From positions 1,597 to 65,596 of the forward strand of contig CAZXHG010000013.1 in NCBI GenBank assembly GCA_964639985.1: a DNA stretch of 64,000 nt, read 5' to 3'. The notes beneath the pieces are model-generated. The model saw only the letters and a program-made list of their open reading frames with translations. It had not been told where the DNA came from and ran no database searches. A program made the translations under genes and the position numbers. This document shows positions 1 to 64,000 of the stretch, piece by piece (positions within the stretch are counted from its first letter, which is position 1; the number at the start of each line of letters is the position of its first letter). This DNA comes from an uncultured Rickettsiales bacterium (GTDB lineage: Bacteria > Myxococcota_A > UBA796 > UBA9615 > CAYRNR01).

Positions 1-749
1 GGGTCGATCACCACGACCTTCTGTCCGCCACGGCGGTGGCACTGCACCATGCGGCCGAACAGGGTCGGGTGTCTCTCCGCGGGATCCGCCCCCACGACCA
101 GCACGGCGCCCGCCTCATCCATGGCATCCAGTGGCTGGCTGGCCCCGAAGAATCCGAGCCCTCGCTCCGCAGCCACCACCCCGGCCATGGCGTCCAGCCG
201 CAGGTTGCTCTCCACGGTCGCGCAGCCCAGGAAGCCGCGCAGCAGCCGGTTGAACACGAGGTGGGTCTCGGTGGGCAGACCCACGTCGAGGAAGGTTGCC
301 AGTCCCGAGGGCTTCTTCTTCGCGATCGGTGCCACGTGCTCACCGAGCCAGGCCAGGGCCTGCTCCCACGTCACCGCCTCGAGTCCACCGGTCGAGCCCT
401 TGGTCGCGGGATCACGGCGGAGTAGCGGCTGGCTGACGCGGCGATCCGGGTCCAGTCCCGCCGGGAACGCCATGCCACGGGTGCACAGGCGGCCGTAGTT
501 CACCGGTGACACGGGATCGCCCTTGACGGTCACCGCTCGGCCTCTGCGCACCCCCACGAACAGGGGGTCGGCCATGCCGCACTGGCCGCAGATGCCGCGG
601 TACCAGTGCTCCAGACCAGCCCCGGGGGCATGCAGATCCTGGGACAGCGCCGGGCACAGCCAGCCCAGCGCGGTGCCGCCCAGAGCGGCACTGCAGCCGG
701 TGGCCGCGGCCGCCCTCAACACGTCTCGACGGGTCGGTGTGTTGCCCAT
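1..749 (-). CDS. Tat-exported molybdopterin (Mo/W-bisPGD) oxidoreductase catalytic subunit, NapA/NasA/Fdh-like; runs off the window edge
   Basis: Not in the ORF track; translated by hand from ATG 749: MGNTPTRRDVLRAAAATGC (twin-Arg signal), GICGQCGMAD...KGDPVSPVNYGRLCTRG (N-terminal Fe-S motif), EAVTWEQAL, SNLRLDAM, VLVVGADPAERHP, KVVVID. Starts 4 nt after the upstream stop. Confidence 0.85.
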   Translation of the reverse strand, partial: MGNTPTRRDVLRAAAATGCSAALGGTALGWLCPALSQDLHAPGAGLEHWYRGICGQCGMADPLFVGVRRGRAVTVKGDPVSPVNYGRLCTRGMAFPAGLDPDRRVSQPLLRRDPATKGSTGGLEAVTWEQALAWLGEHVAPIAKKKPSGLATFLDVGLPTETHLVFNRLLRGFLGCATVESNLRLDAMAGVVAAERGLGFFGASQPLDAMDEAGAVLVVGADPAERHPTLFGRMVQCHRRGGQKVVVID

Positions 750-753
750 GGCT

Positions 754-1629
754 CTACCTCCCCCCCGCCTTCCAGGTGGTCAGGATCGGATCCGAATGCT
801 GCAGCCGGTACTCGGAGATCGCGCGGGCATGACACTGCAAGCAGATCTCCACGAACGCCTCCCGTGAAGCCTCGTCCAGCCGGGTCTCGTCGCCCTTCAG
901 CCGCGTCAGCATCCCACTCACGTCGTGGTCCATCACCGTGTCGCAGCGCAGGTCGTTGGTGTGATCGTGTACGTCGGAGAGGCGTACGTGGCACATGTGG
1001 CAGTTGGCGGCCGCGGGCACGTCGTCGGCGTCGAACCCCTCGCGGGCGAAGATCGTGCCCATCTTGGACTGCGCGTAGGTCTGCACGTGTACCGAGTCGC
1101 GGTGGCACGAGTTGCAGGCCGAGGGTTGCTTGACCTCCTCGAGGTCGAACGCGTGGGCGCGGTGGCACGAGTCGCAGCGGATCCCGCTGTCCGGGGTGTC
1201 CGCATGCAGGCCCTTGCGCATGTCCTGCTCTTCCTGGGGGTGGCAGGCCCGACAGCGGTCCGGCCCGGGGTGCGGCACGAACCCGGCCTCGTGCGTGCCG
1301 TGGCACGCCTCGCAGCCGACGCCCACCAGCGCGTGCAGGCTCGTGGCCCAGTCCTCGGTGGCGAACGAGGTCTGGGACGTGGTGTGGCAGTTGAGGCACA
1401 GGCTGGCCACGTGACCGGCGTCCCTGCCCGCGTAGCGCTCACCCACACCCTGGCTGTAGGTGAAGTGGTTGGCGGGCAGCTCCATGTCCAGGAACTCCTG
1501 GCTCCGTCCAGGCGGCACGAGCAGGTCGTCCGGGGCCGGAGGCGGGGCCTCGGCGCGGGTGCACCCCCCGATCCCGACCAGGACGGCCACGATCCAGAGG
1601 GCACTCGAAATCGAAAGTGATTTCAGCAT
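754..1629 (-). CDS. Heptaheme cytochrome c lipoprotein, HAO/octaheme-family fold
   Basis: Seven CxxCH motifs (CLNCH, CEACH, CRACH, CDSCH, CNSCH, CHMCH, CLQCH); lipobox-like LVGIGGC; ATG 1629 preferred over the TTG at 1647. Confidence 0.9.
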   Translation of the reverse strand: MLKSLSISSALWIVAVLVGIGGCTRAEAPPPAPDDLLVPPGRSQEFLDMELPANHFTYSQGVGERYAGRDAGHVASLCLNCHTTSQTSFATEDWATSLHALVGVGCEACHGTHEAGFVPHPGPDRCRACHPQEEQDMRKGLHADTPDSGIRCDSCHRAHAFDLEEVKQPSACNSCHRDSVHVQTYAQSKMGTIFAREGFDADDVPAAANCHMCHVRLSDVHDHTNDLRCDTVMDHDVSGMLTRLKGDETRLDEASREAFVEICLQCHARAISEYRLQHSDPILTTWKAGGR

Positions 1630-1663
1630 CTTGTACCATCCCAACAAAAACGTTGGATTGCTC

Positions 1664-2857
1664 CTACATCACGTGTTCGTACGCCAGGTCCTTCACCCCG
1701 AAGGGATCGTGGCACTGCACGCACACGTTGCGCGTGGCCATCTGCTCGCGCAGCTGGGTGGACACCTCGTCCAGCAGCCGCTCGCCCTCGGACACGTCCC
1801 CGCTCGCCTGCAGCACCACGGCCGCGGCCATGGCCGCGGCGTAGTCCGCGCCCGGCCCGTGGCAGCCCTCGCAGGTCACGCCCTCCTGCAGCCAGGTGTC
1901 GGTGACCGGGTCGTACCCGGTGGTGTGGCACTCCAGGCAGGGGGTGTTGTCCTCCACCGCCTCGAGGCGGTCGAAGGAGGTGAACTTGGTGGCGCGCCAG
2001 CGCTCCACGTGGCGCCGCTGTCGCGCCTCGTGGCAGCGCAGGCAGGCACCGGAGCCCACGTAGGGCACTGGTCTGCCGGACGAATCGTAGCCCGTCGCGT
2101 CGAGGCCCGTCGGAAGCCGCGGACGCCAGTGGGTGGCGTTGGCCGCCCACCAGGTGCGCCAGCGCCCCACGGCCTCGGCTCGTTCGGCCGCGGGCGCGTG
2201 GTACGCGTACCCGAGGTCCCGGCCCGTCAGCCGGCGCAGGCTGGCCACGGCCGCAGCGCGCTCGGCCTTGTCCCGGTGGTCCAGGGCGTCGACCAGCGGC
2301 TCGAGGGTGACTGCCGGGCCGCGGGTCCAGGGGCGCAGCATCATGAAGCGGTGCGCCTCGTCCGAGCGCAGGGCGCGGCCGTTGCCCCCGTGGCAGACCG
2401 TACAACCCCAGCCCTGGTAGGGGCTCTGGGGCCCGAGGCCGGGGTGCGTGGCAGCGAGGTCGTCCATGCCCGGGTGGCAGGTCCCGCAGCGCTCCACAGT
2501 GCCGTCGGGCGTGATCTGCTCGTCGATCCCCCGGGGGCGCTGCTCCCAGCGGGCGAGCCTCGCCTCGGCATGGTCGAGGTCGGCGCGGTACGCGGCCAGG
2601 TGCCGCAGCTCCGCTTCCCCGGCGTCGGGGGAACTCGCGGCCTCCTCGGCGCGGCGGTAGTCCAGGGATCTCTGCACGTCGTCGAACGTCTGTTGCTCGG
2701 CGAGCAGCGAGGCCTGCGCCGCCCCGCGCTGCTCGGCCACTCGCTGTCGCTGCACGGCGCGGTGCTCGGGGAACACCACCCGCCAGCACAGGGCGACCGT
2801 CACGGCCAGCGCGGCCACGGCGGCGATCGCGAAAAGGCGGCTGGGATCGCGGGTCAC
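1664..2857 (-). CDS. Membrane-anchored hexaheme cytochrome c
   Basis: 3' part of track ORF 1664..3457. GTG 2857 with GGAGG upstream, directly after the upstream stop. N-terminal TM helix, six CxxCH (CGTCH, CTVCH, CLRCH, CLECH, CEGCH, CVQCH), C-terminal c554-like YVGSGAC domain. Confidence 0.9.
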   Translation of the reverse strand: MTRDPSRLFAIAAVAALAVTVALCWRVVFPEHRAVQRQRVAEQRGAAQASLLAEQQTFDDVQRSLDYRRAEEAASSPDAGEAELRHLAAYRADLDHAEARLARWEQRPRGIDEQITPDGTVERCGTCHPGMDDLAATHPGLGPQSPYQGWGCTVCHGGNGRALRSDEAHRFMMLRPWTRGPAVTLEPLVDALDHRDKAERAAAVASLRRLTGRDLGYAYHAPAAERAEAVGRWRTWWAANATHWRPRLPTGLDATGYDSSGRPVPYVGSGACLRCHEARQRRHVERWRATKFTSFDRLEAVEDNTPCLECHTTGYDPVTDTWLQEGVTCEGCHGPGADYAAAMAAAVVLQASGDVSEGERLLDEVSTQLREQMATRNVCVQCHDPFGVKDLAYEHVM

Positions 2858-2859
2858 GC

Positions 2860-3534
2860 TCAGTACACCCCCTCCAGCCAGGGCCACACCCAGGCCCAGC
2901 CCGGACCGCGGAACAGGGCGCCGACCAGGGACAGCAGTACGGCCTCCACTGCGATCCAGGCTCCGATCCAGTGCACCGCAGGCCAGCGGGCCAGTCGCGC
3001 CATCGGCCCACGCGGCCGCTGGATCAGGCCGGGTGCGACCGCGAGGGCGCCGAACAGCGCCGTGGGCACCAGCAGGAGCCAGGGCGCGTGGTCCGCGGTC
3101 AGCGTCATCAGCCCCAGCGCGATCACCAGGCCACCGGCCATCAGCGCGGCCCTCCGCGGTTCGTTCGCCTCCCCGGTCCACAGCGGCCGGTGGGTCAGGT
3201 CCGGGCGGGTGTAGGGCACGACCAACAGCAGCACCACCGCGGCCGCGGGCACGGCCACCCCCGAGATCACGGGCGGGTAATAGTGCAGCAGTTCCTGCAG
3301 GCCCACGAAGTACCACGGCGCCTTGCTCGGATCCGGGGTCACAGACGGGTCCGCGATCTCCAGCAGGGGAGCGTCGACCACCAGGGCCAGCACCGACAGC
3401 GCGGCCATCACCAGCAGCCCGGCCGCGCACTCCAGCAGGAAGAAGCGGGGGAACCACGGCACCGTGGGCCGCGGATCACGGTGTGGCCCGTCCGGCGCGA
3501 CGTCGTGCACGCGTTGTCCGCCCGGCGTGGTCAT
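2860..3534 (-). CDS. petD: Cytochrome b/b6 C-terminal subunit (subunit IV / PetD-like)
   Basis: WFPRFF, APL..IADP..TPDPSKAPWYFVGLQELL (PEWY-equivalent), several TM helices; adjacent to cytochrome b6. Confidence 0.9.
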   Translation of the reverse strand: MTTPGGQRVHDVAPDGPHRDPRPTVPWFPRFFLLECAAGLLVMAALSVLALVVDAPLLEIADPSVTPDPSKAPWYFVGLQELLHYYPPVISGVAVPAAAVVLLLVVPYTRPDLTHRPLWTGEANEPRRAALMAGGLVIALGLMTLTADHAPWLLLVPTALFGALAVAPGLIQRPRGPMARLARWPAVHWIGAWIAVEAVLLSLVGALFRGPGWAWVWPWLEGVY

Positions 3535-3538
3535 CGGT

Positions 3539-4273
3539 TCACAGGGGGCGGGTGACGCCCCCGTCCTTTCGTACGCGCCAGAAGTGAAGAGCCATCAGGC
3601 CGACCGTGGCCAGGGGCAGCACGATGCAGTGCAGCACGTAGAAGCGCAGCACGGCTGCGCCGCCCACCTCGTCGCCGCCGAGCAGGAGCCGGCGGAGGAA
3701 CTCGCCCACCAGGGGCACGGACGCCGCCATCTTCGTGCCCACGGACACGGCCCACAGGGCGAGCTGGTCCCAGGGCAGCAGGTAGCCGGTGTAGCTCAGC
3801 GCCAGGGTCAGCAGCAGCAGCGCCACCCCCACCACCCAGTTGAACTCCCGCGGCGGCCGGTAGGCCCGCGCCACGAACACCCGCACCATGTGCAGCAGCA
3901 CCGTGGCCACCATGCCGTGGGCCGCCCAGCGGTGCAGGTTGCGCATGAATGCGCCCGCGGGCACCGCGTACATCAGGTCCTCGATGTCGTGGTAGGCGTC
4001 GGGCACGGTGGGGCGGAACCACACCATCAGGTAGATGCCGGTCACGGTCAGCGCCACGAACAGCAGCGCGGACAGGCCGCCGAGGCAGAACGTGGTGGCG
4101 AAGCGGTAGTCCAGCGGGTGCACCTTCACCGGCCGGATGTGCAGCAGCACGCTGGACAGCACAAACCGGGCGCGGCCGGTGGGGGTGGACTCGTACGCCG
4201 TGCGCACGAACGAACGCCACGGACGCGATCGCGCCACACGCCCCAGCCAGCCCTCGCGCCGTGGCTCGCTCAT
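3539..4273 (-). CDS. petB: Cytochrome b6-type N-terminal subunit (PetB-like)
   Basis: [56 protein letters not shown]; FCLGG heme-ci cysteine; ATG 4273 overlaps the Rieske stop. Confidence 0.95.
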
Positions 4274-4701
4274 GCGGGCTCCCCGTCCGGATCGACCACC
4301 AGCCGGCCCTGGTCGTCCAGGCCCACGGCCACGGCCACCAGGTCTTCCCGCGCTGGACCGTTGAGCACGTGGCCGTCCGGCTCGAAGCGGCTGCCGTGGC
4401 AGGGACAGTGGAAGCGCTCCTCCTCCTCCAGCCACCGCACCACGCAGCCCAGGTGCGGGCAGACCGTGGACAGGGCGTAGAACCCGTCGGCGGTGCGGCC
4501 CACGGCCAGCTGGTCCGCGGGCAGCAGCAGCACGCCGTCCAGCGGGATGTCCTCTGGAAAGCCCGCCACCACCGCTGCGTCGGCGCGCGTCGACGGCCAG
4601 GGCGTGGCGAACCGCAGGGACACGAACGCCCCCAGGCCGCAGGTCGCGGCCAGCGCGGTCGCGCCCTGGCGCAGCAGTCGGCGACGGGTCGGGTCAGCCA
4701 C
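4270..4701 (-). CDS. petC: Rieske 2Fe-2S protein with Tat signal
   Basis: TRRRLLR signal; CPHLGC and CPCHGSRF boxes; GPA motif. Confidence 0.95.
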
Positions 4702-6172
4702 GGTGCGGCTCCTCGCCCAGCTGGTGGGCGGACAGGCACTCGGCCGGACACCGCTCGATGCACAGTCCGCAGCGCAGGCAGCGTGAGCCGTCCCAGTGCA
4801 GCCCGTCCAGCAGGCGCAGCGCGCTCACCGGGCAGCCGTTCACGCAGCGGCCACAGGCCAGGCAGGCGTCGGCGTGGGCGCGCGGACCGACCTGGGTCCA
4901 GCAGTCCAGGCAGCGCCGGCCCTCGGCCGATGGCTCGTCGAGACGAGGGGAGTGGGGTGGGTTGGGGTGGGACGGACCGCGCTCGAACCCGGGGCCGGGG
5001 CCCGGTACGTGGACCGCTCCTCCGGCGAGATCGCGGTCGATGTGGGAGGCCATGGAGTGGCCGTGGGCCACGGCCGCGATCACCGTTCCCGCGCCGGTGA
5101 GGTCGCCGCCGGCGATGCCCCCCGGCGGGGCCTCCAGGCCCGGCGTACGGCCGATGGCGACGACCACGCTGTCCACGGCCAGCCGAGTCCGGCTGGCTGG
5201 CCTCACGCGAGGGCGGTAGCTGCCGCGCGGGTCGTGGTACGTGGCCACCCGCGAGTGGATCACGGCGGTGACCCGATCGTCTCCGTCGATCGAGACGGGG
5301 ACCACGCCAGTGACCTGCCGGACGCCCTCGTCCCGGGCGGCCCGCGCCTCCTGCTGGCGGGCGCGGCCCTCGAGCGAGAGTCGGCGCACCAGCAGGGTCA
5401 CGTCGCGGCCCGTTCGGACCAGCGCGCGCGCGGCGTCGACGGCCGTGTCGCCCCCTCCGATCACGGCCACGTCGTGGCCGAGGCCGAGGTCATCGCCCGC
5501 CACGCCCGCGCGCAACACGTCGAGCCCGTCGTGCACGCCAGGGAGGTCGTGGCCCGGTACGTCGAGTGGCCGACCGCGGGGCAGTCCCGTGGCCACGGCC
5601 ACGCGCTCGAAGCCGTCGGCGAGCAGGTCATCGACCGAGTCCACCGGGGTGCTGCAGCGCAACTCGAACCCCGCGTCGAGCATGGCGCGGACGTCGGCCT
5701 CCAGCGCCTCGGTGGGCAGGCGGAACCGGGGGATGGCGTGGCGCGGCATGCCGCCGGGCTCGGCGTGGGCCTCGAACGCGGTCACGGCGTAGCCGAGCAG
5801 GGCCAGGTCGTAGGCAGCGGTCAGGCCGGCCGGTCCGGCTCCGACGATGGCCACGCGCCGTCCCTCTCCTCGGTCCAATCGGGGTGGCGTGGGAGGGGGC
5901 GTACCGCCCTCGACCGCGACGCGCTTGAGTCGCCGCAGGGCCAGGGGCTCGTCAACGGCCGAACGGGCGCAGGCATCCTCGCAGGGGTGGGTGCAGATGA
6001 AGGCGCAGGTCCGCACGAACGGGTTGCGCAGGGCGGCGAGGCGGAATGCCTCGTCCAGATCACCGCGGGCCACGGCGCGGGCGTAGAGCCCGGCCGGTGT
6101 GTGCACCGGACAGGCCCGTCGGCACCCGATCCCTTCCAGCAGCGGCAGCAGCAGCTCGGGCCGGCTCCCCAT
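4694..6172 (-). CDS. FAD/NAD(P)H-dependent oxidoreductase, GltD/NfnB/DsrL-like, with C-terminal 2x[4Fe-4S] ferredoxin domain
   Basis: CRRACPVH and CAFICTHPCEDAC Fe-S motifs, VAIVGAGPAG (FAD), VIGGGDTAVD (NAD(P)), CLACGRCVNGCP and CLRCGLCIERCP; AGGAG RBS before ATG 6172; no signal peptide. Confidence 0.9.
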   Translation of the reverse strand: MGSRPELLLPLLEGIGCRRACPVHTPAGLYARAVARGDLDEAFRLAALRNPFVRTCAFICTHPCEDACARSAVDEPLALRRLKRVAVEGGTPPPTPPRLDRGEGRRVAIVGAGPAGLTAAYDLALLGYAVTAFEAHAEPGGMPRHAIPRFRLPTEALEADVRAMLDAGFELRCSTPVDSVDDLLADGFERVAVATGLPRGRPLDVPGHDLPGVHDGLDVLRAGVAGDDLGLGHDVAVIGGGDTAVDAARALVRTGRDVTLLVRRLSLEGRARQQEARAARDEGVRQVTGVVPVSIDGDDRVTAVIHSRVATYHDPRGSYRPRVRPASRTRLAVDSVVVAIGRTPGLEAPPGGIAGGDLTGAGTVIAAVAHGHSMASHIDRDLAGGAVHVPGPGPGFERGPSHPNPPHSPRLDEPSAEGRRCLDCWTQVGPRAHADACLACGRCVNGCPVSALRLLDGLHWDGSRCLRCGLCIERCPAECLSAHQLGEEPHRG

Positions 6173-6248
6173 CGACTCCTCGGGTTCGTGCAGCTCTATT
6201 GAACCACAGGCGCGGGGGTCAAATGAAAGGAACGGCGAAGTAATTCCT

Positions 6249-6266
6249 GCCAACAGGATTGTTGGC
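6249..6266. repeat. Perfect 7-bp inverted repeat GCCAACA-GGAT-TGTTGGC
   Basis: Read directly from the intergenic sequence between the cytochrome c stop and the flavoprotein start; function unknown. Confidence 0.5.
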
Positions 6267-6268
6267 CA

Positions 6269-6637
6269 CTACTCCTCGGCGTCGACGCGGTCGAAGTGGT
6301 ACTGCAGGAAGGACTGGATCCTCGCCCCGGTGCCAGGGGAGATACCGGAGTTGGGCTTGCGGGACATGCGGGTCACGTAGCGGCTCCAGTCGTCGCCGCG
6401 GTACTCGGAGTTGATGGATCGGGCCAGGGTGTGGCACTTGCTGCACTTCTTGGCGTACAGCCGGTACAGCTCCTGCATGTCTTCGGGGTAGTCGCTGACG
6501 TCGATGGCGGCCGGGCCGAAGTCGGCGTCGAAGACCTTCTCGTCGCCGTCTTCCTCCTGCGCCAGGCCAGGCGTGGTCATCGCGCCCAGCACCACGATCG
6601 CGGTCACCGTCAGCAGCCATGCCAGCATCGTTCTCAT
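6269..6637 (-). CDS. Exported monoheme cytochrome c
   Basis: Signal peptide ending PGLA-Q; CSKCH; distal Met candidate in YVTRMSRK; GAGG 9 nt before ATG 6637. Confidence 0.85.
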   Translation of the reverse strand: MRTMLAWLLTVTAIVVLGAMTTPGLAQEEDGDEKVFDADFGPAAIDVSDYPEDMQELYRLYAKKCSKCHTLARSINSEYRGDDWSRYVTRMSRKPNSGISPGTGARIQSFLQYHFDRVDAEE

Positions 6638-6795
6638 CGCATCCATCCTCGTCGTGTGGGGTACGACGTGCGGGTGCGCCCGCGTATTCACAACCGCACC
6701 GCCGCGGACCATGGTGATCGGTTCGGCGGACGCCAGCAAGTGCAATTGCGCAGGGGAGTGGTTCGGGATAGCTTGTGGCCTTTCTGGAGGACGCC

Positions 6796-8916
6796 ATGGA
6801 ACCCACCCGGGAGATCATGTGGAACGTGCACTGGATGCGGTGGCCGATCTACGGCCCGGCGCTGATCGCGTTCGGCATCATGGCGTGGGGATTCTGGAAG
6901 GAGTATGGACGCCGCAGCGTGCTGTTCCGCGCTGCCCGGCCGGACGACGAGCGGCGCAAGGAACTCGGCCGGCGGATCTTCGACGCGCTGCGCTACCTGT
7001 TCGGCCACCAGCGGATCCTGCGTGAGACCTACCCCGGCGTGATGCACTGGCTGGTGTTCTTCGGCTTCTTCGTGCTGTTCGTGGTCACGCTGCTGGTGAT
7101 GGTGCAGGAGGACTTCACGGCCCTCTTCTTCGGCGTGGAGTTCCTGAAGGGCCCGACCTACCTGGTGTGGTCGCTCGCCGGCGACGTGTTCGGACTGGGA
7201 CTGCTGATCGGCGCGGGCATGGCGCTCGTGCGTCGCTACATCGCGCGGCCGAAGCGGCTGGACAGCCGGCCCATGGAGTTGTGGGCGCTGCTGCTGATCC
7301 TCGGGTTGCTGCTGACCGGGTTCTTCGCCGAGTCCCTGCGCATGGTCGGGGACGGCGAGGTGGGCGCGCCCTGGGCGCCGTGGTCGCCGGTGGGCTGGCT
7401 GGGCGCCCTGCTGCTGCGGGGCACGGGCATGGGCGAGGGCACGGTGCGGCTGTTGCACGCGGTGGACTGGCAGGTGCACATGGTGCTGGCGCTGGTGTTC
7501 GTGGCCACCATCCCGTGGTCGAAGTTCTGGCACATGGTGCCCGGCTTCGCCAACGTGGTGCTGCGCAACGAGGCGCCCAAGGGCGATCTGCCGACCCTGG
7601 ACATGGAGGATCTCGAGGACGAGACCCGCGAGACCTTCGGTATCCACCGGGTGGACGAGTTCACCTGGAAGGACCTGCTCGACACCGAGGCCTGCATGCG
7701 ATGTGGCCGCTGTACGGACGCTTGCCCGGCGTTCGCCACGGACAAGCCGCTGAACCCCAAGAAGATCATCCAGGATCTCAAGGCCAACGCCGACGAGAAG
7801 CTCGGCCTGTGGTTCGACGCCGCGGGCAACGTCAAGGAGGACGTGGACCGCGAGGCCGAGGGCACGACGCTGGTCCACGGCTCGGACGCGGGTGAGGACC
7901 TGCCCGCGGGCGCCATCGGGTTCGAGGAGCTGTTCGCCTGCACCAGCTGCCGCGCGTGCATGGAGGCGTGCCCGGTTCACATCGAGCACGTGCCCAAGAT
8001 CCTGTCCATGCGCCAGTACCTGACGCTGATGATGAGCGACTTCCCCAAGGAGGCGCAGGCCGTGATGCGCAACCTGGAGAACAACGGCAACCCCTGGGGC
8101 ATCGGCATGGCCCAACGCGGCGAGTGGGCCGAGGGCCTGGACGTGCCCACCTTCGAGGAGGCCCCGGACTCCGAGTACCTGCTGTTCCCGGGGTGCGCGG
8201 GCGCGTTCGACGACCGCAACCGCAAGGTGGCGCGGGCTACGGCCGAGTTGCTGAAGCGGGCAGGCGTCAGCGTCGCCACGCTGGGCGGCCAGGAGACCTG
8301 CTGCGGCGACCCGGCGCGGCGCATCGGCAACGAGTACCTGTTCGCCATGCAGGCCCAGATGAACATCGAGCTGTTCAACAGCTACGGCGTGAAGAAGATC
8401 GTCACCATCTGCCCCCACGGATTGACCGTGCTGGGCACGGAGTACCGCCGCCACGGCGGCGACTTCGAGGTGGTGCACCACGCCGAGCTGCTGGCGCAGC
8501 TGGTGGCCGAGGGCCGGCTGACGCCGGAGCGGACCCCGGACGGCGTCAAGAACGTGACGTACCACGACTCGTGCTACCTCGGTCGCTGGAACGACATCTA
8601 CGAGCCCCAGCGCGACATCCTGCGTGCGCTGCCCGGCGTGCACGGGGAGGAGATGCCGCGCCACGGCTCCACCAGCTTCTGCTGTGGCGCGGGCGGCGGA
8701 CGGCTGTGGATGGAGGAGAACCTCGGCACGCGGATCAACCACGACCGGGTGAACGAGGCGTTGGGCACGGGCGCGGACACCCTGGTCTCGGCCTGCCCCC
8801 ACTGCATGATCATGCTCGGCGACGGCGTGTCGGGCATGCAGAAGCAGGACGACCTGGCGCTGAAGGACGTGGCCGAGCTGCTGCTCGACGCCCTCGGCGA
8901 CCGCGGAGGGGAGTGA
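6796..8916 (+). CDS. Membrane-bound heterodisulfide-reductase-like Fe-S protein (NarI-like TM + 4Fe-4S dicluster + two CCG domains; FadF/HdrF type)
   Basis: TM helices with His residues; CMRCGRCTDACP and CTSCRACMEACP; ETCCG and FCCGAGGG; YHDSCYLGR; GGAGG before ATG 6796. Confidence 0.88.
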   Translation: MEPTREIMWNVHWMRWPIYGPALIAFGIMAWGFWKEYGRRSVLFRAARPDDERRKELGRRIFDALRYLFGHQRILRETYPGVMHWLVFFGFFVLFVVTLLVMVQEDFTALFFGVEFLKGPTYLVWSLAGDVFGLGLLIGAGMALVRRYIARPKRLDSRPMELWALLLILGLLLTGFFAESLRMVGDGEVGAPWAPWSPVGWLGALLLRGTGMGEGTVRLLHAVDWQVHMVLALVFVATIPWSKFWHMVPGFANVVLRNEAPKGDLPTLDMEDLEDETRETFGIHRVDEFTWKDLLDTEACMRCGRCTDACPAFATDKPLNPKKIIQDLKANADEKLGLWFDAAGNVKEDVDREAEGTTLVHGSDAGEDLPAGAIGFEELFACTSCRACMEACPVHIEHVPKILSMRQYLTLMMSDFPKEAQAVMRNLENNGNPWGIGMAQRGEWAEGLDVPTFEEAPDSEYLLFPGCAGAFDDRNRKVARATAELLKRAGVSVATLGGQETCCGDPARRIGNEYLFAMQAQMNIELFNSYGVKKIVTICPHGLTVLGTEYRRHGGDFEVVHHAELLAQLVAEGRLTPERTPDGVKNVTYHDSCYLGRWNDIYEPQRDILRALPGVHGEEMPRHGSTSFCCGAGGGRLWMEENLGTRINHDRVNEALGTGADTLVSACPHCMIMLGDGVSGMQKQDDLALKDVAELLLDALGDRGGE

Positions 8917-8957
8917 GGCGCCCCCGTCATTGATCGGCTCCTCCCGCTCCGGATAGG

Positions 8958-9914
8958 ATGCCGAGGAGGATGTCCCCCCGTCTCCCATGGCTGCTGTTGC
9001 TCGTGCTGGGCGTGTGCGCCGGCTGCCAGGAGTACGGCCTCCAGGAGAACATGTTCACCGACGTGTTCGACCAGGGCACGGACGAGGACCGGGTGGTGGA
9101 CGTGCTGTGGGTGCTGGACAACTCGGGCACCATGGCCGAGGAGCAGGGCCGGCTGGCCGAGAGCCTGGGCGAGGTGCTGCTGATGTTCGAGGAGACCCTG
9201 GCAGCGTTCCGGCTGGGGGTGATCACCACGGACGTGGACGACTCCGAGCAGCGGGGGAGGTTGCAGGGGCACCCATCGGTGATATCGCCGCAAACCGAAG
9301 ATATCACGGGGTCTTTCTTGTCCAACGCATCTGTTGGTATCCTCGGTAGCAAGGAGGAGCAGGGCCTGGAAGCGCTGCGGCTGGCCCTGACCGAGGCGCG
9401 TGACGACCCGGCCAACGAGGGCTTCTTCCGCGCCGACACCGGGCTGCACGTGGTGGTGGTCAGCGACGAGGACGACCACTCGCCCGGGGAGGTGAGCGAC
9501 CTGCTCGCGGGGCTGATGGTGCTGGTCCCGGACTCCACCGACTTCGAGGTACACGCGGTGGTCGGCGACGAGCCGGACGGCTGCCTGTCGTCCGAGGTAG
9601 CCGCGGACTCCGGATCCCGCTACCTGGACGCTGCCCGGCGCACTGGCGGGTACAGCGGCAGCATCTGCCTGGAGGACTGGACCCCGCTGCTGGGCAGTAT
9701 CGTGCGCAGCTCGCTGGGCCTGGACGACACCTTCCCCCTGAGCCACGAGCCGGATCCCGACACCCTCGAGGTGCGGGTGGACAGCGTGCTGATCCCCCAG
9801 CGGGAGACGGACGGCTGGATCCACGATCTGGGCACCAACGCCATCGTGCTGCACGGTAACGCCGTGCCGCGGCCGGGCATGCAGGTGGTGGTGACGTACT
9901 ACCTGAAGCGGTAG
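8958..9914 (+). CDS. vWA-like domain lipoprotein
   Basis: Lipobox VCAGC; VDVLWVLDNSGTMAEEQ (MIDAS-like), EQGLEA, VVVSDEDD; paralog of 23013-24089. Confidence 0.75.
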   Translation: MPRRMSPRLPWLLLLVLGVCAGCQEYGLQENMFTDVFDQGTDEDRVVDVLWVLDNSGTMAEEQGRLAESLGEVLLMFEETLAAFRLGVITTDVDDSEQRGRLQGHPSVISPQTEDITGSFLSNASVGILGSKEEQGLEALRLALTEARDDPANEGFFRADTGLHVVVVSDEDDHSPGEVSDLLAGLMVLVPDSTDFEVHAVVGDEPDGCLSSEVAADSGSRYLDAARRTGGYSGSICLEDWTPLLGSIVRSSLGLDDTFPLSHEPDPDTLEVRVDSVLIPQRETDGWIHDLGTNAIVLHGNAVPRPGMQVVVTYYLKR

Positions 9915-9933
9915 AACCGCAGCGAGAGGGACC

Positions 9934-10251
9934 ATGTATCGCTGTACGCAGACGTACCCTGGCCGCTCGGCCGAGGAGATCTTCGACAAGCTCAGCAGCG
10001 ACCTGTGGGGGCGCCGCGGCGAGATCACGGACTCGGACCTGATTGACAAGATCCTGGGGGGCGTCAAGTGGGACCGCCGGCGGCTCTGGGCGGGTGGCGC
10101 CAAGCGGATCATGCTGATCAAGAGCAAGGTGGATCTGACCGTGGTGGGAGAGACGGCCACCCTGGAGCTGACCATCCCGTTCAGGGACTTCGAGCGGACC
10201 TATGGGGAGCGGATGAGGGGGATCCTGGAGACGTTATTCCAGGACGGATGA
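9934..10251 (+). CDS. Hypothetical protein, 105 aa
   Basis: GAGGG RBS, GC3-biased codons; no motif confidently recognised. Confidence 0.6.
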   Translation: MYRCTQTYPGRSAEEIFDKLSSDLWGRRGEITDSDLIDKILGGVKWDRRRLWAGGAKRIMLIKSKVDLTVVGETATLELTIPFRDFERTYGERMRGILETLFQDG

Positions 10252-11286
10252 GAATGCGCGCCGGGTGATGGCCTCGATCTCGGCACGCGCGTTCGCCACG
10301 GACAGCCCCAGCGACAGCTGCCCCCGCGCCCTTGCGAGGTTGTGCTCCCGACGCGAGCCGAACCTCTCTGCGTTCCAGCCGAAGTAGCGATTCTCGTAGG
10401 CATCGGCGCAGAACCGCGCCGCGAGTTCGATCGCGATCCGCTCCAGCGCGATACCGAATCCCCGAACCTCTTCCGCGGTCACGAATCCCGTTGCCTCGGC
10501 TGCATAGCCCTCGGCCGCGGCCCGCAGGAACGCCAGGTCCAGGGCCGCGTCGACCTCGTCCTCTCCGGAGCGGTTGCACCAGGAGCGCCACGCGTCGCCC
10601 AGGTCGTGGGTCAGCGGCCCCCGCCGCAGCGTGTCCAGGTCGACGAGGCACAGCGCGCGCTGGCTGTCGCCGTCGAAGCGCACGTTGTCCAGCTTGGGAT
10701 CGCCGTGGAGCACCCGGGGCGGGGTATCGGGCAGCGCCGGCAAGGCCGCACCGGCCACCAGGATCGATGAGGCGAGTCCGTCCACCTGCGCCCGGACCGC
10801 GGGATCCGCCTCGTCTGCGCGCAGGCCCGTCAACTTCGCCAGGTGCGCGTCCGTGTCGTGCACCACGCGCGCGAACCCGAACTCGATATCCAGGTCGGCC
10901 AGCGCGCGATGGAACCGCCCCAGCAGCGAGGCCGCCTCGGCCACGGTGTCGGGCGACGACGCGCGCGGCAGCGTGGTGCCCTCCACCCAGCTCAGCGCCC
11001 GCCAGGCGCCGTCGTCGCCGAGGTCGATCCACAGGTCGTCAGCGAGGGTGCGCAGGACGACCGGCGTGGCCATGCCGCGGTCCTGCAGGTGTGCGGTCAC
11101 GCGGTCGATGTCGGCGTTGATCGATGGGGGGAAGATGGGATTCAGCCGCTGCAGGACTCCACGGCCCTGTGCGCACGTGAAGCGGAAGGTCTGATTGATC
11201 AGACCGCCGCCCAGGGGGGCGAGGCGAGCGGCGGGATCGTCGGTGTAGCGCGCCAGCGCGCGCCGGGCGGGATCTACTCCTCCCAC
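10234..11286 (-). CDS. Aminoglycoside-phosphotransferase-fold kinase (N-acetylhexosamine 1-kinase-like)
   Basis: GGGLINQTF loop, VLQRLN, LHGDPKLDNVRF (Brenner motif), VDLDT, RYFG; start codon uncertain (GTG 11286 chosen). Confidence 0.8.
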   Translation of the reverse strand: MGGVDPARRALARYTDDPAARLAPLGGGLINQTFRFTCAQGRGVLQRLNPIFPPSINADIDRVTAHLQDRGMATPVVLRTLADDLWIDLGDDGAWRALSWVEGTTLPRASSPDTVAEAASLLGRFHRALADLDIEFGFARVVHDTDAHLAKLTGLRADEADPAVRAQVDGLASSILVAGAALPALPDTPPRVLHGDPKLDNVRFDGDSQRALCLVDLDTLRRGPLTHDLGDAWRSWCNRSGEDEVDAALDLAFLRAAAEGYAAEATGFVTAEEVRGFGIALERIAIELAARFCADAYENRYFGWNAERFGSRREHNLARARGQLSLGLSVANARAEIEAITRRAFSSVLE

Positions 11287-11753
11287 GCCTTGGCGCACAG
11301 CTCGGACGCCTTGGCCTTGGTGTCGGCCAGGCCGGGCACATCGACCGCGTTGGCCGCCTCGTCCAGGGCGGTCTGGGCCGGCACGCACTCCATGAACGGC
11401 GGCAGGGTCTCCTCCTCACCCCGCGCCTCCACGTCGGCGATGGTCTTGTCGTACATGGCCTTGTGCACGTCGCCGTAGCACAGCTTCCTGGAGTCCTCGA
11501 GCAGCTTCTTGTCGGCTTCGGAGGAGGCCCCCTCCTCGATCATGCCCATGAGGAACGCGCAGGCCAGGTTCTGGTCCGCGCCGTTGCCCTTGTCGACCTC
11601 GGCCTTGATCTCGTCGTAGTTGCTCTTGGCCAGCTCGCCGTTGACCGACAAGCCCGAGTCGCTGGCCGCCTCGCCGCTGCCGCCGCCGCCGCAGCCCGCG
11701 AGGATCAGTCCCATGATGGCCGCGCTCGGTAGCGCGATACGTGCGATGTGCAT
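11274..11753 (-). CDS. Hypothetical lipoprotein
   Basis: GGAGG RBS; LILAGC lipobox followed by a Gly/Ser linker; four further Cys. Confidence 0.75.
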   Translation of the reverse strand: MHIARIALPSAAIMGLILAGCGGGGSGEAASDSGLSVNGELAKSNYDEIKAEVDKGNGADQNLACAFLMGMIEEGASSEADKKLLEDSRKLCYGDVHKAMYDKTIADVEARGEEETLPPFMECVPAQTALDEAANAVDVPGLADTKAKASELCAKAWEE

Positions 11754-11778
11754 GGTGCCCTCCAGGTTATGGACGCGG

Positions 11779-11807
11779 AGAATCGGGTACCGGGCACGGC
11801 ATGTCAA
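11779..11807 (-). promoter_or_regulatory. Putative sigma70 promoter (TTGACA-17-GATTCT)
   Basis: Consensus -35 at 11807-11802, 17-nt spacer, weak -10, upstream of ATG 11753. Confidence 0.4.
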
Positions 11808-11858
11808 GAGCCGCGGCACCTGTGGGACAATGGCGGGGACCTCGGAAGCGGAGGGTCG

Positions 11859-12533
11859 ATGGAGCTGTTCGACGTGCTGGGATACGGCGTGTGCCATCGT
11901 GAGCCGGCGCGCACCATGGCGGATGCATGGCTGTGCTATCGCTGCAGCGGGCTGTACGCCGGTGGCCTGCTGGGTGTTCTCGTCGCGGGGTGGTTCGACC
12001 GGCGCCTCGGCGTGGGCGTGCAGGTCATGGTCTGCGGCCTGCTGCTGGCTCCGATCGCCATCGACACCCAGTTCTTCGGCCGGGGCTCGCCCTTCGACGT
12101 GGGCTGGTGGCGGCTGGTCAGCGGTGCACTCGCGGGAGTTGGCAGCGGGCTGTTCTTCGGCGCCCGCGCGGTGCGGCGGGTGGCGTGGCCGTCCGCGGCG
12201 CGACCCCTCGTGGCCACGGCCGCGGTGTGGGGGCCGCTGCTGATCGCGCTGGCTGTGGTGTTGCGTGGGTTCGGCGTGGCCGCGGGCCTCGACCTGGCCG
12301 TGGGCGCCGGCCTGACCGCGCTGTGCTTCGCGGGTACGGCCTGGGGCCTGGCGGTGGCGCGCTGGCTCGTCAACCGGCTGACGTGGCTGCGGCTGGAGGT
12401 GCGGCCGTTCTCCTCGAACCTCCTGGCGGCCGTCGTGGTCGCCGAGCTGGTGGCCGTGTCGCTGATCCCCAACCAGTACAAGCCCAGCGGCCTGTGGCTG
12501 CGGCCGGTGCTGGAGCTGCTCGGGCTGCGATGA
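11859..12533 (+). CDS. DUF2085-like membrane protein
   Basis: GYGVCHREPART...LCYRCSGLYAG motif followed by multiple TM helices. Confidence 0.75.
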   Translation: MELFDVLGYGVCHREPARTMADAWLCYRCSGLYAGGLLGVLVAGWFDRRLGVGVQVMVCGLLLAPIAIDTQFFGRGSPFDVGWWRLVSGALAGVGSGLFFGARAVRRVAWPSAARPLVATAAVWGPLLIALAVVLRGFGVAAGLDLAVGAGLTALCFAGTAWGLAVARWLVNRLTWLRLEVRPFSSNLLAAVVVAELVAVSLIPNQYKPSGLWLRPVLELLGLR

Positions 12534-12571
12534 CGTCGCGGCCGCTCCACGCGCGCGCTACCATCGGACCG

Positions 12572-15118
12572 ATGACTCTCGCGCGGATCCCGTGGGCGTG
12601 GCTATCGATCGTGGCGTGTGCGCTGGCCTGGCCGGCCGCGGCCCATTTTCCCCACGATCCGATGGCCGAGATCGCCATCGACGCGAGCGGTGAGCGGATC
12701 GTGGCGCAGTACCTCTACCCCGGGCGACGGCTGGTGGTGGTCAGCGAGGATGCGGGCCGCACCTGGGCGTTCGTGGCCCCCGAGGCCGCGCGGGAGCAGC
12801 TCGACAGCCTGCAATTCGCCGGCGGCGAGTCCCTCGTCGCCGCGGACGCCATGGCGGCCCACCCCTGGGTGAGCCACGACGGCGGCTACCGCTGGGACGC
12901 GTTGTCCGAGCCGGACGGCGCGCCCGTGCACCACGTCGCGCCCGCCCCGGGCTACGACGAGCAACCCACCCTGTTCGCCGGCACGGAGCTCGGCGTGGCG
13001 CGCAGTGATGATGGTGGCGCCACGTGGACCACGCTGGCAGGCGCGCCGGGCGGTCCCGTGAGGAAGATCGCGGTGGCGCCTGGCTGGCCGGACGATCCAG
13101 TGGTGGTCACCGTGGGGGACGAGGGCGTGTGGTTCGGCGAGGACGGCGGGCTGGACTGGCGACTGGCCCTGGGGCCGTCGGAGCTCCCCGCCGTGGTGAC
13201 CCTGTCGCCGCGGTTCGCCGAAGACGACCGCCTGTGGATCGGCACCCGGGACGGCCTGCTGCTGCGCAGCGACGATCGCGGAGGGGAATGGACGACCGTG
13301 CGCCCCGAGCCGGAGTCCATCGGCGCTCTCGACGAGATGGTGCAGGACCTGCTGGCCCTGTCGGACCAGCGCCTGCTGGCGGTCACGGCCAGCTACGGGG
13401 TGCTGTGCAGCGACGACGCCGGGGATTCGTGGGCCATGTGCTCCGAGGGGCTGCCGGCGCGGACCAGCCAGTTCAGCAGCAGCTGGGGACACTATCGTCG
13501 GCTCGATCGGGCGGTGAGCTCGCCCGACGAGGTGGTGCTCGGGGCCTGGGAGGGGCTGGTCGCGAGCCAGGACGGCGGGGCCACGTGGGAGGAGCGCTGC
13601 GCGCTGCAGCCGACCTACGTGCGCTCGGTGGGGTTCTCGCCGGCCTATCCCGACGATCCGAGCCTCTGGGTGGGTTCGTACGGCGCGGGGGTGTACGTGA
13701 CTCGCGACGGCGGGCTCGGCTGGACCGTGCTCGACGGGCTGCCCTACGCCCTGCACACCGAGGCCGTGGCCGTGAGCCCGGCCTGGCCGCACGATCCGCG
13801 CATGTTCGTCATCGGCTCCCGCCGGCTGCTGGTGTCGGCGGACGGGGGCCTGGGGTTCGCCGTTCAGGAGTTCCCGGACGTGCAGCTGATGCACCAGGTG
13901 GTGCTCGCCCCGGACTTCGACCTGGGGGGCCCGGTGATGGCCACGGGCACGACCGACGACGAGGGGCACTGGGGGGTGGTGCGCAGCGACGACGGCGGCG
14001 TGAGCTGGGAGCAGGTGTGGCTGGCGGCCGAGCCCCCCGCGCCCCAGATCACCCGGATCGCCTTCTCGGCGGTCGCGGCGGACGTGCTGTACGGAGCCCA
14101 GCGGGAACCCGCGGCCGTGGTGATATCCCGGGACGGCGGCCGGAGCTGGACGGAGCTGCAGGCCGTGGAGGGCGACGACGAGCCCGCGGCCCTGGAGGTG
14201 CTGGCAGTGGATGGCGCCGACCGCGTCGTCGCGCTGATGCCCGGAGGCCAGGTCTGGCTCGGAGGCGCCGACGCGGGGTCGTTCGACCTCGTGACCGACC
14301 TGGGCGCCGCCGTGATCTGGGGTGGGGTCGGGGGGACGGGCTCGGATGTGCTCCTCGCCTCGCTGGATCCACCGGCCCTGGTGCGGTCCCTGGACCGGGG
14401 CGAGAGCTGGCAGCTGCTCGAGGTGCCCTTCGGGTCGGTGGTGCTGGCTGCGGCGGTGCCGCCGGACCATCCGGACGACCCCACGGTGGTGGCATCCACC
14501 CACTACGGCACCTTCGTCTCCTGTGACGGGGGGAGCGCGTGGCAGCTGCTGGATCGCATGGTGCGCTGGGAGCACGGCGCGTGTGACCTGCGCTACCCGG
14601 CGATCGAGCCCGACCTGCTGCTTGGCCCGGGCACCGGCGGCGCGGCCGCCGTGATGCGCAGCGCGAGCGACGCGGTCGAGGTCGCGTTCCACGGCCGCGC
14701 GGTGCGCTGGCTGTCCTGGCGGGGCCCGGCGTGGGGCGCGGCGGACGTGTGGCTCGACGGCGAGGTGGTGGCCCACGTCGACCTGGCCGCGGATGTGGCC
14801 AGCGGTCCCGTGGTGGTGTTCGAGGAGGATCTCGGCGAGGACGGTGAGCATCAGCTGCGGGTGGAGGTGACCGACGCGCGTGGCGGCGTGGTGGTGGATG
14901 CGATCGAGGTGGAGCGCGACGCCGTCGACAACGGCCCGGACGAGCACTACGAGAGCATGGACTGGTGCGTGGACCTGCCGGCGTGGGAGGAGCCCACGCC
15001 GATCGGCGGCGGGTGCTGTGCTTCGGGGGACGGCGGCGCGCCCGAGGTGCAGGTGGGCGCGATGATCGTGCTGTTGGGGGTGGTCTGGGGCCGCCGGCGA
15101 TCCGGGGCGGGAGGGTAG
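12572..15118 (+). CDS. Surface protein with BNR/Asp-box beta-propeller repeats, jelly-roll domain and MYXO-CTERM-like anchor
   Basis: Signal peptide ending AAA-H; more than 10 S-x-D-G-G-x-x-W repeats; C-terminus GGGCC + hydrophobic helix + RRR. Alternative start at ATG 12530. Confidence 0.85.
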   Translation: MTLARIPWAWLSIVACALAWPAAAHFPHDPMAEIAIDASGERIVAQYLYPGRRLVVVSEDAGRTWAFVAPEAAREQLDSLQFAGGESLVAADAMAAHPWVSHDGGYRWDALSEPDGAPVHHVAPAPGYDEQPTLFAGTELGVARSDDGGATWTTLAGAPGGPVRKIAVAPGWPDDPVVVTVGDEGVWFGEDGGLDWRLALGPSELPAVVTLSPRFAEDDRLWIGTRDGLLLRSDDRGGEWTTVRPEPESIGALDEMVQDLLALSDQRLLAVTASYGVLCSDDAGDSWAMCSEGLPARTSQFSSSWGHYRRLDRAVSSPDEVVLGAWEGLVASQDGGATWEERCALQPTYVRSVGFSPAYPDDPSLWVGSYGAGVYVTRDGGLGWTVLDGLPYALHTEAVAVSPAWPHDPRMFVIGSRRLLVSADGGLGFAVQEFPDVQLMHQVVLAPDFDLGGPVMATGTTDDEGHWGVVRSDDGGVSWEQVWLAAEPPAPQITRIAFSAVAADVLYGAQREPAAVVISRDGGRSWTELQAVEGDDEPAALEVLAVDGADRVVALMPGGQVWLGGADAGSFDLVTDLGAAVIWGGVGGTGSDVLLASLDPPALVRSLDRGESWQLLEVPFGSVVLAAAVPPDHPDDPTVVASTHYGTFVSCDGGSAWQLLDRMVRWEHGACDLRYPAIEPDLLLGPGTGGAAAVMRSASDAVEVAFHGRAVRWLSWRGPAWGAADVWLDGEVVAHVDLAADVASGPVVVFEEDLGEDGEHQLRVEVTDARGGVVVDAIEVERDAVDNGPDEHYESMDWCVDLPAWEEPTPIGGGCCASGDGGAPEVQVGAMIVLLGVVWGRRRSGAGG

Positions 15119-15122
15119 CGGG

Positions 15123-16160
15123 CTACTTCTTCTCTTCGCCCTCTTCGCCTTCCTCGACGGGGGGCGCGGGAGGCGCCCAGCTCATCAGCAGGGAGTAGTT
15201 CGGGTCGTTCATCTTGGCCTGGTGGATGGCCTTCTTGGCCTTGCCCTCCTCGCCCTTGGCGCACAGGGTGGCGGCCATCACCAGGGTCATGTCCGAGGCC
15301 ACGCGTGCGGGCACCTTGCCCTGGTGGGTCTCGTTGATGAAGGTCTTGATATCCCCGACGGCGTCCTGCTCGGGCGTCATCTGCAGCAGCATCAGGTAGC
15401 CCTGGGCGGCGATGTGGGCGGGGTTGGTCTCGACCACCTTCGTGTACTCGGCCTTGGCCTCCTCGGCCTTGCCCGCGTCGGTGAGCACGCGCGCGAGGCC
15501 GAAGCGGTGGTGCGGGTTGTCGGCCGCGGCCACGGAGGCGCGCATCTGGGCCTCGGCCTTGACCATGTCCCCCTGGGACCAGAACGCCATGCCCAGCCAG
15601 AACTCCTTCTCACCCGGGGCGAGCAGGCCCGCGTCGATGCCCGAGAGGGTCGCCAGGCCGGCCTTGGTCGCCTCCTCGTCCTCGTCGAGCATGACGTCGA
15701 AGACCGCGTCCACCAGGTGGGTCATCGGGTCGTCCTTGTACGGGCTCTCGTGCACGTTGCCCTCGTCGTCCTCGTAGGGCTCGGCGAGGAAGGCCACGAG
15801 CTTGCGGCTGTCGCTGATCAGCATCGCCTCGCCGGTGAACACCTTCCAGATCAGGCAGCGCAGCAGCACCGTATGGCCCACGGCCTGGACCCGGGGCGGG
15901 GTCTCGCCGGTGAGGTCGGCGACCACCTTCTCGGCCTCGGCGAGGCTGGCGTAGTCGCCGTTGGTCAGGCTGGCGTCCATGGTCGCCATGGCCTCGTTGA
16001 AGGCCTTGTTGCTGGTGTAGTCGGAGTACACCTTGAACCCGATCATGCCGCCGATGATCAGCACGACCAGGAAGAACACGGTCGCGTAGTACCGCCTCTT
16101 CTTCTGCTTGATCGGGCGCATCGCCAGCTTGGTCTCTTTTCCGAAGACGTCCTTTGCCAC
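15123..16160 (-). CDS. Membrane-anchored TPR-like protein
   Basis: Basic N-terminus, one TM helix, helical repeats (FWLGMAFW..GDMVKAEAQMR; FGLARVL..AGKAEEAKAEY); GTG 16160 with upstream GAGGG. Confidence 0.75.
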   Translation of the reverse strand: MAKDVFGKETKLAMRPIKQKKRRYYATVFFLVVLIIGGMIGFKVYSDYTSNKAFNEAMATMDASLTNGDYASLAEAEKVVADLTGETPPRVQAVGHTVLLRCLIWKVFTGEAMLISDSRKLVAFLAEPYEDDEGNVHESPYKDDPMTHLVDAVFDVMLDEDEEATKAGLATLSGIDAGLLAPGEKEFWLGMAFWSQGDMVKAEAQMRASVAAADNPHHRFGLARVLTDAGKAEEAKAEYTKVVETNPAHIAAQGYLMLLQMTPEQDAVGDIKTFINETHQGKVPARVASDMTLVMAATLCAKGEEGKAKKAIHQAKMNDPNYSLLMSWAPPAPPVEEGEEGEEKK

Positions 16161-16354
16161 TGCTCTCACCCTCGCGTTGTTGGTTCGACTCGCCCCCACC
16201 GGCTGCGGCCCGGCCGCGCACGGATCGAAGGTCGAACGACCGCTAACTCTAGCACAGGCGCCTAAGCAACCCCAGGGGGGGAGGCCGCCTGCGGCTGGCA
16301 AACAGTGCGGGCGCGGTGCATAGTACGGACTCACGGGTGCCCAGGAGGAGATCG

Positions 16355-18565
16355 ATGCCCAGGTGGTGGTTCGCGCTGGCGGTGACGCTCGGTCTGACGC
16401 TCGCGTGTGGTTGCGATCCCGGGGACGACGACGACGACACGATCGCCCCTGACGACGACGACGACACCACCGCGTCCGACGACGACGACAGCGCCGACGA
16501 CGACGAGTACGACGATCCCTGCGAGCTGCCCGCGGCGTGGATCGATCTGCTGGGCGAGCCCGACCCCGAGGGCGACGCCGGAGGCTACCTGCTCGACATC
16601 GCCAGCTACTCCGCCGCGCTGGAGGGCACGCAGCTGGTGCTGCGCCTGGGCGGTCACGCACCGTTCTCCGGGTTCGATCCCATGCTCGAGATCGACATGT
16701 ACCTCGGTGATGGCACCACCACGTACACCCTCACCTGGGACAACCAGCGACCCAACCCGGGCCCCCTGCAGCTGTGGTCCGACAGCAACGACTGGACCGA
16801 GCCGCTGGCGTCGCCCGGGTCCCTGTGTGGCATGGGCGACGGCGAGGCCATGATCCTGGGCATCGACCTGGCCGACCTGGGCATGGCCGACGCGGGCGAG
16901 GTCGAGACCTGGGCTGGCGTCGACCTGTACAGCGGCTACCTGGACGAGGCGCCCGATGGGGCCTTCGAATTCGGGCTGCACGCGGTGATCGAGGTGACCG
17001 AAGAGCCCGACCTGGGCATCACCGCGGTGACCTTCGACGACTCGGCCCTGGGTGACGGTGACGGCGTCGTGGACCCCGGCGAGACGGTCTCGGTCACGGT
17101 ACAGCTGGAGAACTCGGGCAACGGGGCCACGGGCGCGGACGTCACCGGGGCGCTGGTCGCGCACGGCGCGGCCACGGCGGCTTTCGAGGTGGACACGCCC
17201 GCGATGGTGCTCGCCGACGGCGATCCGCTCGACGTGGGGGACAGCACGGACGCGACCTTCGACGTGTCCGTCGACGCTGCCGCCGTGGCGGGGCAGGTGC
17301 TGCGCTTCGAGCTGTCGGTGAGCGACGCGGACGGCAACGCCTGGACCCTGGACACCGGGTCGACCCCGGTCGGGTTGGTGCAGGTGCTGAGCGACGGCGT
17401 GGACCTGGCCGCTCCCTTCGACGCGTCGGCCGTGTTCTACGGCCTGGACGGCGAAGACCTGCTGGTGACGGTGGTCAGCCACTCGGACCACGAGGGCGAC
17501 CAGGAGGTCGACATGTTCCTCGACGTCGACCTCGATGGGGACTACGACCGCGCGGTGTCGACCATCGACACCGAGAGCGACACCTTCATCGGCGGCGTGT
17601 TCGTCTGGGACGGCGGCTGGGTGCAGACCTCCCAGCCCACCCGCTTCGAGTACGTTTCGGGCACGGACTTCGTGCTGATCGGCGTACCGGTCGTCGATCT
17701 GGGCAATCTCGTGCAGGCGCGAGCCTACGCCGTGGTCAAGGACGTGACCGAGGAGTACAGCGACTTCGTGCCCGACGATCCCGAAGAGACCCTCGACCTC
17801 GCCTTGCTGGAGGTGGCCGAAGCGCCGTTCCTGGTACTGGACGGGAGCGTCCCGGCGGAGGTCGCGGGCAACGGTGACCTGTACATCGACGCGGGCGAGC
17901 AGTGGAACGTGACCCTGTCGGTGAGCAACCTCGGCACGGCCGACGGCGCAGTGGTGACCGGAGAGTTGACGTCGCCGGTACCGGAGATCACGGTCACCGA
18001 CGGCGCGGTCTCGTTCGGTGCGGTGGCCATGGGGACCAGCGCGACCGGGGCGCCGGTGCCGCTGCTGACCATCGACGCGGGGGCGCCGGCCAGCGCGTCC
18101 TTCGATCTGGTCCTGGCGGTGGATGCGGACGGGCGCACGTTCGAGCTGCCCGTACGAGTGGCCCTGGGCATCCTGCCGGCCGACCTGGGTGTGGAGGCGC
18201 CCGTCGTACCCGCGCCGGCCACCCTCAGCGGGGACACCACCGACCTGGCGGACGACTACCAGAACCCCTCGGCGTGCACCAGCTACAGCGCCATCGGCCA
18301 CGACGGCGTGTACGCCGTGGAGCTGACGACCGGGCAGGTGCTGGACCTGGACCTGCGCTACGCGCAGGGCAGCGGGGTCGATGCGGTGCTGTACGTCAGT
18401 GACGACCCCACCTCACCCGACCTGCAGTGCCTCGCGGGCGCCGATGGCGAGACCGGGACCCACGAGGACCTGTCGTACACGGCCACCGCGGACGGCACGA
18501 TCTACGTGGTCGTGGACGCGTTCGTGGACTGGGGAGGGGAGTTCACCCTGGAGATCGGGTTCTGA
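16355..18565 (+). CDS. Large acidic lipoprotein with repeated Ig/CBM-like domains and a C-terminal PPC-like domain
   Basis: AGGAGG RBS; LACGC lipobox; poly-Asp linker; two GDG..DPGE/DAGE modules; C-terminal DGVYAV..DAVLY..YVVVD..GEFTL. Confidence 0.8.
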   Translation: MPRWWFALAVTLGLTLACGCDPGDDDDDTIAPDDDDDTTASDDDDSADDDEYDDPCELPAAWIDLLGEPDPEGDAGGYLLDIASYSAALEGTQLVLRLGGHAPFSGFDPMLEIDMYLGDGTTTYTLTWDNQRPNPGPLQLWSDSNDWTEPLASPGSLCGMGDGEAMILGIDLADLGMADAGEVETWAGVDLYSGYLDEAPDGAFEFGLHAVIEVTEEPDLGITAVTFDDSALGDGDGVVDPGETVSVTVQLENSGNGATGADVTGALVAHGAATAAFEVDTPAMVLADGDPLDVGDSTDATFDVSVDAAAVAGQVLRFELSVSDADGNAWTLDTGSTPVGLVQVLSDGVDLAAPFDASAVFYGLDGEDLLVTVVSHSDHEGDQEVDMFLDVDLDGDYDRAVSTIDTESDTFIGGVFVWDGGWVQTSQPTRFEYVSGTDFVLIGVPVVDLGNLVQARAYAVVKDVTEEYSDFVPDDPEETLDLALLEVAEAPFLVLDGSVPAEVAGNGDLYIDAGEQWNVTLSVSNLGTADGAVVTGELTSPVPEITVTDGAVSFGAVAMGTSATGAPVPLLTIDAGAPASASFDLVLAVDADGRTFELPVRVALGILPADLGVEAPVVPAPATLSGDTTDLADDYQNPSACTSYSAIGHDGVYAVELTTGQVLDLDLRYAQGSGVDAVLYVSDDPTSPDLQCLAGADGETGTHEDLSYTATADGTIYVVVDAFVDWGGEFTLEIGF

Positions 18566-18568
18566 TCC

Positions 18569-20023
18569 CTACCAGCGCAGCACCTGCTTGATCCGGTCCT
18601 TGGTGGACTGCGGCATCAGCTTGATCACCTCCTTGCGCCAGCGCGACGACTGTCCGAAGACGCCGTCGAAGCCGTCGTAGAGGGTGTGGCTGCCGTTGAT
18701 GCGGACCTTGTCCAGGGGCCGCAGGCCGGCCGCGACCTTGGGGTGCCTCACCATCAGGCGGAAGAACTTGTGGTAGTGGGCGACCACGCGCGCGTCGACC
18801 GAGGGCTGGTCCAGCACCGAGGTGTGCTCGAAGTAGGACTTCACCTTGCGGTCGGACAGCCAGCCCTTCTCCACGACCAGGTCGTGCAGGTCCGTGCCGG
18901 GGAACGGGTTGAACACCGAGCAGAACACCGTGTCGGGCAGCACCTTGCGGTTGAGCTCCACGGTCTTGCGGATCGACTCCTCGGTCTCGTAGGGCAGGCC
19001 CAGCATGTTGAATCCGAAGGTCAGCATGCCCGCCTCCTTGCACCAGCGGAAGGAGTCGATGATCTGCTCGTCGGTGACGTCCTTCTTGAGCACCGTGTTG
19101 CGGATCCAGGGATCGCCCGACTCGATGCCGATGTGGATCTCGAAGCAGCCCGCGTCGGACATGATGCGGGCCATCTCCACGTCCATGTGCGAGGCGCGGG
19201 TGTTGCACCACCACGGCACGCCGATGTCCTTGAGCACCTTGCACACGGACACGGCCCAGTCACGCTCCAGGGTGAAGGTGGGATCGTGGAAGCCGATACA
19301 CGGGGTGCCCTGGCGCAGCGGGAAGTCGCGGATGGTCTCTCGGATCTCCTGCTCCAGGTACTCGGGGCTCTTGAGGCGCACGTAGCCCTCGTCCCCGTGC
19401 AGGTTGCGCATCCACGAGTGGTGGAAGCAGTTGGTGCAGCCCACGGGGCAGCCCCGCTGACCGGTGAACTCCCAGTACGGCAGCTTGGTCAGCCAGCGCT
19501 GACCCTCGAAGAGGGTGCGGTCGGGGAACGGCAGCTTGTCCAGATCGTGCACATAAGGCGGTTCGGCGTTGCGGATGATCTCGCCGTCCTCGCCGCGGAA
19601 CCAGAACCCCTTGAGGTCCGAGTAGTCCTTGCCCTGCTCCATGCGCCTGACCAGCTGACGCAGACTGACTTCACCCTCGCCGCGGGCGATGCCGATGATG
19701 TCCGGACAGGCGATCGCCTCCTCCCCCTGGGTGGTGGGCCAGATGCCGCCGAAGATCACCTTCACGCCGTGGGCGCTGTTGAGGCGGGCGGCCATGCGCA
19801 TGGCCAGGTCGCACTGGGGATAGGTGACGTAGAACCCGGCGAGGTCGGGCTGGAACTCCCGCACGGCCTCGTCGAACTCGTCCTCGTGGTACTCGTAGTG
19901 TGCGTACAGCCGGGTCTCGTGGCCGTCCTTCTTGAGCACGGCCGACAGCGAGGCGATGCCCTGCTGGATGCCGAAGATGTCGAAGTTCGGCGGGGTCACC
20001 GGGTAGACGAACAGGAATCTCAT
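18569..20023 (-). CDS. Cobalamin-binding radical SAM protein (class B methyltransferase-like)
   Basis: N-terminal B12-binding domain (GIASLSAVLK, FGGIWPT, GEGE); RGCPVGCTNC; GIESG, FNMLGLPYET, PFPGT. Confidence 0.9.
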   Translation of the reverse strand: MRFLFVYPVTPPNFDIFGIQQGIASLSAVLKKDGHETRLYAHYEYHEDEFDEAVREFQPDLAGFYVTYPQCDLAMRMAARLNSAHGVKVIFGGIWPTTQGEEAIACPDIIGIARGEGEVSLRQLVRRMEQGKDYSDLKGFWFRGEDGEIIRNAEPPYVHDLDKLPFPDRTLFEGQRWLTKLPYWEFTGQRGCPVGCTNCFHHSWMRNLHGDEGYVRLKSPEYLEQEIRETIRDFPLRQGTPCIGFHDPTFTLERDWAVSVCKVLKDIGVPWWCNTRASHMDVEMARIMSDAGCFEIHIGIESGDPWIRNTVLKKDVTDEQIIDSFRWCKEAGMLTFGFNMLGLPYETEESIRKTVELNRKVLPDTVFCSVFNPFPGTDLHDLVVEKGWLSDRKVKSYFEHTSVLDQPSVDARVVAHYHKFFRLMVRHPKVAAGLRPLDKVRINGSHTLYDGFDGVFGQSSRWRKEVIKLMPQSTKDRIKQVLRW

Positions 20024-20061
20024 GGGGATATCGCTCCGTACCGCGCCGCGCGGTGGTGCTC

Positions 20062-20089
20062 ACCATAGCCGCAACGCGCCGCCTGTCAA
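20062..20089 (-). promoter_or_regulatory. Putative sigma70 promoter (TTGACA-16-TATGGT)
   Basis: -35 at 20089-20084, -10 at 20067-20062, about 40 nt upstream of the radical SAM start. Confidence 0.5.
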
Positions 20090-20151
20090 GCCACAGGCTC
20101 CACGCGTACTACTATGGATATCGGGGCGCGCACACGTGTGTGCGCGTGCCG

Positions 20152-22908
20152 TCAATCGCTCAGGGTGAACGCGAGGTACTCCCCGGGGGGGATCTGGAAG
20201 CGCCGCTGCAATGACTCGGCGTCGGCGGTCCAGGCCGCCTCGCCCGCGGCCTCGGCCGAGAATTCCAGCGAGCCCACCATGGTGGAGGACAGGACCCCGG
20301 TGTTGGACAGCACCAGCGCCCAGCTGCGGGTGCGGGGCAGCTCCACGGACAGCTCCCCGGTGGCCGCGTCCAGCAGCGACGTCTGGGCCTCGAACGGCTC
20401 GCCGTCCTTGAACAGGTCGTAGTTGGCCGCGTCCACCACGAACGCGTCGAGGTGGCCGCCCTCCTGCTCGAGGGACAGCTTGCCGGAGTAGGAACCGTCC
20501 GCCTCGATGCGGTGGCCCTCCACGTCGAAGGCGAGCTGCCAGCGCGCGTCCAGCGGCTCACCGTCGGTGAGGTCGGCTTCGGCCAGGTCCAGGTCCGCGG
20601 GCATGGCCCCGCCGATCGCCTGGGTCAGCAGGTAGGTCTCGTAGGGCTCGCTCATCTCCACGCCCTGATACAGGGAGTCCCCGCCGGGTTCGTTGCCGAT
20701 GGGCGACGCGACCGAGTACCCATAGGGGTTGTACTCCCCCACCGTGGACGAGGCGAACCCGTCGATGTCCGTGATCAGCTCCGCAGCCCAGGTCCACGCG
20801 TCCGGGTAGCCGTACACCGCCCACGTGCCATAGACGGTGACCACGGCGCCGTCCACGGGGCGGCCGTCCTCGTCGGTCACCTCGAACTCCAGGTAGGACG
20901 GGAGGGTCACGTACTCGTCGGTCATGGTCGTGCTGATGTAGGTGTCGCCGCGGCCGCCCGTCATGGCGTACAGGCGGTTGGTGGACAGGCCCGGGTCGGA
21001 GGCGTCGGGGTGGCGACCCGCGTCGAGGTCGTCGCAGTCGCCCGTCTCGAGGGTCCAGCCGTCGCCGTCCCGGTCGTGGCCGCGCAGCCCCTCGTCGGCC
21101 TGGCCGTCGCAGTTGTCGTCGATGCCGTTGGGCAGCTCGACCGCGTCGGGGTTCACGTCCGGGTTGGTGTCGTCGCAGTCGTGGAAGATGATCTCCACGC
21201 CGTCGCCGTCGTTGTCCTCCATGGACGTGCCGCTGTCGGCGTCGCCATCGCAGTCGTCGTCGACCAGGTTGTCCACCTCGGTGGCGCCGGGGTGGATCGT
21301 GTCCACCCAGTCGTTGCAGTCCCCGTCGGCGATGGTGTAGCCGTCCCCGTCCCTGTCCAGGTACGGGTCGAGGAAGCCCTCGTCGGCGGTGCCGTCGCAG
21401 TTGTCGTCCACTGCATTGCCGGTTTCGGCCGCGTCCGGGTGGCGGGCCGCGTCGTTGTCGTCGCAGTCACCGCCGGCGATGGTGTAGCCATCCCCGTCCG
21501 CGTCGGCCTCGTCGAGCCCGTCGTCGGCCGTTCCGTCGCAGTCGTCGTCCAGACCGTTGGTCGCCTCGGTGGCGCCCGGGTACACCGCGGCGTCCGTGTC
21601 GTCGCAGTCACCCGCGGACAGGGCCACGCCGTCACCGTCCGCGTCCAGGTCGGCCTCGGACATGCCCGGGTCGGCCACGCCGTCGCAGTCGTCGTCGTAG
21701 CCGTTGTGCAGCTCGGGAGCGCCCGGGTAGACGTCCGCGTCGTTGTCGTCGCAGTCGAAGGTGGCGGGTGAGTACCCGTCGCCGTCCACGTCGTCGGTGT
21801 CCAGCGCGTCGTCGGCGATGCCGTCGCAGTCGTCGTCCTCGCCGTCGCGGCTGATCCCGCCCTTGTAGTAGTTGAAGTAGTCCACGTGGGTCCCGATGGG
21901 CTCCCAGGCGACCCAGCGGTCGTCCCAGAACTCGTCCCAGGTGTGGTCGTTGGAGCGCGCGCCCACGTTGCGACAGGGGATCAGGGCGGTGCGCGCGGCG
22001 GCCGAGGTCAGGTCCGCGTGCTCGCCGCAGTTGCCGGCCCCCACCGTGTAGATGCGCACCGGCTGGATCGGCCGCTCGTCGCCCGCGCCGAAGTCGATGG
22101 TGTCCCAGACGAACTGGATGATCTCGCCGATGGCGCCGTTGTCCGTGCGGGTCTCGGCCTTGCTGTTCCACACCGTGTCGATGCCGTCGAAGTAGTCGGC
22201 CAGCAGGTAGCAGGTGTGGTCTCCGGGGCACTCGTCCGCGGCCGCGTCCCAGAGGAACTCGCGCCAGAACCAGCCGTTGTCCGGGCTCGTGCCGCTGGCG
22301 TTGACCCAGCCGTCGATGAACAGCGGGTACTCGTCCTCCAGGCGTGGGTGGACCACGTACCAGTAGTAGATGTCGCGGTCGATGGTCTTGTCCTCGACGG
22401 TGCCGTCCTCGTACCCGATGCGGTACGTGGCGGTCGTGTAGTAGTCTGGATCGATCCCCGGTTCACCCACGTCCTCGAGCTGCACGAAGTCCAGCAGCGG
22501 ATCGTAGGCATAGATCAGCTCGGCGTTCACGGTCAGCAGCTCGGGGTAGAACGTGTGGTACTCCAGCACCGAGCGGGACGTGTGGGCGATGGCGAATGCG
22601 ATCTCGTCGATCAGGTACACGTCCTCCGCGTCCACGATCAGCATGGCCAGGTCGTCCTGGTCCTCGTCGTTGAGCCGGTCGAAGGCGATGGCCAGATCGT
22701 CGGTCAGCCAGGTCGGCACCAGCTCGAGCGCCTCGTACGCCAGCTCGGTGAGGCCCAGGGGTTCGTGCACCACCTCCAGCAGGGGCGGGTCGACCGGGTC
22801 GCTGACCTCGGCGGTGGTGTCGTCGTCGTCGTCGATGTCCTCGGTGGTGGGGCAGGCGACGAGGGTGAGGGCGAACAGGCTACAGGCCAGGGCCAGCAGG
22901 TGTCTCAT
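20152..22908 (-). CDS. Lipoprotein with a transglutaminase-like core and MopE-type metal-binding repeats
   Basis: LTLVAC lipobox, poly-Asp linker, GNCGEHA...DHTWDEFW...WVAWEP, tandem DGDG..DCDD...PGA.E..NG.DDDCDG repeats; GGAG RBS before ATG 22908. Confidence 0.85.
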   Translation of the reverse strand: MRHLLALACSLFALTLVACPTTEDIDDDDDTTAEVSDPVDPPLLEVVHEPLGLTELAYEALELVPTWLTDDLAIAFDRLNDEDQDDLAMLIVDAEDVYLIDEIAFAIAHTSRSVLEYHTFYPELLTVNAELIYAYDPLLDFVQLEDVGEPGIDPDYYTTATYRIGYEDGTVEDKTIDRDIYYWYVVHPRLEDEYPLFIDGWVNASGTSPDNGWFWREFLWDAAADECPGDHTCYLLADYFDGIDTVWNSKAETRTDNGAIGEIIQFVWDTIDFGAGDERPIQPVRIYTVGAGNCGEHADLTSAAARTALIPCRNVGARSNDHTWDEFWDDRWVAWEPIGTHVDYFNYYKGGISRDGEDDDCDGIADDALDTDDVDGDGYSPATFDCDDNDADVYPGAPELHNGYDDDCDGVADPGMSEADLDADGDGVALSAGDCDDTDAAVYPGATEATNGLDDDCDGTADDGLDEADADGDGYTIAGGDCDDNDAARHPDAAETGNAVDDNCDGTADEGFLDPYLDRDGDGYTIADGDCNDWVDTIHPGATEVDNLVDDDCDGDADSGTSMEDNDGDGVEIIFHDCDDTNPDVNPDAVELPNGIDDNCDGQADEGLRGHDRDGDGWTLETGDCDDLDAGRHPDASDPGLSTNRLYAMTGGRGDTYISTTMTDEYVTLPSYLEFEVTDEDGRPVDGAVVTVYGTWAVYGYPDAWTWAAELITDIDGFASSTVGEYNPYGYSVASPIGNEPGGDSLYQGVEMSEPYETYLLTQAIGGAMPADLDLAEADLTDGEPLDARWQLAFDVEGHRIEADGSYSGKLSLEQEGGHLDAFVVDAANYDLFKDGEPFEAQTSLLDAATGELSVELPRTRSWALVLSNTGVLSSTMVGSLEFSAEAAGEAAWTADAESLQRRFQIPPGEYLAFTLSD
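20995..21850 (-). repeat. In-frame tandem coding repeats (six full plus two half units of about 45 aa)
   Basis: Recurring gccgtcgcagtcgtcgtc-type DNA corresponds to the DCDD/DDDCDG protein repeats. Confidence 0.85.
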
Positions 22909-23012
22909 GGCGGATCTCCGGTGGGTGCGTGGACATTGTCGCACGGAGGGGGCCGGGACTGGAGGGAAAGCCGAACGCTGCGGCCCATGCTGGAACATGG
23001 GCCCCGAGGGGA

Positions 23013-24089
23013 CTACGCGTCCTCGGCGATCTGGTACACGACTCGCAGCTGCGCGCTCTCGGGCGGCATGGTCTCGAACACGAAGTCGAGGCTGTTGGAC
23101 ACGCGGTTGTAGGTGTACGAGTACTGCTGCAGGTAGGTCTCGTCCTCGAAGATCTCGAACTCCTCCTCGGAGCCGTCCTCGCCGTCCGGGTCGAGCCACA
23201 CCGCCAGGGTGCCCTCGACCGGCACCAGGCTGAGGTGGAACTCGGTGCGCAGGCCTGCCGCCTCCAGCCCGAGCTGGGTCATCACCTCGGTCCAGTCCTG
23301 GGTGCAGATGCTGAAGTTGGTGGCGTGCTCGTCACCCAGGGCGGTGTAGACCTCGTAGTAGCCCCGCCCGGGGTCGGCCTGGCCCCACGAGCTGTTGCAG
23401 CCGCTGGGCTGGTCCCCGACGATGGCCGCGAAGTGGATCATGTCGATGGAGTGCGGGCCCTTGAGCGTGGTCAGCCAGGGGATGTACTCCATGTAGCTGA
23501 TCGCCTGGCAACCCGCCGTGCTGCCGTCCACCTCGTCGGACACGATCACGATCGACAACAGCGCGTCCTCCCGGTAGAAGCCGGCGTTGTAGCCGTCCAC
23601 CAGCGGCGGCGTCAGGGCGCGGTAGCTGGCCTCGAGGCCCACCTCGCACGAGCCCACGCCGTCCGAACCCATGGTCATGTTCGCGGTGAACGCACCGACC
23701 GGGTCGGGCGTGCTCGGCTCGATGTACCGGGTGGTGCCGTACAGCTGGCCGATCGGCGGCTGGCTCTGCCAGTCGTCGAGCACGGTGACGCCGATGTGGT
23801 AGTCGAGGCCGGAGTCGACGAAGAACTGGATGAAGTTCCAGAAGTTCGTCATCAGTGCCTGCTGCTCCTCCTGCATGGAGCAGGAGTTGTCGACCACGAA
23901 CAGGATGTCGCTGGCCTCGGCCGTGCGCTGGATGAAGATGTCCTCCTGCATGGTCTCGCCGAGCTGTTCGGGCTGCTCGGCAGGCCGCCAGTCCCCTGGT
24001 CCGATCATGTTGTAGTCCTGGCAGCCGATGCCCAGCAGGCAGCCGGTGGCCACGGCGAGGAAGACGCCGAATCGAATCATGCGAGCCAT
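23013..24089 (-). CDS. vWA-like domain lipoprotein
   Basis: LLGIGC lipobox; SDILFVVDNSCSMQEEQ, EVGLEA, IVSDEVD; GAGGAG RBS; paralog of 8958-9914. Confidence 0.75.
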   Translation of the reverse strand: MARMIRFGVFLAVATGCLLGIGCQDYNMIGPGDWRPAEQPEQLGETMQEDIFIQRTAEASDILFVVDNSCSMQEEQQALMTNFWNFIQFFVDSGLDYHIGVTVLDDWQSQPPIGQLYGTTRYIEPSTPDPVGAFTANMTMGSDGVGSCEVGLEASYRALTPPLVDGYNAGFYREDALLSIVIVSDEVDGSTAGCQAISYMEYIPWLTTLKGPHSIDMIHFAAIVGDQPSGCNSSWGQADPGRGYYEVYTALGDEHATNFSICTQDWTEVMTQLGLEAAGLRTEFHLSLVPVEGTLAVWLDPDGEDGSEEEFEIFEDETYLQQYSYTYNRVSNSLDFVFETMPPESAQLRVVYQIAEDA

Positions 24090-24316
24090 GTCGCTCACTC
24101 CTCGTTGTCCGGGGGGGTTCCCCGGGTCAGGCCCCTTGCAAGCCCGGTGCCGCTGCGGCGGGCACACGCCGGCCACGGTCTACGGGCACGCCACAATCTA
24201 CCCGTGCGTGCGCGTACCGTTCAAGCACAAACCGGGCTGGCGGCGCCCCGTTCCCCATCGGCTTCATCGAGCAGCGGTGGTCTTGACGATGAGCGCGGGA
24301 GGCGTAAGGTTGCGGC

Positions 24317-25729
24317 ATGCGAGCGCTGAGACTGTACAACACCGCCGAGCGGCGGGTCGTGACGTTCCAAACCCAGGTCGACGGGCGGGTCAGCTACTAC
24401 TCCTGCGGTCCCACCGTGTACGGGTACGCCCACCTGGGCAACCTGCGCACGTATGTCTTCACCGATGTGCTGCGGCGGCTGCTGGAGTACGACGGCCACG
24501 ACGTCTCCCACGTGATGAACATCACCGACGTGGGACACATGACCACGGACGAGGACGAGGGCGAGGACAAGATGGAGGCGTCGGCCCGTGAGAAGGGCAT
24601 GACGCCGTGGGAGGTGGCCGCGTTCTACACCGAGGCCTTCCTCGCGGACATGGACCGGCTCAACCTGCTGCGGCCGCACATCATGCCCAGGGCCACCGAG
24701 CACATCGAGCTGATGATCGAGCTCGTGCAGCAACTCGAAGACAACGGCTTCGCCTACGTGACCGACAGCGCGGTGTACTTCGATACCGCCCGGTTCCGCA
24801 CGTACGGCGCCATGGCCGGCCTCAACCTGCGCGGACAGGTGGCGGGTGCGCGCGTCGAGATCCATCCGGACAAGCGCAACCCCACGGACTTCGCCCTGTG
24901 GAAGGTCGATCAGCCCAACCACATCATGCAGTGGGACTCCCCCTGGGGTCGCGGCTACCCCGGCTGGCACCTGGAGTGCTCGGCCATGTCCATGCACTAC
25001 CTCGGCCAGACCCTGGACCTGCACTCCGGCGGCATCGACCACATCCCCGTGCACCACACCAACGAGATCGCCCAGAGCGAGGGGGCGACCGGCAAGCCGT
25101 TCGTCAACCACTGGGCGCACGCGGCATTCCTCACCATCCCGGCCGAGGGGGGCGAGGAGAAGCGCATGGGCAAGTCGCTGGGCAACGTGTCCACGCTCAG
25201 CGGCCTGGTGGACCAGCGCATCAACCCGCTGGCGTGGCGTGTGTTCTGCTACGGCGCCAAGTATCGACAGCCGCTGACCTTCGACCTCAAGGCCGTGCGT
25301 GCGGCTGGCAAGGCGCTGCAGGGGCTGTACGGATTCGTTCGCTACGCGCCGCCCGAGGCGGACGAGGGGACCGAGCCCTGGGCCGAGCCGTACCGCGACA
25401 GGTTCCTCGACGCGGTGCACGACGACCTCAACATGCCGGTGGCGTGGGCCGTCGTGCTGGAGCTCGTGCGCGAGGCCAACCGGCGGGGCGAGCCGCGCAT
25501 CCTGCAGCTCCTGTTCGACCTCGACCGCGTGTTCGGGCTGCGGCTGGCCGAGGTCCGCGCCGAGGAGGTCGACATCCCGGCGGACGTGCGTGACGCCGTG
25601 GCGCGGCGCGAGCAGGCGAGGGAGGCCCGGGACTGGCCAACGGCCGACGCGATTCGCGACGAACTCGGCGTGGCTGGCTGGATCCTGGAGGACACCCCGC
25701 AGGGGATCCGGGTCAGGCAGAAGGAGTAG
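24317..25729 (+). CDS. cysS: Cysteine--tRNA ligase
   Basis: CGPTVY, HLGN (HIGH), DFALWK, WDSPWGRGYPGWHLECSAM, GGIDH..HHTNE, KRMGKSLGN. Confidence 0.98.
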   Translation: MRALRLYNTAERRVVTFQTQVDGRVSYYSCGPTVYGYAHLGNLRTYVFTDVLRRLLEYDGHDVSHVMNITDVGHMTTDEDEGEDKMEASAREKGMTPWEVAAFYTEAFLADMDRLNLLRPHIMPRATEHIELMIELVQQLEDNGFAYVTDSAVYFDTARFRTYGAMAGLNLRGQVAGARVEIHPDKRNPTDFALWKVDQPNHIMQWDSPWGRGYPGWHLECSAMSMHYLGQTLDLHSGGIDHIPVHHTNEIAQSEGATGKPFVNHWAHAAFLTIPAEGGEEKRMGKSLGNVSTLSGLVDQRINPLAWRVFCYGAKYRQPLTFDLKAVRAAGKALQGLYGFVRYAPPEADEGTEPWAEPYRDRFLDAVHDDLNMPVAWAVVLELVREANRRGEPRILQLLFDLDRVFGLRLAEVRAEEVDIPADVRDAVARREQAREARDWPTADAIRDELGVAGWILEDTPQGIRVRQKE

Positions 25730-26657
25730 CCGCCAGCGCCACCCACTCGTCGTCGCTGCGGCGTTCGGTCACGGCGAGCCCCGCGTCAGCGAATGCAGCG
25801 CGTACCTCGTCCTCCTGCTCGGCGAGCAGGCCCGAGCAGATCAGCACCCCGTCGTCTCGCAGGTGCGAGGCCAGGTTCGCGGCGGTCTCGCACAGGACCG
25901 GCGCCAGGATGTTGGCCAGGATCACGTCGTACCGCCCCTCGACCACGCTCAGGGTGCCCGCGCGAAGCGAGATCCGCGATCCGATGGCGTTGAGGTGCAG
26001 GTTGCGGGCGGCCACGGTGAGGGCGTCGGCGTCCACGTCCACCGCGACCACCGCGTCCGCGCCCAGCTTGATGGCGGCGATGGCCAGGATCCCGGTGCCG
26101 GTGCCCACGTCGAGCACGCGGCAGCCGGCGCGGTCCACCAGGGCGTCCTCCAGCAGCGCGAGGCAGGCCGCGGTGGTGAAGTGGGTCCCGGTGCCAAAGG
26201 CCATCGAGGGGTCGATCACGATCTCGGTGCGCGTGTCGTCGACCGCCTCGATCCAGGACGGACGCACGAACAGCGAGCGGCCGACCTCCACCCCCTCGAA
26301 GTGCTCCCGCCAGGCTTTACCCCAGTCCTCGGGGGGCACGCTGGCGTAGCGGGCGGGCGCGTCGGGCAAGCGCGGGAACAGCTCGGCGAAGCAGGCCAGG
26401 GCTGCGCGCAGCTGCCGGTCGATGCGTGGAGCGTCGGCGGGATCCGCGCGCAGGAATCCGATCACCTCCACCCTGCCCGACGGGGCGGGGGGCGGCGGCG
26501 CCCACTCGGTGGCGGCCACGGCCGGTCCTCCGCGGCGCAGCTCCGGGTAGTCCTCGCGGATCCCCTCGGCGCCGATCTCAAGGAGAATCCCGGCCACGGC
26601 GTCCGCGGCCGCGGCCGTGACCTCGACCTCCACCCGGATCCAGGAATCGTCGCTCAT
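25713..26657 (-). CDS. prmA: Ribosomal protein L11 methyltransferase
   Basis: EDWGKAW, IDPSMAFGTGTHFTT, VLDVGTGTGILAI, ANILA, SGLL. Confidence 0.95.
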   Translation of the reverse strand: MSDDSWIRVEVEVTAAAADAVAGILLEIGAEGIREDYPELRRGGPAVAATEWAPPPPAPSGRVEVIGFLRADPADAPRIDRQLRAALACFAELFPRLPDAPARYASVPPEDWGKAWREHFEGVEVGRSLFVRPSWIEAVDDTRTEIVIDPSMAFGTGTHFTTAACLALLEDALVDRAGCRVLDVGTGTGILAIAAIKLGADAVVAVDVDADALTVAARNLHLNAIGSRISLRAGTLSVVEGRYDVILANILAPVLCETAANLASHLRDDGVLICSGLLAEQEDEVRAAFADAGLAVTERRSDDEWVALAATPSA

Positions 26658-26658
26658 C

Positions 26659-27960
26659 TCACTCGTGGTACAGCAGGGGCGGCTCGAGCTCGGCGCCCTG
26701 CTCCGCCAGGAGATCGCGGATCAGCAGCTCGAGATAGGTGGTCGCCCCGGCGCCGCCGGGCAGGAGCTTGCCGTTGACGTACAGCGCCGGGGTCCCGGAG
26801 ACGCCCGACTCCCGACCGCTGAGTACGCTGGCCACGATGCGCTCGCGGACCGCGGCCTCCTCCAGGCAGTAGTAGAAGTCCTCGGCAGGCACCTCCAGCT
26901 CGTGGGCCAGGGCGCGGAAGTCCTCGGGCTGCGGTCGCGCGCGTTGCTGCGACAGCGTCGTGAACATGGTGAACAGCCCGTTGTACATCTCCCAGAACCG
27001 GCCGTGGCGGCCCGCGCATTCGGCCGCGTACGACGCCAGGCAGGCGTCCGGGTGCATGTTGTTGCTGTTGCCCGGGTTGCAGTCCGTACCCAGCGGGTAG
27101 TGGCGGAACACGAAGTGGATCTGGCCAGGGTACCGGTCCTTCAGGGCGTGCACCTGCGCGGAGCAGCGGGCGCACCACGGGCACTGGAAGTCCGCGTACT
27201 CGACCACGTGGAAGGGCGCGTCCGGCTCACCGAGGTAGTGCTCGTCCCAGGGCAGCTCGGCCAGGGTGGGGGCGGCGCCCTCGAAGTCCTCGATGAACTG
27301 GGCCCGGTTGCTGGCGATGGCGTCCTCGATGCCGCCCGAGTAGGTGAGCTGGCCCACGACCACGACCAGGGCGAACACCAGCCCGAAGACCAGCCAGTTG
27401 GCGTGTCGCAGCCCGCCGGCTACCCCATCGCGGAACAGGTGGCGGTACCCCTTCGTGCGAGCCAGCGGCGTGAGGATCAGCAGTAGCAGGGTGGCACCAT
27501 CGAGGGTCAGGCACACGATGCACCACGTCTGCAGGATCGCCTTCATCACGTAGATCAGCAGACCGTCGACCACGGCCGCGGGCAGCAGCAGCAGCCAGGC
27601 GAAGGCCAGGGTGTCGTCGCGGGCCTGGTCTGCGGGGTAGCTCCCGTCGCCGCGGCGCCACCAGCCCAGCAGGACCAGGGTCGCGAACCCGGCGAAGAAC
27701 CCCAGCGGCGGGATCGAGGTGGGCAGGGGCCAGCGGAACAGGAACACCTGCCACTCGGCGTAGTCGGATTCGCTGACCTTGGCGCAGTCGAAGGCCGTGC
27801 CCTCGACCGTGCACCAGCTCTCGTGGTCGGGGTCGGTGAGGACCTTGAGGTGCTCGACGGTGAGGTCGTAGGCTCCCCAGATCCCGACCGATGCCAGCAA
27901 CAGCAGCAGCGCGGCGATGATGTGGCGTCGCTTGCCCGGGCGCTTGATGTGCGTCATCAC
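26659..27960 (-). CDS. VKOR-DsbA (thioredoxin-like) fusion protein
   Basis: VKOR loop Cys pair SWC...DCAKV and WCIVC; C-terminal EYADFQCPWC, FRHYPL, GVSGTP. Confidence 0.9.
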   Translation of the reverse strand: MMTHIKRPGKRRHIIAALLLLLASVGIWGAYDLTVEHLKVLTDPDHESWCTVEGTAFDCAKVSESDYAEWQVFLFRWPLPTSIPPLGFFAGFATLVLLGWWRRGDGSYPADQARDDTLAFAWLLLLPAAVVDGLLIYVMKAILQTWCIVCLTLDGATLLLLILTPLARTKGYRHLFRDGVAGGLRHANWLVFGLVFALVVVVGQLTYSGGIEDAIASNRAQFIEDFEGAAPTLAELPWDEHYLGEPDAPFHVVEYADFQCPWCARCSAQVHALKDRYPGQIHFVFRHYPLGTDCNPGNSNNMHPDACLASYAAECAGRHGRFWEMYNGLFTMFTTLSQQRARPQPEDFRALAHELEVPAEDFYYCLEEAAVRERIVASVLSGRESGVSGTPALYVNGKLLPGGAGATTYLELLIRDLLAEQGAELEPPLLYHE

Positions 27961-28484
27961 GGGGTCTCTTCCAGCAGCGCGGCGACCTCGCGGCTGAGGC
28001 CCTCGAAGGTCGCCGAGTCGAATCCGTCGTAGCGTCCCCGGACCCTACCCTGCCGGTCCACGAGGATCGAGCGGGGGAGGGTGGAGACCTTGTAGGTGCC
28101 GGACACCTCGCCGTCGGCGTCCCATGCGACCGGGAAGCTGACCGGGACGGCGTCGAGGAACGCCGCTGCGTCACGCTGGTCCGCGTCCACGCTCACGCTG
28201 AGCACCACGAAGCCGTCGTCCTGGTAGCGGATCCACAGGGACTCCAGCTCCGGCATCTCCAGCCGGCAGGGAATGCACCACGAGGCCCAGAAGTTCACCA
28301 GCACGACCTGGCCCTCGTACGACTTCAGCGAGCGGTCCCGCGTGCCGTACAGGCCCCGCAGATCGATGTCCGGTGCCTGATCGCCAATGGCCAGGCCCAC
28401 GCCGGACTGTCCGCCCTTGCCACCACACGCGGGCAGCACGGCCATGGCCGGGAGCAGCAGCAACGTGATCGCGAGTCGCATCAT
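27957..28484 (-). CDS. TlpA/ResA-family thiol-disulfide reductase lipoprotein
   Basis: VLPAC lipobox; VNFWASWCIPC..EMP; cis-Pro LP. Confidence 0.92.
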   Translation of the reverse strand: MMRLAITLLLLPAMAVLPACGGKGGQSGVGLAIGDQAPDIDLRGLYGTRDRSLKSYEGQVVLVNFWASWCIPCRLEMPELESLWIRYQDDGFVVLSVSVDADQRDAAAFLDAVPVSFPVAWDADGEVSGTYKVSTLPRSILVDRQGRVRGRYDGFDSATFEGLSREVAALLEETP

Positions 28485-28507
28485 CGGGGCTCCGGAGATG
28501 TCGGAGG

Positions 28508-28536
28508 ATACTGGATCCTCCCGCGCGTGCTGTCAA
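28508..28536 (-). promoter_or_regulatory. Putative sigma70 promoter (TTGACA-17-CAGTAT)
   Basis: -35 at 28536-28531, -10 at 28513-28508, upstream of the TlpA start. Confidence 0.45.
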
Positions 28537-28581
28537 TGCGGTCACCTGCGGGATCGAGGGGCGCCTGCGCGCGAAACGCAC

Positions 28582-29460
28582 TCAGCGTACGCGCAGCGCC
28601 TGCACCTGGTGCACCCCGTCGCCGCAGCCGCTGGGCTGGCCCACGTGCAGCCCGGTCACCTGCATGTCCGACCAGAACACCCAGGTCCCGGGATCCATCC
28701 GCACGGCGTCGTCCGCGGCCAGGACCACTGCGGCCTGCCCGGAGTGCAGGCGCATACCGATGGTGTGGGCCCCTTCGACCTGGTCCGGGATCGCACAGTC
28801 GACCATGATCGGCACACCTGGCTGGACCATCACGTCGGCCTGCCGCTCGCCGCAGGTGACCCGATGCTGCCCCAGGGGCAGACCGGGCATCACCAGCGGT
28901 GCCAGGCCTCGAGGGCGGCCGTCGACCCACACCGGCTGGCCGCGTCCCTGCACCCGCAGGGCGCCGATCTGCTGGCCGGCCGCGAGGTCCCGCGCCCGAA
29001 CCCGGGTGCCCTCGGCGAAGCGGCCGGCTGGCAGATCTCGCTCCGGGCGGGCGCCCAGGAGGGCGGACAGGGCCTGACGCAACGCGGCGTCGTCCTCCAG
29101 TCCCCACGCCACACGCACGGCGTCGTCGCAGGCTGCCTCCCAGGTCGACCACGCCGCCGGAGCATCTCCGTTCGGCCGGGCGCCGGTGCATGCGCGCAGG
29201 TAGGCGCGAAGGGCGGAGGGCAGGTCGAAGTCGGCCTCCTGTCCCGCACCCTCGGCGCGCGCCTGCCGAAGGTCGGCATCCGTGGCCGTGTCGGGGGGAG
29301 GGGCCTCCGCCGTGGCCGACGGCAGCGCCGCGTCGACCTCGGCGGACCAGATCCGGGCATCCTCGACCGCGACCGTGCCGGCGCGCGCGCGCTGGGGGAG
29401 GACGTCGCCGGCGGCCGACGCCGGGATCAGCAGGATCAGCGCGAGCGCGGCCCCCCTCAC
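28582..29460 (-). CDS. Hypothetical exported protein with PEGA-like domain
   Basis: GTG overlaps the smpB stop (GTGA); signal peptide; VWVDGRPRGLAP..LPLGQHRV is PEGA-like. Confidence 0.6.
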   Translation of the reverse strand: MRGAALALILLIPASAAGDVLPQRARAGTVAVEDARIWSAEVDAALPSATAEAPPPDTATDADLRQARAEGAGQEADFDLPSALRAYLRACTGARPNGDAPAAWSTWEAACDDAVRVAWGLEDDAALRQALSALLGARPERDLPAGRFAEGTRVRARDLAAGQQIGALRVQGRGQPVWVDGRPRGLAPLVMPGLPLGQHRVTCGERQADVMVQPGVPIMVDCAIPDQVEGAHTIGMRLHSGQAAVVLAADDAVRMDPGTWVFWSDMQVTGLHVGQPSGCGDGVHQVQALRVR

Positions 29461-29918
29461 GACTCCCGCGCCCTCCGCAGGGCGCGCTCCATGTCCCGGT
29501 CCGCCTCCTTGCGGCGGATGTCCGCCCGCCGATCGTGCAGCTTCTTTCCCTTGCCGAGGCCGAGCTCGACCTTGGCGTGAGCGCCCCGGAAGTACAGGTG
29601 CATGGGTATCAACGAGTAGCCTCGCTCGGTGACCTTGCCCATCAGCCGCTTGATCTGACGAGCCCGCAGCAGCAGCTTCCGCTCCCGCAGGGGGTCGTGG
29701 TTGAGGCGATTGGCCTCGGTGTAGGGCGAGATGTGGCAGCCGATCAGGAACGCCTCGCCCCCGCGGAACTGCACGTACGCGTCGCCGATGTCGACCGTGC
29801 CGGCGCGCAGGGACTTCACCTCGGAACCGACGAGGACCAGCCCCGCCTCCACGGTCTCCTCGACATCGTACTCCCGCCTTGCCTTGCGGTTGACCGAGAT
29901 GGTACGGATATCGGTCAA
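29457..29918 (-). CDS. smpB: SsrA-binding protein
   Basis: NRKARREY, EAGLVLVGSEVKSLR, HISPY, RKLLL, GKKLHDRR; TTG start with GGAGG. Confidence 0.97.
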   Translation of the reverse strand: MTDIRTISVNRKARREYDVEETVEAGLVLVGSEVKSLRAGTVDIGDAYVQFRGGEAFLIGCHISPYTEANRLNHDPLRERKLLLRARQIKRLMGKVTERGYSLIPMHLYFRGAHAKVELGLGKGKKLHDRRADIRRKEADRDMERALRRARES

Positions 29919-30133
29919 GGGGCATGCCTCCAGGAGGGTGATGATACCTTCCCTCGGTCGGGGTGGCTCGGTGACCCCGGGACGAATCGCCCATCTGAAC
30001 GGATGTACAGCCCCATATCTTGTGGTGAGAGAGGTGCATGACCCCAACATCTGGTATGGCCTGAAAAAGGTCAAAAAAGCCAGTGATTCCGGGCACTTGA
30101 GGGGCCCCCAGTTTCTCCTTTTTTTTACCCCCC

Positions 30134-30210
30134 TTGGGGGGGAAATGGGTTAGCATGGGGACGCGTGGCACAAGATGGTAAACGGTAGGAATTCGCGGCA
30201 GGAAGTGGTC
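30134..30210 (+). promoter_or_regulatory. MraZ operator array: TGG-core repeats phased at 10 bp
   Basis: TGG at 30146, 30156, 30166, 30176 and 30206; variants TAG at 30186 and CGG at 30196; TGG at 30135; immediately upstream of mraZ. Confidence 0.75.
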
Positions 30211-30235
30211 GCGGCGGACGGGCGGGTGCGCGGTC

Positions 30236-30700
30236 GTGCTGGGTGTACAGGGGCAGAGTCAGGGCAAGTTCGATGACCGGGGGCGGATCCCCCTGGGATC
30301 GAAGCTCAAGGAGGCGCTCCGGGCCCACGGCCACCACTCCATCGTCCTGACCTACAACGACGGCGCGGTCCAGGGCTTCACCCTCGACCAGTGGCGACGG
30401 CTCGAGCGGAAGGTCGCTCGCCAGCCTCGCTTCAACAAGGCAGCGCGCTCGTTCCAGCTGCTGTTCATGGGCATCGCCAACGAGGTGCCGGTGGACAAGC
30501 AGGGGCGAGTGCTGGTGCCGCAACACCTGCGCAAGCGTGCCGGTCTGGGCAAGGAGGCCGTGGTGCTCTCCTTCATGGACACCCTGGAGATCTGGGATCC
30601 GGACCGGCTGGAGACGCGGCGCGAGGAGGAAGCGGCGACAACGGATATCGGGGGCTTCCTGGACGACCTGGTGGTCCCCATGGACGACGAGGATGAATGA
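30236..30700 (+). CDS. mraZ: Division/cell-wall cluster repressor MraZ
   Basis: Two DxxGR motifs (DDRGRI, DKQGRV), LEIWD; first gene of the dcw cluster. Confidence 0.93.
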   Translation: MLGVQGQSQGKFDDRGRIPLGSKLKEALRAHGHHSIVLTYNDGAVQGFTLDQWRRLERKVARQPRFNKAARSFQLLFMGIANEVPVDKQGRVLVPQHLRKRAGLGKEAVVLSFMDTLEIWDPDRLETRREEEAATTDIGGFLDDLVVPMDDEDE

Positions 30701-31673
30701 ACGTGTTCGCCACCAGCCGGTCATGCTCTCCGAGACGGTCGAGGCCCTCGTCGTCGCGGGAGAGGGGCGTTATCTCGACGCCACGGCCGGCTGGGGCGGG
30801 CACGCGGAGGCGATAGCCCGGCGCCTGGGCGACTCCGGTCGCCTGCTGGCGTTGGACCGGGACCCTGCAGCAGTAGAAGCGGTATGCAGAAGGCTGGCGG
30901 AATTCGGAGAGCGGGTGCAGGTGCTGAGGAGCTCATACAGCAGGATGGCGGAGCAGGCCCGGGCGCTGGGGTGGCATCACGGTTCCCTCCGGGGGATCGT
31001 GATGGACCTCGGCGTGGGCTCCCACCAGTTGGACGACCCCGACCGCGGCTTCGCTTTCTCCCACGACGGCGAGCTCGACATGCGCTACCACCGCGAGCAG
31101 GGCCCCACGGCCGCGGACCTGGTCAACGACCTCGACGAACGCGAGCTGGCCGACACCCTGTGGCGTTACGGCGAGGAGCGAGGCTCCCGCCGCGTGGCGC
31201 GGGCGATCGTGCGGCGGCGACGCACGACCCCGTTCCGGCGCACCTCCGACCTGGCCGACGTGGTCTCGGCCGCGCTGGGAGGCCGGCGTGGCCGGCGCAC
31301 CCACCCGGCGACGCGCACCTTCCAGGCGCTGCGGATACGCGTCAATGGCGAGCTCGACGAGCTGCGGCGGGCCCTGCCCCAGGCCGTGCAGCTGCTCGCC
31401 CCTGGCGGCCGCCTGGCCGTGCTGAGCTTCCACTCGCTCGAGGATCGAGTGGTCAAGAACTTCCTGCGCGAGCAGGAGAACCCATGTACCTGCCCCCCCG
31501 ATCTCGGGGCCTGTGTCTGTCGGCGGATGCCGACGTTGAAGCGGATGCGGAAGAGGGCCTTCAAGCCCTCGGCTGAAGAGGTGAACCTCAACCCGCGGGC
31601 GCGTTCCGCCCTGCTCCGGGTCGCCGTACGGACGGAGCCTGCTCGCGGTGAGGTGCTGGACCGGAAGCAGTAG
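30693..31673 (+). CDS. rsmH: 16S rRNA m4C1402 methyltransferase
   Basis: HQPVM, DATAGWGGH, DLGVGSHQLD, HPATRTFQALRI, SFHSLEDR, NPRARSA. Confidence 0.97.
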   Translation: MNERVRHQPVMLSETVEALVVAGEGRYLDATAGWGGHAEAIARRLGDSGRLLALDRDPAAVEAVCRRLAEFGERVQVLRSSYSRMAEQARALGWHHGSLRGIVMDLGVGSHQLDDPDRGFAFSHDGELDMRYHREQGPTAADLVNDLDERELADTLWRYGEERGSRRVARAIVRRRRTTPFRRTSDLADVVSAALGGRRGRRTHPATRTFQALRIRVNGELDELRRALPQAVQLLAPGGRLAVLSFHSLEDRVVKNFLREQENPCTCPPDLGACVCRRMPTLKRMRKRAFKPSAEEVNLNPRARSALLRVAVRTEPARGEVLDRKQ

Positions 31674-31691
31674 AGGACGAGGTTGCTGACG

Positions 31692-32021
31692 ATGGACGGC
31701 AGACACGAGGACCGGAGATCGGGGGCGGTGGGCGCGGAGCGCGTCCGCCCGACGCACGGGACCTGGACACGCTGGGTTCCCTGGATCGCGCTGGTGTACA
31801 TCCTGCTGGGGGGCCTGTTCGTGGCGTGGGCCAAGATGGAGACCACCCAGCTGACGTACGAGGTGCACCAGCTTCGCAGTCAGCAATCGGAGTTGCAGCG
31901 GGAGCACCGCTTGCTCAACGCGGAGCTCGCCTCCTTGCGCGCGCCCGCGTACCTCAGTCAACGCGCAGACGAGATCGGTCTGCAGGAGGCCTCCGCTGGC
32001 GCTGTACGCCGCGTGGAGTGA
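31692..32021 (+). CDS. ftsL: Cell division protein FtsL
   Basis: One TM helix plus coiled coil ending LRAP..L...A.EIGL; position between rsmH and ftsI. Confidence 0.85.
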   Translation: MDGRHEDRRSGAVGAERVRPTHGTWTRWVPWIALVYILLGGLFVAWAKMETTQLTYEVHQLRSQQSELQREHRLLNAELASLRAPAYLSQRADEIGLQEASAGAVRRVE

Positions 32022-32038
32022 GAAGGGCTCGGGGGGTC

Positions 32039-34183
32039 ATGGCAGGCCGCAGAACGTTCGACCGGAACCTCGGAACCCCTCGCAGGCCATCCCCGACGAC
32101 CCGGCCTCGCACCACCGGCCGACGGGTGGTGCACTGGCGCTCCCAGGCCGTCCTGCTGCTGTTCGCGCTCGGATTCGGCCTGCTCGCCTACCGCACCGTT
32201 TCCCTGATGGTCGTCCCGGATCCGCAGCTCGAGGAGCGGATCACGAGACAGTACGAGAGCCCGGTGACGCTGCATCCCAAGCGGGGCGCGATCCTGGACC
32301 GCGCGGGCCGGGAACTGGCCGTGTCGGTCACACTGGATTCGATCTTCGCGGACCCGGCGCTCGTGGAAGACCCGATCGCAACGGCGCAGCAACTGGCGCC
32401 GGTGCTCGACCTGTCGCCGCAGGAGCTGGAGCAGGCGCTGCGCCGTGAGCGGAGGTTCGTGTGGTTGAAGCGGCAGGTCGACCCGGACGTCAGCGACGAG
32501 GTGCGGGCGCTGGGGCTCGACGGTGTGCGATGCACACCGGAGGCGAAGCGGCACTACCCCAATGGCATGCTGGCCGGCCAGATCCTCGGCTTCGTGGGTG
32601 TGGACGGCAACGGCCTCGAGGGGCTGGAGGCCCGCTACGACGAGATCCTGATGGGGGAGAAGGAGACCTACGTCTCCCTGCGTGACGGCCGTCGCCGCAA
32701 CATCACGCCCCAGGGGGTGGTGGTCAAGCGCTCCACCGAGGGGCACACCGTCCGGCTGACCATCGACCGGCACATCCAGTTCATCGCCGAGGAGGCGCTG
32801 GGGCGGGCGGTGGAGCTGTACCGCCCCAAGGGTGCGTTCGTGATCGTGATGGACCCCCACACCGGGGACCTGCTGGCCATCGCCAACGCGCCGACGTTCG
32901 ATCCCAACGAGTTCGGTGAATTCGATCGTGCCAGCTTCCGCAACCGCGCGGTCAGCGACTCGTTCGAGCCGGGCTCCACCATGAAGCCCTTCCTCGTCGC
33001 CACGGCGCTCGACCTCGGGCTGGTCACACCGCAGATGGTGTTCGACTGCGAGCACGGCGCGTACCGTATCGGCCGCAACACGATCCACGACACCCACGCC
33101 TACGACCTGATGACCGTGGACGAGATCCTGCAGGTCTCGTCCAACATCGGGTCGGCCAAGATCGCCGAGAAGGTCACCCCAGAGGGCCTGCACGACGCCT
33201 ACGCCCGGCTCGGCTTCGGGCGCTCCAGCGGGGTCGACCTGGCCGGTGAGTCCGGGGGGATCCTGCGGGACTGGCGGAGCTGGCGCCGCATCGGCCTGGC
33301 GACCCACGCCTTCGGCCAGGGCATCTCCGTCACCGGGATCCAGCTCGCGTCTGCGCTCAGCGCCGTGGCCAACGGCGGCACCCTGCTGCAGCCCCGGATC
33401 ATCCACGAGGTGCGGGACCGGCACGCCGAGCTCGTCGATGCCCGCGAGCCCGTGGCCGTGGACAGCTGCTTCGACGCCGACGCCGCACACGAGGTGCGCC
33501 GGATGATGGGCCTGGTCGTGGGGGAGGGCGGGACCGGGACGCGTGCGCGCCTGGATCGGTACTCCTGCGGTGGCAAGACCGGCACCGCCCAGAAGGTCAA
33601 CTCGGCCACCGGGCGCTACGACCGCACCATGTGGGTCAGCTCGTTCATCGGGTTCGCGCCGCTGGAGGATCCCCAGGTCGTGGTGGTCGTGGTGGTGGAC
33701 GAGCCCCAGGGCAAGCACTACGGCGGCACGGTCGCCGGCCCGGTGTTCAAGGAGGTGACCACCCGCACGCTGCAGTACCTGGGCGTGACGCCGCTCCCCG
33801 AGCCGGCGCCGGACGAGCTGCTCGCCGAACAGGTCGAGCAGCTCCAGCAGCAGGACGACCCGGACCCTTGTTCGCCGGAGTCGGACGCATCGGCGATGCG
33901 CGGCGCCGACGACCCGGGCCAGGAGGTGGACGTCGTCCCGCTCACCGAGGGCGACCTGGCCCTGTCCGTGGACGACCTCACCGACGATCTCGACGGCGAG
34001 GAGGCCATGCCCGACCTCGCCGGCCTGACCATCCGGGCAGCCGTGGCCCGGCTCGCCGAACGCGAGGTGGCGCTGCGCATCGAGGGCAGCGGCCGACTGG
34101 TCGAACAGCTTCCGCCCGCAGGCGCTCCGTTGCGCGAGGGCGACGAGGTGAGCCTCACGTTCGGGGAGGCGCAGCCGCAGTGA
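32039..34183 (+). CDS. ftsI: Penicillin-binding protein FtsI/PBP3 with C-terminal PASTA domain
   Basis: RGAILDR, EPGSTMK (SxxK), SSN (SxN), KTGTAQK, acidic linker, MPDLAGL PASTA start. Confidence 0.95.
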   Translation: MAGRRTFDRNLGTPRRPSPTTRPRTTGRRVVHWRSQAVLLLFALGFGLLAYRTVSLMVVPDPQLEERITRQYESPVTLHPKRGAILDRAGRELAVSVTLDSIFADPALVEDPIATAQQLAPVLDLSPQELEQALRRERRFVWLKRQVDPDVSDEVRALGLDGVRCTPEAKRHYPNGMLAGQILGFVGVDGNGLEGLEARYDEILMGEKETYVSLRDGRRRNITPQGVVVKRSTEGHTVRLTIDRHIQFIAEEALGRAVELYRPKGAFVIVMDPHTGDLLAIANAPTFDPNEFGEFDRASFRNRAVSDSFEPGSTMKPFLVATALDLGLVTPQMVFDCEHGAYRIGRNTIHDTHAYDLMTVDEILQVSSNIGSAKIAEKVTPEGLHDAYARLGFGRSSGVDLAGESGGILRDWRSWRRIGLATHAFGQGISVTGIQLASALSAVANGGTLLQPRIIHEVRDRHAELVDAREPVAVDSCFDADAAHEVRRMMGLVVGEGGTGTRARLDRYSCGGKTGTAQKVNSATGRYDRTMWVSSFIGFAPLEDPQVVVVVVVDEPQGKHYGGTVAGPVFKEVTTRTLQYLGVTPLPEPAPDELLAEQVEQLQQQDDPDPCSPESDASAMRGADDPGQEVDVVPLTEGDLALSVDDLTDDLDGEEAMPDLAGLTIRAAVARLAEREVALRIEGSGRLVEQLPPAGAPLREGDEVSLTFGEAQPQ

Positions 34184-35694
34184 AGATCCTGGCCCTGGAC
34201 GAGGCGGCCGCTGCCGTGCCGGAGGCGCGGATCAGCGGGCCGGCGAGTGGCACGATCGTGTCGCTGGCCTACGACTCGAGGTCGGTGGTGCCCGGCGGGC
34301 TGTTCGCGGCCATCCCGGGCACGCTGACCGACGGGCACCGCTTCATCGGTGCGGCCGTGGAGGCCGGCGCCACCGCCGTCGTGCTGGAGCGGCCCGTGGC
34401 CGACCTGCCCGACCACGTGACCGTCCTGCACGTCCCCGATGCCCGGCGCGCCCTGGCGCGCATCGCCGCCGCGTTCCACGGTGATCCCTCTCGTCGCCTG
34501 GCCCTCGCCGGCGTGACGGGGACCAACGGCAAGACCACCATCACCTACCTCGTCGAGGCGATCCTGCAGCGCGCCGGCCGCACGGTGGGAGCCGTCGGGA
34601 CCACCGGCATCCGGCTCGCTGGCCGCGTACGACCGGCCACGCACACCACACCGGAGGGGCCCGAACTGCAGGCCGCGCTGGCCCAGATGCGGGACGCGGG
34701 TGTGGACGCGGTCGTGATGGAGGTCAGCTCCCATGCCCTGCAGCAGGGGCGCGCCGTGGGCTGTCACCTGGACGTGGCCGCATTCGCCAACCTCAGCCGC
34801 GACCACCTGGACTTCCACGGCGACATGGCGCGATACCTCGAGGCCAAGAAGCGCATCGTGTCCGAGCTGCTGGCCTGCAGCGACAAGCCCCGACGTCGCC
34901 TGGTGGTCAACGTGGACGATCCCGAGGGGGAGGGATTCGTGGCTGGCTGGCGCGACGTGATCCGCGTGTCCGCTGGCGCCGTGACCGCGGCGGACGTGGT
35001 CCCGAGCGAGGTCGCGTTCGATCTCGAGGGGATCCGAGGGCAGCTGGTCACGCCGGCGGGACCGATCCGGCTGGAGTGCTCCCTGGTGGGGGCCTTCAAC
35101 CTGGCCAACGTGGTCGTGGCCACGGGGATCGCGCTGGCGCTGGACGTCCATCCGGATGCCATCGCCGACGGGCTGCGGGCCGTGCGCCGCGTGCCCGGGC
35201 GGCTGGAGCCGGTGACGCTGCCGCGCGGGCCAGGCCCCAGCGTGGACGTGCCCACCGTACTCGTGGACTACGCGCATTCGCCCGACGCCCTGCAACGGGT
35301 GCTGGCCGCGCTGCGACCCCTGGTGCCCGGACGCATCGTGACGGTGTTTGGCTGCGGTGGCGACCGCGACCGCGGCAAGCGACCGCTGATGGGTGAGGCC
35401 GCCGCGGGCGGCTCGGACCTGTCCGTGGTGACCACCGACAACCCACGCAGCGAGGACCCCGCGGCCATCATCGCCGAGGTCCTGCCCGGCGTGCAGCGGA
35501 CGGGCGGCGATCACCTCGTGGAGGTTGATCGCCGCCGCGCGATCCATCGGGCCGTGGCCGAGGCGGACCCGGCGGACCTGGTGCTGGTCGCGGGCAAGGG
35601 GCACGAGCAGGTGCAGGTCGTGGGAGACCACGCCCACCGGTTCGACGATCGGGACGTGGCGCTCGAGGCGCTCGAGCGACGGGTGACCCCATGA
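34180..35694 (+). CDS. murE: UDP-MurNAc-tripeptide synthetase (meso-DAP type)
   Basis: GVTGTNGKTT, HTTPE, MEVSSHA, DYAHSPD, GCGGDRD, DNPR (DAP specificity motif), AGKGHE. Confidence 0.97.
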   Translation: MKILALDEAAAAVPEARISGPASGTIVSLAYDSRSVVPGGLFAAIPGTLTDGHRFIGAAVEAGATAVVLERPVADLPDHVTVLHVPDARRALARIAAAFHGDPSRRLALAGVTGTNGKTTITYLVEAILQRAGRTVGAVGTTGIRLAGRVRPATHTTPEGPELQAALAQMRDAGVDAVVMEVSSHALQQGRAVGCHLDVAAFANLSRDHLDFHGDMARYLEAKKRIVSELLACSDKPRRRLVVNVDDPEGEGFVAGWRDVIRVSAGAVTAADVVPSEVAFDLEGIRGQLVTPAGPIRLECSLVGAFNLANVVVATGIALALDVHPDAIADGLRAVRRVPGRLEPVTLPRGPGPSVDVPTVLVDYAHSPDALQRVLAALRPLVPGRIVTVFGCGGDRDRGKRPLMGEAAAGGSDLSVVTTDNPRSEDPAAIIAEVLPGVQRTGGDHLVEVDRRRAIHRAVAEADPADLVLVAGKGHEQVQVVGDHAHRFDDRDVALEALERRVTP

Positions 35695-37106
35695 GCACCC
35701 TGTTCCACCCTCCTCGCGAGATCGCGACCGAGCAGCTCCTGGCCGCGGTCTCGGGACAGCTGTCGGGCACGGTCGGACCGGGCCCCTGGCGGGTGACCAC
35801 CGACTCTCGTGCGGCAGGGCCGGGCACGGTGTTCTTCGCGTTGGCGGGTGATCGTTTCGATGGCCACGACTTCGTGGGCGACGTGCTGGCACGGGGTGGG
35901 ACGGGCGCGGTGGTGGCGGAGTCTCACGCCTCGGCCCGCGCCGAGGTGCCCGCTGGCAGCTTCGTGGTGGGGGTGGACGATCCCCTGGTCGCCCTGGGGC
36001 AGCTGGCCCGGTCCGTGCGGCGCAGCGCTGACGTGCCCGTCATCGGCCTGACCGGCTCCAGCGGCAAGACCACCACGCGAGACATGATCGCCGCGGTGAT
36101 GCGCACTGCCGGCTCGGGGCTGGCCACCACGGGCAACTTCAACAACCTCGTGGGCCTGCCCCTGACCCTGATGCACCTGCAGGACGATCACGCCTGGATC
36201 GTGCTGGAGATGGGGATGTCCGCACCCGGCGAGATCCGGGAGCTGGCCCGCATCGCCGAGCCCGGCATCCGGCTGGTGACCAACGTGGCCGCCGCCCACC
36301 TGGAGTTCTTCGCGGACCTCGACGGCGTGGCCCGGGCCAAGGGCGAGCTGTTCGAGGACGCGAGGCCAGGTGAGGTGCTGATCACCAACGCGGACGATCC
36401 GCGCAGCGCGCTGTTCCCGCGACCGGACGGCACGCGGGAGATCCGTTTCGGCGCCCGCGCCGAGGCCGACGTGCGCATCCTGCGGGTGGACGCGGCCGAC
36501 CTGGACGGCAGCCGTGCCGTGCTGTCCCTGTTCGGCGACGAGCTGACCTGCGACGTGCCGCTGCCGGGGAGGCACAACGTGGCCAACGCGGCCGCCGCGC
36601 TGGCGGTGGCCTGGGCCGCAGGCGTCGACCCCGAGGCCGCGGCGGCGACGCTGTCCGGCGTGCGTGTCACCGGGGGGCGTATGCAGGTGCGCGAGATCGG
36701 CGATGTGCACGTGATCGACGACACGTACAACGCCAACCCCCGCTCCGTGGCGGCCGCGCTCGAGACCCTGGTCACGGGCGAGGGTGGCGGGCGGCGGTTC
36801 GCGGTGCTGGGCGACATGCTGGAGCTGGGGGTCACCGGCGCGGAGCTCCACCGGGAGATCGGGGAGACGGCCGCGGCCCTCGATGTGGACCGGCTGATGG
36901 TGACCGGGCCCCTGGGCCGGCACCTGGCCGAGGGTGCGCGAGCAGCCGGCATGAGCCCGGAACGGGTGGGCTGGTATGCGTCCCACGACGACCTCGTACA
37001 TGACCTGCTCGCCGAGCTCGAGGCCGGCGATCGCGTCCTGGTCAAGGGATCGCGGGGCATGCACATGGAGCGGGTGGTCCAGGGAATCGAGGCACGACAG
37101 CGATGA
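35691..37106 (+). CDS. murF: UDP-MurNAc-pentapeptide synthetase
   Basis: TDSR, TGSSGKTTTRD, NFNNLVGLP, EMGMSAPGEI, DTYNANP, GDMLELG, KGSRG. Confidence 0.97.
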   Translation: MSTLFHPPREIATEQLLAAVSGQLSGTVGPGPWRVTTDSRAAGPGTVFFALAGDRFDGHDFVGDVLARGGTGAVVAESHASARAEVPAGSFVVGVDDPLVALGQLARSVRRSADVPVIGLTGSSGKTTTRDMIAAVMRTAGSGLATTGNFNNLVGLPLTLMHLQDDHAWIVLEMGMSAPGEIRELARIAEPGIRLVTNVAAAHLEFFADLDGVARAKGELFEDARPGEVLITNADDPRSALFPRPDGTREIRFGARAEADVRILRVDAADLDGSRAVLSLFGDELTCDVPLPGRHNVANAAAALAVAWAAGVDPEAAAATLSGVRVTGGRMQVREIGDVHVIDDTYNANPRSVAAALETLVTGEGGGRRFAVLGDMLELGVTGAELHREIGETAAALDVDRLMVTGPLGRHLAEGARAAGMSPERVGWYASHDDLVHDLLAELEAGDRVLVKGSRGMHMERVVQGIEARQR

Positions 37107-38449
37107 GGCTCCGCGAGACCAAGGTGCTGGTGATGGGCCTGGGCCGTAGCGGCCAGGCGGCCCTCCGCCTGTGCGCCCGCAGCGGGGCCCGCGTCACCGG
37201 GACCGACCGACGCAGCGCCGACCAGCTGGCCGCCGTGGTCGCCCTCGCCAGGAGCGAGGGAGCCTCGCTCGTGCTGGGTGAGCACCGCGAGCAGGACTTC
37301 CTCGACGCGGATCTGATCGTGCTCAGTCCGGGGATACCGCCGGAGCAGGCGCACGTGGCCGCGGCCATCCGGGCGGGGGTGCCCGTGATCGGTGAGCTCG
37401 AGCTGGCCTGTTCGCAGCTGGACTGTGTGGTCGTGGGCATCACCGGGACCAACGGCAAGTCGACCACCACCACCTTCTGCGGGGACCTGCTGGTCGCAGC
37501 CGGGCGGTCGGTGTTCGTCGGGGGCAACCTCGGCGTGCCCCTCAGCGACGGTGTGCTCGAGGGCCCCTACGACCTCGCCGTGGTCGAGGTGAGCTCCTTC
37601 CAGCTCGAGACCGCGCCCACCTTCCACCCCCGCGTGGCCGCCCTGCTCAACCTGACCGAGGACCACCTGGACCGGTACCCGAGCTTCGAGGCCTACTGCG
37701 ACGCCAAGGCCAACATCTTCGTGAACCTGGGCGAGGACGACACCGTCGTCTACAACGCCTCCGATACCCGGGTCGTGGCGATGATCTCGCACGTCCCGGG
37801 TCGCCACCTGGCCTTCTCCTTGCGCGACCACGGCGTCGACGGCGCGTTCCTCGACGGTGGTTCACTCGTCGTGCGGCGAGGCGGAGTGGTCCAGCGCGTG
37901 GAGCTGGAACCGTTCGCCGTGCCGGGTGCCCACAACATCGAGAACCTGATGGCCGCGCTGCTTTGCACGCTCGCCGCAGGCGCGGATCTCGAGGCCGTGG
38001 CCGAGGCGCTGCCGACGCTGCGCGGGCTGCCGCACCGGATGGAGTGGGTGGGAACGGTCGATGACGTGGCCTTCTACAACGACAGCAAGGCCACCAACGT
38101 CGCGTCCGCGGCCAAGACCCTAGAGGGGTGCCCCCGCCCGGCCGTGGTCCTGCTCGGCGGCAAGGACAAGGGGGGCGACTACGGGCCGCTGGTCCAGGCC
38201 CTGGCCGAGCAGGCCCGGGGTGCGGTCGTGTTCGGCCAGGCCGCGGACGTGATCGCCGGGGCCCTGACCGAGGGCGGCGTCCCGTTCGAGCGAGCGGAGG
38301 ACCTGGCTGGCGCCCTGGCCGCGGCGCAGACGATCGCCCGCCCGGGCGATGCGGTGCTGCTGAGCCCAGCGTGCTCCAGCTACGACCAGTTCCGTGACTA
38401 CGAGCAGCGCGGGGACACCTTCCGCACGCTGGTGGAGGATCTGCGATGA
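37103..38449 (+). CDS. murD: UDP-MurNAc-L-Ala--D-Glu ligase
   Basis: GLGRSG, SPGI, ITGTNGKSTTT, GGNLG, EVSSFQL, HRME, NDSKATN, LSPACSSYDQF. Confidence 0.97.
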   Translation: MRLRETKVLVMGLGRSGQAALRLCARSGARVTGTDRRSADQLAAVVALARSEGASLVLGEHREQDFLDADLIVLSPGIPPEQAHVAAAIRAGVPVIGELELACSQLDCVVVGITGTNGKSTTTTFCGDLLVAAGRSVFVGGNLGVPLSDGVLEGPYDLAVVEVSSFQLETAPTFHPRVAALLNLTEDHLDRYPSFEAYCDAKANIFVNLGEDDTVVYNASDTRVVAMISHVPGRHLAFSLRDHGVDGAFLDGGSLVVRRGGVVQRVELEPFAVPGAHNIENLMAALLCTLAAGADLEAVAEALPTLRGLPHRMEWVGTVDDVAFYNDSKATNVASAAKTLEGCPRPAVVLLGGKDKGGDYGPLVQALAEQARGAVVFGQAADVIAGALTEGGVPFERAEDLAGALAAAQTIARPGDAVLLSPACSSYDQFRDYEQRGDTFRTLVEDLR

Positions 38450-39642
38450 AGGCCGTTCGGCGACACGTGGACCCCGTACTGATGACCTGTGTGCTGGGTC
38501 TCGTCGGACTCGGCATCGTCATGGTCTACTCGGCCGGCGGTGTGCGTGCGGCCGACGTGTACGGCCAGGAACACTTCTACCTGTCGCGGCAGGCCGCGTT
38601 CGCCTGTGTGGGGCTGCTCGCGATGGCGATCGCGGCACGCATCCCCTACCAGTTCTACCGGCGCTGGACGTACCCCATCCTGGGCACGGTGATGGTGATG
38701 CTGGTGCTGGTGTTCATCCCCGGGGTGGGCAGCACCATGGGTGGTGCCACCCGCTGGATCAACCTGCACTTCATCTACCTGCAGCCCTCGGAGCTGGCCA
38801 AGTTCGCGCTCGTGCTGTACCTGGCCTACTCGCTGGCCAAGAAGCAGGAGCACATCGACACGTTCTCGGTGGGCATCCTGCCCCACCTGATCGTCGCGGG
38901 ACTGGCCCTGGCGCTGATCCTGCTGGAGCCGGACTTCGGCACCACCGCGGTGCTGGCCTCGATCCTGTTCGCGATGATGTTCATCGCCGGGACCCGGATC
39001 CTGCACCTGTCGGCCATCTTCACCGTGGCCCTGCCCCTGGCCTTCGTGGTGCTGATCGGGGCGGAGTACCGGCGCCGCCGGTTGCTGGCGTTCCTCGATC
39101 CCTGGGCCGACCAGGCGGACACCGGCTTCCACATCATCCAGAGCTGGCTGGCGTTCCACCGCGGGGGGGCCTTCGGGGTCGGGCTCGGCGCGGGCACCCA
39201 GAAGCTGTTCTACCTGCCCGCAGCGCACACGGACTTCATCTTCAGCGTGGTAGGCGAGGAGCTGGGCCTGGTCGGTGTGACGCTGACCCTGGCCGCCTTC
39301 GCCGTGTTCATCTGGCGGGGGACCACGCTGTCGCGCCGAGCTCCCGACCTGTTCGGCCAGCTGCTGGGCACGGGCATCACCTTCATCATCGGCCTGCAGG
39401 CCGTGATCAACATGATGGTCGTCACCGGATTGCTGCCCACCAAGGGGTTGACCTTGCCCTTCGTCAGCTACGGAGGATCCTCCCTGGTGGCCTACCTGTT
39501 CATGGTGGGCGTGCTGCTCAACATCAGCTCCCAGGCCCTGGTGGGCAACCGCCGGGTTCGCGGGGGGCAACCGGACGAGCCGCAGCGGCGGTGGTCTCCG
39601 GTGGGCGGGGGCAAGGTGCCCGACCGGGGGGACTGGCTGTGA
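38446..39642 (+). CDS. ftsW: SEDS peptidoglycan polymerase FtsW
   Basis: GATRWI, QPSELAK, EPDFGT, LPAAHTDFIF, LPTKGLTLPFVSYGGSS. Confidence 0.97.
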   Translation: MKAVRRHVDPVLMTCVLGLVGLGIVMVYSAGGVRAADVYGQEHFYLSRQAAFACVGLLAMAIAARIPYQFYRRWTYPILGTVMVMLVLVFIPGVGSTMGGATRWINLHFIYLQPSELAKFALVLYLAYSLAKKQEHIDTFSVGILPHLIVAGLALALILLEPDFGTTAVLASILFAMMFIAGTRILHLSAIFTVALPLAFVVLIGAEYRRRRLLAFLDPWADQADTGFHIIQSWLAFHRGGAFGVGLGAGTQKLFYLPAAHTDFIFSVVGEELGLVGVTLTLAAFAVFIWRGTTLSRRAPDLFGQLLGTGITFIIGLQAVINMMVVTGLLPTKGLTLPFVSYGGSSLVAYLFMVGVLLNISSQALVGNRRVRGGQPDEPQRRWSPVGGGKVPDRGDWL

Positions 39643-39692
39643 CGACACTGCGACTGGACGCCCGCCAGCGAGCGGGCTGGAGGCGAGCATGA
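39639..39692 (+). pseudogene. 17-codon mini-ORF (MTTLRLDARQRAGWRRA) at the murG position; putative deletion scar
   Basis: GTG overlaps the ftsW TGA (GTGA) and its TGA overlaps the murC ATG (ATGA). The murG origin is inference. Confidence 0.45.
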
Positions 39693-41092
39693 AGGCGCTG
39701 TTCCGCAGGACCCGACGGGTCCACTTCGTCGGCATCGGCGGGATCGGCATGAGTGGGATCGCCGAGGTCCTGATCAACCTGGGCTACGAGGTGTCCGGGT
39801 CGGACCTGCGCGAGTCGCCGGTCACGCGCCAGCTCGTCTCCCAGGGCGCGGAGGTGGCCCTCGGCCACGCGGCGGACAACGTCGAGGGGTCCCACGTGGT
39901 GGTGATCAGCTCGGCGGTGAAGGACGACAACGTGGAGGTGGTGGCGGCCTACGACCGGGGGATCCCGGTGATCCCGAGGGCCGAGATGCTCGCCGAGCTG
40001 ATGCGCATGAAGCACGGCCTCGCCGTGGCCGGCAGCCACGGCAAGACCACGACCACGTCCATGCTGGCCGAGTGCCTGGCCGCGGCCAACATGGATCCCA
40101 CGGTGGTCGTGGGCGGTCGGCTCAACTCCATCGACAGCAACGCCAAGCTGGGGGAGGGGGACTTCCTGGTCGCCGAGGCCGACGAGAGCGACGGCTCCTT
40201 CCTCAAGCTGTCGCCCACGGTCGCGATCGTGACCAACATCGACCGCGAGCACATGGACCACTACCAGGACTTCGACACCCTGGTGCAGGCGTTCCTCGAC
40301 TTCATCAACAAGGTGCCGTTCTACGGCGCGGCCGTGATCTGCCTGGACCACCCCGTGATCCAGAAGATCATCCCCCGCATCCACAAGCGCTACATCACCT
40401 ACGGGCTGTCCTCGCAAGCCGAGGTGCACGCCGTGGACCTGCACTTCAGCGGCGGCACCAGCGTGTTCACGGTGATGCACAACGACCGATGGCTGGGCAA
40501 GGTCGAGCTGAACATGCCCGGCCGACACAACGTGCTCAACGCCCTGGCCGTGGTCGCGGCCAGCCTCGAGGTGGACATCCCGTTCAAGGTCGTGCGTCGT
40601 GCGTTGAACCAGTTCGGCGGCGTGTCGCGGCGATTCACGGAGCGTGGCAACGAGGGCGGCGTGCTGGTGATCGACGACTACGGGCATCACCCCGTGGAGA
40701 TCCGCTCCACCCTGCAGGCGGCCCGCGAGGGATTCGGCAGGCGCGTGATCTCCGTGTTCCAGCCGCACAGGTTCTCGCGCATACAGGACCTGCAGGATGA
40801 TTTCATGAGCGCATTCAACGACACGGATCTGCTCGTGGTGACCGACATCTACGCCGCCGGGGAGCGGCCGGTGGAGGGGGTCACCGGTCGGGGCCTGTAC
40901 CAGGGACTGCGGGAGCACGGTCACAAGAATGCGGTGTACCTGCCGGATCGTGCGGCGATCGTGGCCTACCTGCTGGACACGGTGGAGAAGGGCGACATCG
41001 TGATCACGCTGGGTGCGGGTGACGTGTACCGGGTCGGTGAGGAGCTGCTCGAAGGACTTCGCGAACGAGGTAGGGGTGGCGATGGCGGTTGA
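39689..41092 (+). CDS. murC: UDP-MurNAc--L-alanine ligase
   Basis: HFVGIGGIGMSG, GSHGKTTTT, EADESDGSF, DDYGHHP, QPHRF, GAGD. Confidence 0.98.
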   Translation: MKALFRRTRRVHFVGIGGIGMSGIAEVLINLGYEVSGSDLRESPVTRQLVSQGAEVALGHAADNVEGSHVVVISSAVKDDNVEVVAAYDRGIPVIPRAEMLAELMRMKHGLAVAGSHGKTTTTSMLAECLAAANMDPTVVVGGRLNSIDSNAKLGEGDFLVAEADESDGSFLKLSPTVAIVTNIDREHMDHYQDFDTLVQAFLDFINKVPFYGAAVICLDHPVIQKIIPRIHKRYITYGLSSQAEVHAVDLHFSGGTSVFTVMHNDRWLGKVELNMPGRHNVLNALAVVAASLEVDIPFKVVRRALNQFGGVSRRFTERGNEGGVLVIDDYGHHPVEIRSTLQAAREGFGRRVISVFQPHRFSRIQDLQDDFMSAFNDTDLLVVTDIYAAGERPVEGVTGRGLYQGLREHGHKNAVYLPDRAAIVAYLLDTVEKGDIVITLGAGDVYRVGEELLEGLRERGRGGDGG

Positions 41093-42062
41093 CCCCCGGC
41101 GACGCGGCCGGTCGCGCCAGCGGCTGGACGAGGCCCGGCGGCAGCAGCTCGCTGCGCTGGAGGCAGGGGACGTGCGCTTCGACGAGTCCATGTGCGCCTG
41201 GACCGCGTTCCGCAGCGGTGGCCCGGCCGAGGCCCTGGTGGCCGTGCAGGACGTTCCCGGGTGGCTGGCCCTGCTGCGCTGGTGTCGCGAGGAGCGCGTC
41301 CCGGTGTTCGTGCTCGGCGAGTCGCACGGCGTGCTGGTCGGGGACGGCGGCGTGGACGGGGTCGTGGTGGTCACCCGGGGCTGTCACACGGTACGCCCGG
41401 TGGACCGGGAGATCGACCCGGTCGAGATCCTGGCCGAGGTGCCCGCGGCCGTGATCGTGGCCGAGGCCGGGGCCACCCTGGGCAGGCTGGCGCAGGCGTC
41501 CGCGGACCTCGGCTTCGACGTGCCCTTCGGCGCCCCAGGGCAGGACGGCACCGTGGGGGGCGTGGTGCGCCGCTGCTTCGGCGAGCTGCGCGAACACGTG
41601 GTGGCCGTGGGCGTGCTCACGGATCGCGCCCGGATCCAGGTCCGGCTGGCGCGGGAGGTGGATCCCGACGTGGACGCGTTCCCCCTGCGTGTGAGGCAGG
41701 CCATCGCCTGGGTCGCGTTCGCGCTGCCCCGGTCCACGACCGGCGATCTGTTCGCCGGTGAAGAAATTACCACTGGTAGCAGGAAAACAGAGGAAAACGT
41801 GCGGAATGGTAGATTTCGCATGTTCCTGGATCCTCGGGAATCCACAGCCTCCGAGGTCCTGCAATCCGTGGACGTCAAGGGCATCCGCCTTCGTGATGTC
41901 ACGCTGGACGAGCAGGATCCCAACGTGGCCGTGAACCTGGGGGAGGGGTCGAGTCACGACCTCCAGCTGCTCGTCGCCTACCTGGCCGAGCGGGTTTCCA
42001 GTCGTGCTGGTGTGAAGCTGGAACCCGCCTATCGTGCGCGTGGTAAAAAAAGACAAACTTGA
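41082..42062 (+). CDS. MurB-like FAD-fold protein with degenerate active-site motifs
   Basis: Sits in the murB slot. WTAFRSGGPA, VLVGDGGVDGVV, AEAG, GTVGG, VKG...NVAVNLG...GVKLEP align to MurB, but the GxGSN, YRxS, GSxF and ExE motifs are altered. Confidence 0.8.
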   Translation: MAVDPRRRGRSRQRLDEARRQQLAALEAGDVRFDESMCAWTAFRSGGPAEALVAVQDVPGWLALLRWCREERVPVFVLGESHGVLVGDGGVDGVVVVTRGCHTVRPVDREIDPVEILAEVPAAVIVAEAGATLGRLAQASADLGFDVPFGAPGQDGTVGGVVRRCFGELREHVVAVGVLTDRARIQVRLAREVDPDVDAFPLRVRQAIAWVAFALPRSTTGDLFAGEEITTGSRKTEENVRNGRFRMFLDPRESTASEVLQSVDVKGIRLRDVTLDEQDPNVAVNLGEGSSHDLQLLVAYLAERVSSRAGVKLEPAYRARGKKRQT

Positions 42063-42074
42063 CGCGCGCGTAGG

Positions 42075-42103
42075 TTGACAATATTGGCGCAAACCCCCAA
42101 AAT
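42075..42103 (+). promoter_or_regulatory. Internal sigma70 promoter upstream of ddl (TTGACA-17-CAAAAT)
   Basis: -35 at 42075-42080, -10 at 42098-42103, in an AT-rich 86-bp gap. Confidence 0.65.
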
Positions 42104-42148
42104 CGACATTGCGGTGGTAGCTGTATTTCAGGCTGTACAGGCAGGCGG

Positions 42149-43090
42149 ATGCTGGATGCGTGGCGGGACAGGAAGATCGCGGTGCTCCTCGGCGGGCTGA
42201 GTGCCGAGCGCGACGTCTCGCTGGCCAGCGGTGCCGCTGTCGCATCGGCCCTGCGCGATCGTGGCTACGACATCGCCGAGATCGACGTGGGGCGGGACCT
42301 CTCCAGTCAACTCCACGACGCAGGCGCCGAGGCAGCCGTGATCCTGCTGCACGGCACGTTCGGCGAGGACGGCTGTGTTCAGGGCGTGCTCGAACTGCTC
42401 GACATCCCGTACTCCGGGTCGGGCGTGGCCGCATCCGCGCTGGCCATGGACAAGGTCCGGACCAAGCGACTGCTGGAGGCCAGCGGTCTGCCCGTCCCCC
42501 GGGACCGGGTGCTCACACCGGACGAGGCGCTCGCCGCAAACGTGCACATCCCGTTCGGCATCCCGCTGGTGGTCAAGCCCGCGGCCGAGGGCTCGAGCGT
42601 GGGGACGGCGGTGGTCACGGACCGCGCTGATCTCGCCGACGCGCTGACCGACGCGGCGCGCTACGGCCGGGTCCTGGTCGAGGAATTCGTGGCCGGCCCC
42701 GAGGTCACGGTGGCCATGCTGGACGGACGGCCGCTGCCGCCGGTGGAGATCCGACCCCACGACGGGTTCTACGACTACCGCAACAAGTACACCAAGGGGC
42801 GGACCGTCTACATCTGCCCCGCAGAGATCAGCACGGCCGCGACCGCGAGCATCCAGCGGATGGCCGTGAAGGCCTGTGACCTGGTGGGTGTGCGCGGCGT
42901 GGCGCGCGTGGACTTCATGCTCGGCGGTGGCGACGCCCCGCACCTGCTCGAGATCAACACCATCCCCGGCATGACCGAGCTGTCGCTGGTGCCCATGGCC
43001 GCCCGGGAGGCGGGCCTGTCCTTCGGTGACGTGGCCGAGCGTATGCTGGCCGGAGCGCGGTGCGAGCTGCGCGCCGCGGAGGCGGACTGA
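42149..43090 (+). CDS. ddl: D-alanine--D-alanine ligase
   Basis: GGLSAERDVSL, LHGTFGEDG, MDK, EGSS, FYDYRNKY (Tyr omega loop), EINTIPG. Confidence 0.97.
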   Translation: MLDAWRDRKIAVLLGGLSAERDVSLASGAAVASALRDRGYDIAEIDVGRDLSSQLHDAGAEAAVILLHGTFGEDGCVQGVLELLDIPYSGSGVAASALAMDKVRTKRLLEASGLPVPRDRVLTPDEALAANVHIPFGIPLVVKPAAEGSSVGTAVVTDRADLADALTDAARYGRVLVEEFVAGPEVTVAMLDGRPLPPVEIRPHDGFYDYRNKYTKGRTVYICPAEISTAATASIQRMAVKACDLVGVRGVARVDFMLGGGDAPHLLEINTIPGMTELSLVPMAAREAGLSFGDVAERMLAGARCELRAAEAD

Positions 43091-44508
43091 TGGGCGTGCT
43101 GGACACCCAGACGGTCCGTCGCACGGCCAACCGCAGGTTGGGGCGGGAGAAGGTCACCGAGGCGCCGCAGCGGAGCACGCGCGAGGCCCGGAGCCGACGT
43201 GCGCCCGACAGCGAGGTCCGTCCCCGACTGTCGAAGAAGCAGCCGTCCGACAGCTTCCGGGCGGTGTCCCCGGGTCGCGGATTCCCGCTCCAGGTGTGGT
43301 TCGAGGAGGCGCTGGCCGCCCTGATCGACGTCAGCCGACGCGCCGTGGGCGCGACCGGGTGGTTCGGTGCGGCGCTCAGCGCGGTGGTCGGGTCGGTGGC
43401 GTTCGCCCTGGTCTGGTCCGCGGCCACCTCCCTGTCCCTGGGCTGGCGCGCATTCCGCTGGAGCCTGGCGATGGCCCGCCGGGGGCTGGTGTTCCTGATG
43501 CCCCACCTGCGAACGGGCGTGGAGCATTCCGCACGGATCGGCAGGCAGGGCGCGATCCACTCGGCCCGGGCCGGTCGGCAGGTGGCCACGCAGACCCGCA
43601 CGCAGATCCGGACTCAGGCCGAGGACATGCGGGACGGGTTCCCGGACCTGCAGGAAGGCGCCGAGGCCGCGCAGCGGGCCTGGCTGCGGTTCCTCGGCTA
43701 TGCCGTGTACCAGCGCCGCGAGCTGCAGCGACAGGGATTCCTCGATCGGCCGGGCTGGCGCCAGGCGCTGAACGCGACGACCGTGGGCCTCGTGATCGGC
43801 GGGACCCTGCTGACCGTGACCGCGGCCGCGCTGTTCGGACCGCAGCTGCTGCGGGAGAGCGACGCCCTGTGTCTCCACGAGATCAGCGTGCGTGGCAACG
43901 ACATGGTGCCCGTCGGCGTGATCCTGGAGACCGCGGACGTGGATATCGGCGACAACCTCACCACGCTGGACCTCGCGGCCATCGCCGACGAGCTGTCCGC
44001 GTTGCCCTGGATCGAGTCCGCCACCCTGCGGCGCAGCTACCCGGACCGGCTGACGGTGCAGGTGGTCGAGCGCCAGCCCGCGCTGATGCTGGCCGACGAG
44101 CAGCTGTGGTTCGTGGACCACCTGGGCGAGGTGTTCAAGCCGGTGGACCCGACCGAGTGGACCGACCTGCCGGTGATCACTGGCATCGACGTGGACCAGC
44201 GCGCCGTGGATCCGGACGGCAGCCGGGAACGACTGCGTCGCGCCCTGGCGGTGATCGCGGCGATCGGCGAGTCACAGTCGCTGGAAGCCGACGACATCGG
44301 CGAGGTCGCCGTGGAGCGGGGTGGCCTGTACCGGGTGCGCCTGGTCGAGCAGCAGGTGGACCTCCGGCTGGCCGAGGACAACTACGAGACCGGGTTGCAG
44401 CGACTCGATTCCCTGCTGACCCGCGAGCTGATCGCCCTGGACCAGGTGGAGAGCCTGGACCTGGCGCTGCGCAACCAGGTGGTCGCGACCTGGAAGGCGG
44501 AGTTATGA
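43090..44508 (+). CDS. ftsQ: Cell division protein FtsQ with long N-terminal extension
   Basis: POTRA region (ISVRGN...LPWIESATLRRSYPDRLTVQVVERQP), DLPVITG, LDLALRNQVV; position between ddl and ftsA. Confidence 0.88.
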   Translation: MGVLDTQTVRRTANRRLGREKVTEAPQRSTREARSRRAPDSEVRPRLSKKQPSDSFRAVSPGRGFPLQVWFEEALAALIDVSRRAVGATGWFGAALSAVVGSVAFALVWSAATSLSLGWRAFRWSLAMARRGLVFLMPHLRTGVEHSARIGRQGAIHSARAGRQVATQTRTQIRTQAEDMRDGFPDLQEGAEAAQRAWLRFLGYAVYQRRELQRQGFLDRPGWRQALNATTVGLVIGGTLLTVTAAALFGPQLLRESDALCLHEISVRGNDMVPVGVILETADVDIGDNLTTLDLAAIADELSALPWIESATLRRSYPDRLTVQVVERQPALMLADEQLWFVDHLGEVFKPVDPTEWTDLPVITGIDVDQRAVDPDGSRERLRRALAVIAAIGESQSLEADDIGEVAVERGGLYRVRLVEQQVDLRLAEDNYETGLQRLDSLLTRELIALDQVESLDLALRNQVVATWKAEL

Positions 44509-45731
44509 GCAAACCCAACCTGATCGTCGGCCTCGACATCGGCACGACCAAGATCGCCGCCATCGTCGGGGAGCAGACGGACCATGGACTGGAGATCGTG
44601 GGGATCGGCACGCACCCGAGCAACGGGCTGCGCAAGGGCGTGGTGATCAACATCGAGTCCACGGTCGACTCCATCCAGAAGGCCGTGGAGGAGGCCGAGC
44701 TGATGGCGGGCGCGGAGATCAGCTCCGTGTTCGTGGGCATCGCGGGCGGTCACATCAAGTCGCTCAACTCCCAGGGCACGGTCGCGATCAAGGACCACGA
44801 GGTCACGGGGCTGGACGTGAGCCGGGTGCTGGACACGGCCCAGGCCGTGGCCATCCCGATGGATCGGGAGCTGATCCACATCATCCCGCAGGAGTACATC
44901 GTCGACGATCTCGAAGGGATCAAGGATCCCCGCGGCATGCGCGGCGTGCGGCTGTCGGCCAAGGTGCACATCGTCACCGGCGCGGTCACGTCGGCCCAGA
45001 ACATCGTCAACTGCTGTAACAAGTCCAGCCTCAACGTGCGTGATATCGTGCTGGAGCAGCTCGCGGCCAGCGAGGCCGCGCTGACCCCGGACGAGCGTGA
45101 CCTCGGCGTGATGCTGGTGGACATCGGCGGCGGGACCACGGACATCGCCATCTTCGTGGACGGGGCCGTGGTGCACACCAGCGTGCTGGCCCTGGGCGGC
45201 GACCACATCACCCACGACATCGCCTACGGGTTGCGCACCCCAGCGACCGAGGCGGAGCGGATCAAGCGCAAGCACGGCTGCGCGCTGGCCGCGATGGTGG
45301 ACGAGGACACCAGCTTCGAGGTGGAGTCCGTGGGCGGGTCGAGGACCCGCACGACCAACAAGACGATCCTGGCGGAGATCATCGAGCCCCGGGTCACGGA
45401 GATCTTCTCCCTGGTCCACCAGGAGCTGGTACGCACTGGTCTGGAGGATCACCTCCCGGCCGGCGTGGTGCTGACCGGCGGCTCGGTCATCCTGCCGGGC
45501 ATGCCCGAGCTCGCCGAGCGAGTGTTCGGCATGCCCGCGCGCAGGGGCAGTCCCCGGGAGACCGGCGGCCTCACCGATGTCATCAACAGCCCGATCTTCG
45601 CGACGGGCGTGGGGCTGGTGAAGTACGGCATGGCGCATGACACCGAGGAGTCGAAGTCGAACGGCGGCTCGCCGTCGATCTACGACTGGATTCGTCGCAC
45701 CATGCAGGGTTGGGTGAAGAAGGCTGTATAG
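44505..45731 (+). CDS. ftsA: Cell division protein FtsA
   Basis: GLDIGTTK, GLRKGVVINI, VDIGGGTTD, AERIK, LTGG, FATGVGL. Confidence 0.98.
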   Translation: MSKPNLIVGLDIGTTKIAAIVGEQTDHGLEIVGIGTHPSNGLRKGVVINIESTVDSIQKAVEEAELMAGAEISSVFVGIAGGHIKSLNSQGTVAIKDHEVTGLDVSRVLDTAQAVAIPMDRELIHIIPQEYIVDDLEGIKDPRGMRGVRLSAKVHIVTGAVTSAQNIVNCCNKSSLNVRDIVLEQLAASEAALTPDERDLGVMLVDIGGGTTDIAIFVDGAVVHTSVLALGGDHITHDIAYGLRTPATEAERIKRKHGCALAAMVDEDTSFEVESVGGSRTRTTNKTILAEIIEPRVTEIFSLVHQELVRTGLEDHLPAGVVLTGGSVILPGMPELAERVFGMPARRGSPRETGGLTDVINSPIFATGVGLVKYGMAHDTEESKSNGGSPSIYDWIRRTMQGWVKKAV

Positions 45732-45790
45732 CTGGAGCTGTAGCAGAGAACAACGCTGACGCACGAGCGAGAACGAGAGCGGGGAACGAG

Positions 45791-47050
45791 ATGACGATTT
45801 CTTTTGCGGACATGCCAGAGGTGAGGCCTCCCACCGATTGCGACGACGTGGTCGTGCTCAAGGTGGTGGGCGTGGGCGGTGGCGGCGGCAACGCGGTCAA
45901 CACGATGGTGGAGTCCGGGCTGAGGGGCGCGGAGTTCATCGCCACCAACACCGACCAGCAGGCGCTGCGAGAGCTGAAGGTCACGCAGAAGGTGCAGCTG
46001 GGGTACGGCATCACCAACGGGCTCGGTGCGGGCGCGCGGCCCGAGGTGGGACGCCAGGCGGCCGAGGAGAGTGTCGAGGAGATCAAGGGGCTGCTGGCGG
46101 GCTCCAACATGGTCTTCGTGACCGCGGGCATGGGCGGCGGTACAGGCACCGGCGCGGCGCCGATCATCGCCCGAGCGGCCAAGGAGGTCGGCGCGCTGAC
46201 CGTGGGCGTGGTCACCAAGCCGTTCAACTTCGAGGGCAAGAAGCGACGCCGGCACGCCGACCAGGGCATCCGCGAGCTGCGCGAGGTGGTGGACACGCTG
46301 ATCGTGATCCCCAACCAGCGGCTGCTGAGCATCGCGGGCGAGAACACCTCGATGAAGGACGCCTTCCGCAAGGCCGACGAGGTGCTGCTGCACGCGGTCA
46401 AGGGGATCGTGGAGCTGATCCAGGTCAAGGGCATCATCAACGTGGACTTCGCGGACGTGCGTACCGTGATGAGCAACCAGGGCCTGGCGCTGATGGGTAT
46501 CGGTTCGGCCAACGGCAAGATGAAGGCCGTGGAGGCCGCGCAGCGCGCCATCTCCAGCCCGCTGCTGGACGAGATCAGCATCACGGGCGCCACCGGCATC
46601 CTGATCAACATCACGGGCAACAGCGACCTCAAGCTCTACGAGGTCAACGAGGCGGCCACGTTGATCCAGGAGGAGGCGGACGAGGACGCGGAGATCATCT
46701 TCGGCTGGGTCATCGACGACACCATGGAGGACGAGGTCCAGGTGACGGTGATCGCCACGGGCTTCGAGGCCGAGGAGCAGGTGGTCAATCCGAGCGCGCC
46801 GCCGCTGAGCGGCGTGTTCCGGCCGGTGCCGCCGCGCACTCAGGCGGTCACACCGTGGGCCGGCGCCAGCGATCCGCTGGACGTGCCGACCGCGGTGCGA
46901 GAGCGGAAGATCACGCAGGAGTACGACAAGCCGCCCCAGGAGGATTCGAGGCTCCTGGAGCGTGACCGGCAGCAGGTGCTGGAACAGCAGGTGCCGCTGG
47001 ACATGGACGAACTGGATCGACCGGCCTACATGCGAAAGATCGCGGACTAG
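45791..47050 (+). CDS. ftsZ: Cell division protein FtsZ
   Basis: GVGGGGGNAVN, GLGAGA, GMGGGTGTG, NVDFADV, C-terminal LDRPAYMRK. Confidence 0.99.
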   Translation: MTISFADMPEVRPPTDCDDVVVLKVVGVGGGGGNAVNTMVESGLRGAEFIATNTDQQALRELKVTQKVQLGYGITNGLGAGARPEVGRQAAEESVEEIKGLLAGSNMVFVTAGMGGGTGTGAAPIIARAAKEVGALTVGVVTKPFNFEGKKRRRHADQGIRELREVVDTLIVIPNQRLLSIAGENTSMKDAFRKADEVLLHAVKGIVELIQVKGIINVDFADVRTVMSNQGLALMGIGSANGKMKAVEAAQRAISSPLLDEISITGATGILINITGNSDLKLYEVNEAATLIQEEADEDAEIIFGWVIDDTMEDEVQVTVIATGFEAEEQVVNPSAPPLSGVFRPVPPRTQAVTPWAGASDPLDVPTAVRERKITQEYDKPPQEDSRLLERDRQQVLEQQVPLDMDELDRPAYMRKIAD

Positions 47051-47210
47051 GACGGTCGGCCAGTAGCATTTGATTTCTGGATCGGGTGGCCAGGCAGAGG
47101 CGGAGCGGGACAAGGGACCCCGGGGAGCAGGTAGATGCTGACGCTGAAGTTGCCGGGCGCAAAGCAGGAGCTGAGATTGACGTAGAAGCTGAGGTTGCCC
47201 CCCGAACCAG

Positions 47211-47249
47211 GGGAAGGACGCTGCGCCGGGCGTCCTTCCCTTTTTATTT
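47211..47249 (+). terminator. Rho-independent terminator of the dcw operon
   Basis: GGGAAGGACGC / GCGTCCTTCCC stem followed by TTTTTATTT. Confidence 0.9.
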
Positions 47250-47261
47250 GTTACATCCGGA

Positions 47262-48194
47262 TCACTCCACGAACGTCAGGTACACGGACCCCCACGTCGT
47301 CTGCGAGCGCAGCTCCACGCACCCCCGGTCGGTCATCACCAGGTCCTGGGTGTAGCGCCGCGTGGTGGCCGAGACCGGGTTGAGCTCGTCGAACACGTCC
47401 ATCGCCCAGATGGCCTGGATCAGGGATGCGGGCACGACCACCGTGCCGAGCGCGTCGTCCACGTCGCACACCAGCTCGGCGGGCAATGCGCCGTGCTGGT
47501 CGCTCTTGTAGATCGTGAAGCGGAACCGCGCGCCGGAGACCTCCCCTGGTGACCAGTCGCAGACGATATCCTCGTGGGCGGTCATGGTCAGCTCCTCGCA
47601 GATCGTCCCCAGAGGGGCGACACCGAGGGTGGTGAGCTCGAACGAGTCGAAATCCGAGCTGCCGGACGCGGCCACGGTGAGGAGGTCTCCGGGTGTGTAG
47701 AGATCGGGGAAGTCCGCGCCGCCGATGTAGACACCGTTGTCGATCTCGTCGAGGGTGAGGGGTGGGTCGGTACCGGTCACCGCCACCGCGCCCACGGAGA
47801 TCACCGCGGGCATGGTCCGGCACTCGTCCCCGAAGCCGCAGTACTCGTCCTCGTCGCATTCAGGCTCGCAGTGGGGAGGGTGATCCCAGCCGTACAGGAC
47901 GCAGTCGCCCTCCCGGTCGAGTTCGTCGAGGATCCAGGGCTCGGGCCCGTCCTCGACCATCCCGCCCACCCAGGTCTCGGGTGGGTTGTCGTCATCCACG
48001 GTCAGGTGGAAGTAGCCCCAGGTGGTGTAGCGGTCACACGCCTCCACGGGCGCGGTCGTGTCGTCGTCGTCGTCGGCCGTGTCGTCGTCGGCCGTGTCGT
48101 CGTCGGCCGCGTCGTCGTCGTCCCCAGCCGTGGTTCCGGCCGGGCATCCGAGGGCGAGCGCGAGGAGCAGCAGCGGGTACGGCGCACGGTGCAT
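47262..48194 (-). CDS. Hypothetical lipoprotein with poly-Asp linker and Cys-rich motif
   Basis: GGAGG RBS; LALGC lipobox; DDDTA repeats; CEPECDEDEYCGFGDEC. Confidence 0.8.
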   Translation of the reverse strand: MHRAPYPLLLLALALGCPAGTTAGDDDDAADDDTADDDTADDDDDTTAPVEACDRYTTWGYFHLTVDDDNPPETWVGGMVEDGPEPWILDELDREGDCVLYGWDHPPHCEPECDEDEYCGFGDECRTMPAVISVGAVAVTGTDPPLTLDEIDNGVYIGGADFPDLYTPGDLLTVAASGSSDFDSFELTTLGVAPLGTICEELTMTAHEDIVCDWSPGEVSGARFRFTIYKSDQHGALPAELVCDVDDALGTVVVPASLIQAIWAMDVFDELNPVSATTRRYTQDLVMTDRGCVELRSQTTWGSVYLTFVE

Positions 48195-48239
48195 GGGTCC
48201 TCCTGCGAGACGCACGGTGGGGGATGCGAAGAGACCGCT

Positions 48240-48450
48240 ACCCCGGGGCTACTCCTCGTCAGACGAACCGGGTGGTTCCGCCGACAGTATCTGGGCGTTT
48301 CGGCAGCAGGAAGAAGGCCCACAGTGTCTGCTTCCACTCCGTCACGGGATTTCCTCCATCGCCTCGTACCCGGGTGAGGATAGCACCCTGTTCGGAGAAG
48401 TGGTGGGCCCGGCACCGCGCACCGGCTACCCTCCATTTCCCCGCGGTGCA
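48240..48450 (-). ncRNA. Candidate structured RNA at the 3' end of the tRNA array, containing a hammerhead-like core
   Basis: Stems GCACCGCG/CGCGGTGC, GGCCCAC/GTGGGCC and GGGTG/CACCC; CCGAAACGCC...GGCG...CTGACGAGG. No family match established. Confidence 0.45.
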
Positions 48451-48526
48451 TGGCAGGCGAGGAAGGACTCGAACCTCCAGCCAACGGTTTTGGAGACCGC
48501 TGCTCTACCATTGGAGCTACTCGCCC
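48451..48526 (-). tRNA. trnW: tRNA-Trp (CCA)
   Basis: Cloverleaf; anticodon loop CT-CCA-AA; G73; encoded CCA end. Confidence 0.95.
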
Positions 48527-48535
48527 GCGATGAGC

Positions 48536-48620
48536 TGGTGGGTCAGGCAGGAATCGAACCTGCAAGCCAGCGGCGGCGGATCTACAGTCCGCTGGGCTCA
48601 CCACACTGCCCAACTGACCC
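48536..48620 (-). tRNA. trnY: tRNA-Tyr (GTA)
   Basis: Loop CT-GTA-GA; variable arm; encoded CCA. Confidence 0.92.
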
Positions 48621-48635
48621 ACGAAAAGGTGAAAC

Positions 48636-48715
48636 TGGTGGGGACGGTCCGGTTCGAACGGACGACCTCCTGGGCCACGACCAGGCGCTCTGACCAGAGA
48701 CTGAGCTACGTCCCC
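48636..48715 (-). tRNA. trnH: tRNA-His (GTG), atypical (C33, A73, no G-1)
   Basis: Loop TC-GTG-GC; acceptor GGGGACG/CGTCCCC; enlarged D-loop; encoded CCA. Confidence 0.8.
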
Positions 48716-48716
48716 G

Positions 48717-48791
48717 TGGCGACTCCCCGGAGATTCGAACTCCGAACCACGCGGTTAACAGCCGCGCGCTCAGCCGTTGAGCTAGGGAGTC
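48717..48791 (-). tRNA. trnN: tRNA-Asn (GTT)
   Basis: Loop CT-GTT-AA; G73; encoded CCA. Confidence 0.93.
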
Positions 48792-48797
48792 ATTTCC

Positions 48798-48874
48798 TGG
48801 TACCGCTGCCCGGACTCGAACCGGGAGCCTCCTGTGTATCAGACAGACGCTCTCGACCATTGAGCTACAGCGGT
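48798..48874 (-). tRNA. trnI: tRNA-Ile (GAT)
   Basis: Loop CT-GAT-AC; A73; encoded CCA. Confidence 0.92.
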
Positions 48875-48879
48875 ACGTG

Positions 48880-48954
48880 TGGAGGCGGCACCCGGACTCG
48901 AACCGGGGATCGAGGAGTTGCAGTCCTCTGCCTTTCCATCTTGGCCATGCCACC
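48880..48954 (-). tRNA. trnC: tRNA-Cys (GCA)
   Basis: Loop CT-GCA-AC; U73; encoded CCA. Confidence 0.93.
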
Positions 48955-48967
48955 TCGGGTACCTTCC

Positions 48968-49042
48968 TGGTCACAGGGGGAGGACTCGAACCTCGCGCTG
49001 GTCCGCTCATGAGACGGACAGGCACATCCCGTGCGCCCTGCG
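48968..49042 (-). tRNA. Atypical tRNA with CAT anticodon (Met/Ile2, possibly degenerate)
   Basis: Loop CT-CAT-GA; T-loop TTCGAGT; shortened D-arm without U8/A14; C-C mismatch at the base of the T-stem; encoded CCA. Confidence 0.6.
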
Positions 49043-49045
49043 ATC

Positions 49046-49121
49046 TGGAGCGGGTAGCCGGACTCGAACCGGCCGCCGTCTGGTTGGAAGCCAGGCGCTC
49101 TACCTGATGAGCTATACCCGC
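49046..49121 (-). tRNA. trnG: tRNA-Gly (TCC)
   Basis: Loop CT-TCC-AA; U73; encoded CCA. Confidence 0.93.
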
Positions 49122-49131
49122 CCGTGGATGA

Positions 49132-49218
49132 TGGTGCCGGAGGCGGGAGTCGAACCCGCACGACCACGAGGGCCACTGCGTCCTGAGCGCAGCGTGTCTG
49201 CCATTTCACCACCCCGGC
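49132..49218 (-). tRNA. trnL: tRNA-Leu (CAG)
   Basis: Loop CT-CAG-GA; long variable arm; encoded CCA. Confidence 0.95.
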
Positions 49219-49242
49219 AATGCCCCCTGTCGGGGGCTGAAC

Positions 49243-49318
49243 TGGAGCGCCCACCGGGAGTCGAACCCGGAATCTACGGATTAAGAGTCCGCCGCTCTAC
49301 CAGCTGAGCCATGGGCGC
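49243..49318 (-). tRNA. trnK: tRNA-Lys (CTT), U73
   Basis: Loop CT-CTT-AA; acceptor GCGCCCA/TGGGCGC; discriminator T; encoded CCA. Confidence 0.92.
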
Positions 49319-49319
49319 G

Positions 49320-49402
49320 TGGCGGGGGTGGGAGTCGAACCCACCTGCCCTCTCGGGACTGGGATATGAGCCCAGTGACCGGCCGTTGGTTCCATCCCCG
49401 CG
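49320..49402 (-). tRNA. Initiator-like tRNA-fMet (CAT) with a long variable arm
   Basis: 5' CGCGGGG, C1-C72 mismatch, GGG/CCC in the anticodon stem, loop CT-CAT-AT, 14-nt variable region CCC-GAGA-GGG; no encoded CCA. Confidence 0.75.
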
Positions 49403-49442
49403 TCATTTTCCTGTTGCACGTCACCTCGGGACTCCGGGCGGG

Positions 49443-49518
49443 TGGCGGGAGCGACGGGGCTCGAACCCGCTGCCTCCGGCTCGACAGGCCGGCGTCCTTC
49501 CTCCAGGACCTCGCCCCC
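49443..49518 (-). tRNA. trnD: tRNA-Asp (GTC)
   Basis: Loop CT-GTC-GA; G73; encoded CCA; first gene of the array. Confidence 0.92.
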
Positions 49519-49531
49519 GTAGCCACCCGGA

Positions 49532-49572
49532 CGTTCGTGTGACGCGCGATGAACGGTGTATTCGGTTGTCAA
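49532..49572 (-). promoter_or_regulatory. Putative tRNA-array promoter: consensus -35 with non-consensus -10 flanked by an inverted repeat
   Basis: TTGACA at 49572-49567; the 17-nt-spaced hexamer is TCGCGC; inverted repeat CGTTCGT (49532-38) / ATGAACG (49549-55). Confidence 0.4.
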
Positions 49573-49601
49573 AGTCCGCGTCGCCCGTGCCGGCCGGAAC
49601 G

Positions 49602-49634
49602 AAAAAAGCCGGACTGCCTTTCGGCGGCCCGGCT
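49602..49634 (-). terminator. Rho-independent terminator upstream of the tRNA array
   Basis: AGCCGGGCCGCC-GAAA-GGCAGTCCGGCT followed by a T run on the minus strand. Confidence 0.88.
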
Positions 49635-49660
49635 CCTGGTCATCGTCTGTGTCGATTCGC

Positions 49661-49792
49661 CTAGCCGGGCCCTGCCTCCTCGAGGTCGCAACCGTCGATC
49701 AGGTGGACGTAGGCCATGTTCCACCCGAACGCACTGCTCCCCGTGGCCTTTGCAGGCATCGGGTTCTCGGCAGAGGCGGTCGGTGATGACAT
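49661..49792 (-). CDS. Small ORF, 43 aa (MSSPTASAENPMPAKATGSSAFGWNMAYVHLIDGCDLEEAGPG)
   Basis: GGAGGAG RBS about 10 nt upstream; terminator 27 nt downstream of the stop. Confidence 0.55.
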   Translation of the reverse strand: MSSPTASAENPMPAKATGSSAFGWNMAYVHLIDGCDLEEAGPG

Positions 49793-49898
49793 GGAAATCG
49801 GTCTCCTCCAGCCCCACGCGGGGCCCGGTTCTGCCGGTACATTCAGGCCTTTTCTCGCGCCACAGGAACGAGAGGAGGAGGAGGGGCGGGGGAGGGGC

Positions 49899-50516
49899 TC
49901 AGCCGAGCCCGTCCCAGCGGTCCAGTCGGACCTGGATGGCCGTCTCCGGTTCACCGAGGAAGGTCGCGAGGTCGGCGAGCGTGTACTCGTGGTCCCACAC
50001 ACCCTGGTACACGCGGGCGTCCACGATGCCGTCGTTGGACGCGTCCGCGAACAGCTCGTCGAGCGTGGGACGGTGGTCGAACCGCGGTGTCTCGCCGGTG
50101 GACGTGCCGAAGGTGCGGATGTTCTCCTCACGCGTCTGGCGGGCCCGAACGTGGCGCAGGCGGGGGAGGGAGGAGAAGTCGCCCGACAGCAGGTCGGCCG
50201 CGTACCGCGCCGTGAGGTCGGCGAGGCGATCGAGCACGTCGTCCTCGTCTTCACCGGAATGCGAGACGAGCTCGCCCTCACGCTGGGGGGCCCGGTCGCC
50301 GACCACCTGCTTGAGCCCGAACTGTTCGCCGCCCACGGGCCCGATGGTGACATAGGGATCACAGCCAGCGCCGAGCATCACCCTGAGCTCCACGGTGGTG
50401 CTGATGAAACAGACGACAGCTTCGCGTTGCCAGATCCGAGGTTCAACGGGCCGCAGCCCATGGTCGGCCGCGACTGCCGTGAACCTCTTCGTGGCTTCAC
50501 CTGCGCTCCGTTGCAT
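49899..50516 (-). CDS. Hypothetical protein with probable C-terminal helix-turn-helix
   Basis: RPTLDELF...YTLADLATFLG.PETAIQVRL resembles the C-terminal HTH of REP-associated tyrosine transposases, but no HUH catalytic motif is visible. Confidence 0.6.
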   Translation of the reverse strand: MQRSAGEATKRFTAVAADHGLRPVEPRIWQREAVVCFISTTVELRVMLGAGCDPYVTIGPVGGEQFGLKQVVGDRAPQREGELVSHSGEDEDDVLDRLADLTARYAADLLSGDFSSLPRLRHVRARQTREENIRTFGTSTGETPRFDHRPTLDELFADASNDGIVDARVYQGVWDHEYTLADLATFLGEPETAIQVRLDRWDGLG

Positions 50517-50565
50517 GGTCTCGTTTCCTGACAGCTCCCGAACGCGAGGGCACAGGTCCTGTGAC

Positions 50566-50593
50566 TACCATTTCGCGAGCGGCCGAAATGGTA
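50566..50593. repeat. Perfect 10-bp inverted repeat TACCATTTCG-N8-CGAAATGGTA
   Basis: Read directly; 50 bp upstream of ATG 50516; no U-tract. Confidence 0.6.
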
Positions 50594-50651
50594 ATGGAAA
50601 GTGCCTGACCCCTCTCTCAGTACATTCAGGCCGTCCTCATGAAAGTGCTCT

Positions 50652-52172
50652 TCAGCGGCATCGCCGCGCCACCCACCACACACCCATGCCCACCACGACC
50701 AGCCAGCCACGCGGCGTGGCTTCGGCCACATCGCAGCTGCAATCATCGTCCACGATCACCACCCCCGTATCATCGTCCCCACCCGAGTCGTCATCATCCC
50801 CCGCGTTCGTGTCGTCGTCGTCATCTCCGCCGGTCACCACATCGACCCAGATCGGGCTGGTCCACACCTGCTCCAGGTCGGACTCCCCGCTGTCGTCGCA
50901 GACCACGCCCGCATCCGCCCACCAGGCTCCGCCGTCCACGTGCACGATCGCGTAGGCGACCACCGTGTCCCCCTCGTCGAGGACCATGGACAGGGTGTAG
51001 CGCCCGACCTCCAGTTCCTCCATGGCCGTACGCGAGAACTCCGGCCGCACCAGGTCGGCCCCATTCACGTGGGCCGCGTCCGCCGCCGACACCTGGATCG
51101 CGAACGTCACCTCGGTCCCGGCCTCGAACTCGATCTCCTCGCCGAAGCGCGCGACATCCACCCCATCGACCGTCACACGGAAATCCACCGGCAGCCTCGG
51201 CCCGGACGTGGCCTGGCCGCGCCGATCCCGTAGAGCCTCGTAGATCGCCGTGCGGTCCAGCGGCTCCCCCTCGGGCATCACCACCACGGTCAAACCACCC
51301 CCGTAGTTGACCGCGTTGTCCGCGAACCGAGGGTCGATGTCGCACACCGAACCAGGCCGGGTGTCGTGGGAGTCCGTCCCCGAGATGATGCCCATGCGCA
51401 GGCCGTAGTGGTCCGGTGACAGCGCCCGGTCCACGGTCGAATCCGGTCGCTCCGCGTTCGGGTCCACCGGATCGAAGTACCCGTCGTACGAGGGCGACGT
51501 GGAGTTGCCGTGCTCGCTGTAGTTCTCCACCACCGGGTTGTACGCCAGGTCCGCGCACATCCAGTCGGCGGCCCCCGGCGGCCGGATCGCGGGGTGGTGC
51601 GGGATCAGCAGCAGCGGGCCGAGGTCGCCCTCGAGGTCCCCCAGCAGGTCGAATATCTCGGGACAATCATCCGTGGTGAACGGCGGGTCGCCCGAGTCCC
51701 CGACCACGTCCAGCAGGCGGAGGTCCTGCAGGTCGTGCTCGTCCCCGAAGAAGTACAGGTTGCGGTGGTCGCGGATGTCGCCGCTGCCGTCCCAGAACCA
51801 CAGCTCCACCCCGGGCACGGTGACGAACCCGCCCTCCGGATCGTCCGCGGCCAGCAGGTCGACCACCTGCTGGTCCCAGTCGCCTGCGTGCCACACCGCG
51901 TGGATCCCGTTGCCGTGTTCGGTCAGCGACAGGAAGTCCAGGTCCCAGGTCTCCCGCGCGTCCTCGATCACGCTGGCGTACGGGCCGCAGGGGTAGCCGT
52001 CAGGGCAGACGTTGCCGGTGTCGGTCGAGTAGCCGTCGCGGGACAGCCCGGTGTGGGCGTGCAGGTCACCGTAGTAGTAGTCGAAGCCGGCGTGGTTGAT
52101 CGGGGACGCCCACCCATCGCGTTCGACAGCCGCCAGGCCGACGAGTACGCATGCGACCGCCCACCCGCGCAC
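50652..52172 (-). CDS. DUF3604/PHP-like metallohydrolase with MYXO-CTERM-like anchor
   Basis: YYYGDLHAHT, SLTEH, IPHHP, ENYSEHG, SGTDSHD; C-terminal DDDCSC + TM + RR. Confidence 0.82.
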   Translation of the reverse strand: MRGWAVACVLVGLAAVERDGWASPINHAGFDYYYGDLHAHTGLSRDGYSTDTGNVCPDGYPCGPYASVIEDARETWDLDFLSLTEHGNGIHAVWHAGDWDQQVVDLLAADDPEGGFVTVPGVELWFWDGSGDIRDHRNLYFFGDEHDLQDLRLLDVVGDSGDPPFTTDDCPEIFDLLGDLEGDLGPLLLIPHHPAIRPPGAADWMCADLAYNPVVENYSEHGNSTSPSYDGYFDPVDPNAERPDSTVDRALSPDHYGLRMGIISGTDSHDTRPGSVCDIDPRFADNAVNYGGGLTVVVMPEGEPLDRTAIYEALRDRRGQATSGPRLPVDFRVTVDGVDVARFGEEIEFEAGTEVTFAIQVSAADAAHVNGADLVRPEFSRTAMEELEVGRYTLSMVLDEGDTVVAYAIVHVDGGAWWADAGVVCDDSGESDLEQVWTSPIWVDVVTGGDDDDDTNAGDDDDSGGDDDTGVVIVDDDCSCDVAEATPRGWLVVVGMGVWWVARRCR

Positions 52173-52175
52173 GGC

Positions 52176-54449
52176 TCAGTGCCTCCGCCTCATCGCCAGC
52201 AGACCCAGCAGCGCCAGCCCCAGGGCGGCCCCTTGCTCGCCGGTCTCGCCTTCCGTGCGACACGCGCAGTCGTCGTCGTCCGCCACGTCGTCGTCCGCGC
52301 TGTCGTCGTCGTCCGCGCTGTCGTCGTCGTCCACGGTGTCGTCGTCATCATCGTCCGTGGCGCTGTCGTCGTCGTCCGTGGGCTCGCACAGCCCGGCCGG
52401 GTCGTCGGCGTCCGCGTCGCAGTCCGGATGCAGCCAGATGGGGCTGGTCCAGGCCTGGGCGCCGTCCTCCTGCAGCACGTGCACCCAGAACAGGGCGGGC
52501 TCGTCGAGCTCGTAGTCCGGGTCGGACGAGGCGAAGCCGAGCTCCGCGTCGTGCTCGCCGACCCCGAAGGTCCACTCCTTGACCACCTCGTCCTCGCCGC
52601 CGTCGAGGTACAGGCGGTGAAGGCTCACGGTCTCGAGGTTGTGGGTGGCGTGCACCTGCACCTCGAACGCCGGCTCGAACCCGATCAGCTCCTCGCCCAT
52701 GCGCGCCGCGTACCCCTCCTCGAAGGTGTCCAGCAGCACGATGATGCGCTCCATGTTGGACGTACCGTAGGACGCGCGGTCGCGGATCGCCTCCCACACG
52801 TCGTCTCGCTCGAGCTCGTCGGCCAGCACCGCGACCAGCCCACCCTTGGTGTTCTTGGTCGCCAGCGGGTTGCCCATGAACCCGTCGTGGTTGTCCGACG
52901 AGGCGATGATGCCCACGCGGTTGCCGAGCATCAGCCCGTCGAGCACGCCGCGCAGGCCATCGGACTCCATGGACGGGCCCCACTCGGAGAACACCTCGGC
53001 CGAGGGCCGGTACACGTCGTCGATCGCGGCCCAGCCGTTGCCGGTGTAGCGGGTGGCGTGGGGCACGGCGAACGCGCGCAGGCCGGGGTTGTCGTCCTCC
53101 ATGTCCTCGAGGAACGCGTACAGCCCGTCCCCGGAGTCCAGGTCGAGGATGCTGATGTCCACCGTGATCTCGCCGAAGCAGTCGTCGAAGTACACGTTGT
53201 GGTGGCCGCTGCCCGTGGGCGTTCCCATCCACTCGAAGGCGAGCACCGGAACGAACGTCTCGCTCTCGTGGATGGCGCAGCCGGTCATCAGGTCCTGCCA
53301 CAGGTCCTCGGCGTACACCTCGGTGGGCGGCAGCTTCATGGTCTCGGCCGCGAAGTCCAGGCCGGCCACGTCCTGCGCGTAGCGCAGGTTCTCGTCGATG
53401 TAGTCCCCGGCGTCGTCGGTGTACGACACGCCGTGGTGGCTGTGGATGTCGCCCCAGAAGATGTCCTGCTCCGGCGGGTCCGTGGTGACCACGCAGGGAT
53501 TGGACGTCGCCTGGATCCCGTCGGTGCCCATCACGGTGATGCGCAGCACGCCTTCCTCATCCGGGGTGGCCTCCAGATCGACCACGGCCGGGGCGGTCTC
53601 GGGCACGGGCACGTTGGCCACCAGGTCGGGCACGGACAGGCTCGGCTGGGTCACGAACGAGCCGCTGAAGCCCTCGACCGCGTTGCCGAACTGGTCGAGC
53701 AGGGCCACCTTCACCGGGATGGTCTCCCCCACCTGCGCGAACGACGGCAGCACCACGCGGGTCGCGGCCACGTCCTGCTCACCCCAGGTGCGCATCTGCG
53801 GCGCGGGCACGTCCAGCATGGCCCAGGTGGCGTTCTCGTCGGTGCGGCTGGCCACCGGCCAGTCGATGCGCTCGAAGGCCCGGTAGGGCACGCGCACGTG
53901 GCACTCGGCGCTGGCCGGCCCCAGCGGGGTCTCGTCGGCCATGCCGATGTACAGGGTGATCACGTCGCCCTGGACCAGGGATCCGTCGACCGTGATGGTG
54001 GTGTAGAGCTCCTGGTGGAAGTCCTCGGTGTGCTCCGGACGGTCGATGGCCACGTTCACCCCGGCCCCGTCCGTCTCGGCCCAGGCCAGGCCCTCGTAGC
54101 GGGCGGGATCCACGCCCTCCTGGTACAGGTCGTTGCAGTCCGCCGGGGCCGTGACCCAGTCCATCCACTTGGTGATCACGATGCCATGGAACACCGGGTC
54201 CAGCAGCAGGAAGCCACCCCCGGCGTCGAGCCCGGTCGGCCCCACCGTGAAGCTGAACTCCAGCGTCTCCAGGCCATGCACGGTGAACGGCGCGCTGCCG
54301 CCCAGCTGTAGCGTGCCCTCGCCCCCCTGGGCAAGGATCGGCGGCAGCTCCAGGGCGTGGCTCCGCCGTGCGGTGGGTTCGTCGACCGGGTGGTCTTGAC
54401 AGCCGGCAGTGACCAGCACTGCGAGCGCGAGGAGGTGGTGAAGGCGCAT
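52176..54449 (-). CDS. DUF3604/PHP-like metallohydrolase with MYXO-CTERM-like anchor
   Basis: FWGDIHSHH, HHNVYF, PHAT, EVFSEWG, ASSDNHDG; poly-Asp linker; DDDCAC + TM + RRRH. Confidence 0.85.
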   Translation of the reverse strand: MRLHHLLALAVLVTAGCQDHPVDEPTARRSHALELPPILAQGGEGTLQLGGSAPFTVHGLETLEFSFTVGPTGLDAGGGFLLLDPVFHGIVITKWMDWVTAPADCNDLYQEGVDPARYEGLAWAETDGAGVNVAIDRPEHTEDFHQELYTTITVDGSLVQGDVITLYIGMADETPLGPASAECHVRVPYRAFERIDWPVASRTDENATWAMLDVPAPQMRTWGEQDVAATRVVLPSFAQVGETIPVKVALLDQFGNAVEGFSGSFVTQPSLSVPDLVANVPVPETAPAVVDLEATPDEEGVLRITVMGTDGIQATSNPCVVTTDPPEQDIFWGDIHSHHGVSYTDDAGDYIDENLRYAQDVAGLDFAAETMKLPPTEVYAEDLWQDLMTGCAIHESETFVPVLAFEWMGTPTGSGHHNVYFDDCFGEITVDISILDLDSGDGLYAFLEDMEDDNPGLRAFAVPHATRYTGNGWAAIDDVYRPSAEVFSEWGPSMESDGLRGVLDGLMLGNRVGIIASSDNHDGFMGNPLATKNTKGGLVAVLADELERDDVWEAIRDRASYGTSNMERIIVLLDTFEEGYAARMGEELIGFEPAFEVQVHATHNLETVSLHRLYLDGGEDEVVKEWTFGVGEHDAELGFASSDPDYELDEPALFWVHVLQEDGAQAWTSPIWLHPDCDADADDPAGLCEPTDDDDSATDDDDDDTVDDDDSADDDDSADDDVADDDDCACRTEGETGEQGAALGLALLGLLAMRRRH

Positions 54450-54535
54450 GATCCCTCTTCAATAGGAACGGGGCCGGGCCGGGGCCAGTATAGCCGCTGA
54501 TCAGCGGGCCAAGGGGGGAACGGAGGGGCGGCGGT

Positions 54536-56668
54536 CTACGAGTCGTCGTCCGCCTCGGCCTCTTCGGTGCGCTGCATGGCGCTGCCCCAGCGGGCGAGCC
54601 AGAAGCACACGCCCACCAGGGCGAGGAAGGCCAGTACGCTGACGAACTGTCCGGGGAAGCCGGCGTAGTACTGGTAGAAGCTCTCGCCCATGCCGCCGGC
54701 CGCTGCCTCGTGGGCGCGCTCGCCCCAGGCGTGCAGGTCGATCTTCTTCATCGGCTCGCCGATCTGCGGTAGCAGCAGGATCGCGCCGATGGTGCCCACG
54801 ATGGCGGCGCCCGCCATCAGCCCCGAGGCGATCAGCGTGCCCTGCTCCCGGCGGGCGGCCCGGTCCTCCTCGCTGCTGCCGGACTTGCCGATAAAGTGGC
54901 CGGCGGCCGCGCCGGCGAACACGGCCATGTTGATCTCGATCGGCAGGTACATGCCCAGGCCGAACGCCAGCGCCGGTACGGACGCCATCTCCAGCAGGAT
55001 CGCGACCACGCCGCCGAGGGCGAACAGCAGCAGCGCCTGCTGCTCGCCGCCCATCACTCCGGAGACGATCGTGCCCATCACGTGCCCCTGGGGAGCGGGC
55101 AGGTTGGGGTTGGGGATCATGGCGCCGGTCTTGTCCTCGATCATGAAGCCGTAGGAGCTGGACAGCACCCAGATCACCAGGCCCACGCTGAACGAGGCGA
55201 CCACGATGCCGAGGTACTTCCAGCGCTGCTGCTGCACCGGGCTCGAGCCCAGCCAGTAACCGATCTTGAGGTCGGAGACGAACGCTCCCGAGGTGGACAG
55301 GCCGGTGCACACCGCGCAGCCCACGATCAGGGCCACGGACATGCCGACAGCGTCGCCGCGCAGGCCGGTGGCGACCAGGATCAGGCAGGCGATGATCAGC
55401 GTGATCATGGTCATGCCCGACACCGGGTTGACGCCCACGATGGCGATGGCGCGGGCCGCGACCGGGGTGAACAGGAAGGCCAGGACGTAGGTGACGACCG
55501 TGCCCACCAGCGCGGCGGTGACGCTCTCGCCCACGTACCAGAAGAGGAAGAACATGCCGATCACGCAGCCGACCTGGATCAGCAGGGTGTTGCGGGGGGA
55601 CATGTCGCGGTCGGTGCGCTCGATGGCCTCGCCGCCGCCGCCGCCGGTCAGGCCCTTGAAGGCCAGGGACAGCGAGCTGAGGATGATCTTCGACATCTTG
55701 ATGATGCCGATGAACCCGGCCACCGCGATGCAGCCGATGCCGATGGGGCGGATGTAGGTGCCCCACACCGCGCCGGCGTCCATGTCGCGGATCAGGGTCT
55801 CGACCACGGGCGGGGTCAGCGGCTGGTCCAGCCCGGACGCCGCGAAGTACACCAGCGGCACCATCACCAGCGTCGACAGCACCGAGCCCGCGGCGATGAT
55901 GCCCGCGTAGCGCGGCCCGATGATGTAGCCGAGCCCGAAGTACACCGCCGTAGCGTTGAGCTTGAGCTCGAAGCGGGCCTCGGACAGGCGCGCGCCGACC
56001 CCGGTGAGCAGCACCTTGGTGTTGAGGTGGTGGTTCCACAGGTGGAGGAACTCCACGAACAGGTCGTAGATGAACCCGATGCCGAACGCGGCCAGCAGCA
56101 CCTTGCCGGACGCGCCCTTGGCCTTCTCGCCGGCCGCGAGCACGTTGGTGATGGCCGTGGCCTCGGGGAAGGGCAGCTGGCCGTGCAGGTCCTTGACGAA
56201 GTAGCGCCGCAGCGGGATGAGCAGCACCACGCCGAGGAAGCCACCGAACATGCACGACAGCGCGATCTGGATGAACGACGGCTGCAGATCCAGGATGTAC
56301 AGCGCCGGGATGGTGAAGATTGCGCCGGCCACGACCACGCCCGAGGCCTGGCCGATGGACTGGATGATCACGTTCTCCAGCAGGTGGTTGCGCCGCTTGA
56401 AGAACCGCGCCATCAGCGTGTTGCCGAAGAACACCGCCAGGATCGCGATCGGGATCGAGGTCTCGATCACGTTGCCGGTCTTCAGCCCGATGTAGGCCGC
56501 GGCAAAGGTGAACAGCACCACCGCGCCCACGCCGTAGAGCACCGCTCGCAGCGTCACCTCAGGGGGTGCCTCCTGGGGCGAGACGACCGGCTCATAGGTC
56601 TCACCGGGTTCGAGCTCCCGGAATGCGTTGGGCGGCAGGACCTTGCTCTTGCCCGGGCTGACTTCCAT
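54536..56668 (-). CDS. OPT-family oligopeptide / metal-chelate transporter
   Basis: EVTLRAV, YIGLKTG, SIPIAI, LENVIIQS, LPFPEATA, SDLKIGYWLG, APQG, FGLGMYLP, ASGLMAG. Confidence 0.93.
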   Translation of the reverse strand: MEVSPGKSKVLPPNAFRELEPGETYEPVVSPQEAPPEVTLRAVLYGVGAVVLFTFAAAYIGLKTGNVIETSIPIAILAVFFGNTLMARFFKRRNHLLENVIIQSIGQASGVVVAGAIFTIPALYILDLQPSFIQIALSCMFGGFLGVVLLIPLRRYFVKDLHGQLPFPEATAITNVLAAGEKAKGASGKVLLAAFGIGFIYDLFVEFLHLWNHHLNTKVLLTGVGARLSEARFELKLNATAVYFGLGYIIGPRYAGIIAAGSVLSTLVMVPLVYFAASGLDQPLTPPVVETLIRDMDAGAVWGTYIRPIGIGCIAVAGFIGIIKMSKIILSSLSLAFKGLTGGGGGEAIERTDRDMSPRNTLLIQVGCVIGMFFLFWYVGESVTAALVGTVVTYVLAFLFTPVAARAIAIVGVNPVSGMTMITLIIACLILVATGLRGDAVGMSVALIVGCAVCTGLSTSGAFVSDLKIGYWLGSSPVQQQRWKYLGIVVASFSVGLVIWVLSSSYGFMIEDKTGAMIPNPNLPAPQGHVMGTIVSGVMGGEQQALLLFALGGVVAILLEMASVPALAFGLGMYLPIEINMAVFAGAAAGHFIGKSGSSEEDRAARREQGTLIASGLMAGAAIVGTIGAILLLPQIGEPMKKIDLHAWGERAHEAAAGGMGESFYQYYAGFPGQFVSVLAFLALVGVCFWLARWGSAMQRTEEAEADDDS

Positions 56669-56784
56669 CGGATACCTCCCGCATCGTGGCGTCCGGCGAT
56701 CCTACACGCGCGGGGTCGGCGCGCAAAGTTGCAATGAAACACGCACGCCCGTGCGGAGGCAGAGATGGTAGTAGAGTAGGCGCG

Positions 56785-57816
56785 ATGAAACTGGTCCACC
56801 TGTCCGATATCCACGTCTACGATCCGTCGTCGCATGCGCTGCAGCGGGCCAAGGAGTGGGGAAAGATCGCCATCGCCCTGGCCGCGGTCGGCGGAGTGCT
56901 CAAGGCGGGCGCCGCGCCGCTGGCCGTGGTGCAGGAGGCCCGTGAGCGGCACCCGGGCATGTTCCGCATGGTGCAGGGGCTCGTGCTGGCCGGGCTTGCG
57001 GGCTACCTGGTGCGCAAGCTGATCGACAAGGGCCACCACCGCGCCTACCGGTCGCTCAACAGCGAGCCGGCGCGGCGGGTGCTGCAGGCAGACCTGCAGT
57101 CCATGTCCTTCGACCACATGCTGGTCACCGGAGACGTGGCGCTCACCCCGTCCGCGGCCGAATTCGAGGGAGCGGCCGAGTTCCTGCGGCCGTACTGGGA
57201 TCGGCTGCACGTGGTGCCGGGCAACCACGACGTGCCGTTCATCGAGGGATCGTCCGGCGACTTCATGCAGACCTTCGACGAGCGGCTGGAGCCGTTCCCC
57301 TACGTGCGCGACCTCGGCGACGGCGTGGCCCTGGTGGGCGTGGATTCCACCGTGCGCGGCATGGTGCAGGACCCGTGGGCGCTGCTGTCCAACTCCCGGG
57401 GTCGGGTGAGCCCCAAGCAGCTGCTGGGCGTGCGCCGGCGCATGCCGGAGCACGGGATCCGGCTGCTCGCCATGCACCACCACATCATGCCGTCACCCGC
57501 CGGACGCGAGGGCCTGGTCAAGCGCATCTACATGGGCCCGGCCAAGGGCGCGGACTTCCTGCTGGAGCAGCTGCACCAGCCCGCGGGCGTGGACCTGGTG
57601 CTGCACGGCCACCAGCACTGGAACTACTTCGGGCCGGGCTTCCTCTGCGCGGGCACGTCCACGCTCACCCCGGACGGCGGCGGTGAGCACCCCACGTACA
57701 ACGTGTACGTGTTCGACGACGGCAAGCTCGTGGAGATCCGCCGGCGTACCATCGAGGGCGAGAAGGTGGTGGAGACGAGGCTGCCGGTACGAGACGTGGT
57801 CCCGGACGACTCATGA
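56785..57816 (+). CDS. Calcineurin-like metallophosphoesterase with a hydrophobic insertion
   Basis: HLSDIH, TGDV, VPGNHD, MHHH, LHGHQH. Confidence 0.88.
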   Translation: MKLVHLSDIHVYDPSSHALQRAKEWGKIAIALAAVGGVLKAGAAPLAVVQEARERHPGMFRMVQGLVLAGLAGYLVRKLIDKGHHRAYRSLNSEPARRVLQADLQSMSFDHMLVTGDVALTPSAAEFEGAAEFLRPYWDRLHVVPGNHDVPFIEGSSGDFMQTFDERLEPFPYVRDLGDGVALVGVDSTVRGMVQDPWALLSNSRGRVSPKQLLGVRRRMPEHGIRLLAMHHHIMPSPAGREGLVKRIYMGPAKGADFLLEQLHQPAGVDLVLHGHQHWNYFGPGFLCAGTSTLTPDGGGEHPTYNVYVFDDGKLVEIRRRTIEGEKVVETRLPVRDVVPDDS

Positions 57817-58493
57817 TCGAGCTGCGTGGCGTGTTGCGGTCGTTCCCCAGGCCGGGACGACGGCGTGGCGGGTTCCTGCCCGTGCTGGACGTGCCGACCC
57901 TGGACGTGGCCGCCGGCACCTGCCTGCGCGTGCGCGGCCCCAACGGCGTGGGCAAGACCACCCTGCTGCACCTGCTGGCCGGGCTGTTACGGCCCGACGC
58001 GGGCACCGTGCGGATCGCGGGCACCGACATCGTCGGGCTGGGCGAGGCGCAGCTCGACCGCTTCCGCGCCCGCGGCGTGGGGTACGTGCTCCAGAACGCC
58101 TGGCTGCTCGACGGCCTGTCCGCCCGGGAGAACGTGGCGGCCGCGCTGCTGTTCGGCGGCGCCGCCCGGGGCGGCCGGATGAAGCGCGCCGAGGCGTTGC
58201 TCGATCGCCTGGGCGTGGGCCACCGGGCCGCGCACCAGCCGCACCAGCTCTCCGGGGGCGAGCGGCAGAAGGTGGCGCTGGCGCGTGCCCTGGCCAACGA
58301 CCCGCCGCTGCTGCTGGCAGACGAGCCGTTCGCCAGCCTCGATCGTGCTGCGGCGGATGGGCTCGCCCGGGACCTCGAGTCCCTCGTGCGAGAGGAGGGG
58401 CGGACCCTGGTGCTGGTGTCCCACGGGGTGGGGGAGGGGATCTCCGTGGACCAGGAGCTGGACCTCGGGGACCGACCGGAGGTCTCGGCGTGA
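57813..58493 (+). CDS. ABC transporter ATP-binding protein (LolD/MacB-like)
   Basis: GPNGVGKT, LSGGERQKV, LLADEP, VSH. Confidence 0.95.
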   Translation: MIELRGVLRSFPRPGRRRGGFLPVLDVPTLDVAAGTCLRVRGPNGVGKTTLLHLLAGLLRPDAGTVRIAGTDIVGLGEAQLDRFRARGVGYVLQNAWLLDGLSARENVAAALLFGGAARGGRMKRAEALLDRLGVGHRAAHQPHQLSGGERQKVALARALANDPPLLLADEPFASLDRAAADGLARDLESLVREEGRTLVLVSHGVGEGISVDQELDLGDRPEVSA

Positions 58494-60205
58494 GCCTGCT
58501 CGGCCTCTCCTGGCGCCTGGTGCGGGTTCGCGCGCTCAAGAACGGGCTCACCGTGGTCGTGATCACCCTGGGCACCGCCCTGGTGCTGACCTCGGTGGCG
58601 GTCGCGCACGGCAGCCGCGGCGCGCTGAGCGCGGCGGCCGCGCGCCACCCCCTGGTCGTGGGGGGCGACGTGGGCGCCTTCACCCTGGTCCTGGGGGCGC
58701 TCACCGGGCTGCAGGACCTCGAGGCAGGTGTCGACGGGCACCTGGTCGAGGAGCTCGCGAAGGATCCCAGGATCGAGGAGGCCGTCCCCCTGCTGGGCGG
58801 GCACCAGGTGGGCGGATACGCCCTGCTTGGCACGTCCCCGGCGCGGTTGCAGCCCCGGGAACGGTACCCCCTGGCGCAGGGGCGGGTGTTCGAGGAGGGC
58901 CTGGAGGCGGTGGCTGGGGCGGACGCCGCCGCCGGTCTGGGCGTGTCCGTAGGGGACCGGGTGGCCCTGGATCACGACCACGCCGGTGCCCCCTCCCGGG
59001 GCATGAGCCTGACCGTGGTGGGCGTGCTGGCGTCGACGGGCAGCGACGTGGACACCATGCTGCTGTGTCCGCTCGTCGCGATCGCCGCCAGCCATGACAG
59101 CCACGGCGCCCACGAGGGGCACGTTCACGCCGTCGAGGCGGTATCCGCCATCCTGCTGCGGCCGGTGGACGACGTGGCCCTGCTGGACCTGCAGGAGGAC
59201 CTGGGCTCGCGGCCTGGCCTGCAGGTGGCGCTCACGGGCCAGACCCTGCGCAGGCTGGCGGACCGGCTCGCCGTGGGAGGGCGGATCCTGGGCCTGCTGG
59301 TGGCCGCGGTCGCGTTGCTGACCGCGCTGGCGCTGATGCTGGCCGTGCACGGGACCTCCCTGGCCCAGGCCCGCGAGGTGGCGGTGATGCGGGTGATGGG
59401 GGCTCGCCGTGCGCACGTGGTCGCGGTGGCGGGTCTGGCCACCGCGATGGTGATCGGGGCCGGGCTGGTGCTCGGCCTGGCCGGGGCCGGCGTGCTCGGA
59501 GGCGTGGTCGAGGGCGTGATGCGGCGGGACCTGGGGTTCGAGGCCGAGGTGAGCGTGCTGGCGCCGGTCGTGCTCGCGTGGCTGGCCGGACTCGGCGGGC
59601 TGCTCGCGGTGGCTGGGGCCCAGCCACCGCTGGCCGCGTACAGCGTGGAGGCGGCCGACGCGCTGGCCGAGACCCCCGGCGCAGGTGGGGCCGCGCGCTC
59701 CCAGCTCCGCTGGGTGCCGCGGGTGGCGGTGCTGGCACTGGTAGCCCTGTGGCTGCTGCGCGCATTCGGGCAGCACTCGGGCGAGGTGCGCGTGGCGCCC
59801 CTGGATCCGGCCTCGCAGGCCGTGTTCGCCGAGCTCGCCGCCTGGGTGGGCGATGAGGCGCCCGTCGGACTGCGTGACCTGACCGCGGGCACGGCGTCCA
59901 TCGAGGGCCACATGTACGCCCTCGGCGACCCGTTCACGGTGCAGGATTTCTACCTGGTGGCCGTGAATCCACGCCTCCCCCGCTGTCCGTTCTGCTACCG
60001 CGCCCCCACGCGCAGCGAGCGCATCCGCGTGCTCACCGGCGGCCGCACCCTGGACGTGATCAACGGCCCGGTCCGGGTCACTGGTGCGGTGACGCTGACG
60101 CCGGGGTCGGATGATCCCGTGGTGCTGATGCTGGACGATTTCGAGGTGGTGATGCGGCGCGGCCACGGCGCAGGGGAGCCGGACGTGGTATCACCGAACC
60201 CATGA
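58490..60205 (+). CDS. FtsX/MacB-type ABC permease fused to a C-terminal DUF3299-like (CPFC) domain
   Basis: GTG overlaps the ATPase stop; GRVF...EAVAG; His-rich DHDH and HDSHGAHEGHVH; REVAVMRVMGA; LPRCPFC...VRVTGAV. Confidence 0.82.
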   Translation: MSLLGLSWRLVRVRALKNGLTVVVITLGTALVLTSVAVAHGSRGALSAAAARHPLVVGGDVGAFTLVLGALTGLQDLEAGVDGHLVEELAKDPRIEEAVPLLGGHQVGGYALLGTSPARLQPRERYPLAQGRVFEEGLEAVAGADAAAGLGVSVGDRVALDHDHAGAPSRGMSLTVVGVLASTGSDVDTMLLCPLVAIAASHDSHGAHEGHVHAVEAVSAILLRPVDDVALLDLQEDLGSRPGLQVALTGQTLRRLADRLAVGGRILGLLVAAVALLTALALMLAVHGTSLAQAREVAVMRVMGARRAHVVAVAGLATAMVIGAGLVLGLAGAGVLGGVVEGVMRRDLGFEAEVSVLAPVVLAWLAGLGGLLAVAGAQPPLAAYSVEAADALAETPGAGGAARSQLRWVPRVAVLALVALWLLRAFGQHSGEVRVAPLDPASQAVFAELAAWVGDEAPVGLRDLTAGTASIEGHMYALGDPFTVQDFYLVAVNPRLPRCPFCYRAPTRSERIRVLTGGRTLDVINGPVRVTGAVTLTPGSDDPVVLMLDDFEVVMRRGHGAGEPDVVSPNP

Positions 60206-60822
60206 GCGCCCGGCTCCTGGTCCTGTGTGCGGTGTTGCTCGCGACACCCGCCGCCCACGCTGCCATGCCGCTGTCGCCCGGGTCCCCGCCGACGCTGTCC
60301 TGGGGCGAGCACCTGCTGACGCTGCAGGGCGGCTGGCCGGTGCAGGCCGTGGCGCTGGAGTGGGGCACGGCGCGGGGGTGGAACAACGGCGCGTTCGCCA
60401 CCCTCGACCTGCGCGGCCCGGATCACACCTGGGGCGCGGGTATGTCGTTGGCGCGCTCCGTGGCCCACGGCGCGCGGACGAGCCTCCTGTTGCACATCGC
60501 GGGCGCGGTCGACCTGCAACATCGCCGAGGAGGTCCGGTCCGGTTCGGCGGCGAGGGCCGCGTGGGCCTGCTGCTGGGGGTGGGCCTGGGCCCGCGGCAC
60601 CTGACCAGCCTGGAGCTGGGGCTGGTGCCCACGTTCCGCTTCGGACCGGGCGCGTTCGACCGGCGTCCCTGGCTGGCCGCCCACGGCACCGCCGGCTTCA
60701 CCGCGTGGCTCTCGCGGCAGGTCTCGGTCAGCGTGCGTGGCCGGGCCGGACCTGCAGCCCGGCCCGGCGATCCGATCACCCTGGACTGGGGCGCCGCCCT
60801 GGTGTTCGGCAGGGTGTTCTGA
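60202..60822 (+). CDS. Exported protein, probable outer-membrane beta-barrel
   Basis: Signal peptide ending AHA; alternating amphipathic strands; ends WGAALVFGRVF (terminal Phe). Confidence 0.55.
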   Translation: MSARLLVLCAVLLATPAAHAAMPLSPGSPPTLSWGEHLLTLQGGWPVQAVALEWGTARGWNNGAFATLDLRGPDHTWGAGMSLARSVAHGARTSLLLHIAGAVDLQHRRGGPVRFGGEGRVGLLLGVGLGPRHLTSLELGLVPTFRFGPGAFDRRPWLAAHGTAGFTAWLSRQVSVSVRGRAGPAARPGDPITLDWGAALVFGRVF

Positions 60823-60825
60823 CCC

Positions 60826-62523
60826 ATGGCACGGGCACGACGCGAACTCACCACCCGGCAGCTGCGGGCTGCGGAGCGCTGGCTGATGCCGCGGCCGGCG
60901 CGGGCACAGCACACCGCGGCCGTCGTGTACCCCAACCGCTACCACGTGGGCATGAGCAACCTCGGCCTGCACCGGCTGCTGGAGCTGGTGCACGCCCAGC
61001 CCTCGTGGCAGGGTGTACGGCTGTTCCTCCCACCGGGCATCGGGCCGGGACGACCGGCTCCGGCCGGGGATGTGCGCACCTTCGACCTGGACCTGCCGGT
61101 GCGGGACGTGGACGTGCTGCTGGTGACCCTGTCGTACGAGGAGGACTACGCCAACCTCGTCGCCCTGCTGCGCGCTGCCGGGATCCACGCGCAGGCCTCT
61201 CGCAGGCAGGTCGAGGATCCGCTCGTCGTGATCGGGGGCTTCGCCCCGTCCCTCAATCCCGAGCCACTGGCCTCGGTGGCGGATGCGTTCCTGCTCGGCG
61301 CGGCCGAACTGGTGTTGCCGCCGTTCCTCGAGCGCCTCGCCACCGAGGGGGCCGACAGGGATGGCCTGGCCACGGCGGTGGCCGACCTGTCCGGGTGCCT
61401 CGTGCCCGGTTCGGAGCCGCCGCAGCGACCGCTGTACGTGCCGTACGTGGAGCCTTCGTGGCTGGAGGACGGCGGCGAGGGCGCGCTCGCCATGACCGAG
61501 TCGCGGCTGCCGCTGGCAAGGACCCGGATCCTCACACCCCACACCGAGTTCGCCGATCGCTACCTCGTGGCCATGGGGGAGGGGTGCCCGCACGGCTGCC
61601 GGTTCTGCGCGGCCGGGTACGCGCGCCGGCCGCCGCTGGCCTGGGCGCCGGCGGCCCTGGAGGACGCGGTGGACGAGGGGCTCGCCGCCGGTGGGCGGAT
61701 CGGGCTGGTGGGCGCGGCCGTGACCGATCACCCCCACCTGCCAGCCCTCGCCGCCCGGGTGACCGCTGCAGGTGGGGACCTGTCCACCAGTTCCCTGGGC
61801 ATTCGCGCGATCCTGGCGCGTGACCCGGGCTCGGTCGGTCGGACGGCCACGCTGGCCCCCGAGGCGGCCACAGAGGCCCAGCGACGCGCGGTCAACAAGC
61901 CCCTGTCCGACGAGGACGTGCTGACCGCGGTGATGCGCTGCGTGGACCGCGGCGCGGTCCGGGTGCGGCTCTACCTGCTGGTGGGGCTGCCGGGCGAGGT
62001 CGACGCGGACGCCGACGCGATCGTCGACCTGGCGGCCGCCTGCCGCGAGCGCGTGCTCGCCCGGTCCCGGCACCCGGTGGAGCTGGTGCTGTCGGTGAAC
62101 CCCTTCGTGCCCAAGGCGGGCACGCCGATGCAGTGGGGGCCGCTGGCGCGGCCTGCGGTGGTGCGCCAGCGCCTGGACCGGATCCGGCGCGGCGTGCGGA
62201 TACTCGGCGGCGTGAGGCTGCAGACCGGCGGTGCGCGCCTGGCACTGCGCCAGGCCATCCTCTCGCTGGGTGGGCGGGACGTGGTCGAGGTGATGGAGCT
62301 GGTCCCGGGCGTGGCCGGCTGGTGGCAGCGGCTCCAGCGGTGGCACGACGACCGGGGCGCATTCCTGTTCGAACCGCGTGATCGGGATGCGTCGCTGCCC
62401 TGGGCCTATCTCGAGCGAGGGATCACCCGCGAGCACCTGTGGCGGGAGTGGCAGCGCGCCGGGCGTGGCCGGACGACGCCTGCCTGCGACGTGCTGCGCT
62501 GTACGGCCTGCGGGGCCTGCTGA
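60826..62523 (+). CDS. Radical SAM protein (TIGR03960/YgiQ-like)
   Basis: YPNRYHVGMSNLG, GCPHGCRFC, LAPEA, YLLVGLPGE, NPFVPKAGTP, C-terminal C..C.ACGAC. Confidence 0.85.
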   Translation: MARARRELTTRQLRAAERWLMPRPARAQHTAAVVYPNRYHVGMSNLGLHRLLELVHAQPSWQGVRLFLPPGIGPGRPAPAGDVRTFDLDLPVRDVDVLLVTLSYEEDYANLVALLRAAGIHAQASRRQVEDPLVVIGGFAPSLNPEPLASVADAFLLGAAELVLPPFLERLATEGADRDGLATAVADLSGCLVPGSEPPQRPLYVPYVEPSWLEDGGEGALAMTESRLPLARTRILTPHTEFADRYLVAMGEGCPHGCRFCAAGYARRPPLAWAPAALEDAVDEGLAAGGRIGLVGAAVTDHPHLPALAARVTAAGGDLSTSSLGIRAILARDPGSVGRTATLAPEAATEAQRRAVNKPLSDEDVLTAVMRCVDRGAVRVRLYLLVGLPGEVDADADAIVDLAAACRERVLARSRHPVELVLSVNPFVPKAGTPMQWGPLARPAVVRQRLDRIRRGVRILGGVRLQTGGARLALRQAILSLGGRDVVEVMELVPGVAGWWQRLQRWHDDRGAFLFEPRDRDASLPWAYLERGITREHLWREWQRAGRGRTTPACDVLRCTACGAC

Positions 62524-62527
62524 GCGC

Positions 62528-64000
62528 TCAGCTCTCCTCCGGCTCGCTCGCCGCTGGGGTCATCGGCTCGCTCTCCGGCGGGGCCTCGGCCGAGCTCTCC
62601 TCGCCCGCCTTGCCCCTCGACGCTCCTCGTCGTCCACGCGATCGTCCCCGCGACGAGCGGCTGCGTCGCGAGCGCTTCGAGCCACTGTCGGCTGCGTCGT
62701 CGGCCGCCTCTGGCCTGGACGAGTCCGCATCCGCCGGCGCTTCGTCCGACGACTCGGCGAGCTTGAGCGCCTGCTGCTCGGGCGAGCCCTTGTCGTCGGA
62801 GCGGCCCCTGCGGCGCCCGCGAGAGCGGGAGCGCTTCTTCCTGGGCTGGTTCGACCCTGCGGGCGTGTCGTCCGCGTGTCGGTCCGACCCCACGGCAGCC
62901 GGTGACGGGGCGTCGGCCTCGGCGGCCAGCAGCGTGGCCTCGGCCTCGTCCTCGCTCAGGCCCGACGCCATCAGGCGGTCCCGCTCGGCCTTGCGCTTGC
63001 GGCGCCGGCGGCGCTTCTGGCTCTTGGTCAACGGCAGCGTGTCCTGGGGAGGGGGCGATGGCCGGTCCGGCGTCTCGGCGGCCCCGGCGCGTGGCTCGGA
63101 CGGCTTGCGGGTACCCCTGTCGGGGCCCTTGTCCCTTGGCTTCGCCCTGGCCGGCGCCGCGGCCTGTGCGCGCTGGCTGGGCGGGGCCTGGGCCTTGCCG
63201 CCGTTGCGCGATCCTCCCTTGCCGCGCCCCTGGTTGCCCTTGCCCCTGCCCTTGCCCTCGTTGCCCTTGCGGCCCTGGCCCTTGCGGCGGGAGCCCCCCC
63301 GCTCCTTGAACGACAGCTGCTGCTCGGTGCGGGGCAGCCCCGGACGGCCCACGATGCGGATCTGGATGTCGTTGTCCGACTCGAGGTCGGCCAGCTCCCG
63401 GCGGTACTGGTTCTGTAGCTCGTCGGCCAGTTCCGGGTGCAGGTCCACCTGCACGGACAGCAGGGTGCCGGAGGACGCTCGCGCGTCGATCCGCCGCAGC
63501 ACCTGCATGGCCGTGAATTCCACGGCCGGGATCGATCCGGTGCCGCTGCAGGTGGGACAGTCGCGGTGGGTGCGCAGACGCAGGGCGGCCTTGATCCGCT
63601 GCCGGTTGATCTCCATCAGCCCGTTGTCGCTGATGCGCCCGAGGTAGACCCGCGCCTTGTCCTGCTTGACCCCCTCCCGCACGGCCTTCTCCACCATGCG
63701 GTTGTGCTTGCGGGCAGACATGTCGATGAAGTCCACCACGAGCAGCCCGCCGAGGTCCCGCAGCCGCAGCTGGCGGGCGATCTCGGTGGCGGACTCGAGG
63801 TTGGTCTTCAGCGCAGTCTCTTCCTGGCTCTTCTCGCGGGTGGCCTTGGCGCTGTTGACGTCGATCGCGGTCAGCGCCTCGGTCGGGTCGATGACGATGT
63901 TGCCCCCGGAGGGCAGCCGCACACGGCGGCTGTGGATGGTCTCGATCTGGTCCTCGATGCGATAGCGGCTGAACAGCGGCTCGCGGTCCTCGTGGAGCAC
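62528..64000 (-). CDS. rne: Ribonuclease E/G, 3' part (5' end outside the window)
   Basis: IDPTEALTAIDVNS, LRDLGGLLVVDFIDM, CPTCSGTG Zn link, long Arg/Lys-rich then acidic disordered tail. Confidence 0.93.
   Translation of the reverse strand: MLHEDREPLFSRYRIEDQIETIHSRRVRLPSGGNIVIDPTEALTAIDVNSAKATREKSQEETALKTNLESATEIARQLRLRDLGGLLVVDFIDMSARKHNRMVEKAVREGVKQDKARVYLGRISDNGLMEINRQRIKAALRLRTHRDCPTCSGTGSIPAVEFTAMQVLRRIDARASSGTLLSVQVDLHPELADELQNQYRRELADLESDNDIQIRIVGRPGLPRTEQQLSFKERGGSRRKGQGRKGNEGKGRGKGNQGRGKGGSRNGGKAQAPPSQRAQAAAPARAKPRDKGPDRGTRKPSEPRAGAAETPDRPSPPPQDTLPLTKSQKRRRRRKRKAERDRLMASGLSEDEAEATLLAAEADAPSPAAVGSDRHADDTPAGSNQPRKKRSRSRGRRRGRSDDKGSPEQQALKLAESSDEAPADADSSRPEAADDAADSGSKRSRRSRSSRGRSRGRRGASRGKAGEESSAEAPPESEPMTPAASEPEES

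Follow-up and report, generated by a model that had tools for sequence, protein, structure and literature searches.

A conserved Rieske/cytochrome b6 operon encoding an NAD(P)H-type flavoprotein, multihaem cytochromes c and a Tat-signal molybdoenzyme

At the left end of the 64-kb window (the whole stretch of DNA analysed, 64,000 nucleotides) lies an operon in which genes for a flavoprotein, a Rieske protein, a cytochrome b6 and a subunit IV are followed by genes for two multihaem cytochromes c and a Tat-signal molybdoenzyme. It is a variation on a known but uncharacterised kind of complex, the core of which is widespread rather than rare. We infer that its function is quinol oxidation in which the electrons branch, some going to the molybdoenzyme and some to NAD(P)+, or else the opposite process, and we give an even chance to the reading that eight gene products form a single respiratory supercomplex in which quinol is oxidised and its electrons are split between these two ends. 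The genes are listed here in the order of transcription, and their coordinates match gene calls on identical public contigs.

6269-6637, minus strand: small monohaem cytochrome c, 122 aa (4993-5361 of the identical contig L001)
4694-6172, minus strand: flavoprotein, 492 aa
4270-4701, minus strand: Rieske protein, 143 aa
3539-4273, minus strand: cytochrome b6, 244 aa
2860-3534, minus strand: subunit IV, 224 aa
1664-2857, minus strand: hexahaem cytochrome c, 397 aa
754-1629, minus strand: heptahaem cytochrome c, 291 aa
1-749, minus strand: Tat-signal molybdoenzyme, N-terminal third, 249 codons, cut by the window edge

The earlier note described seven co-directional genes, flavoprotein through molybdoenzyme, with overlaps or gaps of at most 34 nt, and this is confirmed: all seven lie on the minus strand, and the successive spacings are -8, -4, +4, +2, +34 and +4 nt, the first being an 8-nt overlap of the flavoprotein stop with the Rieske start. 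Pfam and NCBIfam searches back all seven gene assignments. The eighth gene, for the monohaem cytochrome, precedes the flavoprotein gene by 96 nt on the same strand, and no internal terminator was found within the operon. The rest of the molybdoenzyme, which the earlier note wished to see retrieved, was recovered from the public contig as a full-length protein of 748 aa (L001:10881-13127), with no further operon gene downstream. The molybdoenzyme gene is the last of the unit; a 14-bp hairpin follows it and, in relatives, convergent 5S/23S rRNA genes lie beyond it.

The proposed gene-neighbourhood check found the genes together in every case: the eight-gene order is retained in all six diverged relatives (L007, L009, L011-L014), and so is not due to chance. 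Outside the lineage, a core of flavoprotein, Rieske protein, cytochrome b6, subunit IV and a multihaem cytochrome is present around all five cytochrome b relatives that were sampled in other phyla, and the periplasmic module differs in each of these five loci. Each of the four core proteins shows full-length homology to its out-of-lineage counterparts. We came across no published account in which this architecture includes a molybdoenzyme, in line with the earlier suggestion that the complex could be undescribed. Domain matches weakly suggest a Myxococcota-type, non-planctomycete host, and no anammox genes are present within the 64-kb window. The host lineage has 70% G+C.

The Rieske [2Fe-2S] protein (PF00355) has a twin-arginine N-terminus (TRRRLL) and cluster boxes CPHLGC and CPCHGSRF, which give the Ser/Phe pattern; box II is conserved in relatives. 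Its best PDB matches, 9rk4 (E 1.3e-18) and 9rk3 (E 4e-17), are the Kuenenia proteins Kustd1480 and Kuste4569, with b6f Rieske proteins lower. The cytochrome b6 (PF00033, E 1.7e-41), when aligned to the spinach and cyanobacterial b6 proteins, displays the four haem-ligand histidines and a cysteine, Cys63, at the haem cN position (FCLGG). It also carries an N-terminal extension of ∼30 aa with a histidine, His45 (LLHIRPVKV), that is present in 119 of 120 members of the cytochrome b clade; Cys63 is present in 53 of the 120. Subunit IV has an APWY motif instead of PEWY and matches PF00032 only weakly, and it has five hydrophobic segments on the Kyte-Doolittle scale; it shows 38-42% full-length homology to the subunit IV proteins of the out-of-lineage loci L091-L093, L096 and L097.

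Counts of CxxCH motifs bear out the six and seven haems previously assigned to the two large cytochromes. The hexahaem protein has one N-terminal transmembrane helix as a membrane anchor, and its residues 119-169 (around the first two haems) share homology with the N-terminal portion of the 7-8-haem cytochromes that occupy this position in L091-L093, L096 and L097. The signal peptide of the heptahaem protein ends in a lipobox-like IGGC. It appears to be the dedicated partner of the molybdoenzyme: a homologous heptahaem cytochrome always comes before the molybdoenzyme, and even for distant members of the clade homologous 7-haem proteins are encoded directly before it, in L095 (E 5e-21), P0366 (N-terminal part, E 2e-39) and L094 (a fragment). 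The monohaem cytochrome has one CSKCH, a hydrophobic N-terminal signal or transmembrane segment by which it is predicted to be exported, and a weak, below-cut-off match to Pfam Cytochrome_CBB3; genes for homologs with 60-70% identity closely precede that of the flavoprotein in L007, L009 and L011-L014.

The flavoprotein consists of an N-terminal Fer4_20 Fe-S domain (PF14691), an FAD site (GAGPAGL) and an NAD(P)H site (GGGDTAVD ... VRR; PF07992, PF00070), and a C-terminal 2x[4Fe-4S] ferredoxin domain (Fer4 families). These motifs are invariant in the family alignment (A1, 14 sequences). A hydrophobicity scan found no transmembrane segment or signal peptide, and the protein is predicted to be cytoplasmic and of the NAD(P)H type. 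Its top PDB matches are NfnABC (9bov/9bp5), 9n5u ("NfnA"), 8oh5_C and NfnB (4ylf_B). It had been asked whether it might group with stand-alone GltD or dihydropyrimidine dehydrogenase subunits; by score it does not, the family reaching 312-241 bits with NfnABC/Stn/NfnB-type bifurcating flavoproteins and ∼170 bits with GltD and dihydropyrimidine dehydrogenase, and its gene adjoins Rieske/cytochrome b genes in five of five sampled out-of-lineage relatives.

The molybdoenzyme has a Tat motif (TRRDVL; TIGR01409, 20.2 bits, above cut-off) and domains PF04879 and PF00384, and is of the bis-MGD type. It does not qualify as a standard NapA or as an Fdh, and belongs to an isolated Nap/Fdh-like clade that appears to be a new kind. 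On the NapA model it scores 138 bits against a cut-off of 904. In the family alignment (A2, 15 members) the third Fe-S cysteine is replaced by Asp in all members, and the position of the Mo-ligand Cys/Sec is Asp in 13 and Ala or Gly in the other two. NapA residues Cys140 and Arg354 and FdhH residues Sec140, His141 and Arg333 are all absent from the family. The motifs of the MGD domain (GADPAE.H, DPRRT, PGTD, HH..RE.TG and PEHFGF) are retained, with a mean column identity of 66%. The predicted structure retains the Nap/Fdh fold and is closest in fold to D. desulfuricans NapA (TM 0.73-0.77); confidence is low in the Fe-S domain of the model and over its first 102 residues.

In the reading we favour, the b6-type core of the supercomplex would consist of the Rieske protein, a haem cN-bearing cytochrome b6 and a subunit IV of five helices. 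Quinol would be oxidised at the Qp site, where its two electrons would part. One would run downhill through the Rieske protein and the 13 haems of the hexahaem protein and the heptahaem lipoprotein (possibly with the monohaem cytochrome) to the molybdoenzyme, which would act as terminal reductase on a substrate of high potential, most likely an oxyanion, with nitrate as the first candidate. The flavoprotein would dock on the cytoplasmic face of b6 and subunit IV, its four Fe-S clusters wired to haem bN/cN, probably with an extra haem between them held by His45 of the two cytochrome b copies; the other electron would be driven along the b haems and Fe-S clusters as far as FAD and so reduce NAD(P)+. 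The topology is consistent with this, as the flavoprotein is unsignalled, the Rieske protein and molybdoenzyme have Tat signals, and the cytochromes are membrane-anchored or have signal peptides. The tight gene spacing, the lack of a detected internal terminator, the co-conservation of the eight genes despite flavoprotein divergence, the recurrence of the core in other phyla, the likeness to the Kuenenia complexes and the Nap/Fdh fold of the molybdoenzyme with its constant heptahaem partner also support it. Against it count the modest bootstrap support for grouping the flavoprotein family with those linked to Rieske/b genes elsewhere, its equally high raw-score similarity to unlinked Dehalococcoidia-type flavoproteins, the absence of the Mo-ligand Asp from two of the 15 molybdoenzyme family members and the low confidence in the Fe-S domain of the molybdoenzyme model. 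If this reading is correct, NAD(P)H would be made from quinol without reverse operation of complex I.

NAD(P)H might instead be the electron donor. Its electrons would enter through FAD and the Fe-S clusters and arrive at haem bN/cN to reduce quinone at the Qn site, a route that has been proposed for FNR on b6f, or would travel by way of the b haems; a Q-cycle would then feed the haem wire and the molybdoenzyme, in effect a fused NAD(P)H dehydrogenase and complex III. Architecture and topology fit this direction equally well, the haem cN cysteine is kept in this lineage, which suggests a working n-side site, and the reaction would be exergonic as long as the acceptor lies above roughly -100 mV and therefore needs no special potentials. 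NfnB/GltD-type enzymes are reversible, which also counts for it. However, the haem cN cysteine is missing from roughly half of the cytochrome b clade, four of the five sampled flavoprotein-linked examples among them, and this speaks against a conserved role for the Qn site. In addition, the Rieske protein has the serine of high-potential clusters, as in Kustd1480 (measured Em +335 mV), a feature read as a signature of over-driven bifurcation (Hauser et al. 2025, 10.1101/2025.06.25.661457 / PMC12954380). Taken together, the NAD(P)H-donor routes seem rather unlikely to us.

It is improbable that the molybdoprotein is an electron-input dehydrogenase of a periplasmic substrate, or a cofactor-less scaffold like QrcB/ActB, and not a terminal reductase. 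The missing NapA and FdhH residues, the Ala or Gly at the Mo-ligand position in two members, the family-wide loss of the third Fe-S cysteine and the low-confidence Fe-S domain would all suit such a role, but the conserved Tat signal implies that the protein is exported already folded and with its cofactor in place, the motifs of the MGD domain persist, and the protein scores much better with Fdh/Nas/Nap models (E 5e-62 to 3e-40) than with QrcB (E 9e-19). Moreover, Rieske/b complexes normally donate to periplasmic partners, and the reverse needs proton-motive force. We think it very improbable that the flavoprotein works on its own in the cytoplasm, as a GltD-, SudA- or DPD-like enzyme whose gene only happens to be co-transcribed with those of an ordinary multihaem Rieske/b6 complex. 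It has no transmembrane segment or obvious anchor and is the most divergent subunit (45-51% identical in the six relatives, against 71-81% for cytochrome b), and in a neighbour-joining tree only 56 of 100 bootstraps unite its family with flavoproteins linked to Rieske/b genes in other phyla. Against this, its gene directly precedes that of the Rieske protein, in many cases with an overlap, in all 11 loci examined in several phyla, no GltB, NfnA or PyrD partner gene is encoded nearby, the near-invariant extra histidine of the cytochrome b clade faces the cytoplasmic side, and the subunits of the Kuenenia complex all co-migrate (Hauser et al. 2025, PMC12954380).

Several known systems share parts of this design. 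The flavoprotein resembles the NfnB/NfnABC/GltD family (9bov/9bp5, 9n5u, 4ylf_B, 5jca_L) in its N-terminal Fe-S, FAD and NAD(P)H Rossmann and C-terminal two-cluster ferredoxin domains, the alignment spanning positions 17-519 of the family profile, but it has no NfnA, HydB-like or GltB partner and its gene sits in a Rieske/b6 operon; where those enzymes partner a ferredoxin or a second flavin, the partner here would be a membrane haem. The best sequence match of the molybdoenzyme is the monomeric periplasmic nitrate reductase NapA of D. desulfuricans (2nap/2jio; E 1.6e-92 with the family profile), with which it shares Tat export and a cytochrome c rather than an Fe-S subunit as partner; it differs in being only 24% identical, in having Asp for Cys140 (13 of 15 members) and for the third Fe-S cysteine, in lacking Arg354, and in being encoded with no NapB, NapC, NapD, NapG or NapH. 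The Caldithrix abyssi nap cluster contains Rieske/cytochrome b genes proposed to feed a periplasmic Nap (PMC5317091), but has no flavoprotein. The Ext/Cbc6 system of Geobacter sulfurreducens (ExtO Rieske protein, ExtP cytochrome b, ExtQ membrane protein) belongs to the same cytochrome b6 clade (269.6 bits with NCBIfam ExtP, cut-off 290; subunit IV scores 55 bits with ExtQ, cut-off 150) and likewise wires a Rieske/b6 core to multihaem cytochromes (ExtM/N/S). It differs in having no flavoprotein, an ExtQ of only 16.8 kDa, and a porin and cytochromes, not a molybdoenzyme, as partners (PMC5877670).

A further likeness is to the anammox planctomycete. Rieske/cytochrome b complexes of Kuenenia stuttgartiensis (Kuste4569-4574 and Kustd1480-1485) were reportedly proposed by Kartal et al. 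in 2013. The earlier note had suggested a related architecture, and the two top PDB matches of the Rieske protein and the five-segment subunit IV bear this out at the level of sequence; the direct sequence comparison is of the Rieske proteins, and homology of the other subunits is indirect. In both systems the Rieske protein is of the same subfamily, with the box II Ser/Phe of Kustd1480, cytochrome b is split and b6-type, subunit IV is apparently five-helix, a membrane-anchored multihaem cytochrome c replaces cytochrome f, an NfnABC-like NAD(P) flavoprotein is encoded in the operon (9bov/9bp5 are also the best homolog of Kuste4570), and cytochrome b has a conserved N-terminal histidine, His45 here being the putative equivalent of Kuste4571 His43. 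Models of the Kuenenia subunit IV have five helices, His43/His62 are proposed haem ligands, and NAD(P)+ reduction is there a proposal from redox potentials and AlphaFold3 models only (Hauser et al. 2025, PMC12954380). The terminal module is an HAO-like octahaem protein in Kuenenia and a heptahaem cytochrome with a Tat molybdoenzyme here, the flavoprotein gene follows the Rieske gene there and comes before it here, and the small monohaem cytochrome is an addition in this operon. The operon indicates that the unusual NAD(P)-linked complexes of anammox bacteria are one case of a widespread, modular design.

The earlier note described a seven-gene Rieske/cytochrome b6 operon at positions 1–6172 of the window, and its account was accurate with respect to coordinates, spacings, haem counts (six and seven) and gene assignments, the last of these backed by both Pfam and NCBIfam, but it missed an eighth gene, which encodes a monohaem cytochrome c. 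The coordinates below come from the ORF listing, translation at the window edge and gene calls on identical public contigs; the spacings between the seven successive genes, starting from the flavoprotein gene, are −8, −4, +4, +2, +34 and +4 nt.

Genes of the operon, in order of transcription
6269–6637, minus strand: exported monohaem cytochrome c, 122 aa, 96 nt upstream of the flavoprotein gene
4694–6172, minus strand: flavoprotein
4270–4701, minus strand: Rieske protein (PF00355)
3539–4273, minus strand: cytochrome b6 (PF00033)
2860–3534, minus strand: subunit IV (PF00032, weak match)
1664–2857, minus strand: hexahaem cytochrome c (6 CxxCH)
754–1629, minus strand: heptahaem cytochrome c (7 CxxCH)
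749 to the window edge, minus strand: Tat-signal molybdoenzyme, incomplete in the window

The heptahaem protein, matched to public contigs with an ATG-start version of its sequence, is present on seven metagenome contigs. The earlier note had proposed retrieving the rest of the molybdoenzyme, and such contigs supplied it; its full length is 748 aa (L001:10881–13127, L001 being a public contig identical to the window locus). All seven contigs end about 100 nt past the molybdoenzyme gene, where a 14-bp G+C-rich hairpin is also found. In the diverged relatives a convergent 5S rRNA gene and the 3′ end of a 23S rRNA gene come next (18738–19248 in locus L007 and 18049–18165 in L009). The contigs of the lineage thus all break after the molybdoenzyme gene because the end of a convergent rRNA operon lies there, and with the rRNA end directly downstream the molybdoenzyme gene is therefore the last of the unit. 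A scan of the operon region found no sigma-70-like promoter, and the search for internal terminators gave a single terminator-like match at chance level and none above it.

A divergently transcribed gene (6775–8916, plus strand) encodes a 713-aa HdrD/DsrMK-like membrane Fe-S protein in which a NarI-like haem b membrane domain is joined to a ferredoxin domain with two clusters and to two CCG domains. Its homologue adjoins the operon in L007 and L014 and is absent there in L009 and L011–L013; since it adjoins the operon in only three of the seven loci, it was left out of the system.

A protein search with the flavoprotein returned about 15 clusters at 45–53% identity, followed by a sharp fall to 37%. 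The contigs of these clusters, and four species representatives in the genome collection, have all eight genes, the monohaem cytochrome c included, in an identical order, which is the co-conservation on which the earlier note had made its reading depend. Identities to these relatives are 71–81% for cytochrome b, 66–78% for the heptahaem protein, 47–55% for the Mo enzyme and 45–51% for the flavoprotein, and the keeping of every gene despite such divergence argues for selection on the gene set. The operon flanks are partly syntenic among the relatives, and the carriers are therefore members of one lineage. Taxonomic signal in the window is limited to weak Myxococcota/Bdellovibrio-type domain matches, and the GenBank label "uncultured Rickettsiales bacterium", given to the four genome representatives, sits poorly with its G+C content of 70%.

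Several other features of the window deserve mention. Eleven tRNA genes are packed into about 1.07 kb (48451–49518, minus strand), specifying Asp, Met, Lys, Leu, Gly, Cys, Ile, Asn, one found by Rfam only (48639–48715), Tyr and Trp. Four putative metal-binding motifs of MopE type and a transglutaminase-like core occur in a 1015-aa protein (20152–23199, minus), and a VKOR-DsbA/thioredoxin fusion (26659–27960, minus) represents a quinone-linked disulfide-bond-forming system. Homologues of a 1063-aa BNR/Ycf48-like repeat protein (11927–15118, plus) flank the operon in relatives; its C-terminus (GGGCCASGDGG..., a hydrophobic stretch and then RRRS) resembles a MYXO-CTERM-type sorting signal, for which no HMM match was obtained.

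The Rieske protein (PF00355, E = 6.9e-12) carries a twin-arginine motif at its N-terminus, its boxes CPHLGC and CPCHGSRF fit CxHxGC and CxCHxS, and it aligns to both b6f and Kuenenia Rieske structures. Cytochrome b is split, with separate genes for a 244-aa b6 protein and a 224-aa subunit IV. The former (PF00033, E = 1.7e-41) aligns with b6 over residues 61–243, and both of its haem-ligand His pairs align with those of spinach b6. Its Cys63 (FCLGG) aligns with the haem cN-binding Cys35 of b6; among the 120 closest homologues residue 63 is Cys in 53, Tyr in 55 and Phe in 10, and Tyr occupies this position in four of five flavoprotein-linked examples from other phyla. An N-terminal extension of about 30 residues carries the motif LLHIRPVKV, and His45 is invariant in 119 of the 120 sequences. 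Subunit IV has five hydrophobic segments in a Kyte-Doolittle scan and the motif APWY, kept in relatives, with PWY as in PEWY and the acidic residue replaced. The hexahaem cytochrome has one N-terminal transmembrane (TM) helix, and the signal peptide of the heptahaem cytochrome ends in a lipobox-like IGGC.

The flavoprotein is composed of an N-terminal Fer4_20 Fe-S domain, FAD and NAD(P)H Rossmann domains and a C-terminal two-cluster ferredoxin domain, and no hydrophobic segment was found in it. The motifs GAGPAGL (FAD) and GGGDTAVD followed by VRR at a strand end (NAD(P)H) are invariant in a 14-sequence family alignment. The top match of the family profile is Caldicellulosiruptor NfnABC (9bov/9bp5, 312 bits), and 9n5u "NfnA", 8oh5 chain C and the NfnB-type subunits 4ylf_B and 5jca_L also score highly. 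GltD and dihydropyrimidine dehydrogenase, whose stand-alone subunits the earlier note had named as the contrary affinity, score about 170 bits, clearly below the NfnABC/NfnB-type proteins. In a neighbour-joining tree the window family joined the other Rieske/b-linked flavoproteins in only 56 of 100 bootstraps. A scan of the genome collection with the flavoprotein profile gave 80 loci, four of them from the window lineage; no Rieske/b, cytochrome or Mo genes were found near the other 76 (Dehalococcoidia, Pelotomaculum, Bathyarchaeia-like and others), and the wider spread of the core is visible only through cytochrome b neighbourhoods.

These neighbourhoods extend well outside the lineage, with hundreds of cytochrome b relatives at 55–63% identity, the named ones being labelled as Latescibacteria, Planctomycetota, Acidobacteria and Deltaproteobacteria MAGs. 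Gene context was examined at five such loci (L091, L092, L093, L096 and L097), and all five have the same order: a flavoprotein of 606–649 aa, Rieske protein, cytochrome b, subunit IV of 231–248 aa and a TM-anchored cytochrome with 7–8 haems. Full-length identities to the window proteins are 31–35% for the flavoprotein, 38–43% for the Rieske protein, 57–62% for cytochrome b and 38–42% for subunit IV; homology of the hexahaem protein to the 7–8-haem cytochromes is limited to the region of the first two haems. The adjoining modules differ: MtrB/PioB-type porins with multihaem cytochromes are found in L091 and L093, and a Tat-signal type-II (NarG/Ebd-like) molybdoenzyme directly follows the cytochrome in L097, a Planctomycetes MAG. 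The L097 gene (9136–10249, GCA_016209535.1) is cut by the end of its contig. Since this enzyme is type II whereas that of the window is Nap-like, the core has acquired a molybdoenzyme on at least two occasions, and from separate branches of the superfamily. The flavoprotein-bearing core thus appears from its gene contexts to be widespread and modular.

The window molybdoenzyme has the domains PF04879, PF00384 and PF01568 (Fe-S, molybdopterin II/III and C-terminal MGD-binding). Among solved structures it is closest to the monomeric NapA of D. desulfuricans (profile E = 1.6e-92) and to FdhH/FdhF, and in Foldseek its AF2 model (mean pLDDT 74.5, residues 1–102 of low confidence) gave TM scores of 0.73–0.77 to 2jio/2v3v and 0.72 to 1fdi. 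By domains and fold it belongs to the Nap/Nas/Fdh branch of the bis-MGD (DMSO reductase superfamily) proteins, the presence of the cofactor being predicted. Ungapped profile alignments to NapA, FdhF and FdhH place Asp61 at the third [4Fe-4S] cysteine in all 15 family members (C-x2-C-x3-D...C) and Asp186 at the Mo-ligand position (Cys140/Sec140) in 13, with Ala or Gly in the other two. His141 and Arg333 of FdhH and Arg354 of NapA are missing from the family, and the MGD-domain motifs and Tat signal are retained. Canonical NapA was rejected as its identity, given the changes of Cys140 to Asp/Ala/Gly and of the third Fe-S Cys to Asp and the Leu at the Arg354 position; NapA models give 138 bits (cut-off 904) and 122 bits (cut-off 931). 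Formate dehydrogenase (FdhH/FdhF) was likewise rejected, with Sec/Cys140-His141 replaced by Asp-Ala and Arg333 by Leu368 (TIGR01591, 210 bits against a cut-off of 666), and a QrcB/ActB-like pseudo-enzyme was considered and rejected as well.

A word-indexed search with this protein found 19 clusters at 46–100% identity and then none above 31%, the next matches being assimilatory nitrate reductases. The gap was borne out when the profile was run exhaustively against 1.84 billion representatives, which also turned up a few intermediate relatives (library proteins P0365, P0366, P0367 and P0369) at 440–560 bits and about 32% identity. Their ligand position is Asp in P0369 and P0366, Ser in P0367 and a NapA-like Cys in P0365, whose gene is followed by a NapD-like gene. 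A heptahaem cytochrome homologue precedes, or is fused to, three of them; since it is linked even to these relatives, the heptahaem cytochrome is therefore a dedicated partner of the enzyme clade. P0366 (1117 aa) combines a heptahaem-like N-terminal part and the clade molybdoenzyme in one protein, with a Tat-like MDRRTF in mid-chain, and reflects a genuine fusion or else an artefact of read-through or gene calling. A C-terminal motif, SDLEGGTDGR(G/A)EPES (residues ~687–706 of the L001 enzyme, outside the window), is also present in P0365, P0367 and P0369; this clade-specific segment, modeled with low confidence, may be a docking site for the heptahaem protein. By these residues and linkages the terminal enzyme founds a molybdoenzyme clade of Asp type that is uncharacterised and has a heptahaem partner to itself. 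Our working guess for the putative substrate is an oxyanion, nitrate first. It rests on the Nap-like descent, on the predicted Asp ligand to Mo, which Nar-type enzymes also have, and on the high-potential sink that the complex would require.

Topology, cofactor motifs and conserved linkage are those of an NfnB-like flavoprotein in the cytoplasm, a quinol oxidase of b6 type and, in the periplasm, a path of 13 haems that leads to the Mo enzyme, and we infer that the encoded subunits would form one complex. In the anammox bacterium Kuenenia, reduction of NAD(P)+ via quinol bifurcation has been proposed for such complexes (Hauser et al., PMC12954380), and we favour this mode here, with quinol electrons split between the Mo enzyme and NAD(P)+. 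The first quinol electron would reach the Mo enzyme by way of the Rieske protein and the haems, and the second would travel via bP, bN (and either cN or an additional haem at His45), the four Fe-S clusters and FAD to NAD(P)+. The main rival is that the flavoprotein works in reverse and feeds NAD(P)H electrons to the n-side, which fits the anatomy equally well and to which the retention of the haem cN cysteine in the window lineage lends support; the Ser-type Rieske box is the sole sequence feature that bears on the direction of flow. It is less likely that the flavoprotein, NfnABC/GltD-like in its Fe-S architecture, is merely co-transcribed with the Rieske/b6 genes; its adjacency to Rieske/b is kept in all 11 loci. 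An Mo protein that serves as an input dehydrogenase or a cofactor-less scaffold is also a less likely reading.

Whether a Rieske/b complex can deliver its low-potential electron to NAD(P)+ rather than quinone has until now been asked for slow-growing anammox bacteria alone. With this core in the window and in the five sampled relatives from other phyla, there are many more systems for testing the idea, and a general NAD(P)H route is suggested for anaerobes whose electron donors feed in at quinone; knowledge of the Mo enzyme's substrate might bring to light a new respiratory reaction in the habitats that these metagenomes sample. Tentatively, and with more doubt than belief, we suggest that flavoprotein-bearing Rieske/b6 complexes are general, phylum-spanning machines that make NAD(P)H at the membrane by quinol bifurcation, driven by any high-potential periplasmic sink. 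Four such sinks are seen to date: an HAO-like haem protein, porin-cytochrome conduits, a type-II Mo enzyme and the new, predicted Asp-ligated Nap-like Mo enzyme. If this is true, the window lineage would have a respiratory oxyanion reductase not known before, one that is coupled to the making of NAD(P)H.

Literature searches, whose coverage is incomplete so that absence is not proof, found no published description of this architecture with an Mo enzyme. The Geobacter Ext/Cbc6 system has a cytochrome b of the same clade, but its cluster has no flavoprotein and a short ExtQ (PMC5877670), and equivalence to Ext was rejected on NCBIfam scores of 269.6 bits for ExtP (cut-off 290) and 55.3 for ExtQ (cut-off 150). 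The nap cluster of Caldithrix abyssi contains Rieske/b genes, also without a flavoprotein (PMC5317091).

The closest comparison is with the Kuenenia complexes Kuste4569-4574 and Kustd1480-1485, summarised by Hauser et al. (bioRxiv 10.1101/2025.06.25.661457; Proteins 2025, PMC12954380), which have a b6-like cytochrome b, a five-helix subunit IV, a hexa- or octahaem cytochrome and a putative NAD(P) oxidoreductase, and in one of the two an HAO-like octahaem protein. Against all PDB sequences the window Rieske protein is closest to those of Kuenenia (9rk4, E = 1.3e-18; 9rk3, E = 4e-17), with b6f Rieske proteins next (E = 1.6e-14 and weaker). Like Kustd1480, for which a potential of +335 mV was measured (Hauser et al., PMC12954380), it shows the Ser/Phe pattern in box II, the Ser being the hydrogen-bond donor. 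The best structural homologue reported for the Kuenenia flavoprotein, 9bp5 (Hauser et al., PMC12954380), is likewise a top match of the window family, and the five predicted segments of subunit IV parallel the five TM helices (instead of three) in Kuenenia. An extra b haem is predicted there, ligated by His43 (or His62) of two cytochrome b copies (Hauser et al., PMC12954380), and His45 of the window protein may be the counterpart of Kuste4571 His43. The two differ in the terminal module: the slot of the HAO-like octahaem Kuste4574 is taken by the 291-aa heptahaem cytochrome and the molybdoenzyme, and the only match of the window proteins to hydrazine dehydrogenase is a partial one of 22 bits, in agreement with the replacement that the earlier note had proposed. 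As far as sequence reaches, that note's reading stands, in that the operon is real, conserved and linked to anammox-type complexes, and these likenesses support its placement with a kind of complex that is known from anammox bacteria, yet biochemically uncharacterised.

Follow-up and report, generated by a model that had tools for sequence, protein, structure and literature searches.

A rare NapA/Fdh-like protein family with conserved aspartates at the molybdenum-ligand and FS0 cluster positions, encoded together with a Rieske/cytochrome b complex

Mo/W-bisPGD enzymes are classified mainly by the residue that binds the metal (Cys, Sec, Ser, Asp or none), and this residue is thought to tune both potential and substrate choice. 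What is to be made of a protein with the scaffold of NapA and formate dehydrogenase that carries aspartate at two positions where these enzymes have cysteine or selenocysteine? The question is raised by a gene at the left edge of the window, the whole 64-kb stretch of DNA analysed here. A preliminary description of the window reported one aspartate in place of the third cysteine of the Fe-S cluster FS0 and another at the presumed Mo-ligand position, and translation gives the same motifs at the same coordinates. The gene lies on the minus strand, starts with an ATG at 749-747 and runs past the left window edge; the full-length protein of 748 aa (P0171) was taken from the source contig. The features of the gene within the window are the following:

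1..749, minus strand: 5' part of the predicted Mo/W-bisPGD catalytic subunit, 249 of 748 codons
717..734, minus strand: Tat export motif T-R-R-D-V-L, residues 6-11 (NCBIfam TAT_signal_seq 20.2 bits, cut-off 16.7)
567..590, minus strand (D at 569-567, GAC): FS0 motif C54-G-Q-C57-G-M-A-D61, with Asp for the third Cys
477..485, minus strand: fourth FS0 cysteine C89 and bridge residue R91 (GRLC-T-R-G), giving C-T-R where Nap, Nas and Fdh have C-x-K
186..209, minus strand (D at 194-192, GAC): Mo-ligand loop S181-N-L-R-L-D186-A-M188, with Asp at the Cys/Sec position

In its wider context, the FS0 motif reads W-Y-R-G-I-C54-G-Q-C57-G-M-A-D61-P, and the residues leading into the Mo-ligand loop are V-E-S181.

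The NapA/Fdh scaffold first proposed from the letters of the window was confirmed by domain content, profile and fold. The window fragment matches Pfam Molybdop_Fe4S4 (PF04879, 40.4 bits) and Molybdopterin (PF00384, 49.5 bits). Full-length family members match PF00384 and PF01568 (Molydop_binding), and P0171 is annotated with all three. When the family profile was compared with the PDB, the best match was NapA of Desulfovibrio desulfuricans (E 9e-95, residues 42-695). The ligand-free AF2 model (pLDDT 87.5, pTM 0.90) had the same enzyme as its best Foldseek match (2v45/2nap, TM 0.83/0.86, rmsd 2.9 A, 26% identity). FdhH came next (TM 0.81/0.85), while the Asp-type enzyme PcrA was found at rank 46 (TM 0.66-0.68, 13-14% identity). 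On this model, the protein has the four-domain Mo-bisPGD fold. It is a member of the Mo/W-bisPGD (DMSO reductase/MopB) superfamily, with metal binding predicted. The model has pLDDT below 50 at residues 18-43, as expected of a signal peptide. The Tat R-R pair is invariant in a five-sequence alignment, and the subunit is, by its sequence, Tat-targeted and predicted to be periplasmic.

Do the two aspartates occupy true ligand positions? In the family-profile alignment to solved structures, D61 falls on the third FS0 cysteine, which is Cys20 of D. desulfuricans NapA. D186 falls on Cys140 of the same enzyme, on Sec140 of FdhH and on the ligand Cys/Sec of HDCR-FdhF and F420-FDH. These alignments are ungapped and agree with the placement in the preliminary description. 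A single-sequence phmmer comparison with D. desulfuricans NapA had put D186 in a gap beside Cys140. This shift by one residue was rejected because the family profile aligns the aspartate with Cys/Sec, ungapped, for four distinct top-hit enzymes.

Both aspartates recur across the family. The FS0 aspartate was found in 20 of 20 members, down to 50% identity, and the Mo-site aspartate in 19 of 21, the exceptions being P0165 (Ala) and P0009 (Gly). The sister proteins P0011 and P0012, which are 32-34% identical, keep both sites, with D or E at FS0. For comparison, 253 non-family Nap/Nas/Fdh-like top hits were aligned with an HMM. At the third FS0 position, 234 of these relatives have Cys and only four have D or E. 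One of the four, P0144, is an alignment artefact whose sequence reads CPYCGVGC. At the Mo-ligand position, Cys is found in 239 relatives and Asp in only two. The bridge residue that follows the fourth FS0 cysteine is R in every one of the 20 family members and K in about 240 of the 253 relatives. The Mo-site (funnel) loop ranks among the best-conserved segments of the family, and the segments P366-L-L-x-G-x-N372-A-x-G375-A and H617-H618-x3-R622 show little or no variation. As judged from these alignments, Asp at both sites is under conservation and not the product of drift.

Could the protein be an ordinary orthologue of NapA in which the ligands changed by neutral drift, or only seem changed through an error, or could the gene be a pseudogene? 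Its closest solved relative is indeed NapA, and a Cys-bearing relative of the family, P0010, has NapD-like and HPP-family genes downstream. An engineered Campylobacter jejuni NapA C176D retains nitrate, chlorate and perchlorate reduction, so that Asp-ligated chemistry is feasible on the NapA scaffold and an orthologue so altered could keep some nitrate reductase activity (PMC12769810). A sequencing error or pseudogene is ruled out. The 748-aa protein is identical in three assemblies (two from ENA, one from JGI), its full-length reading frame is intact with a GC3 of 0.86, and both aspartates are found in homologues at 50-76% identity. The preliminary description had named cysteine in close homologues as the sign of drift or error, and these homologues have aspartate. 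A full-length family member, the L001 protein, scores 114 bits against the NCBIfam NapA model NF010055 (cut-off 904) and 98.7 against TIGR01706 (930.55), and the window fragment scores 76.9 and 69.7 bits against the same models, also below the cut-offs. Residues of NapA outside the two sites have changed as well. The Arg354 position is Leu, the Met141 position is Ala, Gly or Ser, and in the M-G-I-N-Q loop the N-Q pair is replaced by T-R or variable. In place of the NapA FS0 motif C-x2-C-x3-C-x(n)-C-x-K, the family has C-x2-C-x3-D...C-x-R. The operon lacks napB, napD, napC and napGH. With the aspartates so nearly constant across the family, a drifted NapA is very improbable.

Other families of the superfamily do not fit either. 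Against the formate dehydrogenase model TIGR01591, scores of 157-206 bits fall short of the cut-off of 666. The Sec/Cys140-His141 pair of FdhH is replaced by Asp-Ala, and its catalytic Arg333 is aligned with Leu. The narG model TIGR01580 gave 17.7 bits (cut-off 1084), TIGR03479 gave no match to the Mo-subunit family, and the QrcB and NuoG models of NCBIfam gave 50-60 bits, far under their cut-offs. The H-x3-C-x3-C motif of NarG-type enzymes is missing, and the operon has no gene for a four-cluster ferredoxin of the NarH type. The family shares the aspartate of the NarG clade through homology with the Nap/Fdh Cys/Sec position, being too divergent for a direct alignment with NarG Asp222. Pfam and NCBIfam Mo-enzyme scores of the family are in general much lower than those of the Cys-bearing P0010; for the Molybdopterin domain they are 78-96 bits vs 236 bits. 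The family is rare, with about 20 clusters among 5.8 billion.

How, then, is the aspartate related to that of NarG? Coordination by Asp has been listed for NarG, PcrA, ClrA, SerA, DdhA, EbdA, S25dA, CmdA and haloarchaeal DmsA (PMC10100899). The same survey, published in 2023 and covering 47,011 superfamily members, treated Asp coordination as one lineage and NapA as Cys-coordinated, in accord with the earlier remark that Asp ligation is typical of the NarG/EbdA clade and not of NapA (PMC10100899). In a distance (NJ) tree, the Asp-site proteins all group in a single clade, and the relatives among which it is nested have Cys or Ser. At the level of sequence, this nesting suggests an origin of Asp ligation separate from that in the NarG lineage. 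A literature search for a described Asp-ligated enzyme of the Nap/Fdh type found nothing relevant.

The replacement of both canonical ligands raises a different possibility, that the protein is a non-catalytic scaffold. Precedents are ActB of alternative complex III, QrcB, and NuoG/Nqo3 of complex I. Mo-bisPGD would have been lost or left unused, and the protein would be a structural or Fe-S electron-transfer subunit of a Rieske/cytochrome b supercomplex. Several observations point this way. Ala or Gly stands at the Mo site of two family members, T-G-R of domain IV, widely conserved elsewhere, is missing, and the family shares G-A-D (for G-S-N) and C-x-R with the ActB-like proteins P0156 and P0134. 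Scores against Mo-enzyme models are low, no Moco chaperone gene lies nearby, and the operon is that of a respiratory complex, as for ActB, QrcB and NuoG. The residues that contact MGD, however, tell against a scaffold. Kept as in NapA/NasA are D249-P-R251, D260, P-G-x-D/E271, N372, N441, D477 (A-D-x-x-L-P), E488, R498 and H618, of which D249, R251, D477, N441, E488 and R498 do not vary within the family and N372 and H618 likewise count as invariant. The scaffold-like proteins have lost D249 and D477, with G249 and H477 in P0156 and P0134 and with N249, V251 and H477 in the NuoG-like P0149; such loss was not seen in the family. The Mo-site aspartate is retained across lineages only 32% identical, and the funnel loop is highly conserved. 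The members with Ala or Gly need not be dead, since arsenite oxidase is active without any protein ligand to Mo. The change from K to R after the fourth FS0 cysteine, although common to ActB-like hits, was dropped as a sign of cofactor loss because that bridging Arg also occurs in catalytic enzymes of the DmsA type, where C-x-R is the norm (PMC12636705).

The preliminary description had left the choice between an altered cluster with a new specificity and a scaffold like ActB or NuoG, and it had asked whether MGD-binding motifs persist in the C-terminal remainder. They do persist in the full-length protein. With the conserved active-site loop, they favour the first alternative, and a scaffold is improbable. 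From the retained MGD-contact motifs, the subunit is predicted to bind Mo/W bis-MGD. The D186 carboxylate would ligate Mo (or W), as in NarG-type enzymes, and through D61, FS0 would be a cluster of raised potential, either [4Fe-4S] with Asp as a ligand or [3Fe-4S]. A more remote variant, drawn by analogy, is that an FS0 with three Cys and one Asp has an exchangeable ligand and might itself be a substrate-binding site, as was recently claimed for DmsA paralogues of Salmonella (PMC12636705).

What reaction might such an enzyme serve? The surrounding genes are listed here from the Mo gene outward:

754..1629, minus strand: heptahaem cytochrome c (7 CxxCH, 291 aa) that may carry a lipoprotein signal; 4 nt separate its end from the start of the Mo gene
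1664..2857, minus strand: hexahaem cytochrome c of 397 aa with 6 CxxCH and a membrane anchor at the N-terminus
2860..3534, minus strand: subunit-IV-like membrane protein (C-terminal part of cytochrome b; PF00032, 21 bits)
3539..4273, minus strand: cytochrome b6-like subunit, 244 aa (PF00033, 141.7 bits)
4270..4701, minus strand: Rieske [2Fe-2S] protein with Tat signal, CPHLGC and CPCHGSRF; best solved relatives 9rk4 and 9rk3
4694..6172, minus strand: NfnB/GltD-like NAD(P)-binding FAD Fe-S flavoprotein with a C-terminal 2x[4Fe-4S] ferredoxin domain
6269..6637, minus strand: small secreted monohaem cytochrome c (CSKCH, 122 aa), with which the operon begins
6796..8916, plus strand: divergent HdrD/DsrK-like membrane protein with CCG and 2x[4Fe-4S]; possible accessory, membership uncertain

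The order monohaem c, NfnB-like flavoprotein, Rieske, cytochrome b6, SUIV, hexahaem c, heptahaem c and Mo subunit is identical in six loci from different lineages, with the Mo gene last in all six examined. All parts of an anammox-type Rieske/cytochrome b complex with its NAD(P) oxidoreductase are encoded in one operon. The Rieske protein is matched better by 9rk4 and 9rk3 than by b6f Rieske proteins, and the flavoprotein is related to NfnA (9n5u, E 1e-56), NfnI and GltD. At the position of the monohaem c gene, loci L088 and L090 have a gene of 118-122 aa and L089 one of 175 aa. The HdrD/DsrK-like gene is absent beside the operon in L089 and L090, and its homologue in L088 also matches a NarI-type haem-b domain. 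The Mo genes of L006 and L007 are directly preceded by a gene for a heptahaem homologue, in P0012 such a homologue and the Mo subunit are joined in one protein, and in the wider clade the Mo gene has a multihaem gene adjoining or overlapping it. The heptahaem cytochrome c is proposed as the direct redox partner of the Mo subunit. Within the 64-kb window, no chaperone gene of the NapD, NarJ or TorD type and no Moco biosynthesis gene was found, an absence that carries no information in a genome fragment. No relevant account of a Mo enzyme encoded in one operon with Rieske and multihaem genes turned up in a literature search. The host FtsZ is 74% identical to that of a MAG labelled Rickettsiales and at most 66% identical to those of Myxococcota/Bdellovibrionota MAGs, which gives a coarse placement.

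Our preferred explanation, to which we give an even chance, is that the protein is a catalytic, Asp-ligated oxidoreductase forming the periplasmic head of an anammox-type Rieske/cytochrome b complex. The judgement extends jointly to the view that these proteins are a rare, previously undescribed family of periplasmic Mo/W-bisPGD oxidoreductases on a monomeric NapA/FdhH scaffold. The whole assembly would work like the Rieske/cytochrome b complexes Kuste4569-74 and Kustd1480-85 of anammox bacteria, with the Mo subunit in the position that the HAO-like Kuste4574 has in Kuenenia. The heptahaem cytochrome would dock on the Mo subunit as NapB does on NapA. Quinol would be oxidised at the Rieske/cytochrome b complex, and one of its electrons would pass from the high-potential Rieske centre over the c-haems and FS0 to Mo, where a high-potential oxyanion would be reduced in the periplasm. 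Candidates are nitrate, chlorate/perchlorate, selenate and iodate. The other electron would pass over the b-haems to the NfnB-like subunit and yield NAD(P)H. For the anammox complexes too, the function is a proposal, and the direction of electron flow and an NAD(P)H-forming bifurcation are only hypotheses (bioRxiv 10.1101/2025.06.25.661457).

Electrons could also run the other way. The Asp-ligated Mo centre would then oxidise a periplasmic donor such as nitrite (as in NXR), arsenite, dimethyl sulfide or another compound. The electrons would leave over the multihaem cytochromes and the monohaem c to a terminal oxidase, and the Rieske/cytochrome b-NAD(P) module would serve reverse flow and autotrophy. 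Arsenite oxidase combines a high-potential [3Fe-4S] cluster with a Rieske partner. The three-cysteine FS0 of the present family resembles that cluster, and AioB-type proteins are among the matches of the window Rieske protein. This Rieske protein is nevertheless of the b6f/anammox type, with a cytochrome b and a subunit IV, and not a small subunit like AioB. The arsenite_ox_L model TIGR02693 gave the family 25.1 bits against a cut-off of 359, which places it outside AioA/IdrA. The small soluble monohaem c that opens the operon could remove electrons, but the 64-kb window holds no terminal oxidase and no carbon-fixation gene. Asp-ligated dehydrogenases and oxidases do exist, namely DdhA, EbdA, S25dA and CmdA (PMC10100899). 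On the other side, the published energetics of the homologous complexes require a high-potential acceptor and not a donor (bioRxiv 10.1101/2025.06.25.661457). An oxidising enzyme is unlikely.

If the reductive reading is carried to its full extent, the locus would hold a second, independent Asp ligation of Mo, on the NapA/Fdh scaffold and combined with an Asp-for-Cys exchange at FS0. The enzyme would be the built-in high-potential sink of a bifurcating, NAD(P)H-making Rieske/cytochrome b complex, and its substrate would be a new and possibly non-nitrate oxyanion (iodate, chlorate or selenate). This larger proposal is tentative, and we hold it possible rather than probable. Why would it matter? 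A natural enzyme of NapA/Fdh fold with a conserved Asp would be the convergent counterpart of the engineered NapA C176D and a ready system in which to probe the effect of the ligand on reactivity, while the paired FS0 aspartate would be an unusual cluster site in the Mo/W-bisPGD superfamily. For Kustd1480-85, no exergonic partner reaction has been proposed, according to the authors (bioRxiv 10.1101/2025.06.25.661457). The homologous complex described here has a presumptive partner enzyme in the same operon, which bears on this open question of anammox bioenergetics and suggests that Rieske/cytochrome b complexes with an NAD(P) reductase are not confined to anammox bacteria. In this complex, the bifurcation hypothesis could be tested a second time, independently of the anammox systems. 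If the proposal is correct, an unrelated uncultured lineage would have a kind of respiratory module that until now was a hypothesis for anammox bacteria alone.

How does this locus compare with known systems? ActB of alternative complex III, QrcB and NuoG/Nqo3 are also MopB-fold subunits inside membrane respiratory complexes and have no Cys ligand. ActB and QrcB share the Tat signal, and the scaffold group shares the G-A-D and C-x-R variants. Unlike ActB- and NuoG-like proteins, the family keeps D249, D477 and the other MGD-binding residues and has a specific aspartate at the ligand site. In AioAB and IdrAB, too, the FS0 of the Mo-bisPGD subunit has three cysteines (a [3Fe-4S] cluster in Aio) and Mo lacks a Cys or Sec ligand; a Rieske protein likewise accompanies them, and their couple is of high potential and lies in the periplasm. 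In Aio, in contrast, the fourth cluster ligand is lacking (Ser in C-x2-C-x3-C...S), Mo has no protein ligand, and the small subunit of the enzyme is itself the Rieske protein, with no cytochrome b. NarG-type enzymes (NarG, NxrA, PcrA, ClrA, SerA, DdhA and EbdA) share the metal-site Asp, the Arg that follows the final FS0 cysteine (C-P/T-R) and probably a high-potential chemistry. They belong to another lineage and fold subclass, their FS0 motif is H-x3-C-x3-C...C where the family has C-x2-C-x3-D...C, and neither a NarH-type four-cluster subunit nor a NarJ-type chaperone is found here.

The closest scaffold is that of D. desulfuricans NapA (2NAP/2V45). Both have Tat export, the four-domain fold and an N-terminal FS0 motif at the corresponding position, both carry the MGD-binding residues (D-P-R, P-G-T-D, N, A-D-x-x-L-P, E-x-x-G and R), and both have a partner gene for a c-type cytochrome. 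The family differs in having Asp for Cys140 and for Cys20 and Arg for the bridging Lys, in not conserving Arg354, Met141 and T-G-R, and in carrying an extra S-D-L-E-G-G-T-D-G-R-x-E-P-E insertion and a C-terminal tail. Its proposed partner is heptahaem and not the dihaem NapB, nap accessory genes are missing, and against the NCBIfam NapA model it reaches about an eighth of the cut-off score.

The operon as a whole is closest to Kustd1480-1485 and Kuste4569-4574 of Kuenenia stuttgartiensis. Both systems have a Rieske protein, a b6-like and a SUIV-like subunit and a putative NAD(P) oxidoreductase subunit, and in both the place of cytochrome f is taken by multihaem cytochromes c; for Kuenenia, the list of subunits and a bifurcation proposal have been published (bioRxiv 10.1101/2025.06.25.661457). 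The window Rieske protein has the Ser/Phe second-sphere pair of Kustd1480, for which an Em of +335 mV was reported (bioRxiv 10.1101/2025.06.25.661457). A periplasmic catalytic module is present both here and in Kuste4569-74, as a Mo-bisPGD protein in the one and an HAO-like octahaem protein in the other. The present operon adds a monohaem c, and its host is not a planctomycete but an uncultured bacterium of 70% GC with an FtsZ near those of Myxococcota/Bdellovibrionota MAGs.

The molybdenum (Mo) enzyme is encoded at the left edge of the window, with its first 249 codons inside:

749-1 (runs off the window end), minus strand, Mo subunit, start ATG at 749-747

Its N-terminus (M-G-N-T-P-T-R-R-D-V-L) is a twin-arginine signal, scoring 20.2 bits with the NCBIfam TAT signal model (cut-off 16.7). 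The N-terminal iron-sulfur site (FS0) reads W-Y-R-G-I-C54-G-Q-C57-G-M-A-D61-P and then G-R-L-C89-T-R91-G, and the Mo-ligand loop reads V-E-S-N-L-R-L-D186-A-M. The preliminary description had reported Asp at both the third cluster cysteine and the Mo-ligand position, and its coordinates are exact (C-G-Q-C-G-M-A-D at 567-590, D186 at 192-194); the codon is GAC in both cases. The fragment matched the Pfam domains Molybdop_Fe4S4 and Molybdopterin. Searching 5.8 billion protein clusters with the family alignment yielded the full-length product of the window's gene, P0171 (748 aa), with an N-terminus identical to the fragment. Contigs of three assemblies encode exactly this protein; the longest of them, at 71,007 bp, is evidently the contig from which the window comes. 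Residue 237 of P0171 (window 39-41, minus strand) is a family-invariant Cys in Q-C-H-R, a position held by Ala in Nas-type relatives.

The protein belongs to a new and rare family within the Mo-bisPGD superfamily, whose ligand set is without precedent on this scaffold and whose partner complex is of a new type. The family is small: the 5.8-billion-cluster search found 19 clusters at 794-1082 bits, and the first match outside it was an assimilatory nitrate reductase at 572 bits. An exhaustive HMMER scan of 1.84 billion representatives, with only the 249-residue fragment as query, returned five proteins below E 1e-30, namely three family representatives (51-62% identity) and two relatives (36-37%). 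No NCBIfam model came close to its cut-off when a full-length member was scored, the top scores being 157 for Fdh-alpha (cut-off 666) and 114 for NapA (cut-off 904). A superfamily survey from 2023, covering 47,011 members with 1,570 in its tree, classes NapA as Cys-coordinated; the Asp-coordinated members (NarG, PcrA, ClrA, SerA, DdhA, EbdA, S25dA, CmdA and haloarchaeal DmsA) are discussed as one lineage (PMC10100899). In the literature searched, a partial coverage that is not proof of absence, neither a natural Nap/Fdh-type enzyme with Asp ligation nor an FS0 motif of the form C-x2-C-x3-D is described, and no Mo enzyme is reported as part of a Rieske/cytochrome b-NAD(P) reductase operon.

A profile of 19 family members aligned over the whole length of Desulfovibrio desulfuricans NapA (E 9e-95, residues 42-695). 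Numbering was checked against the enzyme's known ligands, Cys13/16/20/54 and Cys140. D61 aligns with Cys20, the third cluster cysteine, and D186 aligns ungapped with Cys140. In the family-profile alignments D186 also matches the selenocysteine ('x') of E. coli FdhH and of an F420-dependent formate dehydrogenase, and the Cys of HDCR FdhF; these alignments removed the ambiguity of a one-residue shift raised by a gap in one single-sequence alignment. An AlphaFold2 model of P0171 from a 76-sequence alignment had a mean pLDDT of 87.5 and a pTM of 0.90, with low confidence in the signal peptide and in a family-specific insertion at 691-702. Its top structural match was NapA (TM 0.83/0.86, rmsd 2.9 A, 26% identity), followed by FdhH; the Asp-ligated perchlorate reductase PcrA ranked 46th (TM 0.66-0.68). 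The model is cofactor-free, and the placement of D61 and D186 at the cluster and metal sites rests on homology.

Both substitutions are conserved. The FS0 Asp and the Arg after the fourth FS0 cysteine are each present in 20/20 family sequences covering the site, and the Mo-site Asp in 19/21 members (Ala in P0165, Gly in P0009). The comparison set was 253 other Nap/Nas/Fdh-like proteins, the best matches of two large searches, aligned to the family HMM. Among these relatives the FS0 position is Cys in 234, with D or E only in P0010, P0011, P0012 and one artefact; the Mo-ligand position is Cys in 239, with Asp only in P0011 and P0012. As explanations, an ordinary NapA and an error are both all but ruled out. 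P0010-P0013 share 32-34% identity over the full length with the family member L001 and have in common with the family a peculiar S-D-L-x-G-G-T-D-G-R-x-E-P-E insertion in domain IV. A neighbour-joining tree (83 sequences, 687 columns, Kimura distances, 100 bootstraps) recovered the core family in 100% of replicates, as it did the core with P0011 and P0012, a group holding every Mo-site-Asp protein. This Asp clade was joined by P0010 (Mo-site Cys, FS0 Asp) and P0013 (Mo-site Ser) in 92%. Read literally, this distance tree of divergent sequences suggests that the FS0 Asp came first and that the Mo-site Asp arose later, once, within a formerly Cys-using lineage.

Does such a protein still carry its cofactor? 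It might instead serve as a scaffold without cofactor, in the manner of ActB, QrcB or NuoG; a non-catalytic scaffold was a possibility that the preliminary description had raised beside a new specificity. The two members without the Mo-site Asp would fit such a scaffold, as would the loss of the domain IV T-G-R motif found in catalytic relatives; the MGD residues are retained and the active-site loop is conserved, which argues against it. Of the positions that catalytic Nap/Nas/Fdh proteins conserve, the family retains D249-P-R251, A259-D260, P268-G-x-D/E271, N372, G375, N441, D477-x-x-L-P481, E488-x-x-G491, R498, H618, R622 and H687, most of them invariant. ActB-like P0156 and P0134 and NuoG-like P0149 have G or N at 249 and H at 477. 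Other positions have changed relative to catalytic relatives. G-S-N has become G-A-D, the N-Q of the M-G-I-N-Q loop has become T-R or variable residues, Leu stands where NapA has Arg354 and FdhH Arg333, and Ala, Gly or Ser stands where NapA has Met141 and FdhH His141. Within the family the funnel segment P-L-L-x-G-x-N-A-x-G-A hardly varies. NarG has a bridging Arg at the place where C-x-K has become C-x-R. Catalytic DmsA-type enzymes have a bridging Arg there too (PMC12636705), and this change was rejected as a sign of decay. With moderate confidence, these comparisons point to an active site that is remodelled but constrained and that retains its pterin cofactor.

The Mo gene is the last of an eight-gene operon, in which it is preceded by:

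6637-6269, minus strand, secreted monohaem cytochrome c (gene 1)
6172-4694, minus strand, NfnB/GltD-like NAD(P)-binding FeS flavoprotein (gene 2; top PDB matches NfnA, NfnI and GltD)
4701-4270, minus strand, Tat-dependent Rieske protein (gene 3)
4273-3539, minus strand, cytochrome b6-like protein (gene 4)
3534-2860, minus strand, subunit-IV-like protein (gene 5)
2857-1664, minus strand, membrane-anchored hexahaem cytochrome c (gene 6; 397-aa call, start 2857)
1629-754, minus strand, heptahaem cytochrome c (gene 7)

The high G+C yields many long spurious ORFs in all frames of the window; a mechanical 597-aa ORF (1664-3457, minus strand) overlaps the subunit-IV gene, and the hexahaem gene as called encodes 397 aa. 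Gene order is identical in all six family loci examined (the window contig, L001, L002, L088, L089 and L090), whose Mo proteins are 50-60% identical to each other. In the wider clade a multihaem gene directly adjoins the Mo gene or overlaps with it (L006, L007), and the sister-clade protein P0012 (1117 aa) combines a heptahaem cytochrome with the Mo subunit in a single fused polypeptide. The abutting or overlapping genes and this fusion are good evidence that the heptahaem cytochrome is probably the direct redox partner of the Mo subunit, a functional analogue of NapB. In L007, NapD-like, CBS and HPP-family genes lie downstream of the gene for P0010, the relative with Cys at the Mo site. Divergent from the operon lies:

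6796-8916, plus strand, HdrD/DsrK-like protein of ~710 aa with 2x[4Fe-4S] and two CCG domains

This gene is a conserved neighbour of the operon in L088 and in the contigs of the window, but not in L089 or L090, and the L088 homologue also matches a NarI-type haem-b domain. A second module linked to quinone and related to the system is a possible role for the protein.

At four related loci the Mo gene is followed by a terminator and a convergent 5S-23S(-tRNA-tRNA-16S) rRNA operon:

L090 12222-17350, opposite strand to the Mo gene, complete rRNA operon (16S, two tRNAs, 23S, 5S), downstream after an intrinsic-terminator-like hairpin
L001 12168-12676, L002 ~12190 to 12628 and L088 12361-12864, opposite strand to the Mo gene, convergent rRNA operon

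Because of this downstream operon, assembly of the examined contigs, the window's own among them, stops 85 to about 580 bp past the Mo gene. The rest of the window is housekeeping (dcw cluster, cysS, prmA, smpB, tRNA array, radical-SAM genes, OPT transporter), with features including:

20152-23199, minus strand, 1015-aa protein with four MopE-type putative copper-binding repeats and a transglutaminase core
30537-47050, plus strand, complete dcw cluster (mraW, ftsI, murE/F/D, ftsW, murC, murB, ddl, ftsQ, ftsZ)
48454-49518, minus strand, tight array of ten tRNAs, ~1.1 kb
50652-54449, minus strand, two adjacent large proteins with weak DUF3604 matches

The ftsI product has a C-terminal PASTA domain, and an unannotated gap (44.5-45.7 kb) separates ftsQ from ftsZ. 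FtsZ places the host only loosely: it is 74% identical to that of another MAG labelled 'uncultured Rickettsiales' and at most 66% identical to those of Myxococcota and Bdellovibrionota MAGs. Public records of the related MAGs L001, L002 and L008 are titled 'uncultured Rickettsiales bacterium'. Given ~70% G+C throughout the window and FtsZ matches otherwise closest to Myxococcota and Bdellovibrionota, this label looks doubtful.

The operon resembles the Rieske/cytochrome b complexes of the anammox bacterium Kuenenia stuttgartiensis. Those complexes have b6-like and SUIV-like subunits, a putative NAD(P) oxidoreductase, and hexa- or octahaem cytochromes c in place of cytochrome f, and Kuste4569-74 further includes an HAO-like octahaem with a catalytic role (bioRxiv 10.1101/2025.06.25.661457). 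The window's Rieske protein had its top PDB scores with 9rk4 and 9rk3, above all b6f Rieske proteins; from molecule names in the Kuenenia-annotation style, we infer that these are the structures of that study. Its motif C-P-C-H-G-S-R-F holds the Ser/Phe second-sphere pair reported for Kustd1480, a Rieske protein with an Em of +335 mV (bioRxiv 10.1101/2025.06.25.661457).

Alongside the observed domain content, ligand substitutions, conservation, synteny and fusion, a mechanism may be proposed. D186 would ligate Mo or W, and FS0 would hold a 3-Cys/Asp [4Fe-4S] cluster or a [3Fe-4S] cluster with raised potential. Electrons would pass from the Rieske protein through the hexahaem and heptahaem cytochromes to FS0 and Mo, where a high-potential periplasmic oxyanion would be reduced; thanks to this reaction, NAD(P)+ reduction in the other branch would become thermodynamically feasible. 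The case for a reductase acting on high-potential oxyanions has three parts: NarG, PcrA, ClrA and SerA are natural Asp-ligated enzymes that reduce such compounds (PMC10100899), the potential of the window's Rieske protein is predicted to be high, and an engineered NapA, C176D, retains reductase activity towards nitrate, chlorate and perchlorate (PMC12769810). As to the substrate, the family does not conserve the nitrate-binding residues of NapA, and the operon contains no transporter or accessory gene that would hint at its identity. The same assembly might instead run in reverse and oxidise nitrite, arsenite, DMS or a similar donor at its Mo centre; this is less likely, chiefly because the homologous complexes are believed to require an acceptor.

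In the anammox complexes, quinol oxidation is proposed to be bifurcated, with one electron passing via the Rieske/haem c chain to an exergonic reaction, proposed to be nitrite reduction by Kuste4574, and the second passing through the b-haems to reduce NAD(P)+; for Kustd1480-85 the authors note that no exergonic partner reaction has been proposed (bioRxiv 10.1101/2025.06.25.661457). As an oxyanion reductase, the Mo enzyme of the window's operon would occupy the position of exergonic partner that the HAO-like Kuste4574 holds in Kuenenia.

Follow-up and report, generated by a model that had tools for sequence, protein, structure and literature searches.

A heptaheme cytochrome descended from the octaheme HAO family, encoded in a conserved Rieske/cytochrome b–molybdoenzyme operon and probably serving as an electron wire

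Introduction

When a multiheme enzyme no longer has the segment that binds its catalytic heme, does the remaining heme chain still catalyze a reaction or does it only conduct electrons? This question is raised by a gene at positions 754–1629 of the 64-kb stretch of DNA analyzed here (hereafter, the window). A preliminary description, made from the sequence by eye, had proposed that its product is an HAO-fold cytochrome that has lost the catalytic heme and been repurposed as an electron wire, and had called for a search for a heptaheme subfamily and its gene context. We examined the heme-binding motifs, homology, predicted fold, axial ligands, and gene neighborhood of this protein, comparing 59 members of its family.

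Results and Discussion

A lipoprotein with seven heme-binding motifs

The ORF is read from the minus strand, from an ATG at 1629 to the stop codon at 756–754 (all features described below are on this strand), and encodes a c-type cytochrome of 291 aa with seven CxxCH motifs, as previously described, starting at C78, C106, C126, C152, C172, C210, and C263. The protein contains no CxxCK and no longer heme-motif variants, and with seven motifs it is not an octaheme cytochrome; all 59 family members examined had seven motifs or were fragments. In the six-frame translation of the entire 64 kb, CxxCH occurred 15 times, and 14 of these motifs fell within one operon, in which the heptaheme gene accounts for seven, the hexaheme gene upstream of it for six, and a monoheme gene for one. 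At the background rate, 0.0025 motifs would be expected in 291 aa, so the clustering of seven is not a matter of chance. The N-terminus has a predicted signal peptide with a lipobox, I-G-G-C23 (positions 1561–1629), recognized from a hydrophobic segment at residues 1–25 and from C23, which was invariant in 30 family members, and the lipobox is followed by a Pro/Ala-rich tether (residues 24–40).

Descent from the octaheme HAO family

The Pfam HAO model (PF13447) matched the heptaheme protein with 28.2 bits, above its cut-off of 21.9, and the best matches of the family profile among PDB sequences were 4qo5 (1.4e−12), 4n4j (2.2e−12), 6t5e (3e−12), and 6h5l (2.8e−11), together with 6hif and 4fas. 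The HAO family was reached by this profile in an exhaustive search of representatives and was not reached in a word-indexed homologue search. The alignments with the HAO sequences were collinear across all seven motifs and had six non-motif His positions in common. In the HMM alignments with the six solved structures named above, hemes 1–3 of the heptaheme protein paired with HAO hemes 1–3, and hemes 4–7 paired with HAO hemes 5–8, which reproduces the correspondence that had been drawn by eye.

An AF2 model built from a 146-sequence alignment that included octaheme relatives had a pLDDT of 83.3 and a pTM of 0.75. When this model was compared with the PDB using Foldseek, 11 matches were obtained, all to HAO, HDH, or IhOCC structures (E-values from 1.7e−7 to 1.8e−4; TM scores of 0.49–0.56, normalized to the query), a fold match that is not independent of sequence homology because the alignment held HAO sequences. 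No non-HAO structure was matched by the model at E < 1, and neither OTR nor MmcA was among the PDB profile and Foldseek matches. A model predicted from the 30-sequence family alignment alone reached a pLDDT of only 49 and was discarded. On the basis of the profile alignments and the predicted structure, we regard it as shown that the heptaheme protein is homologous to the octaheme HAO family and has the HAO fold.

Absence of heme 4 and of the C-terminal domain

The first three motifs, CLNCH (C78–H82, positions 1384–1398), CEACH (C106–H110, positions 1300–1314), and CRACH (C126–H130, positions 1240–1254), align with those of HAO hemes 1, 2, and 3 and are followed by the conserved distal-His motif W94..S97.H99, by H113, and by H142, respectively. 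After a short junction (residues 143–151, positions 1177–1203) come CDSCH (C152–H156, positions 1162–1176), followed by H159; CNSCH (C172–H176, positions 1102–1116); CHMCH (C210–H214, positions 988–1002), followed by H235; and CLQCH (C263–H267, positions 829–843), which align with HAO hemes 5, 6, 7, and 8.

In the HMM alignments, the HAO heme-4 motif (CAHCH in 4n4j) had no counterpart in the heptaheme protein. Exactly 21 residues (131–151) separate the third and fourth motifs, and the spacing of the motifs is 28/20/26/20/38/53, compared with 27/23/41+10/20/36/51 in the nearest octaheme relatives, which carry approximately 25 extra residues, including the heme-4 CxxCH, at the junction. The alignment gap relative to the nearest octahemes (P0085, P0087, and P0118) sits exactly on the heme-4 segment. 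As judged from these alignments, the absent heme is HAO heme 4, the catalytic one, and it was lost by a deletion of approximately 25 residues. In the HAO structure, heme 4 branches sideways from the chain at heme 6, so that hemes 1-2-3-5-6-7-8 would remain as a continuous chain. The protein also ends only 24 aa after the last motif, whereas this tail has a median length of 156 aa across 87 HAOs, and it lacks the C-terminal helical domain with the cross-link Tyr; HAO-type trimerization is therefore unlikely. The preliminary description was thus accurate on both absences and on the approximate distance between the flanking motifs.

Other members of the HAO family have lost heme 4 differently. 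In the Scalindua paralogues P0101 and P0227, the heme-4 segment is kept but GCAQCH is replaced by GFALRH, and in P0096 heme 4 is lost while the C-terminal domain is kept. By these sequence comparisons, the family includes further, independent losses of heme 4 that took different routes.

Axial ligands

At position 190, in the sequence S188-K189-M190-G191, all 59 heptaheme family members have Met (positions 1060–1062), whereas all 87 HAOs have the His of SKHG; the substitution noted by eye in this single protein is therefore absolute. Five HAO distal-His positions, those after hemes 1, 2, 3, 5, and 7, are retained. H99, H142, H159, and H235 align with conserved HAO histidines, the columns of H142, H159, and H235 containing His in 87/87 HAOs and that of H99 in 70/87 (otherwise Lys or Met), while H113 adjoins the second His of the HAO "CHGxxH" motif in a column that aligns poorly. 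The conserved C-terminal His of HAO, present in 99% of the 87 sequences, has no counterpart in the heptaheme family.

The residue set reported for HAO comprises "His 2', 5', 7', 8'" together with Asp267, His268, and Tyr467, of which His268, in the N. europaea enzyme, belongs to the catalytic pocket (PMC3814345). Its equivalent, H181 (positions 1087–1089), is invariant in the heptaheme family (59/59), and the preceding Asp is kept in about half of the members. Because the loss of the C-terminal domain took one axial His of HAO with it, H181 probably had to become a ligand, and as a candidate replacement this old active-site residue probably takes the place of the lost His, a consequence that the preliminary description had overlooked. 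H181 is kept in all the C-terminally truncated heptahemes and is lost in P0096, which retains the C-terminal domain. With H181 and M190 included, there are seven conserved distal candidates for seven hemes (H99, H113, H142, H159, H181, M190, and H235), a count consistent with all seven hemes being six-coordinate that argues against a five-coordinate remainder.

M190 is a putative ligand of one heme with His/Met coordination, which would hence have a higher potential. An analogy with E. coli NrfA, in which His275 is a ligand of heme 5 and His393 of heme 4, offers two leads: that M190 serves the equivalent of HAO heme 8, which would lie at a terminus of the chain, and that the lost C-terminal His served the heme-7 equivalent. 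No heme-by-heme list of axial ligands for HAO or NrfA was found in the open-access literature.

A conserved operon of Rieske/cytochrome b and molybdoenzyme genes

The heptaheme gene is the seventh of eight genes. The module begins with a small monoheme cytochrome c (122 aa, positions 6269–6637; domain matches, motif, and synteny), followed by a GltD-like FAD/NAD(P)-binding oxidoreductase with Fe-S domains (492 aa, positions 4694–6172; domain matches), a Rieske [2Fe-2S] protein with a Tat-like N-terminus (positions 4270–4701), and a cytochrome b6-type protein (244 aa, positions 3539–4273; b6 match, 1e−43) that contains the FCLGG Cys, the heme ci Cys in b6. Next come a PetD-like, subunit IV-like membrane protein (positions 2860–3534; domain matches and synteny), a hexaheme cytochrome c with a predicted N-terminal transmembrane helix at residues 5–31 (397 aa, positions 1664–2857; motifs and synteny), the heptaheme gene, and, starting 4 nt after its stop codon, the gene of a Tat-exported Mo-bisPGD enzyme. 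The window edge cuts this last gene, leaving the N-terminal 249 aa (positions 1–749); tblastn and synteny identified it, and on another locus (L041) it is complete at 748 aa. From the GltD-like gene through the Mo-enzyme gene, intergenic gaps or overlaps are 2–34 nt.

Of 15 species-level genomes representing at least three lineages, 13 had all eight genes in this order; of the other two, L007 lacked the GltD-like gene and the upstream sequence of L012 was too short to tell. The Mo-enzyme gene directly followed the heptaheme gene in all 15 genome loci, although the lineages are only 38–43% identical, and no other redox partner gene was conserved in the module across these loci. At L009, the downstream gene had appeared to be a high-GC shadow ORF without domains, but tblastn showed the Mo enzyme there in another frame. 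A 1,117-aa protein (P0077) that resembled a heptaheme–Mo enzyme fusion was set aside as a frameshift or gene-calling artefact, given its scrambled heme-3 region and internal Tat signal.

The best solved relatives of the Rieske protein, identified by its domain matches and its PDB relatives, are Kuste4569 and Kustd1480 of anammox bacteria (9rk4 and 9rk3). By Pfam/NCBIfam matches and transmembrane predictions, the architecture described for the anammox R/b-2 and R/b-3 complexes (PMC12954380) is found here within one operon: a Rieske protein, a four-helix b6-type cytochrome b, subunit IV, a membrane-anchored multiheme cytochrome c replacing cytochrome f, and an NAD(P) oxidoreductase. In anammox bacteria, the operon of R/b-3 is built alike and includes an octaheme of the HAO type (PMC12954380, PMC12485887), and in Kuenenia the HAO-like subunit is reported to co-migrate with the R/b complex (PMC12954380), whereas the association here is one of operon co-occurrence. 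The Mo enzyme has Asp and Leu in place of the Mo-ligand Cys (Cys140) and the nitrate-binding Arg (Arg354) of Nap, and a canonical nitrate reductase role was therefore dropped. What is new here is the position of the heptaheme gene as the seventh gene of a conserved eight-gene R/b–Mo module; no paper on the heptaheme family or on this operon was found in the open-access literature.

A probable electron wire

With the R/b complex and the Mo enzyme as its gene context, the idea of a wire is no longer a guess but a supported inference. The reading that we consider likely is that the heptaheme protein is a lipid-anchored, non-catalytic periplasmic wire that evolved from an octaheme HAO-type enzyme and links the hexaheme protein of the R/b complex with the Mo enzyme. 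Two deletions would have produced it, one of the approximately 25-residue segment that binds catalytic heme 4 and the other of the C-terminal helical trimerization domain with the cross-link Tyr. Catalysis would have been abandoned, and the protein would carry electrons between the membrane-anchored hexaheme of the anammox-type Rieske/cytochrome b6 complex and the Tat-exported Mo-bisPGD enzyme, in the place of the octaheme Kuste4574, which is thought to be catalytic in anammox R/b-3. Electrons would most likely flow from quinol through the Rieske protein, the hexaheme, and the heptaheme to the Mo enzyme. Bis-His hemes placed after a Rieske center near +300 mV would represent uphill steps, a point that runs against this reading.

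A more speculative possibility, advanced only tentatively, is that the module is a counterpart, outside anammox bacteria, of the Rieske/b complex proposed to bifurcate electrons and generate NAD(P)H, with a swapped high-potential terminal reductase, in which catalysis would have moved from HAO heme 4 to the unusual Asp-ligated Mo-bisPGD enzyme and the HAO shell would have become a His/Met-tipped wire. If so, an enzyme would have been turned into a cable within one complex, and the module would be a natural experiment for the long-standing hypothesis of bifurcation by anammox R/b complexes.

The clean alignment suggests how a multiheme enzyme can become an electron-transfer module, by a short deletion, loss of an oligomerization domain, exchange of His for Met, and probable reuse of an active-site His. 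Losses of this kind have arisen independently in other HAO-family lineages and, in the case of MmcA, in the OTR family, which suggests a general evolutionary route. Rieske/b complexes of the anammox type that include an NAD(P) oxidoreductase subunit are also present in at least three lineages of non-anammox bacteria, where they are coupled to a previously undescribed Mo enzyme; this provides new material for testing what these complexes do.

Comparison with known systems

The heptaheme protein shares with the HAO/HDH family (PF13447; 4FAS, N. europaea HAO; 4N4J, Kuenenia HOX; 6H5L, HAOr Kustc0458) the fold, seven collinear motifs, the distal-His positions after hemes 1, 2, 3, 5, and 7, and the His268 equivalent. 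It differs from these proteins in lacking the heme-4 motif, and hence P460 or the catalytic heme, and in lacking the C-terminal helical domain with the cross-link Tyr and its neighboring conserved His; the His of SKHG is Met, and it is a 291-aa lipoprotein encoded in an R/b–Mo operon, whereas HAOs have 450–570 aa. Kuste4574 of R/b-3 (kuste4569–4574) is also an HAO-family cytochrome, encoded at the same operon position with Rieske, b6-type cytochrome b, subunit IV, membrane-anchored multiheme c, and NAD(P) oxidoreductase genes. However, it is an octaheme with a catalytic heme and a proposed nitrite reductase, the operon in the window adds the Mo-bisPGD enzyme, and the heptaheme hosts are high-GC non-anammox bacteria, represented by MAGs whose labels are Gemmatimonadota, Eisenbacteria, and, in a doubtful case, Rickettsiales.

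A parallel is offered by MmcA of Methanosarcina, a heptaheme subunit that acts as a conduit in the Rnf complex and whose octaheme OTR ancestor lost its catalytic heme (10.1101/2023.04.20.537704). The heptaheme protein would resemble MmcA in being a decatalyzed heptaheme that a membrane complex took up for electron conduction. MmcA nevertheless comes from the OTR clade, in which heme 2 was lost, is archaeal, has approximately 480 aa, and has no reported Met ligand; as far as the sequences indicate, it is a convergent analogue and not an orthologue. Cytochrome c554, the electron acceptor of HAO, and MccA also belong to the NrfA/ONR/HAO superfamily and lack the position-4 catalytic heme, but they fall in another clade with another five-coordinate heme (position 1bis), and c554 is a tetraheme. 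In its proposed role the heptaheme resembles NapB and NapC, the electron donors of the periplasmic nitrate reductase NapA, as a multiheme c-type donor to a Tat-exported Mo enzyme of the Nap/Fdh clade. The sequences are unrelated, the chain of donors in the module starts from a Rieske/b complex, and in its Mo enzyme Asp takes the place of the Mo-ligand Cys of NapA.

Alternative explanations

The least improbable alternative, though an unlikely one, accepts the wire and replaces its partner: electrons from the R/b complex would pass to an acceptor such as soluble cytochromes, outer-membrane components, or extracellular acceptors, and the Mo enzyme would be supplied by a separate route. The lipoprotein has no Asp at +2, which makes outer-membrane sorting possible, and short sister heptahemes (P0078, P0082, and P0084 types) had no R/b or Mo neighbors in a metagenome scan, so the operon context cannot be generalized to them. 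P0084-type genes lie instead beside an octaheme HAO and COX1/NorB-like genes, suggesting that the wire module is used with different partners. Against this stand the invariable adjacency of the Mo-enzyme gene across such divergent lineages, the 4-nt gap in the window, and the lack of any further conserved redox partner gene in the module.

It is also rather unlikely that the heptaheme protein is still an enzyme, the loss of the C-terminal His having left one five-coordinate heme, the heme-7 equivalent by analogy with NrfA, as a new active site. Such a shift has a parallel in MccA and c554, in which heme 4 was lost and a new catalytic heme arose (Soares et al., 10.1101/2022.02.24.481543), and two observations favor it: the C-terminal His is missing, and the old pocket residue H181 is invariant, with its Asp in about half of the family. 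Yet the conserved distal candidates number exactly seven for the seven hemes, also in the minimal relative P0084 (216 aa); P0096, which has the C-terminal His, does without H181, in keeping with a ligand swap; and the neighboring gene always encodes a subunit dedicated to catalysis, the Mo enzyme.

Far less probable is that the heptaheme state is ancestral and that insertions gave HAO its heme 4 and its C-terminal domain. The alignment alone fits deletion or insertion, but the position-4 catalytic heme is common to HAO, IhOCC, ONR, and NrfA, and the inferred last common ancestor was an octaheme (10.1101/2022.02.24.481543). The independent losses in P0101, P0227, and P0096 also point to deletion, and the retained His268 equivalent can be understood only as a remnant of the pocket around heme 4.

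A coincidental resemblance of a generic MtrA/DmsE- or c3-type multiheme cytochrome to HAO is most improbable, since the matches of the N-terminal half to MtrA/DmsE-type decahemes (6r2q MtrA, 8.8e−11; TIGR03508) and to Pfam c3/c7 models span only residues ~73–190, whereas Foldseek placed the model solely among HAO-type structures at E < 1 and the HAO matches run collinearly through all seven motifs and the shared His positions.

The heptaheme cytochrome is an HAO homolog without the catalytic heme

The heptaheme cytochrome is encoded at 754..1629 on the minus strand (291 aa, ATG at 1629, with an alternative TTG start six codons 5′ of this ATG). The protein is lipoprotein-anchored, with a hydrophobic N-terminal signal sequence ending in the lipobox I-G-G-C23, followed by a Pro/Ala-rich stretch. 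Its CxxCH motifs are located at C78, C106, C126, C152, C172, C210, and C263; the background rate would give 0.0025 motifs in 291 aa, compared with the seven present. A six-frame translation of the whole 64-kb window contained only 15 CxxCH motifs; besides these seven, six fall in the gene immediately upstream and one in the gene that opens the operon. Every sequence feature named in the preliminary description was found in the protein, namely the seven motifs within 754..1629, the spacing of about 21 residues between motifs 3 and 4 (21 were counted), and SKMG in place of SKHG (S188-K189-M190-G191).

When the single sequence was searched against the PDB, the top matches were HAO-family chains (6t5e, 2.4e−7; 4n4j, 2.7e−6), and with a profile of 30 family members the matches (4qo5, 4n4j, 6t5e, 6h5l, 6hif, and 4fas) improved to approximately 1e−12. 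In the profile alignment, CLNCH...W..S.H was paired with the heme-1 region of HAO, VGCEACHG with heme 2, and CRACHPQ with heme 3; the alignment then skipped GCAHCH, which is heme 4 of 4n4j and has no counterpart in the heptaheme, and continued with CDSCHRAHAFD against CSGCHTRHKFD of HAO (heme 5), after which heme 6, the SKHG region, heme 7, and heme 8 were matched in order. These alignments to HAO structures confirm the earlier claim that hemes 1–3 and 5–8 have HAO counterparts. An exhaustive profile search covering 1.84 billion representatives showed that the nearest proteins outside the family are small octaheme HAO-like proteins (P0085, P0087, P0118, and others). The motif spacings in these octahemes (h1–h2, 27; h2–h3, 22–23; h3–h5, 41 + 10 = 51; h5–h6, 20; h6–h7, 36; h7–h8, 49–51) and in the heptaheme family (28, 20, 26, 20, 38, and 50–53, respectively) disagreed only in the heme-4 span, which is 25 residues shorter in the heptahemes, and the gap in the multiple alignment coincided exactly with the heme-4 segment. 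Both observations identify this segment as the missing one, as had been proposed.

Past its last motif, the heptaheme has a tail of 24 aa, compared with a median of 156 aa in 87 HAOs, in agreement with the earlier reading that the C-terminal helical region is missing. The C-terminal domain with “GAYH,” present in the octaheme relatives, is absent; judged from its distance to the C-terminus, the Tyr of this motif would be the expected site of the cross-link Tyr. The AlphaFold2 model of the heptaheme was confident (pLDDT 83.3, pTM 0.75; 146-sequence alignment). A Foldseek search of the PDB with this model returned 11 matches at E < 2e−4 (TM-scores 0.49–0.56, normalized to the query), all to HAO, HDH, or the Ignicoccus octaheme, and no other structure below E = 1; the input alignment included HAO sequences, so that this fold match, which bears out the HAO fold of the preliminary description, is not independent of the sequence homology. 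The heptaheme is clearly a homolog of HAO with the HAO fold, and it lacks three features that define the HAO enzyme family, namely a set of eight motifs, a heme 4 that is five-coordinate, and the C-terminal domain.

Axial ligands of the seven hemes

Candidate ligands were compared in 146 sequences, comprising 59 family members and 87 HAO-family proteins. H142, H159, and H235 were His in all 146. At H99, in the W..S.H motif, family members have His, and HAOs have His, Lys, or Met. H113 was His in 59/59 family members; its column aligned poorly in the HAO set, and HAOs likewise have a second His in the same “CHGxxH” motif past heme 2. At position 190, all 59 family members have Met and all 87 HAOs have His, an absolute switch at a conserved position. 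The scaffold is HAO-derived, without heme 4, and with a conserved Met at a former axial-His position.

H181, conserved in the family, aligns with the “D-H” five residues beyond the heme-6 His and is His268 of N. europaea by 4fas numbering. His268 is listed alongside Asp267 and Tyr467 among the functional residues of the active site, and not as a ligand (PMC3814345). Another conserved HAO His, located in the C-terminal domain beside the cross-link Tyr position (99% conserved), is absent in the heptahemes. In HAO, the seven bis-His hemes are served by seven distal His, and the pocket has one further His; relative to this, the heptaheme has lost one distal His, has changed one to Met, and has kept the pocket His invariant. 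Every heptaheme with a truncated C-terminus, down to the minimal 216-aa P0084, retains H181 and M190, whereas P0096, another independent heme-4 loss in the HAO family that arose by deletion with the C-terminal domain retained, has lost the H181 equivalent. This pattern fits the possibility that H181 has turned into an axial ligand. The resulting seven candidate ligands for seven hemes argue against an open (five-coordinate) heme site. In E. coli NrfA, His275 ligates heme 5, which we take to be equivalent to HAO heme 8; by this analogy, the putative Met ligand may belong to the final heme, which forms one end of the chain, a lead that would fit the “exit heme” suggested earlier.

A conserved operon encoding an anammox-type R/b complex

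The operon runs on the minus strand and encodes a monoheme cytochrome c (6269..6637), a GltD-like FAD/NAD(P)/Fe-S oxidoreductase (4694..6172), a Rieske protein (4270..4701), a b6-type cytochrome b (3539..4273), subunit IV (2860..3534), a hexaheme cytochrome c with an N-terminal TM helix (1664..2857), the heptaheme (754..1629), and the Tat-signal Mo-bisPGD enzyme (749..1), which starts 4 nt past the heptaheme stop and is cut by the window edge. From the GltD-like gene through the Mo gene, the operon is tight (2–34 nt gaps or overlaps), and a 96-nt gap follows the monoheme gene.

The earlier suggestion of a heptaheme subfamily with its own gene context was followed up, and 59 members and 15 loci with a conserved operon were found, the loci being counted in one genome per species (GTDB). 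Seven loci are 66–78% identical and occur in MAGs labelled “Rickettsiales,” and eight are 38–43% identical and occur in Gemmatimonadota, Eisenbacteria, and unclassified MAGs. The gene order is constant except in one truncated contig and in L007, and the Mo gene directly follows the heptaheme gene in 15/15 loci. Genetically, the heptaheme is obligately linked with an R/b complex of the anammox type and with a periplasmic Mo enzyme. In L007 (6154-7033), the GltD-like NAD(P) oxidoreductase gene is absent and the Rieske gene directly follows the monoheme gene.

Among solved structures, the best matches of the window Rieske protein were Kuste4569 (9rk4, 1.3e−18) and Kustd1480 (9rk3, 4e−17), both anammox R/b Rieske proteins, which ranked ahead of those of b6f. 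The cytochrome b contains the cysteine, within FCLGG, to which heme ci is bound in b6f. Two anammox complexes, Kuste4569-4574 and Kustd1480-1485, share the architecture of the window complex, with an NAD(P) oxidoreductase, subunit IV, a b6-like cytochrome b, and a hexa- or octaheme c replacing cytochrome f; Kuste4569-4574 has an extra HAO-like octaheme, Kuste4574, with a proposed role in nitrite reduction, during which the complex is proposed to bifurcate electrons to NAD(P)+ (PMC12954380, PMC12485887). Like Kuste4569-4574, the window module encodes an HAO-family protein directly after the multiheme c; unlike it, this protein lacks the catalytic heme and a Mo enzyme is added. The whole complex looks like an anammox-type R/b complex in a non-anammox bacterium.

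Divergently transcribed from the operon is a gene (6775..8916, plus strand) for a 713-aa protein in which a NarI-like membrane domain is fused to two 4Fe-4S motifs and two CCG domains (HdrD/DsrK/TfrB-like). This protein, a possible quinone-linked partner, is conserved beside the operon in L003, L004, and L007. In the window clade (L001–L007, L041–L044), nearly every operon contig ends soon after the Mo gene: approximately 80–100 bp past it in the four contigs of the window organism, and 0–0.6 kb past it in 6/7 GTDB loci (approximately 1.2 kb in L006). These are independent assemblies, and the pattern suggests a repeat, an rRNA operon, or a strain-variable region just 3′ of the Mo gene, beyond the window start. 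The closest MAGs (L001–L007) are labelled “uncultured Rickettsiales bacterium,” yet their DNA is approximately 70% GC (window, 0.66–0.75); the window also encodes MopE-type repeat proteins and a PASTA-containing PBP. The “Rickettsiales” label is probably wrong. One MopE-repeat protein (20152..23199, minus strand; 1015 aa, four putative metal-binding repeats and a transglutaminase core) is unrelated to the heptaheme finding.

The Mo enzyme

The window holds only 1..749 (minus strand) of the Mo gene, which is complete at L041:10881-13127. The best solved relative of the enzyme is Desulfovibrio NapA (DdNapA; 2NAP, 1.5e−55), with a Nap/Fdh-clade fold. The Mo-ligand Cys140 of NapA corresponds to Asp in 15/16 orthologs, its nitrate-binding Arg354 corresponds to Leu, and the N-terminal cluster motif is C-x2-C-x3-[D/E] in 16/16 orthologs, compared with C-x2-C-x3-C in NapA. 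All scores against NCBIfam models were far below the family cut-offs. The enzyme looks like an undescribed subfamily. In P0077 (1117 aa), an apparent heptaheme–Mo enzyme fusion, the heme-3 region is scrambled and a Tat signal lies internally, and the protein is most likely a frameshift or read-through artifact in a metagenome contig.

Proposed electron path

The heme chain of HAO runs 1-2-3-5-6-7-8, with heme 4 as a side branch at heme 6, so that removing heme 4 would leave an unbroken seven-heme wire. The wire would take electrons from the hexaheme subunit, itself fed by the Rieske center, and would pass them on to the Mo enzyme, in a role resembling that of NapB or NapC toward NapA, with the putative His/Met heme as a higher-potential step at one end. 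It is highly probable that the heptaheme is a non-catalytic HAO-derived wire, and the balance tips slightly toward the Mo enzyme being its partner; the proposal as a whole is likely. The earlier idea of an enzyme scaffold repurposed as an electron wire is supported, and the operon context and the ligand accounting take it further.

Precedents and other losses of heme 4

The closest functional precedent is MmcA, a heptaheme derived from octaheme OTR that has lost the catalytic heme and serves as the conduit of the Rnf complex. Heme position 4 has also been described as “pruned” in MccA and c554 (Soares et al., 10.1101/2022.02.24.481543). In the open-access papers searched, we found no account of the heptaheme family or its operon, and none of R/b complexes of the anammox type combined with a Mo enzyme in other phyla. 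The clean enzyme-to-wire conversion and the anammox-type R/b architecture outside anammox bacteria are notable to specialists, and neither overturns current understanding.

P0101 and P0227, anammox-associated HAO paralogs of Candidatus Scalindua and relatives, keep the heme-4 segment and the C-terminal domain, with the heme-4 cysteines substituted (GFALRH or GFALRN, compared with GCAQCH in close octaheme relatives); they represent an independent loss of the catalytic heme. The other independent losses within the HAO family include a short sister group of SKMG heptahemes (216–221 aa). At L046:9902-10567 (neighbors at 6090-7379 and 14716-16032), this group is found 2.5 kb downstream of a gene for an octaheme HAO-like protein, with COX1/NorB-like genes nearby and no R/b or Mo genes; it may be a c554-like partner of HAO.
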